64,000 nucleotides of DNA from Anthoceros angustus (lineage: Eukaryota > Plantae > Anthocerotophyta): assembly GCA_010909165.1 (NCBI GenBank), contig VJWM01000187.1, forward strand, positions 1 to 64,000. The letters run 5' to 3'. The notes under the pieces are model-generated. The model did not search any database. It worked only from the letters and a program-made list of their open reading frames with translations, and was not told the DNA's origin. Both the position numbers and the translations under genes were made by a program. Position 1 is the stretch's first letter; every line of letters begins with the position of its first letter. Below, piece after piece: positions 1-64,000 of this stretch.

Positions 1-2640
1 GAGTTGTGAGGAGGATTAGAGTGTAGGAAAACTAAGGCCACTGTGTGCCTAAGGGACGAATCCCAACTGCAAGTAAGAGGGCGCCCCGTGTGGAGAAGAG
101 TGTCTTAGGAGTAGGGACGGTTGCGTGGGTCAGTCCCCTGGCGCCCGTGATGACACCTCTAAGACGAACCCGCAATTGTGGTGTCGTGTAGGTTGAGGTT
201 TGGTGAGTTTACGGGCAAGACGGGCGGCGAGTCAGAGAGGGAGCGTGAGAGGGCGCCTTGCTTGTTTAGAAGGCTCGAGGTAGTGTAGTCAGTAGTGACG
301 GATTTCAAGATTCGACTGCCCCCAAGTCTCATGGGACGAAACCCAACGACGAAACGAAAGGGATAAGTGTGGCCGCTTAGAGGGGAATCTCGGAGTGCCC
401 CGGGGTTTTCCTCCTATTGTATGGAGGTCCTTGACGGACGTGGAGATGCCTGGCTCCACTGACTTTGTGGGAGCCTCACTCAGCAGGGCCGTGGAAGAAA
501 CACGGCGGGTCCTGCCACTGGCCATGGACGGTATGCCTGGGGTCTAAGGGATGGCCGAGAAGACCTGTGGAGGTAGAAGCCACCCGAGGCGCATGGTACT
601 CCTCCAGAGCAGCTTGGAGGGAGCCCAGGAGGCGAGAAGGAAGGGGCTCTCGGCAGGATTGAGGAAGGAAACGCCGGAGGCGGAGAGGGAGGTCCGTCCA
701 TCCGCAAGGACCGGATTCCTTCACCGGAGGAACACCAAGGTACTAAGGAGGCCCAAGCGCGGGAGGACCGCAGTGTAGGGGCGAGCGCAGCAGAGCGTAG
801 GACGCCCGGGCGCAAGCGAACGGGCGCGGATCTCGCGAGGCCTGACCGAGAGCCAAGCCGGAGAGGCTGTGAAGGTGGCCAAGGAGGCGGAGGCCACGGG
901 GCGGCCGATCGCGATCACTATCTGCGGATCGAACCGTGGAGGGAGGCCGAGAGAGCCACGCCAATCAAGGCCGAGCAAGTGGTCTGGAGCAAGCACGAGC
1001 CGTGAGGAGGCATCGGAGGCCAGCACCCGGGAGATTGGGGACCCTGTGGTGCACAGGGAGGTAGAAGGGCGTGGAGCCGGAGGACAAGGACACACTTGGA
1101 GTTGCAACTCCAAGATGCATCGGAGCAGGGGGGTTCTCAACGAGAGAATCCAAGACTTGAGCGAGGTGAACGCTCCAGCCCGCTTTTGAAGACGGAGGAA
1201 TAAAGGCGCCAAGGAGTTCACGCCGCAAGGTTGCGCAGGGATGTGGCGAAGCCGGAGCTGACGGGATACCACCGAGAAGGAAGTGGAGGACCTCCGGAAA
1301 GAATAAGGGAGGAAAGACCTCGAGGAAAGGGCACAGCTGTTTCGTCCGGGTGAAGCGGGGAGAGCTCACCCATGGCTGCAAATGGCGGAGGGAACAACGG
1401 GAGGAGGAGAACGCGAAAGAGCCAAGGTTGCGCAAGAGGTAATCTGAGGCAGCCTTGACGGGCCTCAAGGGAGTCCGCCTACCACTAAGTTTGGAGCAAA
1501 GCCACAGCTGGCGTCCCCGCTGCCACGAGCACCGAGGAGGGCACGTGCCCGGCTCATGTGGAGGAGGCACCAGCAAGTCGAGACCCCATCTTTACTACCA
1601 CCAGAGCTCCTCAAGGCCTGAGGGTCCCGCGCCCAGCAGAGGAGGTGGACTCAGGGGGAGAAGGTGGAGCGAGAATGACCTGGGTGACAAACTGTGAGTC
1701 CTAGGAGCTTGCTGCTTGACGAAAGCAGCGAAGGAGAGCAGCCGAGGAACCGGAGGACGCCAGACACCGAGGTAAGTTTCTCGCACCCTCGCATGGAAGG
1801 ACGAGGGAGGATCTTGAGGGAAAGGAAAGGGTGCAACCGCATGGAACCAAGGGAGGCTCAAGAATGAACCCGTGGCTAGCCCGGCGAGGAGGCATGCCCA
1901 GAGGAGGGTCCGGACTTTGTCCCGACTCCCGAGGAAAGGGCGATCCCGAGGTCCGCCCTCGAAGGAAGTCCGACTTAGGGATCCAGACTCAGTGACGAGT
2001 CCGGACTCCGAGGTCCGGACCCTGTGGGAAGGGTTGGGTCCGTAAGACCTGACTCAGGCCGGGCCCCGGCCTCGAGGACCGGACTCGAAGAAGGCCGGCC
2101 TGGAGACCGAGGGAAGACCGGACCCAGAGGTCCTGACCGTGAGTCGAGACAGGGTCCCGAGGTCCAAACTTGGGGAGAGCCACCAAATACCAACCCCAGC
2201 AGATCCAACTTTGGAGGGCCCATCGCGCAGGCCCGCCGAGAGAGAAGAGGGAGGACGAGAAGACTTGGTGGTGATCGCCGTCACGCCGCCACGGTGGCAC
2301 TCGGCTGCACTGGAAGAGGAACCGCTGATCATCCGATTGGTGCGCTGACGTGGCTCCCGCCGGTGCCAAGAAGGAACTGGGGCTATCCCCCCCACCACCG
2401 ACGCTGGCGATAAAGTGGTGGTGGTAGTAGGCTGGTTAGGGCACACCGATGCCCTCACTGCAATAGAAGTAAAGGCGCCCGACCGCGAGTATAAGAGGGC
2501 TAAGGCCGCCCGAATAAATCATCTTCTTGGTGTTGATGCTGCCGCTGCACCTTTGTGTCTTCTTGCTAACGTGAGTCCCGAGTCACCGGGTGCACCGGTA
2601 CCCGGGAGATTGATCGTGGTCCCGTGACGGACCTAACGTG
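1..2640 (+). mobile_element. Degenerate LTR-retrotransposon-like element (copy A): frameshifted coiled-coil ORF, polypurine tract, ~800-bp LTR-like unit
   Basis: From 419 the + strand reads VWRSLTDVEMPGSTDFVGASLSRAVEETRRVL, homologous to the minus-strand ORF at 8092-8571. Purine tract GAGGGAAAGGAAAGGG (1816-1831) is followed by TGCA (1832), GC-rich GGTCCGGAC-type repeats, TATAAGAG (~2490) and AATAAA (~2512). No RT/integrase motifs seen. Confidence 0.5.
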
Positions 2641-5210
2641 TTGTGGTGTGTGCGGGAAGGGTGATCGGTGACCGTGCTCGCCGAGCCGCGCTCAAAGACC
2701 GAATCTGGATCGAACGGTGAGCCGAGGAACTCGGAGGCGCAGAGCCCGGACGAGAGGCCCGCGAACGATTTGGAGGAGGTCCCGTAACCCGCGCGACTTT
2801 TCTAAGACCGATGAGTGTAGCGTGAGAGAGGAAAGGATCGGATGTGAGTGACGAATGTGAACGATACGGACGCGAACTGGTCCCTAAACATACCGGGCTC
2901 GTTTTGAACGCTGTAGAGTAGTTAGAGTATGTGCGTTGAGATCAACGAGCCAGCGTAGGAATCACCAAACGCGTAAACGGAGCCTATCATTCCCTTGGGA
3001 ACGACTTCTTCCTACAACGATACGGATTGTGCGCGCTACCGCTGGCCATCATGAAAGTCGCGCTTACAACGCCCAATCACATTTCCGTAGTGGGAATCTT
3101 CGAGCCATTGCCTCACATTAGTGAGAAAGGTATTTATCGAAAGCAAGATCTTCTTCGACTTGAAATGGAGGTAAAATATTAATCGCTTTTTTTTGTTTGT
3201 AGTTATCAAGAATCAAAAGGAGTTGTTTGTAATTATTTGAGGTACATATTTATTAGTAGAAATTTAATATGGATATCCGACATTTACCATTGCCGCAAAT
3301 ATTCCTGCTTGACCAAATTTTCAAAATGATTAACTTTCTATCCTCGGACCGCATAATGAACAAAGAAAGAAGTATTATTCTCAAGACAGAGCAGATCCGA
3401 ATCGCCGGTAATAATTCCCTTCAACGCCAGGTAAGAAAGTTAGAAAAGATAAATTTAAAACGTGAAAAGGCAAACGAAACAAAGCGTGGAAGCGAAAAAC
3501 TGGCGCGAAAGTGAAAACTGGAAAGAGAGAGAAAGACTTTTAACGGGGTTGCACAAGGCATGGGAACCAAGGGAGGCATGAACCCGTGGCTAGCCCGGCG
3601 AGGAGGCATGCCCAGAGTTCGAGTCCTGACTTTGTCCCACAAAGGGGATCCCGAGGTCCGCCCTCAAGGAAGTCCGGACTTAGGATCCAGACTCAGTGAC
3701 GAGTCCGGACCCCGAGGTCCGGACCCCTGTGGGAAGGTTGGGTCCAAGACCGGACCCCGAGGCCGTCCGGCCCCGAGGACCGGACTGAAGAAGGCCGGAG
3801 ACCGGACCTGAGGGAAGACTGACCTAGAGGTCCTGACCGAGAGACAGGTCCCGAGGTCCAAACTGAGTGGGGAGAGCCATCACACCAACCCCAGCAGATC
3901 CAACTGAGGGCCCACGCAGGGCCCCAGAGAGAGAAGAGGGAGGACGAGGAAGACTTGGTGGTGATCATTGTCGCCGCCACGGTGGCGCAAATGGCACCGG
4001 AAGAGGAAGGCCCGCGATCATCCGATTGGTGCGCCGCACTGGCTGTGGCTTTGGGCCGTGCCAAGAAGGAATGGGGCTATCCCCCCCACCACCGACGCGG
4101 CGATAGGTGGAATAGGTGGTAGTAGGCGGCTGGTTAGGCACACCGAAATGGCCCCTCACCGTAATAGAGGTGTAATAGGCGCCACCGCGTAGTATAAGAG
4201 GGCTAAGGCCGCCCAATAAATCATCTTCTTGGTGTTGATGCCGCTCTGCGCACCTTTGTGTGTCTTCTTGCTAACGTGAGTCCGAGTCACCGAAAGGCGC
4301 TCCCGGGAGATTGACTGTGGTCCCGTGACTAACCCAACGTTGTGTGTGGATCGGTGACCGCTCGCCCTCGAGCGCCCAAGACCGAATCTGGATCGAACGT
4401 GAGCCGAGGAACTCCGGAGGCGGCAGAGCCCGGACGGAGAGGCCCGCGAACGACGGAGGAGGTCCGGACCGTAACCCGCGCTTTTCTAAGACCGAGCGTG
4501 AGGGGAGAGGAAAGGATCGATGTGAGTGACGAATGTGAACGATACGACGCGAACTGTCCCTAAACGCTTGGCCATACCGGCCTCAGACGGTGAACGCCAG
4601 AGTAGTTAGAGTATGTGCGACGACCTAGAGCTAAGTGTAGGAATCACCAAACGCGTAAACTGAGCCTATCATTCCCTTGGGAACTGACTTCTTCCCACAA
4701 CGATACGGGATTGCGCGTACCGGCCATCAAAGTCGCGCTTACAACGCCCAATCACATTTAGAAATTACAAATGCCATTGCCTCACATTAGTGAGAAAGGT
4801 ATTTACGAAAGGCAAGATCTTCTTCGACTTGAAATGGAGGTAAAATATTAAGCTTTTTGTTTGTAGTTATCAAGAATCAAAAGGAGTTGTTTGCACTATT
4901 TGAGGTTAGTATATCATATTCTTACAAGGTGAAATTTAATATGTCGATATAGCGACATTTACCATTGGAAATATTCCCGTTTGACGAAATTTTCAAAATG
5001 ATTAACTTTCTATCTCGGACGTATAATGAACAAAGAAAGAAGTATTATTTACGAAGACTGAGCGTATCCGAATCGCCGGTGTACATAGCGCTCAACGCTG
5101 GTAAGTTAGAAAAGATAAATCCCAAAAGCGTGAAAAGGCAAACGTAAGCGGTGAAAGTGAAACTACGAAGTCTTGAGAAAGCAGAAGAGAGAAAAGACTT
5201 TTAAGCGTGG
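1832..5210 (+). repeat. ~1.7-kb direct tandem duplication (1832-3549 / 3550-5210) with frequent small indels
   Basis: Collinear matches throughout, e.g. ATGAACCCGTGGCTAGCCCGGCGAGGAGGCATGCCCAGAG at ~1864 and ~3578, and GATCTTCTTCGACTTGAAATGGAGGTAAAATATTAA at ~3147 and ~4816. Confidence 0.9.
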
Positions 5211-6199
5211 TTGCGGCAACAATTCTAAAGATCGCTGGGACCTCACTCTGCCTCGGCAAGTCGAGTAGTTGCGTCTAAATGACGGCAGCTCCTTCGCCTC
5301 GAGGCGAGCGGCTGTGGGCGCCCGGCCCTGAACGAACGGTCTCAAGCCGGCCTCGGCAGATTCTCGGCGTGACGCTTCCGGCGTCCGTTCTAATACATGA
5401 CTTCCGTAGGGGTGCACTTGACATGCGGCAATTTCACTATCGCCCCACGTGGCGGCCATCCATTGTCCCAGTTGGCATATAAGGAGGCCCGACCTCAAGG
5501 CACCTCAATGGTTTTACGGTTTGCCTTGTGGCGATTCCTCAGGCGGTTTGCGATCAAAGCTATTTCTCTGGTTGTGGGCATTTGTTTGGTTTGCCCAAAG
5601 TTTGTCTTGTTTGCTTTCTTGGCCTTTTGATTTCTTTCTGTTCGCAACTCTGGGTGATAACACTTGTCAACACTTGGTTTGTAGGCTTCCGGTGAGAATG
5701 CGGTTGTGAAGAGCGGAAGCGGCCAAGCTATGGAACGGACATGGTATTCCGATTTTCGAGGGGCGACCCGGAAGAATCAATCTAATTGACAGCCCGACTC
5801 CTTTCTCACAAGTACTTGTGGCGCGTCACGGCTGGTGTATAAGCACCTTGACAAGCTAGGCGTGCATAAGGAGGTGCAGAGGTTTGCCCAGTGGACGGAT
5901 GTTCGGAAGGGGAGGCGGTGGATGGAAGCAGGATTTCCGATTACCACCTTCTTGTGGCGAGTGGAAAGGGCATGGGCATTGAGGAGAATGGAATTGAGCG
6001 TGTAATTGGAGAGGTGAGGCGGGCGTCGCAGGGGACCCTCACGCATCCGCATCAGTAGAGTTGGGATTAAAGAACCATGTAATGCCACATTGGTTATGGG
6101 CATTAGAAATGGTTTTGATGACCAATGCAAGCGAGGAGCAGTGTAATGTCTCTAATAAAGTCATCATCTCTCATTCCAATAAATCGTGCCAATACCCTT

Positions 6200-6652
6200 G
6201 ACCCTCGTTGTAAACTCATCCTCCTTAATGCTTAAACATTGTTATGGTTTGTATGCACATGTTGTGCGCCCCATTGTAAAACCTAACGTCCCATTGTAAA
6301 CCATGCCGTTGTAACGGACTATGATCCGTTGTAAACCCTAATCGTTGTAAACCACACTTGGCGGTTTTACAATGAGTAATATGAACATCTAATTTTGAAA
6401 AGTCCTAGCTAAAATCGGTTTGTGTTGTAACCCGGAAGAGCCCTCGTTGTAAAGCGCTTTCGTTATACCGTCATAAGGAAAACCGTGGCTAAAATCCCCA
6501 TAGTAAAATCACGAACTTATGTAGTAAAGCGAATGGCTATATGTGAAAATAATATTTGAACCACGAACACCCGTTGTAAAATGAAACTAGCCTGAAATCT
6601 CTCCTCGCTCTAAAAAATAGCCTCTAGTAAGAGACCCGTTTTCCTAGTAGTG
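6200..6652 (-). mobile_element. CACTA (En/Spm) transposon terminus with subterminal repeats
   Basis: + strand ends ...TTTTCCTAGTAGTG at 6652 (reverse complement CACTACTAGGAAAA). It is preceded by ~8 copies of (C)GTTGTAA(A)/CATTGTAAA between 6205 and 6580, and the base composition switches abruptly at 6653. Confidence 0.6.
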
Positions 6653-8715
6653 CTACCCCCAGGTCCGTCCGAGGTCCGTTCGTCTTGAACTGGTCGGGCC
6701 TGACCCCCGACCAAGTCCGCCCCTCACATTGGGGGTCGGACTTCTGGGTCCATTCCTCCCCCAGGAGTCCGGCCCTCCAAGTCCGATCTTTCCCCAGGGG
6801 CCCGGACCCCCAAGTCCGGACTCCCCTCCGATATCCAGACTCCCAAGTCCGGATCTGCCTTCGGCATCCGAACTTCCAAGTCCAGACCCGCTTCCTGGGG
6901 TCCAACGTTCCCCTGCACTAGCCCTTCTCCCCTTCCCGACCTTCCCTCCTTTGGAGCACCTTCCCTTACACCCCCCGTACTAGGCGTTAAGTGCGCCTCT
7001 TGCTCCGCCGTCTTTCCCCGGCCGCCTTCCGTCTGTCGGGCCCTCTTCGCTGCTACTCTCATTCCCAAACATGGCGCCCAAGTTCCTCGCAGCCGCATTT
7101 TCCCCTAGACCTTCTGCCCTTCAAGTCCCCTCCGACTTCTCTAGTGGCCCCGTAGCCTCGGTCACAGTGGTGCACCCGCCGGGAGCTCCAGCGTGGTAAA
7201 TGCTGTGAAGTCGATCGACGATGATGGCCTCCTCCCATGGGCCGAGACCCAGGCCCGTATTCCGCCTCTGAGGTTCTCGTGTCAGGTGCTCGCCGCCCGT
7301 TGGGGCGTTGTCCCGTGCCCCTCTAGTCGGGCCCTTGCACATCCTTGGGCCGTTAAAGAAGCTTGACTCTTGAAGCCGCCGCCTTCTCGTTAGCCCTCAT
7401 TTCTGTTCCTCCTTGGTAAATGACCGCCCGAGGCTCAAACTCAGTTCTCCTTCGCCCTTGGCAGACGGACTAGCGACCACGCTCTTGATTCCGCCATTCT
7501 GCCTTTGGTGAGTCACCCTCTGGCTCAAGACTTTCATCTCCCTCTCCAGTTGGCCCGAGAGTTCAATTAAGCGGTTGGCATCGGCCAGCTCCTTTTGAAG
7601 CTCCGTGATGTCTAATTCCTTGCTTCCCCGAAAACTCTCCTCCACCCTAAGGCAGAGTTGAACTCTCTCTACCTCCCGCTCGTGGTCCCCGATCCGACTC
7701 TGGAGAATCCCATTTCTTTCCTCCTCCACCCGGAGCCGTAGCTCCAAGGTCTCCTTCTGGCCCTCCACCTCCTTACGCGCCTCACCCACCTCATGGAGCT
7801 GCATCCGGAGGTTTCCCAACTCCCTCAGCCGCTCTTCCATTTCTACCCCATGGTCAAGTGGTTTGATCCAGTCACGCTCCTCCTTCAAGCGAGCCGTGGC
7901 CGCCTCCCGCCTCCCTCCGCCGTATAATGGTCCTCCGTTTTGCTGCTATCTCACTTCCTTGGCTTCACAGCGAGCCCGGCTCTCCCTTCGCGGCTTTACC
8001 AAGTCGCCTCGCCGACGCGACCTCACACCGCCTCTCCTCCTTTCGTGGCCTTCCGCCGCGTTTAAGCCTCCGAGCGTGTTTCAACTCACATCTAAAGCAC
8101 CTGCCATGTCCTGCTAGCACTGGGCCCTTCCGCCGCCTTGCCGCTTCCTCTTCGATCCGAGCGATTCCGCCTCTTGGTCGCTTGGGCCCGTTCGCCTGAG
8201 TTCCACCATCCGCCTCCTACCGGCTTCACTTCGAGTCCTCTCCTGGTACCGCAGAGCCCCCACAACATGTCGTCCACGACGGCCGCCAAGACCCATCGTG
8301 TCTCCTCCACGGACACCACCGGCGATGCTCCCATAAACCCCGCCGGGGGCGCTGGCATCTCCCAGTCCGTCAAGGACCGCCAAACCGTACGACGGAGCAA
8401 GTCCGAGTTGGGTGCTCCGGACCCAATCAGGACCCTTAGGTACTGTCCGTCCGAAGTAGGTTCGTCCACCTCCTTGGCCCGTTTCGCGGCCAATTCCTTC
8501 TCCGTTCTTCGACGCTTGGGGTCCGGTGGGGGTGAAGGGGTCCGGGAGCTAGCTCTCTTACCTCTCCTCATAGGGAAGAGGACTGACTCTAGATGAGGCT
8601 GCTGCTAGTGACCTCTGGCGCCTTGGGCAGCGTCCCTCTCCACCCTCCTCAGGCCGCCTTCGCAAACAAACAGAAAGGTCATTCCCTTGGGACCGGATCC
8701 CATACCACAATGACA
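6653..8715 (-). mobile_element. LTR-retrotransposon-like element (copy B), pol-less: PBS-like site, coiled-coil ORF, PPT, truncated 3' LTR
   Basis: Minus strand: TGTCA (8715-8711), TTG, TGGTATGGGATCCGG (8707-8693, PBS-like); ORFs 8092-8571 and 7397-7888; PPT GGGAAGGGGAGAAGGG (6937-6922); TGCA (6917-6914); then GC-rich repeats cut off at the CACTA end. Confidence 0.55.
7397..8571 (-). pseudogene. Frameshifted element-encoded ORF (basic N-terminus, unknown domain, coiled coil), gag-position ORF
   Basis: ORFs 8092-8571 (159 aa) and 7397-7888 (163 aa, heptad-rich EERLRELGNL...ELQKELADAN); a diverged paralog is present on the + strand at ~419-1300. Confidence 0.5.
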
Positions 8716-9062
8716 CGGGATCTGTATACGCCCGGTTAGCTGTCAACGAAAGTAGTTCCATACTATGTCAGCAATTTTACAACGTCATGAAGCTCTCGGT
8801 TTACAATGGCATTGTTCCTGCTTTACAACGCCACGCTGTAACACCTGCCAGAAAACCCTTATTTTCTCAGAGTGTGTTGTCTCGTATAAGTACACACATG
8901 CCTTAGTGGATAAAGCATACAGCTTAAATCAAATCGTGATCTGACAAGTAATAAGGGGTTAGGATCTAAACAAAAAAAAACTAGTGCAGATTCTCTTTAC
9001 TTACTTTTGAAGCTACCTTCTGCATATTTACCTTCTGAAGATGCTTCGTGTACTATCCATTC

Positions 9063-9467
9063 CATTACAACATTTAAGTTTGAGACGTCTCGGTACAGGT
9101 ACAATGCACTTCACAACAACCTGTTTTACAAAACCATCTACAATATCCCAATTACAAAAGGAATTACAACATCTAAGTTTGAGACGTCTCGGTGCGGGTA
9201 CAACGCACTTTACAATGACCTGTTTTACAAAACCATCTACAATATCCCAATTACAAAAGGAATTACAACATCTAAGTTTGAGACGCCTCTGCAGTGTACA
9301 ACGACTTTACAATGAGACTCGTTTACAAAACCATCTACAATATCCCAATTACAAAAGGAATTACAACATCTAAGTTTGAGACGTCTTTATGGGTACAACG
9401 ACTTTACAATGACCTGTTTTACAAAACCATCTACAATATCCCACCATAAAAAGGAATTACAACATCT
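9063..9467. repeat. Tandem repeat, ~98-bp unit, ~4 copies
   Basis: AAACCATCTACAATATCCCA recurs at 9131, 9230, 9328 and 9424 (periods 99/98/96). Confidence 0.95.
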
Positions 9468-9547
9468 CGAGCAAATCCGAAGCCGAAAGTGCGTGTAATG
9501 AGTTGCATGCCCGTTGTCAAGCCTAAAGTACTTGCGGCCGAGCTAGA

Positions 9548-10110
9548 ATGGAATTGGTATTAGAGAAGCATTGTTCCCGGGCCAAGTTGTGCGCTGATTT
9601 GAAGCGGCACTGTTGTGATAAAAAATGTTTAGAACGGCCTGGCCATTCCAAATTGAAGCTGATTCGTGTGGCCTTTTTTTGCATGACAAAAAGAGAGCAG
9701 GAACAGCATTGGCAAGACCATCTAGATCCGATCGAAGACGAAGAGGAGCTTTTGCCCATAGTATGGATATATCGAATTCATGGAAACTGTATCGTATTTC
9801 CCTTTTCAGATCAGTCACTTAGATACAAGAATGCTTATACGAGGGTAGTGAAAAATGTTAGATGGACTGTAGGCTACGGTCTCGCAAAGCAGCCAACGCC
9901 ATGTGGATTACAGGCTGTCATGTGGATGGATGTTTTCTTCAAAGGCTGTGTGGAAAGGCTGCCGAATCGGGAAGTCTTCAACTTGCCAAACTCGTACACC
10001 AAAGAGATCTTTATTGAGTATGAGCACTAGGCAGCAGAACAAATCACTTTGCTCACACGTTTGTTACAGCTACTTTTGCAAGCTTTGGATGAAGTATTTT
10101 CGGGTTGTTA
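9548..10110 (+). pseudogene. Possible Sola-type DNA transposase N-terminal relic
   Basis: CCDKKC...IRVAFFCMTKREQEQHW, FNLPNSYTKEIFIEY and (next frame) VCYSYFCKLWMKYFRVVTLP resemble the pre-catalytic region of Sola-like transposases as I recall them. Broken frame; no catalytic triad seen. Confidence 0.35.
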
Positions 10111-12063
10111 CTCTTCCTGCAGGCGGGCGGAGGGGAAAGAAGGCCAGGCAGCATTGGCGGCTGAGAGTTGGGCGGAAGCAATGCCAACATCAAACGCACG
10201 TGCAAGCCAACACTAGCCTCCATAGCTCCAACTCTCTCTGGGCAAGTAGTGCCTCTCGTGTAAGCATCAAACCAAATGGGGAGCGCAACCGCAAATGCAA
10301 ATGCACGACACTCAATGTATGGTGTGTGGAGATGACACAAACCCTACATCCTCCGGCCATGGTAGGACGACCCACCCCGCATGAAGCCACTCCAAGACTT
10401 GGCTATAGAGCTCATCGAAGAGAACTCCACGGATAGAGGCAAATTCTGCCATCTCTCAGCCCTCGATTTCAACGAAAAGGATGTCTTCAAGAGGGTCTCT
10501 GAGAGGCAGATGAGTGAAGTCCTCAGCACAACCCACAATTTACGTACAACCCAACAACCCAAAAACTTTGATCCCGCAAGCTAGTAGCTTGTGTGTAGAC
10601 GTGCGACTTGGGCAGGGACAACACGAGGAGCTTTGACCGCCTGAGCTTAGCGAGCTCCTGAAACAACAACGAAGCATGGCACCTGGAGCCCAGAGAGTAG
10701 CGGAGCACGTCGAACCCATGTGCCTAGGACGGCTTGTTGGCCTGCCCCTTAGGAATGATGTGCTCTACTGCCACCAGGCTCTCGCAAAATGTCTTCTGAG
10801 GCTTCATATGGAAGATGGCTATCCTTTTCACACTAAAAAAGATGATCATCCTTTACGTTAGGATTGTCCCTTAGCACACATTCACCGAATCTCCTTTTCA
10901 CTAGAAGTTTGTTCGAGATCGGTGCTCTGCGGATGCACTCCAAAGCCAAAATCAATACCTTCAAACTAAGACTTATTAACAACTTTCAAGTAAATCTTAC
11001 TAACTCCACCAAAAAATAAAAAAACTCACAAAATCCATCCTTTTCATATTGGAAGTGACATGTCACTTTGATAAATGACCATAGTAGCTATAGGAAAGTT
11101 TGAAAGCATTCCTATCCTCCCATGGCGAGTTTCTCTCGTTCCTACTACCTATACCGAAAGTTTTGATTTTCAAAGTGAGAGGGCCGTTGCATTTCATTTC
11201 CACCCGCTTGAAAGAGAAATAAGATAGAGATGCTTGATCCCTACCTAATAGACATACTATGTAGGTCTTTGTTTGACCTGGTGCCGCGTATGTTATGTAG
11301 GTACATATGCGGTTTCTCCGCGCGGTGCAGAGGCCGCCGTGTCTTCCATCCCTCCTCGGCCCATGCGTGGTCCTGGCCTGCCCAGTCCAGCTCCGTCCAG
11401 TTCCGTTCTCACGCCGCCCCGTTTCGTTCCTCGTCGCGTGGCGACTCTCCAGTCTCGCCTCGTCTCGACTCCTCGTCTCGTGTTGCCCCGTCCCTCCCGG
11501 TCGCGTCGCACCCTCTCGATGTGCGGGCGGGAAGCAGGCGAAGCCACCCAGAGCTCGGTCCTCGCGTCGGGGAATGAGCACAGCTCTCGGCCGGGCGAAC
11601 TGCAAAAGCAGGAGGAGCAGCAGCAGCTCGGAGGCGAGGCCAGCCGCGGTGGCAGGCGGATTCCAGGCCTCCGATCCCTGCCCCAAGGGGGGATCTCCGG
11701 CCTCGCCTAGGGTTGTAGGCAGCGCGCCCCGATCGCCCGTGGCAGGGATCCGGGATCCGGGATCCTCCGGCCTCCGCACCTGATCTGGGTGCGGTCAGCG
11801 GAACAGCAATGCGTGGCCGCCGGGCGGGGAGGAGGAATTGCCCGGACTGTCAAAGGATTGTTGCGGCAGCTGGCGACTCTGGGCACCGCTGAGAAGTGCG
11901 GGGTTTGGTGCCATGTGGGGTGGGGGATGTTGCTGCAGTGCTGGGGAGATCTGGGGTGGCGGGAGGGGGAGGAATGGGGCCAGTCGGTTGAGGGTGTAGA
12001 GGTTTCGGGTGTGGGGTTTTGGTGCGGGATCCGGGATTGGTAGAGCGCCGGAGCGGGGGGAGG

Positions 12064-15000
12064 ATGGCGCTCAGGCCGCCCATCGGGCACACTAGGATAG
12101 ACCAGATGGTGCCGTTAGGAACGCTGCTCAGCCGGGAGGTGAAGAATGAGAAGGTGGAGCGGCCAATTTTGCGCTGGGGGCAGGCCGGGCAGCCGAAGAA
12201 AGGGGAAGATTTCGCCTTCATCAAGGAGGACTGTCAGAGAATCCCCGGGGACGGGTCTTCTACGTTTGGGGTTTTTGCGGTACGGGGTCTGGGATTCTGG
12301 GGATCGCTCTGGTGTATGGTTGCACGTATTGGGTTGGAAGCTCAGTCTGAGGGGTTGACGAGGTTGCGGGTCACCTGACTTGGGTTTTGCGAGCTGGGTT
12401 ATTGGGGCTCTTGTTGAGGCCGTGGACCAGGCAGCTTGCGGTCCTGGGTGCTGTGCTCAAATTGGGGTGTTAGAAGCAGTTTCGATGGTTGGAGGACTTG
12501 TTGTGGGTTGAAGTGGACGTTCATTGCGGGATTTGTTGGTTTAGGCTTTAAGGAGGGCCTCGCTCCGGAGCAGATTTAGGGGGGATGTGTAACGGTCAGG
12601 GTGGTGTGGATGCAGATATTCGATGGGCATAATGGGGCCGCTGCTGCGATTTATGCGAAGGAGAATTTGCTAAACGATGTGATCAGCGCCATTCAGCCTG
12701 GATTGAGCAGGGAGGAATGGCTGGCAGCACTTCCTCGGGCGCTGGTTGCTGGGTTTGTGAAGACGGACAAGGAGTTTCAAACTAGAGGTGGCTTTTCCAA
12801 CTTTGATGTCTGGCTTTGCTGTGTCGCTTTCTAGCACATCAACATCATGGTTGGTGGCGGTCTTGTCTCACTGGCATGTTGTCATTTTCAGAGCAATCGT
12901 CAGGAACGACTGTCACCTTTGTTGTTGTGGACGGGTGGACTGTTACTGTTGCCTCGGTTGGGGATTCCCGCTGCATACTTGTTTCGCCGGAAGGAGCGGT
13001 CACTTGCCTTACAGTTGACCACAGACTAGAAGTGAACGCCGAAGAGTTGAGCCTCGCTCCCTTCCCATGTACATGCATGTGGATCATGTTTGTTTGTTGA
13101 TGGGCAGGTTGGGTTGTGAGTGATCTACTCGACAAGTGGCTCGGGTTTTGCTGACTGAAGGGCATGCTACTGATGCATACGCTCTTGCAGGCGAGAGCGT
13201 GTAACAGCGAGTGGTGGTGAAGTCGGGAGGCTAAGTACAGTTGGTGGCGCGGAGGTAGTCATTGCCTTAGGCCGTAGCATGGAATATCCCGTTGGAAATT
13301 GTACTGCCTCCACCCTTTGCTAATAGGTGAAATTGGTTCACAGATTGGTCCGTTGAGGTGCTGGCCTGGGGGTCTTTGCCTCTCCAGATCGATTGGTGAC
13401 ATGGATGTTGGGGAGTTCATTGTACCTATCCCTCATGTTAAGCAGATTAAGGTAATTGACTTAGGTTTCTTGGTGAGAGCTATTTTACTTCAGCCGAATT
13501 TCACCGATCTATCATGGCTCATCTATGTTCTCGTTGCACTTTCAGCTCTCAAAAGCGGGAGGAAGGCTAATCATTGCCTCAGACGGCGTGTGGGATGCTT
13601 TGCCATCTGAGAAGGGTGCAAAGTGCTGTAAAGGTCTGACTCCGGATGTAGCAGCAAAGCATGTGGTGAAGGTAAGTATCTTGTTTTCAATTTACTCAAA
13701 TGTGTGCAAACTTTCTTCTTTGTCAGGCATTAACAAGGGTTTGCACTTTTAATTTGCAGGAAGCACTGCGGACTCGTGGGTTGCGGGATGATACAACTTG
13801 TGTTGTTGTTGACATAGAACCTCCATCCAGGTCATCGGTACCAAAACCAAAGAAAAAGACAGGTTTCTTCAAGTTGCTCTTTGGTGGAAGATCACGGAAC
13901 TCGAGCACAAGAGCGTCTGAAAGATCAGCTGAAGTTGGCACTGTGGAGGAACTTTTTGAAGAGGGCTCTGCGATGCTTGCAGAAAGGTGAGTGTTCTTCA
14001 GGAGTAAGTGGTTGGAATGCCTGAATATTTTCGCTTTGCATGAGTGTGATTATTTTTGTTTAAGATGTAGCATGTCTGTCCTGTATATCAGTTCCTAGTC
14101 ATGTCTCAGACTACTTTGCCTGGACACGAGGGATAACTCAAGGAAATACTCTATGCTGACATAGGAATGGAAGGCAGTTTGTCAGAACTGCTCAGCTTGC
14201 CAAGTTGTTGTCTTGATGAGCTGAAAAGTTTGGCTAGCATTTGAGGTAGCGTCTGAAGCTGCATGACCTTCTTAGTTGGTACAAGACTGCCCTTGTCATT
14301 CAGGTTGACACTCCAAGGATATGTGTTTTCAGTGAGCAGCGTACTCAGATGAGGAAGAAGGACGTGTTGCCATTTTTTGGGGGGAATGGTTTACGTTTCA
14401 CTGGCAGATATGTGTCTCTTTCGGACCCGGTGTTTGAAGATTGCCTAGATCACGAATTGAGCTCTCTAATACCCAAACTGGGCTGCAGCAACAAAGCCTT
14501 GGCTTCGGTCTGAGGCACTCCTGTAACCTTCGGGAAAGGTTATTGTGCGTGCCCATGCTTCTCCTCAGGTGCTTAGGTGTAGTTTTCAGCGTTGACTTGC
14601 CACAGTGGCAACCTCAGGTCTGAAGGCAATTGCTGGTACTCTTGATTTGTGTGCATAGTCCCATTTCTGGAACACCGCTTTATTCAGTTTGAGTGTCTCT
14701 CTCTGCACAAAGGGTTCCCATAGCAAGGCGTTTATCATCCTGTACTCCTGTCTGGGCATCAGGTGTGGGTTTTCAGTAGCAGTTCAATGTAAGCAGGAAA
14801 ATGTGGATGTGTAGTTTCTTATTGTGAAACTTATCATATTAGCAACGTGTATGGGGTGATTCTCTGCTGGATGAGATGTATGTAATTTGTTTCTGGTCGT
14901 TCTGATTGTGTTCTTGTGCAACTGTGCATGTGCCAAGTGCTATCCTGTATCCTACAGTAATGCCTTATGTACTTCGTTTCTTGTCTGCTTGCAGGTTAGG

Positions 15001-15223
15001 TGCAGATGCTTCAGTGCATGGTGTCTCTGGATTGTTCGTGTGTGCTATTTGTCAAATAGATTTGTCCCCTGATGAAGGGATCTCAGTTCATGCTGGTTCA
15101 TTCTTTTCAACGAGCGTGAAGCCATGGGAGGGACCGTTTTTATGTTCAAGCTGTAAAGAGAAAAAAGATGCGATGGAGGGAAAACGGCCAACACTTGGAA
15201 ATCGGATGGATAGGATGTGGTAA
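12064..15223 (+). CDS. Protein phosphatase 2C (plant clade with C-terminal CxxC...CxxC motif), multi-exon
   Basis: Spliced exons give KKGED, FA|IFDGHNG, SGTTVT, VASVGDSRC, DHRL, GPLRCWPGGLCLSRSIGDMD, IIASDGVWD, GLRDDTT and CAICQ...PWEGPFLCSSC. GT-AG introns (e.g. 12280-12615). The final TAA overlaps a possible GTAAGT donor, so the 3' end may extend. Confidence 0.92.
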
Positions 15224-16699
15224 GTCACCTCTTCTTCCAGGTTGTTGGTGTTCAAGGTCAAGCATGGTCAGCATTAGCTGAAGGATGTCAGCTCATTGCA
15301 AAGACAAATGTTTTCCTCCTCGTTTATTGTCAGCAGCAAGCTTGCCGCGCTCTCATTTTGTACATGGCATAGATTCTTTGCAAGCAAGTATCGTCTTCCC
15401 TCTCTCACTAGTTGTAGCTTGGGGACTAGATTTCGATTAAGAACGGTGCACGTAGTTGTGTCTCTATTTGAGGAGGCTTCCTTTTGCAATTGTGTGATCT
15501 GTAAGGACGAGGAAATTATTTTGAGCCAATTGATTTGGTGGGTTTTCTTTTCATCCAAATAGTTGGCATGCTCTGCCCATCTGATTAGACCAAGAGTTTC
15601 CTTCTGCTCTCAGTAAATGGGTTAGATGATCTTCAGTTAATGTTTCCTATTGTGATTTGTCTTTGAATCCATTGTCACAAGTCAGGCTAGTTGGTTAGAG
15701 GAAGAATTGTGAGGACCTTGTGACACATGTCTTGCTGACGTTTTCTGTCAAGTCCAAGTCAGTCCTGAGCAATGCTTTATGGTGATTTCCTGAGGTTTTG
15801 AGTGCATCGCATCTGTTGACTGACTAACAGGGGCCTTGCCTACTTGGCATCCATGAAGCGAAAATCGGATCCACTCTGATGTGGGTGTAGTTTGTGGTAT
15901 TGTACATCTATCCTGGCCGAACTCCTAAGCTGATGCTTATGGAACCAACATTCTTGGGGTAGCGCAGGGAATCCCAGGGTTTGTCAAAGACTTGATTGCA
16001 GAAAGTTTGTCGTTCAAAGACATGAACTTTTTGCCTTGTGCAGTATTGTGAAGTTGTACTCAATACCATGTATCTCACACCGAAGTTTGTCTAGGTAGGT
16101 AAACTGAGTCTGAGTCTGCTCTCTGTGTAGTATACCGGCATTCAGTTATGTGGGTTGTCACTCTTGCTAGAAGCCCCTGGTTCGTGGTGGTTCACACACT
16201 CATGAACCTGGACAGTGTACCTAGCCCTCTGGGCCCGTGAGCTTATTTATGAAAAGCGTGAATAGCCTGCTCTGAGTCCTGTTGTTCCGGGTCGTGATTC
16301 CCTTATCCAAAAGTCTAGCACCAGCAGATAGCCGTGCACTACTGTAAACTCCTTTGCACCTGCCCTGAAGCGGTTCCTGTGGAAAATGCTTAGAATAGTG
16401 TACATGAACCTTCTTGCATGGCCTGTTGCTTCCGGGTGGACCGCTCAGGTTGTATGTGAGAACGATGACGTTGATATTCTTGGCTGGCTCTGATGATGCG
16501 TGTATCTCTCTTTCAAGGTTTTCTTATCTGTCTGCAAACATACCTGGCTGCCACTTGAACTTGGATTGTTGATAAACAAAAGATATATGATGAAGGAAAA
16601 GACTCGATTAAAGCAAAACTTTCTGGTATTCAGAGGCCACTTGTTTGATACTTTTATTATGATATTGATGAATGTCGTATTTAATGAATGTCGTATCTG

Positions 16700-16880
16700 G
16701 TGTTTTGAGTGCCTTGTGTGGTGCTGAGTTTCTTTGACTACCTATCAACTTGGATTGGTAATATAGTGTTTTGAGTGGCTTGTGCCGTGCTGATTTTCTT
16801 TAACTACTATATCAACTTGGATTGGTGACGTGGTGTTTTGAGTGGCTTGTGCTGTGCGGACTAGGTATTAACATGGATTG
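16700..16880. repeat. Degenerate tandem repeat, ~66-bp unit, ~2.7 copies
   Basis: GTGTTTTGAGTG at 16700, 16766 and 16833; TATCAACTTGGATTGGT repeated. Confidence 0.8.
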
Positions 16881-17972
16881 ATAATTGTGATTCATTTATA
16901 TATATTAATTATATTATATTATATTATATTTATAATATACGAGACCTAATACACTGAAAAAGTTGTTGCGGGAAGACAAAGTTTGTGACTGCAGCTCATG
17001 GGGTTGATTTTAGTTGAGAGTTTTCGTGTGTCCTAGTGGTATGAACAAAGCTGCTCTGTAAGCATGCTCCGCGAAAGAGCAAGTTGGAGATTAGGTTGTT
17101 TCTTGGTTTATGTGGCTGGAATTTTATAACCAGCTGCGAGGTTGAACGCAGCCGAATCCCGAATCCCGAATCGGTACCCTTTCCGATGATACCTACCCGC
17201 TGCACTAACAAGGTGATCAATTGTACGTTGCTACTGTGTTCAACGCTAGAACATCCAGAGAATATCATGGACATCAGGTCTCGGCATTGGTGGGCACTCA
17301 GGCCCGGCTCGCTTTGCATTGACCATGCGAAAACTAGGACGCCAACAACAGACTTTCGTCAAGATGGTTGAGTCTGCCAGCGGGAAAGTTTCAGTAGACT
17401 TGCGAAAAAATATAGAATGAGCGGTCTTCATGCCACTGGAAAGGCCAAATTTACTGTCAACCAAGGAGCTGCTCTTTTTCCTCGCCTCGCTAGCAGCTCG
17501 GAAAGACTTTGACATGTTAAGAACTAGAAATGTGAAGCTCGCAATTGAAATGCTGCCAACTGGCCCTGCTAGCCAGAGTATTTTTTTCCTCAATAGGCAA
17601 GGAGGACTTCAGGTTGCCCAACCAAGAGAGAGCAGCTCACTTCCACCAGAACCAGGATTGGCACAACCGTCAGCAGGCAAGCAACACCAAGAGGCAGCAG
17701 TCCAGTCTGGAGGCGCTGTCAAAGCTCCAGCAGCCCGTTCGGCGAGGCCAAGTCCCACACGTCTCTTCCACCCGCGCTATCCCTACACCGTCAAGCAGAC
17801 GGCCCAGGGCCAGGATCACGACAGGCAAGTGAGTGACCACTGCTCCACCATCCCCTCTGCAGAGTGTGCGCTGCCACATCCCATCCGCAGCAACACGAAT
17901 CAAGAATCACGACTCACGAATCACGCACATCCCAAACCCTAATTCACGGACGCGCCTCGTGGCGTTCCGGCT

Positions 17973-18251
17973 TCACTGCAGCCTGTCCGGCAGCGGCTCT
18001 CCGGCCGGAATCTGCCACTTCTCCCTGAGCCTACGCACAGCGGCCTCCTTGCTGGGCCTGGCGTTCCCGCATGAACCTTTGAAACGCTTCCCGCGGCGCG
18101 TCTTCTTGTCCCCTTTCCCGCACCACATCACATTTCCATCGCCATTTCCCGCCAGCCCCGCCGTCCACGCCCCGCTCACGTTCCACGCCACGGCCAACCG
18201 AGCCAAAGCTCCTGCAGCCAACCCCCGCGCTGCCGCTGCCGCCACTGCCAT
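17973..18251 (-). CDS. Small ribosomal subunit protein bTHX (S31/Thx family), probably mitochondrial type, intronless, with N-terminal transit peptide
   Basis: MAVAAAAARGLAA... presequence, then CGKGDKKTRRGKRFKGSCGNARPSK (Thx signature) and a C-terminal KWQIP..PLP typical of the plant mitochondrial paralog. Confidence 0.85.
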   Translation of the reverse strand: MAVAAAAARGLAAGALARLAVAWNVSGAWTAGLAGNGDGNVMWCGKGDKKTRRGKRFKGSCGNARPSKEAAVRRLREKWQIPAGEPLPDRLQ

Positions 18252-18362
18252 CGCCGCCCTCCTTCCACTTCTGCCACACCACACCCACGACCGCTTGCGC
18301 GGCCTGAAGGTTTTTTTCACAAGAAAGAGGAACTGAATAGTCGTTGAAATTATGAATAAACT

Positions 18363-18411
18363 GGTTTCCATCTTGCCAACCCGGTTTCCATCTTGCCAAC
18401 CCGGTTTCCAT
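18363..18411. repeat. 20-bp tandem repeat x2.5 upstream of bTHX
   Basis: GGTTTCCATCTTGCCAACCC repeated. Confidence 0.9.
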
Positions 18412-19123
18412 ATTCCTTGGTTTCAGTCTCCAATAGTGAGTGATCATACCATAAAGTATATACATACTTCGCCCATCGAACGAGGAGCCACGAAGCCACC
18501 CCGAGCAAAAAGGAACTCATAAGAGCAATCTTGTAGAAAAAAACTGCAAGCAAGGTACCTATTTGGCCCCAATAAAACCCCTTTTGGTACGCAATGAGAA
18601 GCCAAAATAGCTTGCGATTTACTAGTAGTACTTAAAAGAAATTGCTACGATTATTTAGATGTATATGTATAAAATATATATACAAAAAAGTTTATAAAAG
18701 ATATGCAAGATTTATATTAATAGTTTTATTCTTTGAGCAAAGAACATTGAAGACTCTAAAAACTTTGAAGCTAGCCTTGGATGGAACTGTGGATGAAGTA
18801 CACGTGCGCGTCTAGAGGGCAACATTGACTCCTGTCCCGCCGTCCGTGTATGCTATTTAGGGAGCGTGACGTGTACGCGGTTTGGGCGTTTCACTCGTTT
18901 TGGGTAAGACCCGCACCCGCTGGCGCGTGGCCGCCACACTCCGTGGCCACGTCGGACGGCGCTCTCATCCGCCCATGACCGCACCCCGAGTTCCAACCCA
19001 GGACCCAGGGAACGCGAATATGGGCCACCCAATTTCCCCAAAGATGGACACCTGGCCGCGTTCCCCCGCCACTCTCTCGCCGCCACCTCCGTCCCGTCGC
19101 CCCTGGACATCCTCTCACCCCGA

Positions 19124-19184
19124 CATGCTCTCTCATGGCCCGGCCATGCTCTCTCATCGCCCGGCCATGCTCTCTCATGGCCCG
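19124..19184. repeat. 21-bp tandem repeat x3 in bTHX-CBP60 intergenic region
   Basis: CATGCTCTCTCAT(G/C)GCCCGGC repeated. Confidence 0.9.
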
Positions 19185-20230
19185 CCGTCCGCGGATGGGC
19201 TCACCACACGAAAATACGTGTACTTGTTCGATACGCCTGAAAGACAAATATGACATGATGTGCGCAAAGACGAGAGACGGGGAGCAGTCCGGCCAAGAGC
19301 CAAGCTGGTGTGAAAGTGAGGGGTAGGTGGGTTTAGGAGAAGAAGGTTTAGGAAGGGCGTTGTTTGCGGGGCACGGAAACGGAAGCGGCAGCCAGTCCGC
19401 CTCGGAAGCATCTAGATATTATTGAGCCAGAGACAGACAGCAAGGTGGGCCGCGGGTGGGCCCGGGGCCGGTGACTGAGTAGTGAGAGGGGGCGGCATCA
19501 TGTATCCCACCCCGGGCCCTCTCCCTCTCCCTCTCCCCTAATGCTCCCTCTGCTTTTGGCCTTGTCCAGTTCACGACTAGACTCGGAGTCGGACGCGAAG
19601 GTCGCGCGCAGCATCGCAGGCAGCTGCTGCATGCCGTGGTGCCCCGGAGCTGCCCCTCGAACTGCGAGCACGTGCAGCGGCCGCCCCCCGGCGCCTGCCT
19701 CTGCCCCTGCCGCTGCCTCTGCCTCTGCCGCTGGCCTCCTCGCTCGCATCTTCCCGACCCGCGTCTTGCTTCCGTCTGCGTGTTGACGCGCATCTCGCCG
19801 CCCGCCTGGGGTTTGAACCGGGGAGCTTCGGGGAAGGACGCGGGCGAATTCGGTGCCTCCTGCTGTGGGCCTCTCCGCTCCCGCCATGTGCGCTCTGTTG
19901 CTTGGAGCTTCCACCGCAACGCGAGGGCAAGGCATGTGATCTGCAAGGAAGCAAGGAGGAAGAGGAGGAAGCAGGCAAGGTGAACGAGGATCACGTTGCC
20001 TTGACCCAGCCGCCGTAGCCTGTACGTTGTCGGGCCGGAAGGAGAGGGGAGGAGGGGAATCTGCTGAACGCGCCGGGATTCAAGAGCCCCGGAGGATACC
20101 GGACTCGGATCCGTTAGAGGATTTGCGCTAGGGACCTTCCTGGCGAGAGTCCCATGCCCTGCCTCGCACAGGAGCTGCTTCCGGCCACTGCCTGCCTTCG
20201 TAGCACGGTGGTGCACCACCAGACCTGGCC

Positions 20231-23178
20231 ATGAAACTGGGAATGGCAAGAGAGAAACGGCCCTTGGAGCAGGAGACAGCCAAGGAGAGCTTGCCTGAAG
20301 AGAAGCGTCCTCGTCCTGCGCTTGCCAGGTGCGCCCGGCTCCCCTTCGTGGATTCTCACCGCCCGCGCTGTCGCGCATTTTTCCCTGGCTGCTGTAGATT
20401 TGCCGCTTCTTGGACGAGGGGCGTTGGGGGATGCGGCAGGGGTGTGGGACGGCGGGCTGACCTTGCTTTCTGACCGCTTGTGTGGCTGTGTTGGTCGTGG
20501 AGCAGCGTGATTGTCGAAGCTGTGAAATTGGATAGTCTTCAGAAGTTGTGCTCGACTTTGGAGCCACTGCTGCGGCGAGTGGTACGCGTTTTGTGAGTTA
20601 AGTTGTGGTTTTTGGCCGGGTCTTGAAGTGGCGGTGCCTCACTGCGGCCTGCCGCTGGTGTGTAGGTTGGAGAGGAAGTCGAACGGGCTTTGGCGAAGTT
20701 GGCTCCTGCTCGGATTGGGGGCAGGTATGTGGCGTGACCTCACGGCTGTGGTGTCGGGGCTGTTTCTGTTACCCTGGCGTGGTGGATGCGTTTGGCTGAG
20801 GCTTTGTTGCGCTTGCAGGACGTCGCCGAAGCGCATACAGGGGCCTGATGCCAAGAGCTTTCGGCTTCAGTTCAGGAACCGGTTGGCGCTCCCCTTGTTC
20901 ACAGGGAGCAAAGTTGAAGGCGAGCAGGGTTCGGCCATCCATGTCGTGCTGCAGGATGCAGCGACCGGGCAGGTGGTTACTAGTGGCCCCGAGTCGGCTG
21001 CGAAGCTGGAGGTCATAGTTCTTGAAGGGGACTTTTCTGCGGACGATGAGGATGACTGGACGCAGGAGGACTTCGAGACCCATGAGGTCCGTGAGCGGGA
21101 GGGCAAGAGGCCACTCCTGACAGGAGACCTCACTGTGACTCTGAAGGAGGGAGTGGGGACCCTCGGGGAGCTCACCTTCACGGACAACTCCAGCTGGATA
21201 CGGAGCCGGAAGTTCAGGCTCGGAGTTAAGATATCTTCTGGCTACTGCGAGGGTGTTCGCATTCGTGAGGCGAAGACTGAGGCTTTTACTGTGAAAGACC
21301 ATCGTGGGGAACGTAAGTCCCTCGCGTTTGTACATTTTGTCCGTGCCCCGTTCGGCAGTTTGCGAACGTGGCTTCAGAATGTAACGCCTGTCGCTGTATT
21401 TTCTCGTACATGTGGCGCTCGTTCCTTTTGTTTCGAGCTGTGGGGTGAATGCTAAGTGCCTGTTGTTGTTTATGTTCTACAGTGTACAAGAAGCATTATC
21501 CCCCTGCCTTGAATGACGAGGTTTGGCGTTTGGATAAGATTGGGAAGGATGGAGCCTTCCATAAAAGGCTCAATCTAGCTGGGATTCAGACTGTCGAAGA
21601 CTTTCTGCGCCTGGTGGTCATGGATCCACAGAAGCTGCGGAATGTGAGACTCGTTCATTTTCCTGGGCTAAGTTGCTGCAGCTTTGTTAAGCCCATCAGT
21701 ATCTGAACTGCGCCGTTGGAGTTGTGCAGACTCTCGGAAATGGTATGTCCAACAAGATGTGGGACGGGACTGTTGAACATGCCAAGACCTGTGTGCTGAG
21801 CGGAAAGCTGCATGTTTATTATGCTGACGAGAAGCAAAATATTGGAGTCATATTCAACAATATCTTTCAGCTTATGGGCTTAATTGCGGATGGCCAATAT
21901 ATGTCCGTGGATTCCCTCTCTGACAGTGAAAAGGTTCGCTCAGGACTCGGGTATCAATTGCAATTGTATGTTTAGGTCGCAAATGGGCAGCTTTCTGACT
22001 TGAATGTGCTGTGTGATTCAGGTTTATGTGGACAAGCTAGTGAAGGTCGCCTATGAGAACTGGGAGAATGTGGTTGAGTATGATGGTGAGGCGCTTATTG
22101 GTGTGAAGCCCAACAAGTTGAAGGGCATCAATACACATACTGAGGAACCTCTGAATGCATCTCGCAATTCTCAGCCTTCTCAACCAATGAACCAGGGCGC
22201 TAACCAACAAGCAGCAGTTTCACAAACAGTTCCTGTACAGAGGGCCAATACTGTTCCTTCTGCTGCTGCAAGCGGGACTGGTATTACTCTTCATCCGCCC
22301 AGAAATAAGTTGCTCTGGGGTGTGGCTACATTTTGAAGTTGTGCCCCATGTAGGGTACCGCTCTGTCCGCATCTTCCAGGCAGTCTTGTTTCAATTGATT
22401 GCTAGTGCCCAGTGTTACATTAGGTGAATTTATTGCTGGAATATTGCTTTGGGGTGTGTCTGACGAGTCCTCCAATCTTCCTTTGGTGTGTGTAGGAATG
22501 ACACCTGGTCAGATGTATGTGTCTGATCAGCAGAAGCTCATGGCCCATAAGTATCAGGGCCAGGGTCAGCAGCTTAGGGATGATCAACATCAGATGATGT
22601 TAGGAACCGGCTTGAATATGAACCTAGCTTCTGCAGGTCAGCCTGCAGTGGATATGCATGGCAATGTGACCCTGACCGGACTTGCCTTAGGACATGGACC
22701 TCCACAAAGTGGGATGTCTTCAATGGCATACCCAGCTACGAGCTCAAGTAGTATGCAACCTGGGAGTGTGAACATAGGTGGTGGAGACTGGAATCGATAT
22801 AAGGATATATTGAGACAAGAGAGCTTTCGAGGCAATCAGGTGGATGAGATGATTTTTGAGGAAGATATTCGTGCCAAGAGTTTGGAAATGTTGGATAATG
22901 AAGATATGCACATGCAGATTCAGCAATTGTTGCGAATGTTTAATGGGGGTCAAGGGGATCAAACAAATTTGAGCTATCCTTTACAAGGAGATGAGAATTA
23001 TTCCTTTAGTGGCTTCCCTCCCAACACTCCTGATTCTTTGATGATAGAGAAACCAAGGCCCAATGGCAAGGCAAATGTCGGCTGGCTCAAATTAAAAGCT
23101 GCTTTGCGCTGGGGCATCTTCATTAGGAAGAGGGCAGCCACTAGAAGGGCCCAACTTGAAGAAGTGGATGATGATTAG
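20231..23178 (+). CDS. CBP60: Calmodulin-binding protein 60 (CBP60b/c/d-like transcription factor), multi-exon
   Basis: [83 protein letters not shown]|[25 protein letters not shown], and the C-terminal CaM-binding [21 protein letters not shown]. Confidence 0.96.
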
Positions 23179-25476
23179 TCCTGATGGCCGTAGGCTGGCA
23201 TGTTTGCAGCGATGGGGTTGATGTCCAGCTGTAGGCTTGGTGTCACTATATTGTGCACTTGCGATCAGGTCTACAGCTGACACAACTCACATCGTGACCC
23301 CCACCTTTGAAAGCAAATCTCCGGCTTGACCCACAGGTGCCTTGGGTGTGCACTTCGGATGTTGTTGCACCAGTGATTGCTGTCATCAGATCAGAGATTC
23401 ACAGTTCTAGAGCTGACCGTTTGGTTTAAAGCTGCTCTGATTGGAACGTCTTCTTTTTTTGAATTTTGCTCTGGAGCTTGTCTCTCTCTCAATTGCTAGA
23501 AGGTTGGCACACTGTTATGTATATGTACAGGAATCTTGAAGTCAGTTGGCATGGACACTGTGGACCCAAGAGGATGTCTGTAGCCATGGTCACTATGGTG
23601 GCAAGGTCATTTTGAAGAGTCAGTCTCATGGGATCGCCTTGCGGTGTTGTTGGGTTGTCTCTCTGGTTCTCATTTATGCACCTGCCTTCAGGCTTGTGGA
23701 TCATGTTAGTGTGACCACGATTCCTACTAGAAGAGCATCTCTTTGGAAACTATTGCCATCCATGTCACTTGATCTGGGTACCTTGCACTGAGCCTTGGTA
23801 GTTCAGGTTTGGTGGAGTTGGAAATCACTGAGTCATAGACTGGCAGTTGGTAGCCTGCTCAATTTAGGTAGACATTGTTTTGGAGGGATCCCTGTAAAAT
23901 TGTTGTGATATCACACTTCCTGACACGTGACTCAATTTAATGAAGTGTATCCTCCCTTAATTTCATGGTTGGATGTTGTCACAGACACAAGAGTGTAGTT
24001 TGATGCCTGCTTTTCAGTACTAGCCTCTTGCCTACTTTCGTGCAGATTCAGCATTACTCACTATATCTCTGCTGACAGTGACGAGATCCAAGTCAAAGAC
24101 GTGATGGAGGCGTTAAGTCAATTCCTCGTTCAAATGTAGGAGTTCTAACGTCCGGTATCATTCTGATGCTGTTGATTCCTTGTGGGTTATCCACACCACA
24201 CTGCAGTCGGTTCCCCCCTGGTAACGTGCTGGATTCTTCAGTCCTGTTTTGGCCAGTTTGGTTTTGCATCTTGGATATCCATCAGCAAGCAATTCAGGCG
24301 TGAGGTGTACTGACTGGGGAATGCTGCAGTGGATGAGTTGGTGAGCGTGTGCTCTGACACGAGGGTTGGGACTGTGTTTCTAGGTGGTGCGTAAACTCCC
24401 CATGCTTTTTCAGCTGGGTGGAAATGTGCTAGTGGATGTTGACAATGCTGCTTGCATCTGACACGATGATATGGAGATTTTATAACCTTGAAGCAGTCGC
24501 TTGTGAAGGGTTCTCCATTAGTGTAAGCAAGGAATTTTCTTCAGAGTCCGCAGTTGCTTGAAAGTATCCTAGCCTCCACGGTTGTGTGAAGCAGATAGCC
24601 TGCGGCAACCCACTACCCCTTGCCGACGCAGGAAACAGGCCCTCCAGATTACAACGGATCACTGTCATTTATCTTTTCGAGGTTTCCCAGGTCCTGTGCA
24701 ATTAATTAACTCCACTGTGGAGGCGCAGTAATCGAGTCTGTCCTACAAAGTTAGTACCACTCGACAGTTAGTTGCTCAATTTCCTCTCCTGTAAAATTGC
24801 TGAAGAGCACTCAAATCTCAAATTCGATGTATTATGTTCAATTTTGACGGCGTGCACTCGTCGCTCGGTGTCTTATGGCTCACCTACCATCGTAGTATCA
24901 GCGTGGACCTTCCCAAAACAAATATCGAATTGATCTCGAAGCTTGCACTATCCATGAACGATTCAGACACAGCCAAAGCTAGCTTTGCTGAATCTGCGCA
25001 CCCACCTACTCTGCGGTGCAAGGCCTACACAATGTAAGCATGATATGGGCTCCGGTTCTCCAGGTCGAGTAAGGATGTTGGGAAGGCGCATGTGCGATTT
25101 GTAGATTCACGCAACCGAAGTCATAGATGATGTGCGTAATGCTGGAGCAATCGCTCCCTCAACTAAGGGCTTGTGATTTTAACTCTTACATCGACATGGA
25201 TTGGGTGGTACATGGGTGTACCACTGTACAAAAGGTAGCAACTTGCAACAGAATTCGATACGTGAACAAGTGTTAGAGCCTTCCTGGAGGCACACGTGGG
25301 TCCCCAAGCTTCCTGTTGAAGCAGCCCGCTGTTTGAAGGCGACTTTGTCTCCTCCCCGGGCTCCCCCTGTATACACTATGAGGCAACATATGCAATCCTC
25401 ACTCGGATTGAAGCATTCAAGCTGGAGCAGTCTATGAGGAGTTGAAGAGCAGCTGGATGTTTGGGATTATTTCTGA

Positions 25477-26940
25477 ATGGAGAGGCTGACAGTAGTGAGC
25501 ATTCATTTGGGTGCTGCATTCTGTACCCTTGCTTATGGCAAAGCAAGCGACTTCTGCGACTGGCCCATGGCCAGGGAGAGGGAGAGGGAGACCGGCGTGG
25601 TCCAGCCTACCAGTCTCTACTACGTCAAGACCAATGTTTCGCCTGGAGGTCCTGATACAGATGAATCTGATTCTGCTGGGTCTGAAGGTGGTAATTCAGG
25701 TGATTCTGATTCTGAAGCAGAGTATGAGGCTACACACTGGGGATGGGGTGCGGAACTGCGTCATGAAGAGGACCTGGTAGCCTTAGCACGCTCCTCGTCG
25801 GAAACAAGCAACGGCCTGTATGTGACCAAATTTTTGACCTGGGGGCATCTTGCCTCAAGCAGGGCGCCGGCCCGAGGGTGGTGGCAGGGAGAGCAGAAAT
25901 TTGCAAGTCCAGGGGACCTTCCCCAAGGGCTGTCACTGGTCACTGTTATCAGCGACTACCTCAGCCAGCTCGCTGGCTTCGCCGTTGATGATGTGAATCG
26001 GAGGTATTCTAGCGACATCACGATGGGGGACATCCAGTGGTGTTTCACTGTGCCAAGCATTTGGGATGATTCTGCACTCAAGACCTTCCAGCAGAATGTG
26101 GAGTTGGCGGGCATAGTGAATGGCCCCTTTTGCCCGCCACAAGCTGCAGCTCAAGCAAGTTCTCATCCTCTGCTCTTTGTTCTGGAGTGGGAAGCTGCAG
26201 CACTGTCTTGCTTTAGGGAAGTGAGCATGGAGGAAGGATCTGAGGTGTTAGGGGTGGATGTTGGAAGTGACACTACCAACATTGTCATTTTGAAGGAGCA
26301 TCAAGGAGGCTTCGTTCTTGTGGAGGGACGCTCTGCTGATGGTTGTTGCATCAGTGATGTGGACAAGAGCTTCTACGACATGCTGCGGGCAAGGATTGGC
26401 TCAGCCTGCTTCGATGACATGGAGCGGCAGAACCCCGTTTTCAGGAGGCACATGCAGGACATGTGGGAAGCCCTGCGTAATAGCTATGGCGGGGACGGAG
26501 ACCCGAACTACTTGGAGTTGCCTCGAACTCACACTGTGCAAATTCCTTGGGAGGCCTACGACCGTGGCAGAGATAACGTTGTGGAGGATTATGACGAAAT
26601 CGAGGTAGACATGAGGCTGATACTGGATCCCGTGGCAGAGAAAATCATCCAGCTGATCCAAGAGCAGTTGTCAAGGCCAGCTGTGAAGGGACTCTTTCTG
26701 ATGGGGGAATCCTCGCTACCAGGTTACCTGGGGCTGAAGATGAAGGCAGCCTTCGGAACCAAGTTCGGTGATCGCATGAGGATCCCGCCCGATCCCCGCA
26801 GTGCAATGTGCCATGGAGCTGTTACATTCGGGTTATCCCCTGCCTTGCAAGCATCCCGTAGGACCTACGAGCTGACGCTCCAGAGACCCTGCTCCCTCTT
26901 TGACTATCCCAAGCTCAATGTTTGGACTGCTTTGGTTTAA
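25477..26940 (+). CDS. HSPA12-like (Hsp70/actin-fold) nucleotide-binding domain with degenerate ATP motifs; 5' part of an Hsp70-like/RING fusion gene
   Basis: Intronless 487-aa ORF with HSPA12-type motifs PTSLYY...WGW, IQWCFTVPSIWDD, LEWEAAALSC, VDVGSDT, LFLMGE and AMCHGAV. The stop is created by the patchwork insertion at 26936. Confidence 0.8.
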   Translation: MERLTVVSIHLGAAFCTLAYGKASDFCDWPMARERERETGVVQPTSLYYVKTNVSPGGPDTDESDSAGSEGGNSGDSDSEAEYEATHWGWGAELRHEEDLVALARSSSETSNGLYVTKFLTWGHLASSRAPARGWWQGEQKFASPGDLPQGLSLVTVISDYLSQLAGFAVDDVNRRYSSDITMGDIQWCFTVPSIWDDSALKTFQQNVELAGIVNGPFCPPQAAAQASSHPLLFVLEWEAAALSCFREVSMEEGSEVLGVDVGSDTTNIVILKEHQGGFVLVEGRSADGCCISDVDKSFYDMLRARIGSACFDDMERQNPVFRRHMQDMWEALRNSYGGDGDPNYLELPRTHTVQIPWEAYDRGRDNVVEDYDEIEVDMRLILDPVAEKIIQLIQEQLSRPAVKGLFLMGESSLPGYLGLKMKAAFGTKFGDRMRIPPDPRSAMCHGAVTFGLSPALQASRRTYELTLQRPCSLFDYPKLNVWTALV

Positions 26941-28076
26941 AGCTGCTCTGATTGGAACGCTTTCTTTTTGAATTTTGCTCTGGAGCTTGTCTCTCTCAAT
27001 TGCTAGAAGGTTGGCACACTGTTATCAGCGACTACCTCAGCCAGCTCGCTGGCTTCGCCGTTGATGATGTGAATCGGAGGTATTCTAGCGACATCACGAT
27101 GGGGACATCCAGTGGTGTTTCACTGTGCCAAGCATTTGGGATGATTCTGCACTCAAGACCTTCCAGCAGAATGTGGAGTTGGCGGGCATAGTGAATGGCC
27201 CCTTTGCCCGCCACAAGCTGCAGCTCAAGCAAGTTCTCATCCTCTGCTCTTTGTTCTGGAGTGGGAAGCTGCAGCACTGTCTTGCTTTAGGGAAGTGAGC
27301 ATGGAGGAAGGATCTGAGGTGTTAGGGGTGGATGTTGGAAGTGACACTACCAACATTGTCATTTGAAGGAGCATCAAGGAGGCTTCGTTCTTGTGGAGGG
27401 ACGCTCTGCTGATGGTTGTTGCATCAGTGATGTGGACAAGAGCTTCTACGACATGCTGCGGGCAAGGATTGGCTCAGCCTGCTTCGATGACATGGAGCGG
27501 CAGAACCCCGTTTTCAGGAGGCACATGCAGGACATGTGGGAAGCCCTGCGTAATAGCTATGGCGGGGACGGAGACCCGAACTACTTGGAGTTGCCTCGAA
27601 CTCACACTGTGCAAATTCCTTGGGAGGCCTACGACCGTGGCAGAGATAACGTTGTGGAGGATTATGACGAAATCGAGGTAGACATGAGGCTGATACTGGA
27701 TCCCGTGGCAGAGATAACGTTGTGGAGGATTATGACGAAATCGAGGTAGACATGAGGCTGATACTGGATCCCGTGGCAGAGAAAATCATCCAGCTGATCC
27801 AAGAGCAGTTGTCAAGGCCAGCTGTGAAGGGACTCTTTCTGATGGGGGAATCCTCGCTACCAGGTTACCTGGGGCTGAAGATGAAGGCAGCCTTCGGAAC
27901 CAAGTTCGGTGATCGCATGAGGATCCCGCCCGATCCCCGCAGTGCAATGTGCCATGGAGCTGTTACATTCGGGTTATCCCCTGCCTTGCAAGCATCCCGT
28001 AGGACCTACGAGCTGACGCTCCAGAGACCCTGCTCCCTCTTTGACTATCCCAAGCTCAATGTTTGGACTGCTTTGG
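26936..28076 (+). repeat. Patchwork insertion 1 (copies of 23425-23518 and 25950-26935, plus an internal 68-bp duplication)
   Basis: Junction microhomologies TTTGG (26931-26935 = 23420-23424), CACTGTTAT (27017-27025 = 23510-23518 = 25941-25949) and CCGTGGCAGAGA (27635/27703/27771). Confidence 0.92.
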
Positions 28077-28804
28077 AACTGGTTCTCGAGAAGCGCTCTG
28101 AGTTCGATGAGAGTTTGAGGTCTTGTCTCGACGCTATCCACATGGCTGGGATCGAAGCTGTCCACAGTGCGGATTCGTCAGAAGCCATTGTAGCTTCCCT
28201 CATGGAAACGCATGACCACAGCATCCGGCATTCGAAACTTGTCATGGAGGCAGTGGTGGAGCTTCAGTCTAGGAGACTGCGGCACAGCCAGTCAGAGATG
28301 GAGACAGCGCATGCTGTTACCAAATCGGAGAGAGACACTTTGCGAGCGGAGATGAGGGCAGCCGAGTCGTTGATACAGTCACAGAGATTGGATCACGAGG
28401 AAAAGCTGCAAACATTGCAGGACCAGATGTTGGAGGCCATCACGGCTTCTGAACTTTCCTTCGCGGAGGAGATGAACCAACTGCGGGCTCAGTATCTCTC
28501 TTTCTACGCTGAACAGGACACGCTGAAAGCGGAGAAGGACAGGATCGAAGCTGAGAAACAGAACATTGAGGTTGCAGCGGCCCTTGAGCGTGATGTGTTT
28601 GTGAGAGAGAAAGCTCGTCTTGAAGAAGCAGCCCGAGAGCACATGTCATGCCAGATCTGTGAGGACGAACCCCGCAATGTGGTGATACTTCCATGCGGTC
28701 ATGCTCAGTTTTGTGGCGTTTGTTTGGCTAAGCATCGCATGGCAAATCAAACATGCCCAACGTGCAGAGTGACTATCAAGGAAGTTTTGCCTTTCTTTTC
28801 CTAA
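27722..28804 (+). CDS. 3' part of the Hsp70-like fusion gene: coiled coil plus C3HC4 (IAP-like) RING finger
   Basis: After WTALELVLEK comes a long heptad-rich helix, then CQICEDEPRNVVILPCGHAQFCGVC...CPTCR at the C-terminus. Confidence 0.85.
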   Translation: MEDYDEIEVDMRLILDPVAEKIIQLIQEQLSRPAVKGLFLMGESSLPGYLGLKMKAAFGTKFGDRMRIPPDPRSAMCHGAVTFGLSPALQASRRTYELTLQRPCSLFDYPKLNVWTALELVLEKRSEFDESLRSCLDAIHMAGIEAVHSADSSEAIVASLMETHDHSIRHSKLVMEAVVELQSRRLRHSQSEMETAHAVTKSERDTLRAEMRAAESLIQSQRLDHEEKLQTLQDQMLEAITASELSFAEEMNQLRAQYLSFYAEQDTLKAEKDRIEAEKQNIEVAAALERDVFVREKARLEEAAREHMSCQICEDEPRNVVILPCGHAQFCGVCLAKHRMANQTCPTCRVTIKEVLPFFS

Positions 28805-29020
28805 CTTCCTTCTCAATTACAAGTAGCAGCAACAACTCGGGGCCCGGTTGTCATCCTTCAAATTTGTGGCTGTCTTGTGGTACATGTAGAATCATAATAT
28901 TGTGTAGGGATCAAGGGTGTCGTTTGTGGTTCTATGTTAGGAAGGGTTTGCTTATATAGGGGTCCCTTGCCTGTATAAGACCTCCATAGCTAAGCTCTAG
29001 TACTTAGTTGTACATGTAGC

Positions 29021-29213
29021 ATCGCAAAATTGGGGAGCATGTATATACGTGTCGAAGAATGAATGTGTCGAAGCACGTCGTGGGAGACGTGGACAAATTT
29101 TTTGGATTTGAATTTTATCGCAAAATTGGGGAGCATGTATATACGTGTCGAAGAATGAATGTGTCAAAGCACGTCGTGGGAGACGTGGACAAATTTTTTG
29201 GATTTGAATTTTA
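29021..29213. repeat. 96-bp direct tandem repeat x2
   Basis: ATCGCAAAATTGGGGAGCATGTATATACGTGTCG at 29021 and 29117. Confidence 0.93.
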
Positions 29214-30003
29214 TTTAAATTTGAGGTCAGGTGGGCAAACATTCTCTTGGCACGTTCTTGCTACCGTCACACAAGCCCTGTGATCGCAAATCATATCATA
29301 TGTTGCAAACCATATGCCCTGAAAGATGCACGTATCTACGTTCTGTTGTCTTGTGGGATGTTTCAACCGAGGATACGCAGTGTAGGAAACCGGCGGGCAA
29401 GACAGCTGCCTCGTGTTTCATACACGACTGCAGCCGGCTCCCATTACCGCCCAGTCAATCAAGGCTTCTGTGCAACCACGTCGCAACAGCGTCCCGGTCC
29501 CGCCGTACGCTTGTCCCGGTAAGATGCTGTGCACGGGACAGTGTGACTCGCTTTGCGACGTGTGCAAGCGCCCCTGGCAGAGGGATGGGCCAGGCTAAAA
29601 ATTCAGCGATATCAGTGCTGTCGATTTGCACAATTTGTAATATAGTGAAGGTAATCGTTACAAATGGGCAAATGAAGGAAACCTAACAAAACCAGTGGAA
29701 GTTGCAAGTGAACATACCTGGGCATGCCCACGGTTTGCTTCATCAGACACCAGCAAGTCTGTGGTCACTGCTCCAGCTATTTCCAAATCAGGATGCAAAG
29801 AATCTTGAGAGACAGGATGGAGAATTTGAGCCCAGGGCATTGAAGAGTCATGGAAGAACACGGGAGAATAGGTTTTCACACTTCTTGAGATGGAGGTACC
29901 GATAACCGCCATTTAACCACAGTAAAGTTTGGCTACGTAGCACTCTTATCCATTTTCAAGTGTCAGGGAGTCCGTCATGTGGGTCATCCTCTTCCGCCGC
30001 CCT

Positions 30004-31233
30004 TCAATCCGTGGTTTTCTTCCGCGTATTATTCCTTGTGGCCTTCCTTTTCTTCTTCTTCTTCCCATTGGTCGGTCCCAATGCCAAGGCTGTCCGCTTA
30101 ATCCTGGAGGAGTACGACATGGGAAATTAATATTGGAACAACTGCATTGTTGCTTTTGAGAAAATATTGTCCGAAAGAGTTACCTGACTTGCTCATTGTC
30201 TGGGGACTGGTTTCCTGCAAACGTCACCGGGATGTGAGGGCATTCGCGAAGGGGACGTGGCACGGATGAAAAACAGATGCTCAGCATGAAAACCAACCTT
30301 CGGTTATCTCCATAGCTTCATCCTCAACCTCCTCGATGGCGGGCACTTCCTCCTCCGCATCGCAAATGCCTTCAATTCTTCGACTGCTGACCATTCTAAT
30401 TCCTGCTGAAGATGAAGAAGCCCACCGGTCTCCACCGTCGTCCATATCCCACCGATGACCTACTGGAGGAACCCAGAAGTCTGGCTCGCTATTTTCAAGG
30501 TCAGGCAATGTGGGCCCTTCCTCCTCCACTAAAGCCTCATCCTCCTCGCAAGGCCGCTCCTCTGCAGCCTCATCCTCCTCGCAAGGCTGCTTCTCTGCAG
30601 CCTCATCCTCCTTACAACGCCCGCGCCCGGACGACTCTGAAGCCATGCCAGCACAACATTCAGCATGGTCGACACCTCTGTCAAAACCCAGAAAGGAGAT
30701 AACCCTCATGCTTCCACCACAAGCCGCTTGGCCTTCGGGCATTTCATCATGACAACTTACCAAGAGCCCGCATAAACTTCTTCCCTGTCATATGCTTCCA
30801 GACAGCTTCCTCGGTCTTGTTCAAAACCGCTCCTGTCATGGCGCACACGATCTTATCCCTGCCCCAAAAATTCACCGACCTCAGCTCAAAATCCCACTAC
30901 AACGTTACTAAAACCGACAGACACAACACTTTCGTGTCCACCATTGAAGTTCGGACTCCCACCAACGCAGAAATGAAAGACTACATCACCAGACCTCAGC
31001 AAAAGCTACGCCACATACCTATGAGTGGGGCTTTGCAGAAAGAAAGTCTTAAAGGGGCTACTCTCCGCCAGGGCCTTGTCAAAAAGTGCTGACTTGCACT
31101 TTTTCGTTGAGGCATAGTCCTTGGCATGGGCCTCCGGCATCTCGTGCCCGGTCTCGATGCATCTGACCCGCCCGTTATCCAACTTCACGTAGTGCACTTC
31201 TCCTATGATGCGAAAACCAGCTAGAGCTTCCAT
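30004..31233 (-). CDS. SURF2: Surfeit locus protein 2-like, multi-exon (start approximate)
   Basis: Exons read LDNGRVRCIETGHEMP...YASTKKCK, DKIVCAMTGAVLNKTEEAVWKHMTGKKF, EPDFWVPPVGHRWDMDDGGDRW and a basic tail KKKKKRK. Internal 33-bp repeats encode CEEDEAAEERP-like units. Confidence 0.85.
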
Positions 31234-31320
31234 GTCCCTTTTCCCAGCCACCCCTGGCCTTGATACCTGAAAATTCACAGAAACAATTCACACGACAGCT
31301 CCATCTCCTGCTCAAAACCC

Positions 31321-31402
31321 GCACAACCGAGGGCATCTCCAATTTAGGTCATCCCAGGCACAACCGAGGACATCACCAAATTAGGTCATCCGCAGGCACA
31401 AC
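31321..31402. repeat. ~37-bp tandem repeat x2.2 upstream of SURF2
   Basis: GCACAACCGAGG.CATC.CCAA.TTAGGTCATCC.CAG repeated. Confidence 0.85.
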
Positions 31403-32551
31403 CACAGACACAGATGACATACCCTCACAAAAAGCTTAAACTTAACCCTACAAAACCCGTAGCCAATTCTCTCATGGCGAGGCCCAACATGGATGACCAA
31501 CCAGCCGGCTCGGACAAGCCCGCAGCGTCCGAGAACCCACTGGCGACAGGGGGAGCCGGCACCGCAATCCTCCTCGGAGCCTTGGCTTCCGGACTCAACG
31601 TATACCTCCACCGCTTTGGTTCAACGATATCTGATCACGGCAATGCACATGCCAAACACATACTGATTCCACGTAACCGGCGCTGCAGAAACCCACATGG
31701 ACAGCGATGCAAATTATCTGGGTAGCGTTAGGTGCGTCGTTGCTCCTACTCCTTCGAGTCACACTCAGCTCTTCCTCACTCTCCTGCACGTCGTAATCCT
31801 CAGCGCCCTTGCCGTCAGCTTGTTTCTTCTTCTCCGCTGGTAAAATTTTGTGCCTTCATCCCACAGCAGTGTCTTGCAAACGATGGTCTTTCCACTAACA
31901 ACTTCTCGAATTCTGATTCCTTCCCCTCGCAGGTTTGTTGCTGAAACGGGATTGGTCTCCGTCCACGATCAGATGATCGAGCTCCAGCTCGTGCATCCCG
32001 CTCCAGAGTCCGGGAGTCACGTAGACTAACTTTCAAATTTCAGTACCATCCCCTAGCAGAGAGCAGAGATAGTTCGTATATGTTAACTTTGTTTTGTAGG
32101 AAGTAACATAAAATTCCATTAAAGTTGCTCGTCTCGACAGCATCTGAGAGATGCGACGAGGGGCTGCGGTAAATAAACAGGGCACGGGCTGGGCCTGTGG
32201 GAGCCATGCCCCGCCCTGCTGCCGTGGGCGTCTGAGATACACCTGTCTCCGGATCGTGAGCTTCGGAGGGCTGTCTGCGCAGGTTTGCTGTGCTGCGACA
32301 TCCAGAACAGCAGGCAGGAAGGAGAAACAAGCATCGGGCTCGGGGATGCGCACTCCAACTTCCTGTGGAGGAATAGGACGAGATCTGAATTGGGGGCTTT
32401 TGGGCACTGAATTGGACGCTGCCTCTATTTTGGCGGTCAGGCTTGAGGTTTATGGGCATGCAGGTGGAATCAAAGTTGGACTTGTAGGATGAGCTACATG
32501 GATGTGGAGTGAGGAGTCTGTGAGGTGTAATTGCGTGAGCCGGTCGTGGAG

Positions 32552-32716
32552 ATGAGGTGCCACTCGCTGCAAGCGTTGTGGGGCTCTGCGCCTCCGCATC
32601 ATGAGATCACTGCCATTCTGGGTTTGCAGGTTCCGTTGTCAATATGGACTGGAGCTGCGGACGGCGCTATTGCTGTTTGGAAATTGTCTCGCCCGGACTC
32701 TAACGTGCTGGAAAAG
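32552..32716 (+). other. Duplicate first coding exon of the WD40 gene, separated from the rest by patchwork insertion 2
   Basis: MRCHSLQALWGSAPPHHEITA...LEK|GTGAGT, identical to 36268-36432. Confidence 0.85.
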
Positions 32717-32769
32717 GTGAGTTGGATTGTGGTTGTGAGGGAGGTTTGTTTGGGTGGATTGTGGTGGCA

Positions 32770-34509
32770 GGAGAGCAGAAATTTGCAAGTCCAGGGACCT
32801 TCCCCAGTCACTGTCACTGGTCACTGTTATCAGCGACTACCTCAGCCAGCTCGCTGGCTTCGCCGTTGATGATGTGAATCGGAGGTATTCTAGCGACATC
32901 ACGATGGGGACATCCAGTGGTGTTTCACTGTGCCAAGCATTTGGGATGATTCTGCACTCAAGACCTTCCAGCAGAATGTGGAGTTGGCGGGCATAGTGAA
33001 TGGCCCCTTTGCCCGCCACAAGCTGCAGCTCAAGCAAGTTCTCATCCTCTGCTCTTTGTTCTGGAGTGGGAAGCTGCAGCACTGTCTTGCTTTAGGGAAG
33101 TGAGCATGGAGGAAGGATCTGAGGTGTTAGGGGTGGATGTTGGAAGTGACTACCAACATTGTCATTTGAAGGAGCATCAAGGAGGCTTCGTTCTTGTGGA
33201 GGAGGACGCTCTGCTGATGGTTGTTGCATCAGTGATGTGGACAAGAGCTTCTACGACATGCTGCGGGCAAGGATTGGCTCAGCCTGCTTGATGACATGGA
33301 GCAGCAGAACCCCGTTTTCAGGAGGCACATGCAGGACATGGGAAGCCCTGCGTAATAGCTATGGCGGGGACGGAGACCCGAACTACTTGAGTTGCCTCGA
33401 ACTCACACTGTGCAAATTCCTTGGGAGGCCTACGACCGTGGCAGAGATAACGTTGTGGAGGATTATGACGAAATCGAGGTAGACATGAGGCTGATACTGG
33501 ATCCCGTGGCAGAAAATCATCCAGCTGATCCAAGAGCAGTTGTCAAGGCCAGCTGTGAAGGGACTCTTTCTGATGGGGGAATCCTCGCTACCAGGTTACC
33601 TGGGCTGAAGATGAAGGCAGCCTTCGGAACCAAGTTCGGTGATCGCATGAGGATCCCGCCTGATCCCGCAGTGCAATGTGCCATGGAGCTGTTACATTCA
33701 GGTTATCCCCTGCCTTGCAAGCATCCCGTAGGACCTACGAGCTGACGCTCCAGAGACCCTCCCTCTTTGACTATCCCAAGCTCAATGTTTGACTGCTTTG
33801 GAACTGGTTCTCGAGAAGCGCTCTGAGTTCGATGAGAGTTTGAGGTCTTGTCTCGACGCTATCCACATGGCTGGGATCAAGCTGTCCACAGTGGATTCGT
33901 CAGAAGCCATTGTAGCTTCCCTCATGGAAACGCATGACCACAGCATCCGGCATTCGAAACTTGTCATGGAGGCAGTGGTGGAGCTTCAGTCTAGGAGACT
34001 GCGGCACAGCCAGTCAGAGATGGAGACAGCGCATGCTGTTACCAAATCGGAGAGACACTTTGAGCGGAGATGAGGGCAGCCGAGTCGTTGATACAGTCAC
34101 AGAGATTGGATCACGAGGAAAAGCTGCAAACATTGCAGGACCAGATGTTGGAGGCCATCACGGCTTCTGAACTTTCCTTCGCGGAGGAGATGAACCAACT
34201 GCGGGCTCATCTCTTTCTACGCTGAACAGGACACGCTGAAAGCGGAGAAGGACAGGATCGAAGCTGAGAAACAGAACATTGAGGTTGCAGCGGCCCTTGA
34301 GCGTGATGTGTTGAGAGAGAAAGCTCGTCTTGAAGAAGCAGCCTGAGAGCACATGTCATGCCAGATCTGTGAGGACGAACGCAATGTGGTGATACTTCCA
34401 TGCGGTCATGCTCAGTTTTGTGGCGTTTGTTTTGGCTAAGCATCGCATGGCAATCAAACATGCCCAACGTGCAGTGACTATCAAGGAAGTTTTGCCTTTC
34501 TTTTCCTAA
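32770..34509 (+). pseudogene. 5'-truncated, frameshifted copy of the Hsp70-like/RING gene
   Basis: Near-identical nucleotide sequence with many 1-3 nt deletions. It reads straight through ...ACTGCTTTGGAACTGG (~33793-33808), showing the uninterrupted form. Confidence 0.8.
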
Positions 34510-36485
34510 CTTCCTTCTCACCATATGGCAGCAACAACTCGGGGCCCGGTTGTCATCCTTCAAATTTGGCTGTCTTGTGGTACATGTAGAATCATAATAT
34601 TGTGTAGGGATCAAGGTGTGTTTGTGGTTCTATGTTAGGAAGGGTTTGCTTATATAGGGGTCCCTTGCCTGTATAAGACCTCCATAGCTAAGCTAGTACT
34701 TAGTTGTACATGTAGCATCGCAAAATTGGGGAGCATGTATATACGTGTCGAAGAATGAATGTCGAAGCACGTCGTGGAGACGTGGACAAATTTTTGGATT
34801 TGAATTTTATCGCAAAATTGTATAGTATACGTGTCGAAGAATGAATGTGTCAAAGCACGTCGTGGAGACGTGGACAAATTTTGATTTGAATTTTATTTAA
34901 ATTTGAGGTCAGGTGGGCAAACATTCTCTTGGCACGTTCTTGCTACCGTCACACAAGCCCTGTGATCGCAAATCATATCATATGTTGCAAACCATATGCC
35001 CTGAAGATGCACGTATCTACGTTCTGTTGTCTTGTGGGATGTTTCAACCGAGGACATCACCAAATTAGGTCATCCGCAGGCACAACCACAGACACAGATG
35101 ACATACCCTCACAAAAAGCTTAAACTTAACCCTACAAAACCCGTAGCCAATTCTCATGCGTTACGGCGAGGCCCAACATGGATGACCAACCAGCCGGCTC
35201 GGACAAGCCCGCAGCGTCCGAGAACCCACTGGCGACAGGGGGAGCCGGCACCGCAATCCTCCTCGGAGCCTTGGCTTCCGGACTCAACGTATACCTCCAC
35301 CGCTTTGGTTCAACGATATCTGATCACGGCAATGCACATGCCAAACACATACTGATTCCACGTAACCGGCGCTGCAGAAACCCACATGGACAGCGATGCA
35401 AATTATCTGGGTAGCGTTAGGTGCGTCGTTGCTCCTACTCCTTCGAGTCACACTCAGCTCCGCCTTCCCCTCACTCTCCCTGCACGTCGTAATCCTCAGC
35501 GCCCTTGCCGTCAGCTTGTTTCTTCTTCTCCGCTGGTAAAATTTTGTGCCTTCATCCCACAGCAGTGTCTTGCAAACGATGGTCTTTCCACTAACAACTT
35601 CTCGAATTCTGATTCCTTCCCCTCGCAGGTTTGTTGCTGAAACGGGATTGGTCTCCGTCCACGATCAGATGATCGAGCTCCAGCTCGTGCATCCCGCTCC
35701 AGAGTCCGGGAGTCACGTAGACTAACTTTCAAATTTCAGTACCATCCCCTAGCAGAGAGCAGAGATAGTTCGTATATGTTAACTTTGTTTTGTAGGAAGT
35801 AACATAAAATTCCATTAAAAGTTGCTCGTCTCGACAGCATCTGAGAGATGCGACGAGGGGCTGCGGGTAAATAAACAGGGCACGGGCTGGGCCTGTGGGA
35901 GCGGGGCACATGCCCCCCGCCCTGCTGCCGTGGGCGTCTGAGATACACCTGTCTCCGGATCGTGAGCTTCGGAGGGCTGTCTGCGCAGGTTTGCTGTGCT
36001 GCGACATCCAGAACAGCAGGCAGGAAGGAGAAACAAGCATCGGGCTCGGGGGATGCGCACTCCAACTTCCTGTGGAGGAATGCATAGGACGAGATTCGAA
36101 TTGGGGGGGCTTTTTGGGCACTGAATTGGACGCTGCCTCTATTTTGGCGGTCAGGCTTGAGGTTTATGGGCATGCAGGTGGAATCAAGAAGTTGGACTTG
36201 TAGGATGAGCTACATGGATGTGGAGTGAGGAGTCTGTGAGGTGTAATTGCGTGAGCCGGTCGTGGAGATGAGGTGCCACTCGCTGCAAGCGTTGTGGGGC
36301 TCTGCGCCTCCGCATCATGAGATCACTGCCATTCTGGGTTTGCAGGTTCCGTTGTCAATATGGACTGGAGCTGCGGACGGCGCTATTGCTGTTTGGAAAT
36401 TGTCTCGCCCGGACTCTAACGTGCTGGAAAAGGTGAGTTGGATTGTGGTTGTGAGGGAGGTTTGTTTGGGTGGATTGTGGTGGCA
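32770..36485 (+). repeat. Patchwork insertion 2 (copy of the un-inserted Hsp70-RING region to 29373, then 31371-32769)
   Basis: Junctions GTGGTGGCA (32761-32769 = 25878-25886; resumes 36477-36485) and CAACCGAGGA (35045-35054 = 29364-29373 = 31361-31370), which skips SURF2. Confidence 0.92.
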
Positions 36486-39400
36486 CTGACCTGGTGATTG
36501 CTGTAGGGAATATTTCCTTTGGCGTTGCTGTGTGGGCACACTGCAGCCATAACTTACTTGGAAGTCTGTCGGCCAAGTGACCATGTGGAGTTTGGAGATC
36601 AGCATGGTGTAGGGTTGTACTCTTCTGACGGGGCAGTGAGTAGTAGGGAGGAATTTGGGGATGCTCATGACTCCGTTGTGAGTATTTGTGTGGAAGGTTT
36701 CATGTGTGTATGGGATGGCCGTACTGGACACTGTCGTAGAAGGAGGAGGTTGCCACCATGGGTAGGGCATCCTGCGACAGTGGCATCCTTCCCCAATGCT
36801 CGCCGGTATTTATGCATCTGTTCCAATGGGCCCAGTTCAGGGTCAGCAGTACAGGTGGCCCCTGATGTCCCTGATCTGGAGCGAAAGCTTCTGAGCAGTC
36901 GATCGGTAATGCCTTTTGGAAGAACAGGAACCAAGATCTCCTCTAAGGGCATTATTGTGGTGGTGGATTCTCTTACACTTACTGTTCTTCAGGTTGTTTA
37001 CAATGGATCACTTGGAATTGGTGTCATGACGTCTATGACTATTGTGCACGAGGATGGTTCAGATACAATCTTAGCGTCTGACGTATTTGGAAAGCTTCGG
37101 GCTTGGCCTGGAGTTGTGATAGATAGTGGGAGGGAAGGGGTCTGGGAGAGTGCGCACGAGGACAAGTCTGAGCACCTTCCCATTTCAATTGAAGTCTCAA
37201 CAGATTCACCATGGGATGAGCGAGCTGAAACAGTTTCACTCTCAGCAGATGGGATGTATCTTTTGGTTGTTTTCCGATCAAGATGGTTGTTGAGAACTGT
37301 GGAGGATGGCACAGTACTAGCAGAAAGGGCATGTCTAGGAAAGTACATGCAGAGCAATGATCTCTTCGGTGAACAGCTCGCTTGTTTGTGGAAGGGGGGT
37401 TTGTTTCTGCCTGTAATTGGTTCAGATTCCGATGAAGTGAACACGCCCATTAGGCTTTTGGTCTGGAAAAATGATGGGGGAGCAGTCGTGTACACTGCAG
37501 AGGACTCTGAATTAACGTTTAGTGTGCTTGCTGAACTGCAACCGCTTCCAGCACAATTCCAGGGACAAATGGATGTCCAATTCTGCTCCGTGGATGACCT
37601 GGTGGTTAGATCTGAATCATTGCATGCAGGAGCAGCTGAAACTGTTGTGGAGACTCGGTTGTGTGCTTGGCACCTGAAAGGTCTGGTGTCTAAGGGCTCT
37701 GGGGACAGCCTGAAAGAGACACAGGTATGTTTTCAAACAGGTTTGTGGGGTGATTGGCTTAAAGCAAGTTCCACTGGTGATGTGTGTGGAACACCTCGGG
37801 TTGCCTGGACAAAAAGGAGTCGTAATGGCGAAGCAGATCATGGGTTTACATTAGCATCTGATGGTGAGAGTGAAAAACTCACGTCATGCTTAAGAGAGAT
37901 AGTTAGGGAGAAGTCGCTATGTGGGTATCAGGTATTAGATAAAAGTTCCTTTGTCACTGCTACGATGCTTCTATCAGGCAGCTCTTTTGTCCCTTCTATG
38001 CTTGTGTATGGTTATGGAAGTGGAGAGATAAGAATGGTTGAACTGGAAGCTATTGAGTTTGCAGATCCAGCAGATGACCCCAGTCCGGACCACATTTTCA
38101 GACAGCGTGCCCGTTACTTTGCAGGTCATACAGCACCTGTTCTTTGTCTGGCTGAGCATAGAATGGAAAACGTGGGACGGGTTCTCTTATCTGGAAGCAT
38201 GGATTCATGCGTGTGTATATGGGATTTAAGAGAAGATGGAGCACTGGTAGCTGTTTTGCATCACCATACATCTGCTGTCCGGCAGCTGGTGCTTCCTCCG
38301 CCTGGAACAATGGCTCCTTGGTCTAGCTGTTTCATCTCAGTGGGGGATGATGCTTGTGTAGCTGTAGTGTCACTGGAAACCTTGGAAGTCGTGAGGATGT
38401 TTCCAGGACATCCTGTTGTGCCAAAAACTGTTGCGTGGGACTTCCAGCGTGGATACATTGCTGTTTTGTGTCCTCGCTCTGACTTTGGACCAAGTAGTGA
38501 CTCCCTTTATATCTGGGATGTACACTCTGGTGCTCGTGAGAGGATTTTAAAAGGTCCTGCAGCACACTCCATGTTTGGTCATTTCTCTGCTAGGATTCGT
38601 GCAAGCTCAGCAAGTGCCAACTATCTCCCTGCTGGAAATGCAACCTCAGCTTCATCTCTACTCCCATCAGCAGATGAACAAACACCAAGGGACAGGATGC
38701 CCACAGCACTTGATGCAACTTACATGGACTTCAGCGATCCTAACACTCCAGGTGTTTTAGATGCTGAACGAGGCGATTTTGATTCTCAGGTTGGAGGTCT
38801 GAGGAGCAGCTTAGAAAAGCTCAGTGTCAAAGTTGCCCATGTCCTCAAGCCCAGCGGTAAACCGGAGGTGTTTGTAAGTGGCACAACCATACGGAATGGC
38901 GCACCGGGGCTGCTTGCCCCGAAGCAGCAGCCGATCAAAGGGGCATGTCCAATGCCAGGTGTAGCTGCTCTCCAATTTGAGTTGTCCACATTGATGGCAC
39001 CAACTCTGGAAGGACTTTCTGCCTTGGGCAAATTGTCATCGTCCTCAAATCAGGTAGGGTTGCAAGGGGTGCACATCCTGAATAATATCAGGAACCGAGA
39101 CAGGCAGGACCAGAATGGCAGTGGCTTGCAAAGAGGACCAAGCCGTCCAGTGCTAAATAGAAAGAACACTTTCTTTCTGAGAGTAGATCCTGGGCCTATG
39201 AACGATGTACCCAATTGGTTGGTGTCAGTTGAAGGTCGGCTACTGAGAATGAGCTTGTCCTATCTCCATCTTTGGGGAATAGACGAAAATGTAGACCATC
39301 TGCTGGTGCTCGATCTGCACGTATATCAACCTGAACACATTGGGCTTGGTTTGGGTTTTGGTGGAGATCGAGGGGCCATGACGTTGTTCTTTCCAAGTCA

Positions 39401-41794
39401 AGGTGCTACATTTGAGGTAGATCCACATTTTCATTGCTAACAATGTCATGAGGCTTGGCAACTTGGATTCATTGACATGTCTCCCATCTCTATCAACCAA
39501 CCATCAGCATCACTGAAAACTCCGGTTTTGCAGCCATGGAGAACATCTTCAGAATTTTGTGCTATGAGGTCACTTACCCTGGTGTCTCTTGCCCAGAGAC
39601 TGATTTTGCTTTCGAAACCAGCTTCATATGCATGCAGGTGATTGTTGCTGACATGGATTCCCCTGTGCCACATGGAGTTTCACATGAAGCCAAAGTTGAG
39701 AAGTTGGTTGTGTTGTTTCTGCCAAGCTAGGGTGTGTCTGATCTGTGCCGGCTGCTTGCAGTGAACTAGCTGGTTTCTACTCAAGAGGATTGGCTGAGAA
39801 GCTTCCAGGGGTTATCAGTCCCTGCCTTGAGGTTTGCACTGTAGCACCAATAAACCAGTAATAGCACCCACAGAATTTTTACTGCAACAGATACTAACTG
39901 ACTAGTATGAACGGTTTACAGATCTATACCTACTACTGGCAAGACCAAAGTGAGCATGTGCGAATGGCAGCTCGAACTCTATTTCACTGTGCAGCGTTGC
40001 GAGCTGTCCCACCAGTTCTTTGGGTGCAAAAAAGCTCAGAAGAGAAACTAGAGCCTACTGCTGACCAGGAAGGCGCGGAACAAGATGGTCTTTTACATTG
40101 GCTGGAGTCGTATGAAGACCAGTATTGGACTGTGATGGTTGGTGCTACCCGACAAGATGCTCAAGCTGCCAGGATAATTGTTGCATCTTCCTTGGCTGTT
40201 TGGTATCCCACCATCGTGCGACATGATGTGGCCAGGGTGGTGGCTCCGCTGCTGCTGAAGATGGTGAGGAATGCTAATGATAGACATGTGGCATCGGTAG
40301 CAGAAGTGCTCGCGGAGGGAATGACATCCACATGGCACGACATCATTGGCAATCAAATCCGGCACCTCATGGTGGATGTATTTGACCAAATTGAGCGTCT
40401 GAGCAATACAGGGGGGACGGTTCAGGATGGGGTGACATATCCACCTCCAGTTGCTCCTGCTGTAGCAATGGCAATTCGGGAAAGCCTGGTGGGCAATCTT
40501 CTCCCAAGCTTAGCCATGGCAGATGTGCCTGGATTTCTTCACATTGTACAAAATCAGCTCGATGCAACAGCTTCTGACTCACCTGTGCACCGCGTAGCAT
40601 TGACCGTGCTCATCAGATGTGTTCGGGGGGCTCCAAAAGCTGTTCTCCCACATCTTGCTCAGGTATGCATACTGATTGGACGATCTGGTACATTTCAATT
40701 AGATAAGCTGATCTGGTAAGTAAAAACACGTCACCAAGAAACAGAAAAAGTCTTGCCTTATGTTAAGTCTGGTATTAATCAGGTCACATTGGCTTATTCT
40801 TTGAAGCAGGTAACGTCGCTGCTTCTACAAACAATGGAGACGGGAAACTTTTCATTACGCAAGCAGTGTATGCAGACTGCCATGGCAACCATTCGAGAGA
40901 TGGTTAGGGTCTTCCCCATGGTAGCTCTGTATCCAGGTTCTCCGACATCAAATGCAAAACTAGCTGTGGGTGATCCTGTTGGCGATATTCATCTGTTGGC
41001 CATCCATGTTTATGACCTCCAAAAGTAAGCTGAAAGTTTCCTTACTTCACACCTTTTTGTTTGAAGGTTGACGTTGAAGTGGAGCTTATGTATAACCTTT
41101 TCCGCATCGCAGCATAGCCCTTCTCAAAGTTCTGGATGCAAGCGGACCGCCAGGTCATCCAGCACTTTTGTCATTTGATGATTCGTCCTCCACCATCAGT
41201 GACATTTCGGCGCTCACCTTCTCATCCGATGGCGAGGTAATCCTTGTGTTGAGATTCGATCCCCTCTAGATTGAGCTGATTGTCAGAGTGGTCCCTCGGA
41301 ACGCCGCAGCTGCAGACTGATGTGCCACACTTCTCTTCAGGGTTTGGTAGCTTTCTCACAGAACGGTCTTATTATCCGATGGTGGTCTTTGGGGGCAGTC
41401 TGGTGGGAAAGATTGAGTAGAACGCATGTACCTGTGCAATGCACAAAACTCCTGCTGGTGCCACCTTGGGCAGGCTTTTCTCCAAGGTCGTCTTCCTCCA
41501 GCATCATTCACTTGGCATCCATTACTCATCCTCCCAAAAGTGAAGATCAACCTAAGGTAAGTTTTTAACCTATTGGGTGCAGTCGCATGAACTTGTCGTT
41601 AATCTTGATATTCTCAGTGACATTTTGCCTTTATGGTGGCAATGCAGGCCGCTCATCGCAGGAGGCTTAGTGAAGACTCCCCTGTCAAACTTGCTTACCA
41701 TTCTTTCGATCTGTCATATCGCTTGGAATGGCGAGCAGACAAAGTTGTCGTCCTCCTACATCACGGTCAGGAGGTTGGCTCTTTCCAACTGTAA
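36268..41794 (+). CDS. Transducin/WD40-repeat protein, WDR7 (rabconnectin-3 beta)-like, multi-exon
   Basis: LLCGHTAAI, GHCRRRRRLPPWVG, FAGHTAPVLCLAEH, LLSGSMDSCVCIWD, YWQDQSEHVRMAARTLFHCAA, GLVAFSQNGLIIRWWSLG and terminal DLSYRLEW...GSFQL* (stop 41792-41794). Confidence 0.92.
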
Positions 41795-41969
41795 AATTAT
41801 CAAAGAAAATTAGAACACTATTCTTTGGCAGCCTGTAGCTGGTATGTATATTCCTTTTGCAGCTTAACCCGTCCTGGAGAGTCACACTTAGAGTGCAGGC
41901 AATCCATCTAAGCGGACCTCTGCAACCCAGATTTGCGGGGAGATATGACATTATTGTCGATGAAAGTCG

Positions 41970-44082
41970 CTATCTCGTGAACAGAGTCCTCCCTTGCCCA
42001 TCCCAGTGAAGGTTCTGCATGTGCTGAGGGTCATGGAAGTCCGGGATGTCATGTAACAAGGCAACTGCATCGCCATCAGTTAAGTCCAGAAACGTGGTAT
42101 TTTCTGCAGGTGGAGGTGGGGTTTCGTCGGGATCCCGCACCCTTGCGCAGTACCTACACATGCCAGCCCATGGGTAGTTCATAATTTTGTCTCTGAGTGT
42201 ACATCACAAGTGCTTCGGAGATCGCCATCATCGCCCCTTCTCTTGAGTAGTGAGCTCTTTGATGCCTCGTACAAAACCGTCTCTCCATCATCAGGCCTGG
42301 CACCACGTAACAATACCTCGTAGAGTGACAGATAAATGCACCGAGACATCTAATCAACAGACACAAACCGAGGAAACAGGAGGTCACAGACCTAACAACC
42401 CGCAAATTGTGCATGATTGATCAGGACCGGGCAAGGACGGGCGGACGGGCGGACGGACGGCATTTGGGACTTGCCTGATCAAGAGATGCTCATCAGTTTT
42501 TGGGAACTCCTGTTACCGAAAAGTGCAAGCGCAACTTCAGGCAAAGCCTCTGGGTCTCACCCACGAGTGCCACAACATGTCGCCTACACAGTGCCTACAT
42601 ACATACATACAGAGGCTTCGTCCTCATGGAAGCAGATCAATGGTAGTAGGTGGAATACATAGTTGATCTCTCTTCATTAGTTCGAGCTCCTGTGACATCA
42701 CACGCTTGCACGACAACGAATTCTACCCTGAAATGTATGTACATTGTACCCTTTGGTGTGATGCGGAGAGTGGAAGGATGCAAAGGGTGACGAGGTAGGG
42801 CTGTTATGATTCCGTTCTCCCGTGGGCCATCTCACCACCTAAGGTTTGTATTATCTTACCGTTTCAATGACCCTGGAGGTGAGACTCTTGTGCCACCCGG
42901 ACCCAGTCACGGGCGCAACATGCTCTTCCTCGTTGCTTTCCCTCTTTGGGGTCCTCTCTCCCTCCAGGCCGGGTAGGCTGGTACCTTTGATACTTCGCGC
43001 AAGATCTGTGCTGTCCACTGCGACAGGGGCCCATGCCAAGCCTTGTACGGGCGCCCGGGTTTTCGTGATGAAAGTAACTTATCCCCACTCTGTCAGAGCT
43101 ACATGGCATGATTGAAGGCAGGCCACAAGCAGCTCATCATCCTTCTGAGAAGCCAGCCCGCCCATCACCTATCCGTCAGAGGTCTCCCACAGGAATTCAG
43201 ATTTGCATCCTCCTAATCAAGCACTGTACCTCGCCTCCTTCAGCACTGAGAGCCTGGAGCCCGTCAGAGAGCGTGGAGAAACAGATCCCAATCTTTCCCT
43301 GTGGTTTTCCTTCGCATTTCTGCTGCCGAGTGCGCCAACAGTTTCGTCGGGGCGGGTGGGTGGTGGCAGGCTCCGTCAGGGCGCAGGGCCTTGTCCCGGT
43401 CCCGACCTCTTGTTGGGGCTTGCAAACTGGCAGACAGCGCACAAATCGCCTGGGAAAGCGAGCGCTCATCAGCTAGCCACAGTAAATAAACAGCCTGCAG
43501 TAGTGCAGTGCTGCCCCTCGCCCTAAACCCTGTGCGGGGGCCTGCAGCCTGCAGCGGGCCGCGGGGACCACCCTCCTGCTCCCATGTCGTACTATTTCTT
43601 TTATACACAGCATGTCTAAAAAACTCGTCCAGGCCCTCGTAGGCTCGTACCTGGCCGGTGTCAGGATGGGCCACCGTGATGGGTACGGGTGGCTTCCGTG
43701 TTCCAACACCGGGCCCCTGCCAGTGCCTCCTCCAACCCCCTGTGACTGGCCATAGCCGGACCAACTGCCAGACGCCGGGCCGGGCCGGGCTGGGCCCCGT
43801 CCCGACTCCCGAGTCCGCCCTGTTGCCGTCCACTGGCGTCCACCGTCCAGCTTCTGCGCCAGTGACGAGTCCAGAGCACGGTGTACAGCCGTCACCCGCG
43901 TCCGTAATACTGTACATACACGGCAAGCCTGTGAGTGTCGGAGCCTCGGGAAAAGCCGCAAGCGGACGCCGCGTGCGAGGACCGGAATATGCCAAGCGCT
44001 CAACGAGACCCTCCGAGAGCGGAATCGGTGCGTAGGCTGTAACAAATGTTGCTGTGCGCCATTCAACGGCAGCCGATGCCAT
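41970..44082 (-). other. Possible lineage-specific multi-exon gene or pseudogene convergent with the WD40 gene
   Basis: Long ORF from ATG 44082 (MASAAVEWRTATF...) plus downstream exon-like blocks flanked by YAG/GT(GC) signals. Frames do not join cleanly and no family is recognised. Confidence 0.3.
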
Positions 44083-44999
44083 AATCCCTCCCTCTTCTTC
44101 TTTACGGAATTCCGCCTCCCCGTCACGGCGTGATCCAGCCAGCTGCAGCAAAGCCAATCTACAGGTCTCCCTAGGTCAAATCGAAAGCGGATGCTTGCAA
44201 TAAATCACGCAAAAGACCGTGGCTGTTTCCTTCGCAAGGTTCTTGATTTGCTCCATAGCATGTCAGAGAGCTTGCTTATGATCATCCGCCTCGGAACATG
44301 CACCAAACGGAACCGATCTAGACTTCACAAATAAATGAGCAGTGAATGCGCCGAAGGAGAGCGTGATTGCCGAGAGGTGTGAAACTCGTCCCGGTTCACT
44401 CCCTGCCAGCAGAAAAGAAGACTTTTGACCTCGCAACTAACCTCGGCCCTCCATTACTGCGCATTGAAGCTCTTGAGGATCCGCTCTTGTGTAACGAGCT
44501 TGGAACCGGCACTCGGTAACAATTGTGTAACAATCGAACACGCCAGACACTGTGCTGCACAGCGCATTACTCCGTCCCGTATCACATTCACACAAACGTC
44601 GCACAATTGCATCCTACGTGTGCGTGTCGGTATTCTGGCCAGTCGGATTAAATTCATCTTCGTCTGTCCTGCACGCACTGTCACACGCAACGTCCTCTTG
44701 CACGGATCCTGTCGGCTTTGAAGCGGATCGTGCTAATCAGGCTCATCGACCACCGCTGCAGCCGCAGCATTGCACTGTGCACACGCTACAACCAAACGCT
44801 TCCCAAACACCGCACAATCACGCGGAGAGAGGGGAGATGCTTACCACTGCCAGCAAGCGTGAGCCAGCAGCAGAGCGGGATGAGGAATAGAGTAAAAATC
44901 GCAAAGCGCGCGCTCGGCCAGTAACCAATTGCAGGCAGAGTGGCAGAACAGTCCAGCTGCTGCTCCAGCCTGCCATTGCAACAGATTGCAGAAAACGCA

Positions 45000-45506
45000 T
45001 CAGAGCTTTCTGCACTTCCAGATCCGACGCCGGTGATACGGATGATGATCTTTCCGTCCGTCCACGCCCTTCCCTCCCTCGGGAGCCGGAGAGCGGAAAT
45101 TTAAAGCCTGCAATGCCCCCTGTTGAGAGGCGTCCATCCGTGCCAACTCCTGACCTTGTCTGCACGCTTTGCAGCTGCCACTGCCAGTGCATGAGTGCCG
45201 CCAGTTCCCTCCACAGGCGCCAATATCATCCACCGTCGTCGGCCAGGCAGCAACTCCGGCGCCTGCAAGTCTGGCACGAGCGCTTGCCGCTCGACGCGTG
45301 CGGCGAGCTTCAACATTCAAACAATGGCAGCCTCGGACCGAGGCTGCAGGCGCGGGCCCGGGGCTCGAGGTCATGAATGCAAACGCTCGAGAAGGTGAGT
45401 CAGGTGAGGTCGCCGGGGCTGGCCGGGCTGGCAGGCTGGCAGGCTCGGCGCAGAGGGAGGAGGGAGGAGGGTATGCACCGTATGCGCTCATGGGGCCATG
45501 CACCAT
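45000..45506 (-). CDS. Hypothetical small cysteine-containing protein
   Basis: 168-aa ORF with CHCLNVEARR, SCTGSGSCKAC and IWKC, followed on the minus strand by a GU-rich 3'UTR-like tract (44400-44900). Confidence 0.25.
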   Translation of the reverse strand: MVHGPMSAYGAYPPPSSLCAEPASLPARPAPATSPDSPSRAFAFMTSSPGPAPAASVRGCHCLNVEARRTRRAASARARLAGAGVAAWPTTVDDIGACGGNWRHSCTGSGSCKACRQGQELARMDASQQGALQALNFRSPAPEGGKGVDGRKDHHPYHRRRIWKCRKL

Positions 45507-46239
45507 ATGCTCTCGTGACGCTGGCCCATCATGGACGGCGTCATCGATGGGTCAAGGGGAGCGTGCCGCGGGCCCCCGGCTCCTTCTTCAGAAACATCGC
45601 GGCCGAATACATACACGAACAACACCCCAAATTCGCAATGCCGGCCACCTTGGTTTTGCACCCACCTTTGCTTGTGGCATGCGCTGCATTGGGAGCCTCT
45701 ACATCTTCTATTCAGGACTAGGGACATACGCAAGCCTGGTACCAAACCAGCTCTTGTCTTTACTTCTCCATCTCCACAATCTGGACGTTGGATCCACTGG
45801 GAGATGAGAGACAGCAACAGGAGGCATTCTTCATCACCAACGAACACCCACCTTGTACATGGCCCTCGCAAAACCAGCCTTGCAAACGACGGCTCGTGCG
45901 AACCACCTAAAACTCCCATGTCACCGTCCATACCAACAGCAATCCTCCAACAGGATCAGAATAGGGTTGACGGGTTGACGTAGAAACAAAAAAAACTGAC
46001 TCGGAGATATCAGAAAGCGGAAAGTAGATGTTGCAAGAGCGAGAGCCAGGGCAAGAGGCTGAGCAGGAGCGGCCAGTGCGGTGCGTGTGAAGTGGGCCAG
46101 TAAAGGCAGGCTGCCAGCCGCCCTCCAGTAAGACGCCTCTGACTCCAATGTCCGAGGCCAGGGACCCTTTTTCCCTTCAGTTTTCCCAAGTTTAGTTGTC
46201 GGCCACAAAATCCGCTCCATGTCTTTTCTCCTCGTCCCC

Positions 46240-46268
46240 GTTGCCTTGCCTTGCCTTGCCTTGCCTTC
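46240..46268. repeat. (CCTTG)n microsatellite
   Basis: GTTGCCTTGCCTTGCCTTGCCTTGCCTT; copied again at ~50710. Confidence 0.85.
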
Positions 46269-49200
46269 TTCCTTTGGGGACGAGAAGAAGCCCTTCATTC
46301 CGGGGATCCAATGTGAACATGGGATTCGGCAACCACCAACTTGGACTTGGGTGGTCAAAATTCCCCAGGTCGGCAATGTTGTCAAGAGCTTTTGATTCCT
46401 CAGGCCCCAAAAGGTAATGTGTTTTAAAACAAGTTAAATTTAGATAATTTGTTGGTGGTGGGACTGGACTTAGTCTTCAAAACTACTATTTGCTTGGGCT
46501 TAGGAAGCTGTGAAGTTTGGATAAATTGGTGACGTGGTGCCTAGACTTTGCTTAGGGTAGTGGTGTCTAGGAACTTGTGAAATTTGAGTAAATCATTGAG
46601 CTGATGAATAGACTTTTGGATACCTATCTAGGGAGCCGTGTAATTTGAAATTATTTGTTTGGTTACTTAAAAAATAAAATATTATAATATTACCATGTAA
46701 TTGTTAGTATATGGTGTTACAAACAAGGTTGAATGCCATGAGACTCTCTAATCTATGTCTTGTAAGGCCGTTTTGCATAAACATGGAACTGGACTTTTAT
46801 CCTGAATCCTATACCTAATTCAAAGTTCCATCTAATCTAAATTGTCGCATTTCATTAAAGTCATACACCCTAGCTATGATGGGTTTAGCCCGGTGTGTGT
46901 GGCCTTTTGCCATGTGTGGTTTTGTCTGAAGATATTTGACATCGATGGATGTGTGCCCAAAGTGCCAGGCTAAAGTGTGCTAGGTTTTAGGTAGGCAGCA
47001 TGGAGGGATTTGACTAGATGTTAGGTTGGGAGCATGCAGGGATGCGACAGGGTCCATATAGTTTGAGCAATTTATTTGCTTCTTTTCTAGATTTCAGGGT
47101 TTGTTTGACACCGCTTTGGACATTCAAGCATGAGACAAGATTAAGGGGTTTGTGATATTGCTTTGCAACTTGAATGTTCAGTATTGACATTCGTCTCTGT
47201 ATTTGCTGCTTTTAAGTTCTCCGCTCTCCCTACTTGAATATATAGTACCGGAGTTCATATTATTGCTTTTGGGTTCTCCCGGGCCTCTAACTTTCTGGGG
47301 GCTTCTTATGGAGGATCTTCACCCTATTGAATGATTCTTTTGGTCTCACTTAGATTGAGAAATCATGGAGGAGCACATAAAGTGAGGCTGAGAATATCAA
47401 GCACTAGTGGCTGCCTCCTTTGAAGGTGAATTTGGATGCTCCAGGTGGTGATGGTACAATAATTAGTTAGAGCTATGCCAATGAAGAGCCACATCTTTTT
47501 TTTTTTTGTACATTAATTTTGAAGAAATGGTCATAAGTGGGCTGTTTTACAAATATAATATAAAATAATTTTACCTCCAGGCGAACCCAAATATGATCAA
47601 GTTTATGAACTTTTGTGAAGTACAATGTTGGGTACAGCAGCTTAAAGGTGAAGCCCCGGATGGGGCTTTTTGTGGCAAAGGATTGGCCCCATATGGGGGC
47701 GAGGCTAGCATATGATTTTTTGACATGATGGAATCGTTAGCACGATGCCTTATTGTAGGTACTTGGATATTAGGGGAGAGGTGGAGGCTACATTTTATAT
47801 GAGGCGGATTCGGGCCGACTCAGCTTTTACAGTGCTAGAACGCCGGAAGGGACACAAGAAGGCAACAGACCCGGGGGCTTCCGGCCGAGCCAGAGTATCT
47901 CGGGCCGAGGGCCGCCACATGGAGCCCCACTCCCATGGTTGTAACTCGGGTTCGAACCGCACATGTAACCCACCCGGGGTGGGCGTCTGGGCTTGCCTCT
48001 CTGCTCGGGCTCACTCCGCGCTGTTCCTCTTCCTCCCTTCTCCTCCTCCTCCATACCGCCATTATTCCCCCGTGGGCGCCAGCACCACACGCGATTCTGA
48101 CTGTCGGACAGTAATTCCTGCTGCAATTCATCACCCCGTCCCACTGCCGGATCCGCACCCTCCGGCTTCCCGCAGGTGAGGTTTTCTCAGTCTCCCGGCC
48201 TGGTCCTGTTGCGTGCGCAGAATTGCGCGCATTTTGGTTGTGTTAGTGCTACCCTTGCAAGTTGCCTCCCTGTACGAGGAGGTAGTCTGGAGTGCGGTCA
48301 GGCTGGAGTCTGCGGCTGTGCGAGATTCTCTGCTGGGAGATGCATGGCTTGGACTGGAGGCCGAGGCTGAAAATTGACACTGTTGCTTGGAAGGAGGAGG
48401 TCTGCCCTGCAGCTCGTGCGGTGTTCTGCACGTCTGTGTGAATTTCTGAGATCTCTTGGATCTTCGGTCGGGGCCTTGCACTGGCAGCCTGTTTGCCTGA
48501 TCTATGCTTGTCTTGCTGGCATTTGGAGTGTCATTCCGGCGGTTGTGATGGTGAGAGTTGAGGGAATCCCGTGCGCTGCGTAGTACTCGCTGTGCAGTGC
48601 ACATTGTTTGTTGCCGCTGCAGCATTGCGTGGAGACGTTGAGTGGAATGAGCTGGCTGGCTGGTCGCATTTGTGAGCCAAATCATAGCAGCTCTCTGGCG
48701 TGAAGTGGCTTGTTTTGTGCCGTTCTATGCTGCGGAGTTTGTTCTGCTTCTTATGCTCTGTGGCGCGATCCTCACAGGAACGCGCACTAGCCCCGGTTTG
48801 CAGAGAGCGAATTGTAATCCCTGGAGGTTTGAGAATTTTGGCTCCGGGGAGCAGGCGGCGATCTCCAGCTTAGTCGTGGTTCTGGTTGGAGCGGAAGACA
48901 AGCTCTGTTTAGTGCGTGCTTCGCGCGTGCAGATGGCGTTATCGCAGAGCTGTTAGCTTGTGAATGGTCGAGCACGGTCGATTTGTTTTCCTGGTGTATA
49001 CGAAGCTAAAGCCCTCCGTCCTTCCGTTTGACCGTCTAATTGGAGAAGAAGAGAAGCAGGTCGCTTGCTGGCACCTCAGTTGAGGTTGCGTGGAACTCTC
49101 GAAGGCGCAGTTTGGCATTTCCAACATGGAGTGTTCGGCAAGGAGATTTTGTTCGCCGTCGGGAAAGAATAAGCTCTCTTCAAGTCAGAGGTGCCAAGGC

Positions 49201-49341
49201 AGCTGATCGGACATCTGGAATACCAGGCAACGCTCTGGATGACTCTGCCGGAATCTCGCTCTGCCACTGCTCCTCGTCATTCTGGATGAGGCCACTACTT
49301 CGACTCCTAGCCCGATCTCAAGGCACGCCAGTCTCCCAGTC

Positions 49342-52300
49342 ATGAATGCTGCAGGTTCCAAGAACAAGACCGTTCCACTGGACGGTAGGATAGGCCGAAC
49401 CAATGGTCCAAGGGTCCAAAATGGAAATCAACCAAAACGGCACAACAGATCGGCGTCGACAGATGTTACGGAGGTGGTGGTGGTAGCCATCGATGCAACC
49501 AAAGAAATCACCAAGCATGCCCTGGAATGGGCCCTATCAAACGTTGTGCAGCCTGGAGACTACATCACTCTGCTTGCTATTCTTCCAGCGACTGCTTCAG
49601 GTATGACGTCAATTTGGTTCAGCAAGAAGCATCTCCGTTTACATGCTTCGTGGCTATTAGTTTTCGTAGTCATCCGTCAGCCCTTCCGCGTTGTGACGGT
49701 CCTGTTCAGGAAAAGCTTCGTATCCGAAGAACGAAGAATTCTCTGATTGTTGAGTGTGGTCCTAGTGTTCCGTGCAGGTAGTCTATCCTGAACATTGATT
49801 TTGTGTCAATGCAGGAATTGCTGCCTGGTGCAGAAGGTTGTATGGGGCCGTGTGGGGGTTAGCTGGTAATTGCCTGGCTCACTCCCGTCAGGTTTTAGTT
49901 TTGCTCCGCTGTTCGTTGGGCTGTTCTCTGCCGACTGTCATGCGTTTAGCAGGAGCTCGGTTTCTCGTTACCTTTGTACAGGATTCAAGCAGATACCTGG
50001 CTTGCAAACGCCTGGCTCTAAACATTCCGGCAGGGCAGTCAATGTCAGTGTGTCTGTGTGGATCAGTGAATTTGCTAATTCATCTCTGACAGTTCATGTC
50101 TTAGTGCTACCCTGTCCAGCTTGAGCTGAACTACCTAGAAATCCCTATTCCCTATGCTTGTGGCATGCGCTGCATTGGGAGCCTCTACATCTTCTATTCA
50201 GGACTAGGGACATACGCAAGCCTGGTACCAAACCAGCTCTTGTCTTTTCTCCATCTCCACAATCTGGACGTTGGATCCACTGGGAGATGAGAGACAGCAA
50301 CAGGAGGCATTCTTCATCACCAACGAACACCCACCTTGTACAGGATTCAAGCAGATACCTGGCTTGCAAACGACGGTCAGCGTGAACCACCTAAAAACTC
50401 CCATGTCACCGTCCATACCAACAGCAATCCTCCAACAGGATCAGAATAGGGTTGACGGTTGACGTAGAAACAAAAAACTGACTCGGAGATATCAAAGCGG
50501 AAAGTAGATGTTGCAAGAGCGAGAGCCAGGGCAAGAGGCTGAGCAGGAGCCAGTGCCAGTGTGTGTGTGAAGTGGGCCAGTAAAGGCAGGCTGCCAGCCG
50601 CCCTCCAGTAAGACGCCTCTGACTCAATGTCCGAGGCCAGGGACCCTTCAGTTTTCCCAGTTTAGTTGTCGGCCACAAAATCCGCTCCATGTCTTTTCTC
50701 CTCGTCCCTGTTGCCTTGCCTTGCCTTGCCTTGCCTTCTTCCTTTGGGGACGAGAAGAAGAGAAGCAGGTCGCTTGCTGGCACCTCAGTTGAGGTTGCGT
50801 GGAACTCTCGAAGGCGCAGTTTGGCATTTCCAACATGGAGTGTTCGGCAAGGAGATTTTGTTCGCCGTCGGAAAGAATAAGCTCTTCAAGTCAGAGGTGC
50901 CAAGGCAGCTGATCGGACATCTGGAATACCAGGCAACGCTCTGGATGACTCTGCCGGAATCTCGCCTGCCACTGCTCCTCGTCATTCTGGATGAGGCCAC
51001 TACTTCGACTCCTAGCCCGATCTCAAGGCACGCCAGTCTCCCAGTCATGAATGCTGCAGGTTCCAAGAACAAGACCGTTCCACTGGACGGTAGGATAGGC
51101 CGAACCAATGGTCCAAGGGTCCAAAATGGAAATCAACCAAAACGGCACAACAGATCGGCGTCGACAGATGTTACGGAGGTGGTGGTGGTAGCCATCGATG
51201 CAACCAAAGAAATCACCAAGCATGCCCTGGAATGGGCCCTATCAAACGTTGTGCAGCCTGGAGACTACATCACTCTGCTTGCTATTCTTCCAGCGACTGC
51301 TTCAGGTATGACGTCAATTTGGTTCAGCAAGAAGCATCTCCGTTTACATGCTTCGTGGCTATTAGTTTTCGTAGTCATCATCAGCCTTCCGCGTTGTGAC
51401 GGTCCTGTTCAGGAAAAGCTTCGTATCCGAAGAACGAAGAATTCTCTGATTGTTGAGTGTGGTCCTAGTGTTCCGTGCAGGTAGTCTATCCTGAACATTG
51501 ATTTTGTGTCAATGCAGGAATTGCTGCCTGGTGCAGAAGGTTGTATGGGGCCGTGTGGGGGTTAGCTGGTAATTGCCTGGCTCACTCCCGTCAGGTTTTT
51601 AGTTTTTGCTCCGCTGTTCGTTGGGCTGTTCTCTGCCGACTGTCATGCGTTTAGCAGGAGCTCGGTTTCTCGTTACCTTTGTACAGGATTCAAGCAGATA
51701 CCTGGCTTGCAAACGCCTGGCTCTAAACATTCCGGCAGGGCAGTCAATGTCAGTGTGTCTGTGTGTGGATCAGTGAATTTGCTAATTCATCTCTGACAGT
51801 TCATGTCTTAGTGCTACCCTGTCCAGCTTGAGCTGAACTACCTAGAAATCCCTATTCCCTATGCGTTGAAGTGCGGCTTGTTTTTGCTCGGCACCAAGCA
51901 CCAACACCTAGGTCATTGAGCTTGTAAGCTGTGCCTAGGTGGTAATATAGTTTGCAATCGTCTGCAGTCTAACTTACTGACTGTGTCTAAACAGGGCGAA
52001 AGTTGTGGGCCTTTCCGAAGTTAGGGGGACTGTGCAACTGGACCAAGAAGACAAGGAGCCCAACTGGAAGACGATATCCATGACTCATGCACTTTCATGA
52101 TGCAGCAGTTGCACAAGCTTTGTGATAGCAAAAGGTGAGTTTGGTCAAAATCGAGTGGTGGTGACACCATTGCTGCCCTTGGTGCTGCTCGTACGATTTG
52201 CAACTCGGATTTTCCGCATCTTATATTCTCTGAATGTGGTCAGGTTCACGTAAGGTAAAAGTTTTACCAGGAGCACCAAGGGGAGCCACTGCTGTAGAAT

Positions 52301-55300
52301 CCAAAAGCTGAATGCGACCTGGGTTGTTTTGGACAGGCAAGGTTTCTTTTCTGCTAACCTGACGTTATTTTAAGCTCAATTGAGATACGAACATCAGTGG
52401 CGCCCTTGAAAGTGAAGCCCAGATTGTCTCTTCCTTTTCTTTCTGAACAAGGTATCCTAGTAGGCCTGTTTTCAGAAAAATCTGCTGTTGCAATGCAGGC
52501 ATCTGAAGAAAGAGGGCAAGTCCTGTACGGACCAACTGCAGTGCAACTTGGTTGTTGTGAAGGACTGAATCCAAAAATTCTTCGCTTGAACCTGAAGCCA
52601 TCTCCACCTGTTTTGGAGGAACACCTTTTGATGACGCATCTATAGACTCGTCCTCAGTTCTTCTGGAGGGCCTGAGCTATGTCGGCGTCCCCAAAGGTAA
52701 TGTGTTTTAAACAAGTTAAATTTAGATAATTTGTTGGTGGTGGGACTGGACTTAGTCTTCAAAACTACTATTTGCTTGGGCTTAGGAAGCTGTGAAGTTT
52801 GGATAAATTGGTGACGTGGTGCCTAGACTTTGCTTAGGGTAGTGGTGTCTAGGAACTTGTGAAATTTGAGTAAAATCATTGAGCTGATGAATAGACTTTG
52901 GATACCTATCTAGGGAGTGTAATTTGAAATTATTTGTTTTGGTTACTTAAAAATAAAATATTATAATATTACCATGTAATTGTTAGTATATGGTGTTACA
53001 AACAAGGTTGAATGCCATGAGACTCTCTAATCTATGTCTTTTCTCCATCTCCACAATCTGGACGTTGGATCCACTGGGAGATGAGAGACAGCAACAGGAG
53101 GCATTCTTCATCACCAACGAACACCCACCTTGTACATGGCCCTCGCAAACCAGCCTTGCAAACGACGGTCAGCGTGAACCACCTAAAACTCCCATGTCAC
53201 CGTCCATACCAACAGCAATCCTCCAACAGGATCAGAATAGGGTTGACGGTTGACGTAGAAACAAAAAACTGACTCGGAGATATCAAAGCGGAAAGTAGAT
53301 GTTGCAAGAGCGAGAGCCAGGGCAAGAGGCTGAGCAGGAGCTCGGTTTCTCGTTACCTTTGTACAGGATTCAAGCAGATACCTGGCTTGCAAACGCCTGG
53401 CTCTAAACATTCCGGCAGGGCAGTCAATGTCAGTGTGTCTGTGTGTGGATCAGTGAATTTGCTAATTCATCTCTGACAGTTCATGTCTTAGTGCTACCCT
53501 GTCCAGCTTGAGCTGAACTACCTAGAAATCCCTATTCCCTATGCGTTGAAGTGCGGCTTTTTGCTCGGCACCAAGCACCAACACCTAGGTCATTGAGCTT
53601 GTAAGCTGTGCCTAGGTGGTAATATAGTTTGCAATCGTCTGCAGTCTAACTTACTGACTGTGTCTAAACAGGGCGAAAGTTGTGGGCCTTTCCGAAGTTA
53701 GGGGGACTGTGCAACTGGACCAAGAAGACAAGGAGCCCAACTGGAAGACGATATCCATGACTCATGCACTTTCATGATGCAGCAGTTGCACAAGCTTTGT
53801 GATAGCAAAAGGTGAGTTTGGTCAAAATCGAGTGGTGGTGACACCATTGCTGCCCTTGGTGCTGCTCGTACGATTTGCAACTCGGATTTTCCGCATCTTA
53901 TATTCTCTGAATGTGGTCAGGTTCACGTAAGGTAAAAGTTTTACCAGGAGCACCAAGGGGAGCCACTGCTGTAGAATCCAAAAGCTGAATGCGACCTGGG
54001 TTGTTTTGGACAGGCAAGGTTTCTTTTCTGCTAACCTGACGTTATTTTAAGCTCAATTGAGATACGAACATCAGTGGCGCCCTTGAAAGTGAAGCCCAGA
54101 TTGTCTCTTCCTTTTCTTTCTGAACAAGGTATCCTAGTAGGCCTGTTTTCAGAAAAATCTGCTGTTGCAATGCAGGCATCTGAAGAAAGAGGGCAAGTCC
54201 TGTACGGACCAACTGCAGTGCAACTTGGTTGTTGTGAAGGACTGAATCCAAAAATTCTTCGCTTGAACCTGAAGCCATCTCCACCTGTTTTGGAGGAACA
54301 CCTTTGATGACGCATCTATAGACTCGTCCTCAGTTCTTCTGGAGGGCCTGAGCTATGTCGGCGTCCCCAAAGGTAATGTGTTTTAAACAAGTTAAATTTA
54401 GATAATTTGTTGGTGGTGGGACTGGACTTAGTCTTCAAAACTACTATTTGCTTGGGCTTAGGAAGCTGTGAAGTTTGGATAAATTGGTGACGTGGTGCCT
54501 AGACTTTGCTTAGGGTAGTGGTGTCTAGGAACTTGTGAAATTTGAGTAAAATCATTGAGCTGATGAATAGACTTTGGATACCTATCTAGGGAGTGTAATT
54601 TGAAATTATTGTTTTGGTTACTTAAAAATAAAATATTATAATATTACCATGTAATTGTTAGTATATGGTGTTACAAACAAGGTTGAATGCCATGAGACTC
54701 TCTAATCTATGTCTTGTAAGGCCGTTTTGCATAAACATGGAACTTTTATCCCGAATCCTATACCTAATTCAAAGTTCCATCTAATCTAAATTGTCGCATT
54801 TCATTAAAGTCACACCCTAGCTATGATGGGTTTAGCCCGGTGTGTGGCCTTTTGCCATGTGTGGTTTTGTCGAAGATATTTGACATCGATGGATGTGTGC
54901 CCAAAGTGCCAGGCTAAAGTGTGCTAGGTTTTAGGTAGGCAGCATGGAGGGATTTGACTAGATGTTAGGTTGGAGCATGGGATGCAGTGGTCCATATAGT
55001 TTGAGCAATTTATTTGCTTCTTTTCTAGATTTCGTGGTTTGTTTGACACCGCTTTGGACATTCAAGCATGAGACAAGATTAAGGGGTTTGTGATATTTGC
55101 AACTTGAATGTTCAGATATTGACATTCGTCTCATTTGCTGCTTTTAAGTTCTCCGCTCTCCTACTTGAATATATAGTACCGGAGTTCATATTATTGCTTT
55201 GGGTTCTCCCGGGCCTCTAACTGGGGCTTCTTATGGAGGATCTTCACCCTATTGAATGATTCTTTTGGTCTCACTTAGATTGAGAAATCATGGAGGAGCA

Positions 55301-58300
55301 CATAAAGTGAGGCTGAGAATATCAAGCACTAGTGGCTGCCTCCTTTGAAGGTGAATTTTGGATGCTCCAGGTGGTGATGGTACAATAATTAGTTAGAGCT
55401 ATGCCAATGAAGAGCCACATCTTTTTTTTTTGTACATTAATTTTGAAGAAATGGTCATAAGTGGGCTGTTCTCTGCCGACTGTCATGCGTTTAGCAGGAG
55501 CTCGGTTTCTCGTTACCTTTGTACAGGATTCAAGCAGATACCTGGCTTGCAAACGCCTGGCTCTAAACATTCCGGCAGGGCAGTCAATGTCAGTGTGTCT
55601 GTGTGTGGATCAGTGAATTTGCTAATTCATCTCTGACAGTTCATGTCTTAGTGCTACCCTGTCCAGCTTGAGCTGAACTACCTAGAAATCCCTATTCCCT
55701 ATGCGTTGAAGTGCGGCTTGTTTTTGCTCTAAGCACCAACACCTAGGTACAGCTTCAGGTCATTGAGCTTGTAAGCTGTGCCTAGGTGGTAATATAGTTT
55801 GCAATCGTCTGCAGTCTAACTTACTGACTGTGTCTAAACAGGGCGAAAGTTGTGGGCCTTTCCGAAGTTAGGGGGGGACTGTGCAACTGGACCAAGAAGA
55901 CAAGGAGCCCAACTGGAAGACGATATCCATGACTCATGCACTTTCATGATGCAGCAGTTGCACAAGCTTTGTGATAGCAAAAAGGTGAGTTTGGTCAAAA
56001 TCGAGTGGTGGTGACACCATTGCTGCCCTTGGTGCTGCTCGTACGATTTGCAACTCGGATTTTCCGCATCTTATATTCTCTGAATGTGGTCAGGTTCACG
56101 TAAGAGTAAAAGTTTTACCAGGAGCACCAAGGGGAGCCACTGCTGTAGAATCCAAAAAGCTGAATGCGACCTGGGTTGTTTTGGACAGGCAAGGTTTCTT
56201 TTCTGCTAACCTGACGTTATTTTAAGCTCAATTGAGATACGAACATCAGTGGCGCCCCTTGAAAGTGAAGCCCAGATTGTCTCTTCCTTTTCTTTCTGAA
56301 CAAGGTATCCTAGTAGGCCTGTTTTCAGAAAAATCTGCTGTTGCAATGCAGGCATCTGAAGAAAGAGGGCAAGTCCTGTACGGACCAACTGCAGTGCAAC
56401 TTGGTTGTTGTGAAGCGACTGAATCCAAAAATTCTTCGCTTGAACCTGAAGCCATCTCCACCTGTTTTTGGAGGAACACCTTTTGATGACGCATCTATAG
56501 ACTCGTCCTCAGTTCTTCTGGAGGGCCTGAGCTATGTCGGCGTCCCCAAAGGATTTGAGTATCCAGCTGGACGGACAGGCATGCCTTACCCACCAAGGAT
56601 AGGGTTTTCCACTTCTGAGAGGGACACTCCTATCACCAGTCCAGAGCTAGGGACTCCGTTCACTGCCACAGAATTAGGAACCTCTTCAAACTCGAGCTCT
56701 GAGCCAAGTACTTCTCCTTATCCTGATCGTGCTCTTATCAATCCAGAGCGTGAAACATCAGGGGCAAGACTAGCGACCCTTCTCTCCGGGGCCACAACCC
56801 CTGACACCTCAGAGCGACCTAGAGCCTATCCTGTATCTGAGTCGGATAATGATGATGTCCCTTGCAGCCAAGGCACAGACAGGGAAAAACCTGGAAACGC
56901 GTCGTTGGAACCAATAACCCATCAACCTTGGGGTGATGGGAAGTCAAGGCCGAAAGCCATGGGTACCAGCAAAAGTAAGCTTTTGTTTTCTAGGCAATTC
57001 CTAGTTCTCAGGCAACCCGTGTTTGTTTGATTTCTGGCTGCAACTGATAAACTTTGTGCATCCTCCGAACAGATTCCAGAGAGAGCCCTTCGATGGACGA
57101 GAAGGTGCAAAGAGATGTCGGTAGAAAGCCTTCCCCTACCATGGCTAGTAAGAGGATATCGACAGATGGCCGGTACTCTTCGAGCTTCAGGGAGGGTGTG
57201 TCATCCCAGACATTGCGGTCCATCATGACCCCAGGAGGTGACAGTCCAAACTCAAAGAAGCCCATGGCAAATGACAGGCAAATGCTGTCTGACCTGTTCA
57301 ACTCACTGAAGGGAGCAGCAGACGAGAGGGAAAGGGCAGCAGGGCAAACTGCAAAACCAACTACTAGGAAGGAAGTTACAAAGCCTAGACCCCAACAACT
57401 GGCTTTGGGGGATGTTATGAAGCCGAAACAAGGAGACCTGGAGCGAACTTCAAGTGTGAGGAAAGCAATGTCACTCTCCAGACACGCGCCACCTGGACCA
57501 CCACCGTTGTGTTCTATTTGCCAACACAAGGCCCCTGTGTTTGGCAAGCCTCCAAAAAGATACTCATATGCAGAACTGGAGCTGGCCACAGGTGGCTTCT
57601 CTCATGCCAACTTTTTGGCCGAAGGTGGCTTCGGGTCTGTGCACAGAGGTGTTCTCCCCGATGGCCAAGCTGTTGCTGTCAAGCAGCACAAACTCGCCAG
57701 CTCTCAGGGTGACATGGAGTTCTGCTCAGAGGTGGAGGTTTTGAGCTGTGCCCAGCACCGAAATGTGGTGATGCTCATCGGATACTGTGTGGAGGACCGG
57801 AGGAGATTGCTAGTCTACGAATTTGTTTGCAATGGGTCACTAGATTCGCACCTTTATGGTAAGTTATGAAATCCGAAAGTGCTGCATTGTACAGTTTTGA
57901 GAAGAAGAGGGGCAGGAGGTAATGGACTTGGCTTCATTTTACAGGGAAAAATGGAGCTACCTTGGAATGGGCATCACGGCAGAAGATAGCTGTGGGTGCT
58001 GCGAGGGGCCTTAGATATCTGCATGAGGAGTGCCGTGTTGGCTGCATTGTCCATCGAGATATGCGACCTAACAATATTCTATTGACACATGACTTCGAAC
58101 CCATGGTATGGCACCCACTCCTTGCGGTTGCTCAAGTTTCTTGAAGGTACATAAGAGGTGTCTCACAAGCTTTTGTGACAGGTTGGAGACTTCGGGCTTG
58201 CAAGATGGCAACCCAATGGAGATTGTGGTGTCGAGACTAGGGTTATAGGAACTTTCGGGTACGCACTTAACTTTCAGCCTGGCGTAGTGGATGATTTTCC

Positions 58301-59218
58301 TGTCTTGGCTTCTTCATCTCCAGATTCTTCGTGACACCTGAGCAACCTTGTGCTTGATCAGAGAGCTGATAAATTTGTGGGTTGCCAGGTATCTAGCACC
58401 AGAGTATGCTCAGAGCGGACAGATCACTGAGAAGGCAGATGTTTACTCTTTCGGAGTTGTTCTTCTGGAGCTTGTTAGTGGTCGCAAAGCCGTTGATATC
58501 AACAGACCCAAGGGCCAACAGTGCCTTACAGAATGGGTTAGTTCCAGCGTTTGTCATGGCAGCCAGACGTGGTAACTTACTGGCTGTGGCAAAGGCTGAT
58601 GACTGTCTGATTGATGTGAAAAACAGGCCCGACCCCTGCTAGAAGAAAAGGCTAGCCATGACCTTGTCGATCCTCGCTTGGAGAGCAGGTTTACCGACTA
58701 TGAGGTGTACTGCATGCTGCACGCCGCGTCGCTGTGCATCCGGCGAGACCCTCACACGCGACCCCGAATGTCTCAGGTAGTCCTCATGTGCTGCCGGCAT
58801 GCTCTGCTCACAAGCTCCACATTCCCTCTTATTCGTTGTCCTCACGGACTCGTTGTGTTCTACCCAGGTACTCCGCATTCTGGAAGGCGACATGATGCTA
58901 GACACGAGCGGATCCCCCACGCTGGCCAGAGCCTACGATCCCTTCGCCAGTAGTGGAAGGTTCTACAACGACGCCAAGCATGCCACGGATATGTACTTGG
59001 CCTACAGCGGCAAGCTCTCCAACCACTCCAACGACTCCTCCATCAGCTTGAGTGGGCCCATGAGCCCACCCCATTCCGTGGGCTTCAGCGGCAAGCTCAA
59101 CACCATGGACCCTCTCACCACCCCCAGCGGGAAGCTCTCATACGAGGCTCTGAAGGCCGCTTACAGAGACAAGGGCAGCATGAGTGCGCGCTTGTCCATC
59201 GAGGCAATGCGCCAATAA
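49342..59218 (+). CDS. Receptor-like cytoplasmic kinase with N-terminal USP/adenine-nucleotide alpha-hydrolase-like domain (At3g13690/At1g55200-like family); intron 1 inflated by patchwork insertion 3
   Basis: Exon 1 [33 protein letters not shown] (ends 49600); intact exons resume at 55842 ([15 protein letters not shown]). Then [60 protein letters not shown]|YLAPEY. Confidence 0.93.
50158..55704 (+). repeat. Patchwork insertion 3: shuffled copies of 45670-47550, 49050-50157 and 55705-56550
   Basis: Junction microhomologies TGC (50155), TTGTACA (50336), CTTGCAAACG (50363), GAGAAGAAG (50752), CCCCAAA(A)GG (52689 and 54365), TGTCTT (53035), AGCAGGAGC (53333) and TGGGCTGTT (55462). Confidence 0.92.
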
Positions 59219-59246
59219 CACCCCCACCATCGCCACCCCCACCATG

Positions 59247-59284
59247 CCCATCCCCATCCCATCCCCATCCCATCCCCATCCCCA
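59247..59284. repeat. (CCCCAT/CCCAT)n microsatellite in kinase 3' UTR
   Basis: CCCATCCCCATCCCATCCCCATCCCATCCCCATCCCC. Confidence 0.85.
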
Positions 59285-60070
59285 GTTGGCTCCGCGTATT
59301 GTATCATGATTTGTCGCTTTCTTTTGTACTTTACACATCCGTGGTGATGAGTTTTGGGTTAACCGTAGTTAGCCGCTGGTTTAGATACTCTCAAGAACGA
59401 AAGGCTTTATAGATGCAGTCTGTTGCAAGCAAGGAAAAGCATTGCTTTTCTTCCGCGAGGAAGCATCGGCATTCCGGGCAGTTGGCGGAGCTTGTTATTA
59501 GCTCGCCTGATCCTCCCGCCGTGCTCCATGTAGTGCTCTTTGTTTCCAGCGCAACGAGAGTTCCTCCTCCCTGGCCTGCGGCATCCTCGCCCAGGGCCCA
59601 GGGCTGCCACACTTAATTGATCTCCAGTTTCCTCGAAAGTGCCTCATGCTTTGCGTTCCAGGCACAGCGTGGATGGAGTGACGATTGCCGTGGAGTGGCA
59701 TCGGAATGCTGTCTTGATAACAAACACCAGGCGGACGGGTGGAAGAAGAATGTGGGCATGAGCTTGGCAAAGCACAATCTTGTCGCTCGCGGAGAGAGAC
59801 TGTTGAAGTCGTGAATATTGTGTTGTAGTGTGCTGCCTGAAATTTGTGGTCCGCAAAAATCAGTGGGAAATTCATGTGCTTTCCCATCGCCATCGCCATC
59901 GGCAGCGACAGCGACAGCAGAAGCGGCGTCGAGCTCGGGAGCGTGCGGATCGTGTGTGCAGGAGTGGCATCATGGTAGAGCTTTGGATCCAAGGCTTGGG
60001 CCTGTTTGCAAGCATGGCAAGCAGGGAAAACGGCGACCAGTCCCAGGCCCCGGCATGGCACCGGGCCACC

Positions 60071-60107
60071 GGGATGGGGATGGGGATGGGGATGGGGTTG
60101 GGGTTGG
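60071..60107 (+). repeat. (GGGGAT/GGGGTT)n G-tract, potential G-quadruplex at the LRRC9 5' end
   Basis: GGGATGGGGATGGGGATGGGGATGGGGTTGGGGTTGG. Confidence 0.75.
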
Positions 60108-60195
60108 ATTGCGCACTCCATGGAGTGCTGCTTCCAGCGAATTGCTAAGCAGCTTCGCGGAAGGTGGTGACAAGGGGGTCCGACCCATTGGCAAC

Positions 60196-63100
60196 ATGAC
60201 GATGGGAAGTTTGCGCCAGATGCTGAGATTTGTCTCACCGGAGGAGTGTCAGTGTAGGTTTTCACTTCCGTCTGACCTGACTTGTCAGACAAGGAGAATC
60301 ACAATGGGCGCCAGTGCAGCTGATAAAGATGCTTCTTGTCGCCTGTGCAGCATTGCAGGACATCTGTGAATACAACGACATCTCCGAGGAGCAACTGGTG
60401 TCTGCTCCGGAGAAGATTCACTCCATAGAAATGTTCATGCACAATCTCCCGCGCATCTGCTGCATGTCCTTCTTCCCCAACCTGGTGTCGCTGTCCCTGA
60501 TCCAGCAGGGCATAGCCTGCATTGAGGGTCTGTACTGCTGCCAATCCTTGGAGATTCTCCGTCTCAGTGAGAACAAGATTCAACGGTACCACACCTCAAG
60601 CCCTGCATGCGTGTTGCAGCCAGCCGGCACTTGAGGACTGGACTGGAGAGGGCAACCTAATCTTCTCGTCATCCTTTGCATTGCAGAATCGAAGGTCTCC
60701 AAAGCTGTCTTAAGCTCAAGGAGTTGTACCTGCACAGCAACCGGATCACTCATATCAAGAACTTAAGCCAGCTTGTTGATCTCCAAGTTCTTTGGCTGGC
60801 CAATAATGAGATAAGCTGGGTGGAAGGAATGGAGTCCCTCGTCAACCTGAAGGAGCTCAGTCTGGCTCGGAACCCCATTGGCCAGCTTGGTCAAATCCTC
60901 GAAATGAAGTCGCTGGAGTGCTTGAATGTCGCTGCTACCAACATGGGGTCCTTTAAGGTTTGACGCTGGAGCGACATGTTGTGCATTTGTTGGGGTTGGA
61001 ACTTTGGCTGCCTTGTAATTATACCGTCTGCATTGCAGGAAATTGGACACTTGACGAGGCTGAAAAACTTGAAAGAACTTCGCTTTTCTGATCCTCACTG
61101 GGGTGATAGCCCGCTCTCTCTTCTTCACAACTACCAGGTATCTTCAAGAGGCCTCTTTCGTACACTTAAGGTTTCTACAACCGAAACAACCCACTGAAAG
61201 AATGTGAACAAGACACGAACCGTGAAAATTAACCAGACGTGCATCGGCGCAGACCTATGTATTGTTCCGGCTCAGGCAGCTGCAGAAGCTTGACACTTTA
61301 GGTCTGACTGACGAAGCCAAGCAGGCAGCCAAGGCCATCTACACGCGAAAGCGGGTTTACTATAATATGTGCATCAAATCACTTCAGCATAGCAGAAACA
61401 ACGCTGTGGCAAACGTTGTGAAAGCAGAATCCAAGAGAATCAGGAGCATCCAGAAGTAAGTGAACCGCTCCTGTTCCAGCACACTGCTTCAATGCTACTC
61501 TGTCAACTAAGTGAGCGCCCGGCTGCAAACAGAACTCTTGCGAAGCTCACAAAGACCTTGAGGGATTTGGAAAAGGAAATGTACGAAGCTATTAAGGCTG
61601 AACTTGCCCCAAAGGTGACCAAGAAACAAGAGGCGGCGCCCAAGGCGGAATGGTGGGAGCAGGCTTTTGCAAAAGCCACCACACTCGACAAACAGATCCA
61701 GCATCTCATGGGGAGGCTTGACTACTTGGTTGAGGATATGCAGATGACCAAAGCGAAAGAACAGGCTGCAGTCGACCTGAATATTCATTGGCTCATGATG
61801 GAGCTTGACACTGGTTTGGTCTAATCCCCGTACCTGTTATGCATGTGTCACACCTTCTTTGGTCGTAGCGCATGATGAGCTCATATTTTCCAATGTGATA
61901 TCACCTTTCAGGTGGTAATATTCGGATGGAAGTTGGGAAGCCAAAGGATCCCTGGTTTAAGAATTGTGAAGAGCTTGTAGTTTCTCGTTTTCTGGCATCA
62001 GATTTCGCACCGTATGGAATAGTGGGCGTCAGTGTAGTGAAGGTCACTCGGATACACAACCGTTTCCTCCAAGATCGACTGACCAGAACGTTTGAAAATG
62101 TGAGTCGCATGACCCTTATTTTCTGTGGACAGGACAATTGAGGAATTTCAATGTCAGCACTTGCACAGATTGCTGATTAGAACTGGTTTTCCTCGATCAG
62201 ATGCGACCGACCAAAAGAGTCACAGAGCATCTGTTGTACGGGGAGAGCCTACAGGCCCCTGATGAAATTCAGTGGATTATTGAAGAAGGCTTTCCGTTTC
62301 AACCAGATAACCTTTGTCCCAGAGCTTCAGAGAGTGCTGTGTCGTTGTCCAACTCAATTGGTCTTGCAGACATTCACCGTTTGAAGGTACTCCTATGTTG
62401 CTCGTACTCATGAACGGGTCAAGCTTCGTTAACATGGTCACAGACTTTGGGCACCGGTGTGTGCTTATTGTTTACCTTTTCTTGTCTCGTCATGACTGTT
62501 TTTTTTGTTCAGCGCTCTGGTGCCTTCCTCGTTTGCAGGCACTCCCAAAACAGTTTCAGCAAACAACATTTTGGAAATCAAGAGCTACAGGCTGGCTGTT
62601 GGTTGTCAAGGCTTGTCTGGGCACATCCATACAGGATTTAAATGGTCAGTGCCCCTTCTCTACAAATCGAACCTACTGATAAGTTGCCCGCTGCTTTCCA
62701 GGATAAAAATGGAGGACCACTCTAATGCTGCTATCAGCTTTGATGATTGCCTCGTTTTATGTGCTGTAGATTCCGCTACAGTAAAGAAGGCAGCATTTCC
62801 AAGTGCAGATTCTGTATACAGGCTCCATCCCAGGGATTCCAAGCAGAAATCTTGGTTCGTATTTGACTCAACAGTCCTAGTCCCGGAGTACCTCGTTGAG
62901 TTCATGTATGAATTCGGGACTGATGTCCGAGAGCCTCAGAAGTCCGCACGACCATCAGAGACAGAAATAGATCTTTTCATCTCAGAGCGCAGCAGATGGC
63001 CTGAACAGGAGTCTCAGAGTCTGTCTGAGCAACCTCCTTTCGATAGTCTCCTTACCATTCCTCAAGCTAATCCTTCAGACTTCCGGTCATGGGTTGTTGA

Positions 63101-64000
63101 AACATGCACATCGCAAGGGCGAGATGAGAAGGGAGTACTACTCAAGGATGAGTACATCATGCGGAGAAACTTTGTCAAGGATATCTCCAAAATAACTCAT
63201 CTCAACTTGCACGGCGGCAGTATCATGGGTATCGAGTCTCTGAGGACCCTGACAAGCTTAAGAGTGCTAGTCTTGTCATTCAACAAGATAACCAAGATTC
63301 ATGGGCTTGAACAGCTACATTGCCTTCAAAGGTTAGACGTCAGTTTTAACCTCTTGAAGCGCATCGATGGTTTGAGTGGGCAAAGCAACCTGGAAGTGCT
63401 CGACCTCACAGGAAACGAAATTTGGAATCCGGATGATCTTGCAGTTCTGCAAGGGCAGGTAGTGGTTCTTTCTACTGGTTCCTCCCACACCATGTGTTTT
63501 GTGAAACGCCACATCTCATCGTATAACCCGTGCGCCTTGGTGTCCATCCAGTCTCTGTTCAGAGAGCAGCAGAAGCCTATCTGACCCCGATGTGGCTCCA
63601 GGTGCCCCGACTCGTGAACCTCAACTTGAGGTGTAATCCTTTGGTCGAGGAGTTTGGATATCGCACAATGGTATCGAAAGCTGTACCCTCGCTCAAGACA
63701 TTGGACTGCATCCCTGTCACACCTGGTAATACTAATTTTTCATGATGTTCTGTTTCTGTGGCATGATATAGTGAAGTGCTAGGCATGCATGCCCGCTGTC
63801 TTAACCGCAAAAGCAAGTCATCCAATAGTACTTTGATCTCAGAGACACAGGCTCTCAGCCAAAGCCCTTGAAGTTGTAAGTATAAGAACTGAGGCAACAA
63901 CCTTCCATTGGCTTGGGTGGTCCTTGAGCTGCCACTCTTCAATGCACAAGTGCTAGCTGTGGCCATATCGAGATGTGTGATAGCTTGATGACCAGGTAAG
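60196..64000 (+). CDS. LRRC9: Leucine-rich repeat-containing protein 9 (SDS22-type LRRs, ART/PARP-like middle domain), multi-exon, 3'-truncated; start uncertain
   Basis: LQDICEYNDIS...IEMFMHNLPRI..MSFFPNLVSL, IEGLQSCLKLKELYLHSNRI, KRVYYNMCIK, GNIRMEVGKPKDPWFKNCEELVVSRF, RIHNRFL, QKSWFVFDSTVLVPEYLVEF, then a second LRR block LRVLVLSFNKITKIHGL. Confidence 0.88.

What the first reader, a model, noticed from the sequence alone, without database searches (positions are those of the whole stretch)
25477..28804. Candidate novel chaperone-fold E3 ligase: HSPA12-like domain + coiled coil + RING in one ~728-aa protein
Seen: removing the 26936-28076 insertion joins ...KLNVWTAL to ELVLEK... in frame (486 + 242 aa), and the copy at ~33793 shows this join directly. 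The product is an Hsp70/actin-fold NBD with HSPA12-type motifs, then ~190 aa of mostly coiled coil, then a C-terminal C3HC4 RING in place of a canonical substrate-binding domain. Established: Hsp70s normally recruit a separate E3 (CHIP/STUB1); IAP-type C-terminal RINGs are dimeric E3 modules. Inference: this fusion could be a self-contained client- or effector-sensing ubiquitin ligase. I do not recognise the architecture from angiosperms.
Basis: partly seen in the sequence, partly recalled or inferred. Interest (0 to 1): 0.78.

Follow-up and report, generated by a model that had tools for sequence, protein, structure and literature searches.

The report
Dead Hsp70 fold fused to RING
A plant-like genome carries an intact, likely transcribed gene that joins an Hsp70-shaped domain with a degraded ATP site to a RING finger, so it likely works as a ubiquitin ligase that uses the disabled chaperone fold as a docking module, while the apparent insertion and second copy are likely assembly errors.

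Summary
The 728-aa fusion is real. The 'insertion' (26936-28076) and the copy at 32761-35054 are most likely assembly artefacts. They are patchworks of nearby sequence with 5-12 bp shared at each junction and mostly small deletions. A spliced-RNA contig (0 mismatches), a DNA contig of the same sample and a second species all lack the insertion, and the second species shows one copy.

Residues 3-456 are predicted to fold as an Hsp70 nucleotide-binding domain (pLDDT 85.7; Z 28.9) of the HSPA12-like family of non-seed plants. The RING has all eight zinc ligands.

The protein is not a working chaperone-ligase as first proposed. The substrate-binding domain is gone, and only 6 of 15 nucleotide-site residues are kept (76 of 86 relatives keep 14 or more). 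The domain is still under purifying selection (dN/dS about 0.26 over 160 codons), and the RING stays in frame in the second species.

None of the best 150 of 694 relatives has a RING. Degenerate sites are enriched in relatives fused to signalling domains (6 of 12 against 7 of 116).

Best reading: a lineage-restricted RING E3 with a pseudo-ATPase docking or sensing module. Ligase activity and partners are untested.

The parts
25477..26935 (+). Coding sequence, first part (codons 1-486 and the first base of codon 487); no intron
   Evidence: an in-frame stop lies directly before the ATG; covered by X1 contig 2
28077..28804 (+). Coding sequence, second part (rest of codon 487 to the stop): helical region, RING, tail
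25483..26844 (+). HSPA12-like Hsp70 nucleotide-binding fold, residues 3-456
   Evidence: AlphaFold2 with a 136-row alignment, pLDDT 85.7, pTM 0.87; VIA-align Z 28.9, rmsd 3.7, 348 aligned to 4gni_B; Foldseek E 9.1e-14
25504..25527 (+). Degenerate phosphate-1 loop: H10, A13, C16, T17 where the family has D (93 of 98), T (90 of 99), S (84 of 99), G (94 of 99)
25639..25716 (+). Acidic Ser/Gly-rich loop (about residues 55-80) at a family-variable insertion point
   Evidence: lower pLDDT
25834..25836 (+). L120 in place of a family-conserved Lys (109 of 116), inferred to be the catalytic Lys70/71 equivalent from the order of structural elements
   Evidence: the equivalence is inferred, not shown by a call
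26257..26280 (+). Degenerate phosphate-2 loop: S264, D265, N268 where the family has G (119 of 133), G (123 of 133), D (126 of 134); D261, G263, T266 kept
   Evidence: no amino-acid change listed here in organism B
26704..26721 (+). Degenerate adenosine motif: E411, S412, P415 where the family has G (117 of 123), F (110 of 123), S (109 of 122)
26845..26935 (+). Linker and first strand-like remnant of the family's C-terminal beta domain; homology ends here (fusion breakpoint near residues 470-487)
28079..28648 (+). Proline-free, charged, probably helical region (residues 488-677); 29 codons shorter, in frame, in organism B
28649..28801 (+). C3HC4 RING (C678, C681, C693, H695, C699, C702, C713, C716), Arg717 after the last Cys, aromatic tail F726-F727
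   Evidence: Pfam PF13920 E 6e-13, 48.8 bits against a cut-off of 27; best PDB match cIAP2 RING 3eb5, E 3.7e-6
26936..28076 (+). Apparent insertion: likely assembly artefact made of copies of 23420-23518, 25941-26644 and 26562-26935
31361..35054 (+). Likely artefactual duplication: error-rich copy of 35045-36485 (31361-32769) followed by an error-rich, 5'-truncated copy of this gene (32761-35054)
   Evidence: skipped by X3 and by an X1 joint
25305..29084 (+). Extent of the 2639-nt X1 contig (likely the transcript; it lacks the 1141 bp)
   Evidence: table 8; contigs cannot show true ends or strand

Best explanation
The locus is a single intact gene for a 728-aa protein that likely acts as a RING ubiquitin ligase and likely uses a predicted, probably ATPase-dead Hsp70 fold as its docking module instead of as a chaperone. 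Shown: the frame, the RING motif, the loss of the family's C-terminal beta domain, the substitutions at the nucleotide site, and constraint between two species. Inferred: (1) the Hsp70 fold no longer hydrolyses ATP and has no substrate-binding domain, so it cannot cycle on unfolded clients; (2) it keeps surfaces that bind proteins which normally bind HSPA12-like ATPases (cofactors, paralogues or their targets); (3) the long helical region spaces and probably pairs two chains so that the RING and its aromatic tail can activate an E2-ubiquitin conjugate, as in IAP-type RINGs; (4) bound partners, or the protein itself, are ubiquitinated. The gene likely arose when a copy of an HSPA12-like gene was joined, just behind the ATPase fold, to a helical-RING segment.
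For: Intact single gene: X1 contig with 0 differences across the join, X2 skip, X3 single colinear copy. Fold; the profile of relatives hits DnaK at E 8.7e-30; Atlas first hit 0.96 to an HSP70 cluster. Family: relatives named 'heat shock 70 kDa protein 12A(-like)' in Selaginella and Ceratopteris. Dead site: 6 of 15 chosen nucleotide-site positions kept, while 76 of 86 fully covered relatives keep 14 or 15; positions were mapped on the DnaK alignment. Constraint: codons 247-406 against organism B give 17 synonymous and 18 non-synonymous changes, dN/dS 0.26, binomial p 0.0003, no stop; from 26037 to the stop codon the only length difference is 87 bp, in frame. RING: all eight ligands, Pfam above the cut-off, Arg after the last Cys, aromatic tail; an Arg linchpin and a tail Phe are needed for activity in studied RINGs (PMC12326332, PMC6349121; passages read). 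Parallel: among relatives, a degenerate site (under 80% of positions kept) occurs in 6 of 12 fused to signalling domains against 7 of 116 others, Fisher p 0.0002.
Against: No ligase activity, nucleotide binding or partner was tested. E237, D261 and T266 (catalytic-side residues) are kept, so nucleotide binding is not excluded. The loss at nucleotide positions (6 of 15 kept) is not significantly greater than at other conserved positions (38 of 56 kept; Fisher p 0.07; 0.04 only after adding K120 post hoc), and the branch is long (1.28 against a median of 0.66), so part of it is general divergence. dN/dS rests on 160 codons of one species pair and does not cover the RING; the RING ligands of organism B were not read. 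No heptad pattern was shown. The fusion-degeneracy test ignores relatedness, uses hits selected with a degenerate query, and some fusions may be gene-calling joins. The fold model leans on the alignment: alone the sequence gave pLDDT 35. Some RINGs with intact ligands are inactive (PMC11992055, search listing only).
Confidence: 0.55

Rival explanations
1. Immune decoy-sensor: the dead Hsp70 fold is bait for microbial effectors that target Hsp70-family proteins, and binding switches the RING on or off (degrading the effector, or ending self-turnover).
For: Dead-site relatives are preferentially fused to kinase, caspase-like and EAD10 domains; Hsp70-family proteins are proposed effectors in bacterial conflict systems (PMC7159879, passages). 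All but 1 of 17 changed residues between the two species fall in 314-402, none in 249-313, as expected of a variable binding surface. The gene lies next to a CBP60 gene (immune role of CBP60 recalled).
Against: dN/dS is 0.26, not near or above 1; there is one syntenic copy, not a variable array; the other neighbours (SURF2, WDR7-like) are housekeeping genes.
Confidence: 0.15
2. One reading: an ATP-cycling chaperone that recognises misfolded clients and ubiquitinates them itself (Hsp70 and CHIP in one chain).
For: Complete Hsp70 ATPase fold and an intact RING in one chain; E237, D261, T266 kept.
Against: The substrate-binding domain is absent; phosphate-1 Asp and Thr, two family-conserved Lys, both phosphate-2 Gly and the adenosine Gly are replaced. 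A review notes that derivatives lacking the substrate-binding domain cannot act as canonical Hsp70s (PMC13580251, passages).
Confidence: 0.07
3. The chain is a scaffold or dominant-negative regulator: the dead fold sequesters cofactors of intact HSPA12-like paralogues, and the RING is a binding module or only turns the protein itself over.
For: Paralogous sequence exists in both organisms (loose ends in X1 at 25706-25737; a second X3 contig); pseudo-enzymes often regulate active paralogues (own knowledge).
Against: The RING keeps the Arg linchpin position and an aromatic tail typical of active ligases.
Confidence: 0.15
4. A young, decaying chimeric gene with no selected function, or a locus that really is disrupted by the 1141 bp and duplicated.
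For: Long branch and many changes at conserved sites; four upstream ATGs in the X1 leader, one overlapping the start; no close relative in the protein collections.
Against: dN/dS 0.26 with p 0.0003; frame kept over about 1540 bp in organism B, whereas the neighbouring stretch 29614-31410 shows 50 gap letters; three runs lack the insertion.
Confidence: 0.08

Closest known systems
HSPA12A/B-like atypical Hsp70s, here the unstudied non-seed-plant clade (e.g. Selaginella XP_024520364.1, Ceratopteris KAH7427868.1, Diphasiastrum KAJ7539870.1, Sphagnum KAH9538504.1)
   Same: The ATPase-fold domain aligns over residues 5-466 at about 28-36% identity to the 24 relatives aligned, with the family's motifs.
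   Different: Most relatives keep the nucleotide site and a C-terminal beta domain; this protein has lost both and ends in a helical region plus RING. 0 of the best 150 relatives has a RING. HSPA12 function is described as unknown (PMC13580251, passages).
IAP/MDM2-type C-terminal C3HC4 RING ligases (cIAP1/2, XIAP, MDM2, RNF123; Pfam PF13920); plant LOG2/MGRN1- and BOI-type helical-RING proteins (recalled, not tested)
   Same: RING at the extreme C-terminus, His-x3-Cys spacing, Arg after the last Cys, aromatic tail.
   Different: No BIR or other known recruiter; an Hsp70 fold sits in its place; the tail is one residue shorter than in cIAP2.
Hsp70 plus CHIP/STUB1 (recalled)
   Same: Hsp70-family fold and a ubiquitin-ligase module acting together.
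   Different: CHIP is a separate U-box protein that relies on Hsp70's substrate-binding domain and ATP cycle; both are missing here.
HSPA12-like fusions to kinase, caspase-like, vWA, SH3, SAM or EAD10 domains seen among the hits (14 of 150 carry an extra Pfam domain)
   Same: The Hsp70 fold used as a module beside a signalling domain, often with a degenerate nucleotide site.
   Different: The output here is a RING; none of those has one.
Ssz1/HSPA14 and HSPA13 (Hsp70 derivatives with a reduced or missing substrate-binding domain)
   Same: Repurposed Hsp70 fold acting through protein contacts (PMC13580251, passages); Ssz1 is the top structural row, tied with canonical Hsp70s.
   Different: About 15% identity, another branch, no RING; the Ssz1 entry has ATP bound.

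Membership tests
Canonical Hsp70 chaperone | Actin/Hsp70 nucleotide-binding fold | tested here: met
Canonical Hsp70 chaperone | Intact phosphate-1, phosphate-2 and adenosine motifs | tested here: not met
   6 of 15 positions kept
Canonical Hsp70 chaperone | Beta-sandwich substrate-binding domain and lid | tested here: not met
   homology to relatives ends by residue 487; the C-terminal half matches none of the fetched relatives
HSPA12-like family | ATPase domain homologous to proteins annotated as HSPA12-like and nested among them | tested here: met
   phmmer E down to 6.9e-50; names; FastTree of 123 rows
HSPA12-like family | C-terminal beta domain without lid | tested here: not met
   so a derivative of the family, not a full member
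HSPA12-like family | CDD HSPA12-like NBD profile match | not testable with these tools
   no CDD library; Pfam HSP70 gave no hit for the query itself at E 0.1
C3HC4 RING E3 ligase (IAP/MDM2 type) | Eight zinc ligands in C3HC4 order and Pfam score above the cut-off | tested here: met
C3HC4 RING E3 ligase (IAP/MDM2 type) | Arg linchpin after the last Cys and aromatic residue in the C-terminal tail | tested here: met
   R717, F726/F727; roles from PMC12326332 and PMC6349121 (passages); the position of the linchpin is recalled
C3HC4 RING E3 ligase (IAP/MDM2 type) | E2-dependent ubiquitin transfer | not testable with these tools
   needs an in vitro assay
Coiled-coil RING proteins | Heptad-repeat coiled coil before the RING | tested here: inconclusive
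   Pro-free and charged, but no significant heptad signal in 25 windows of a crude test

The most novel reading that the evidence does not exclude
HSPA12-like Hsp70 folds with a dead ATP site are a recurrent sensor or decoy module of non-seed plants and other eukaryotes, wired to interchangeable outputs (kinase, caspase-like protease, EAD10, and here a RING ligase). This gene would be the first ubiquitin-ligase version, and its substrates would reveal the natural partners of the HSPA12 family, whose function is unknown.
Probability: 0.25. Interest if true: 0.78.

Novelty: new variant of a known kind. Interest (0 to 1): 0.5.

Why it matters
The function of HSPA12-type Hsp70s is described as unknown (PMC13580251). 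A natural fusion of their ATPase fold to a RING is a built-in trap: whatever the fold binds should be ubiquitinated, so a RING-dead versus wild-type comparison can identify the partners directly. It would also add a new kind of substrate recruiter to plant RING ligases. Limits: the gene is known from two related species only, domain shuffling is common in this family (14 of 150 relatives), and nothing biochemical is shown. Practical point: this assembly holds local duplications that break real genes, so gene models from it will miss or split this one.

Tried and rejected
No whole genome is held for this window, so paralogues and the origin of the RING could not be searched.

Word-based protein searches: the N-terminal part found none among 7996 candidates; the C-terminal ORF at longer lengths none among 7992; alignment A1 found 1 among 7995, without RING. 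These are weak negatives.

Pfam and PDB sequence search gave no significant hit for the N-terminal part alone. Single-sequence folding failed (pLDDT 35). The Atlas gave no usable hit for residues 100-378 of the C-terminal ORF.

Metagenome scans: C-terminal ORF, 43 pattern matches, none related; alignment A1, 8 loci from a scan that stopped at 2 of 64 parts, none with a RING motif in six frames.

Homodimer prediction for the helical-RING part: no verdict (score 0.31, mark 0.32), not used as evidence either way.

X6 (same species label, RNA guess) laid nothing: no evidence. No listed holder is on record as RNA; X1 is judged RNA only because its contigs skip GT..AG introns.

The IQ-TREE run did not finish; only FastTree was obtained (13 of 136 rows under 280 aa left out).

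Rejected: the 26936-27008 piece as an intron (it begins GT and ends AG, but it is a copy of 23425 onward and is followed by duplicated coding sequence). Rejected: a head-to-head GrpE-like partner as reported in earlier notes for other genomes; upstream lies the CBP60-side X1 contig up to 24844, only 460 bp from this gene's contig, and Pfam shows no GrpE-like match in the helical part.

Nine literature searches listed no paper describing an Hsp70-RING fusion. I saw listings only, except passages of PMC13580251, PMC7159879, PMC12326332 and PMC6349121; no supplements were read (Data S1 of PMC13580251 lists Hsp70 derivatives and may bear on novelty). UniProt/InterPro architectures could not be searched.
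Full report
1. The observation. The window holds an open frame at 25477-26940 (487 aa) and one at 27668-28804 (378 aa). The second frame by itself already runs from the end of the Hsp70-like domain into the RING.

2. The insertion and the second copy are most likely assembly artefacts. Self-comparison shows that the 1141 bp consist of a copy of 23420-23518, a copy of 25941-26644 and an exact copy of 26562-26935. The five junctions examined each share 5-12 bases with their source. The copy at 32761-35054 sits between two copies of the 5' end of the neighbouring WD40 gene. Differences between copies are mostly small deletions: 14 deletions (12 in repeat units) against 7 substitutions in 1060 columns of coding sequence. 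That pattern is expected of unpolished long-read consensus (own knowledge). Contigs of four public runs were laid on 23000-37000. X1 skips GT..AG introns in the neighbouring genes, so it is spliced RNA although not on record as such; it has one 2639-nt contig equal to 25305-26561 + 27703-29084 with no difference. X2 (DNA, same sample) skips 1142 bases there and gives no contig over most of the second copy. X3 (another organism) has one 19.4-kb contig with a single copy of the gene, then SURF2, then the WD40 gene. X6 laid nothing. X1 and X2 may be the sample behind the assembly; that weakens them as independent support for the gene but strengthens the artefact reading. Because the gene has no intron, transcription is likely rather than proven.

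3. The N-terminal domain. Pfam and PDB sequence searches miss it. A full HMMER scan finds 694 relatives at E up to 0.001, best 6.9e-50; the best 150 were examined. Of 30 looked up, 14 name an organism: 10 non-seed land plants, 2 green algae, 1 fungus, 1 fornicate, no seed plant; two are annotated as heat shock 70 kDa protein 12A(-like). In a FastTree of 123 rows the query groups with five unnamed proteins (support 98) among the non-seed-plant rows, on a long branch. The organism is therefore likely a non-seed plant; this was not determined further. A profile of 136 sequences hits DnaK at E 8.7e-30. AlphaFold2 with that alignment gives pLDDT 85.7, and the model matches Hsp70 ATPase domains over residues 3-455 (Z 28.9, rmsd 3.7, 348 aligned; Foldseek E 9.1e-14).

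4. It is not a working chaperone. The relatives continue into a C-terminal beta domain that aligns with the DnaK substrate-binding domain. The query follows them only to about residue 470-487. At 15 family-conserved positions mapped to the DnaK nucleotide site, the query keeps 6; of 86 fully covered relatives 76 keep 14 or 15 and three are as degenerate. Replaced: D10H, T13A, G264S, G265D, D268N, G291C, K334R, G411E, S415P (family residue, query position, query residue); two further conserved lysines (positions 42 and 120) are lost too. Kept: E237, D261, T266. Against this reading, the query also differs at 18 of 56 other conserved positions, so the excess at the site is not significant (p 0.07). 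Loss of hydrolysis is inferred; nucleotide binding is not excluded.

5. The gene is under selection. Against organism B, codons 247-406 show 17 synonymous and 18 non-synonymous changes on 102.5 and 377.5 sites: dS 0.19, dN 0.05, ratio 0.26, p 0.0003, no stop, and no amino-acid change at the nucleotide-site codons covered (35 of 36 differences were listed). From 26037 to the stop, organism B is 87 bp shorter, in frame, within the helical region, so the RING stays in frame with the ATPase fold. The N-terminal 187 codons and the RING residues of organism B were not read.

6. The C-terminal half. Residues 490-675 have no Pro and one Gly, but a crude heptad test found nothing significant: helical, coiled coil not shown. 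The RING (678-716) scores 48.8 bits on PF13920 (cut-off 27) and best matches cIAP2 among solved structures. It has Arg717 after the last Cys and two Phe in a short tail. Papers read in passages show that an Arg linchpin (PMC12326332) and a tail Phe acting across a dimer (PMC6349121) support ubiquitin transfer in such RINGs. Activity here is inferred.

7. How unusual is the architecture? No RING occurs in the 150 best relatives (Pfam; motif scan), in the further cluster members fetched (1 of 176 proteins, the query itself) or in 8 metagenome loci. 544 weaker relatives were not examined, and UniProt/InterPro could not be searched. Fusions as such are common: 14 of 150 carry another Pfam domain, six of them a kinase. 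Among 128 relatives with at least 12 of the 15 positions covered (22 dropped), a degenerate site occurs in 6 of 12 signalling fusions and 7 of 116 others (p 0.0002). This is not corrected for relatedness or for selecting hits with a degenerate query. Nine literature searches listed no Hsp70-RING fusion. A 2026 review calls HSPA12 function unknown and describes many Hsp70 derivatives with altered C-termini (PMC13580251, passages). Earlier notes of this scan mention a dead HSPA12-like domain in a fungal fusion and GrpE-like partners beside HSPA12-like genes; these are unchecked leads, and no such partner gene lies upstream here.

8. Mechanism and verdict. Most likely (0.55) the protein is a RING E3 whose recruiter is an ATPase-dead Hsp70 fold that binds partners of the HSPA12-like family. 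Rivals: immune decoy (0.15), scaffold or dominant-negative regulator (0.15), decaying chimera or truly disrupted locus (0.08), ATP-cycling chaperone-ligase (0.07). It is a derivative, not a full member, of the HSPA12-like family, and by motif a member of the C3HC4 RING family. It is a new variant of a known kind: a real, selected, apparently undescribed fusion, known from two related species and without biochemical evidence. Interest 0.5.

Noticed in passing
window 45665-56552: A second cluster of near-identical local duplications with the same deletion-rich spectrum (e.g. 17 deletions against 6 substitutions in 1145 columns); probably the same kind of assembly artefact. No reads were laid there.
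   Followed up: partly
window 25305-25489: Four upstream ATGs (25378, 25390, 25434, 25457) in the leader of the X1 contig; the last opens a short out-of-frame ORF that overlaps the main start. It could dampen translation.
   Followed up: no
window 19000-24844 (+), 29613-31400 (-), 35045-39440 (+): Neighbours: a CBP60-family gene with a long 3' region holding a spliced intron at 24219-24383, a SURF2 gene and a WDR7-like WD40 gene (the WDR7 label is my own recall). Organism B has the same order from this gene to the WD40 gene. The fusion gene has no intron, unlike its neighbours.
   Followed up: partly
window 25706-25737, 26407-26666, 28686: Loose ends show paralogous sequence: an HSPA12-like paralogue in X1 and X2 without the acidic loop, one in X3, and an X2 contig whose loose end may encode a related RING (reading frame ambiguous). 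Whether the paralogues carry a RING is unknown.
   Followed up: no
proteins P0020, P0032, P0033, P0034, P0060, P0112, P0082, P0111: HSPA12-like folds fused to protein kinase (6), caspase-like (1) or EAD10 (1) domains; 6 of these 8 have a degenerate nucleotide site. P0020 is from the moss Ceratodon.
   Followed up: partly
window 29021-29214: Two tandem copies of a 96-bp unit just after the gene; the X1 contig ends inside it.
   Followed up: no
window 26416-26682 (codons 314-402): 16 of 17 amino-acid differences to organism B in the stretch examined lie here, in the lobe II region, and none in codons 249-313.
   Followed up: partly
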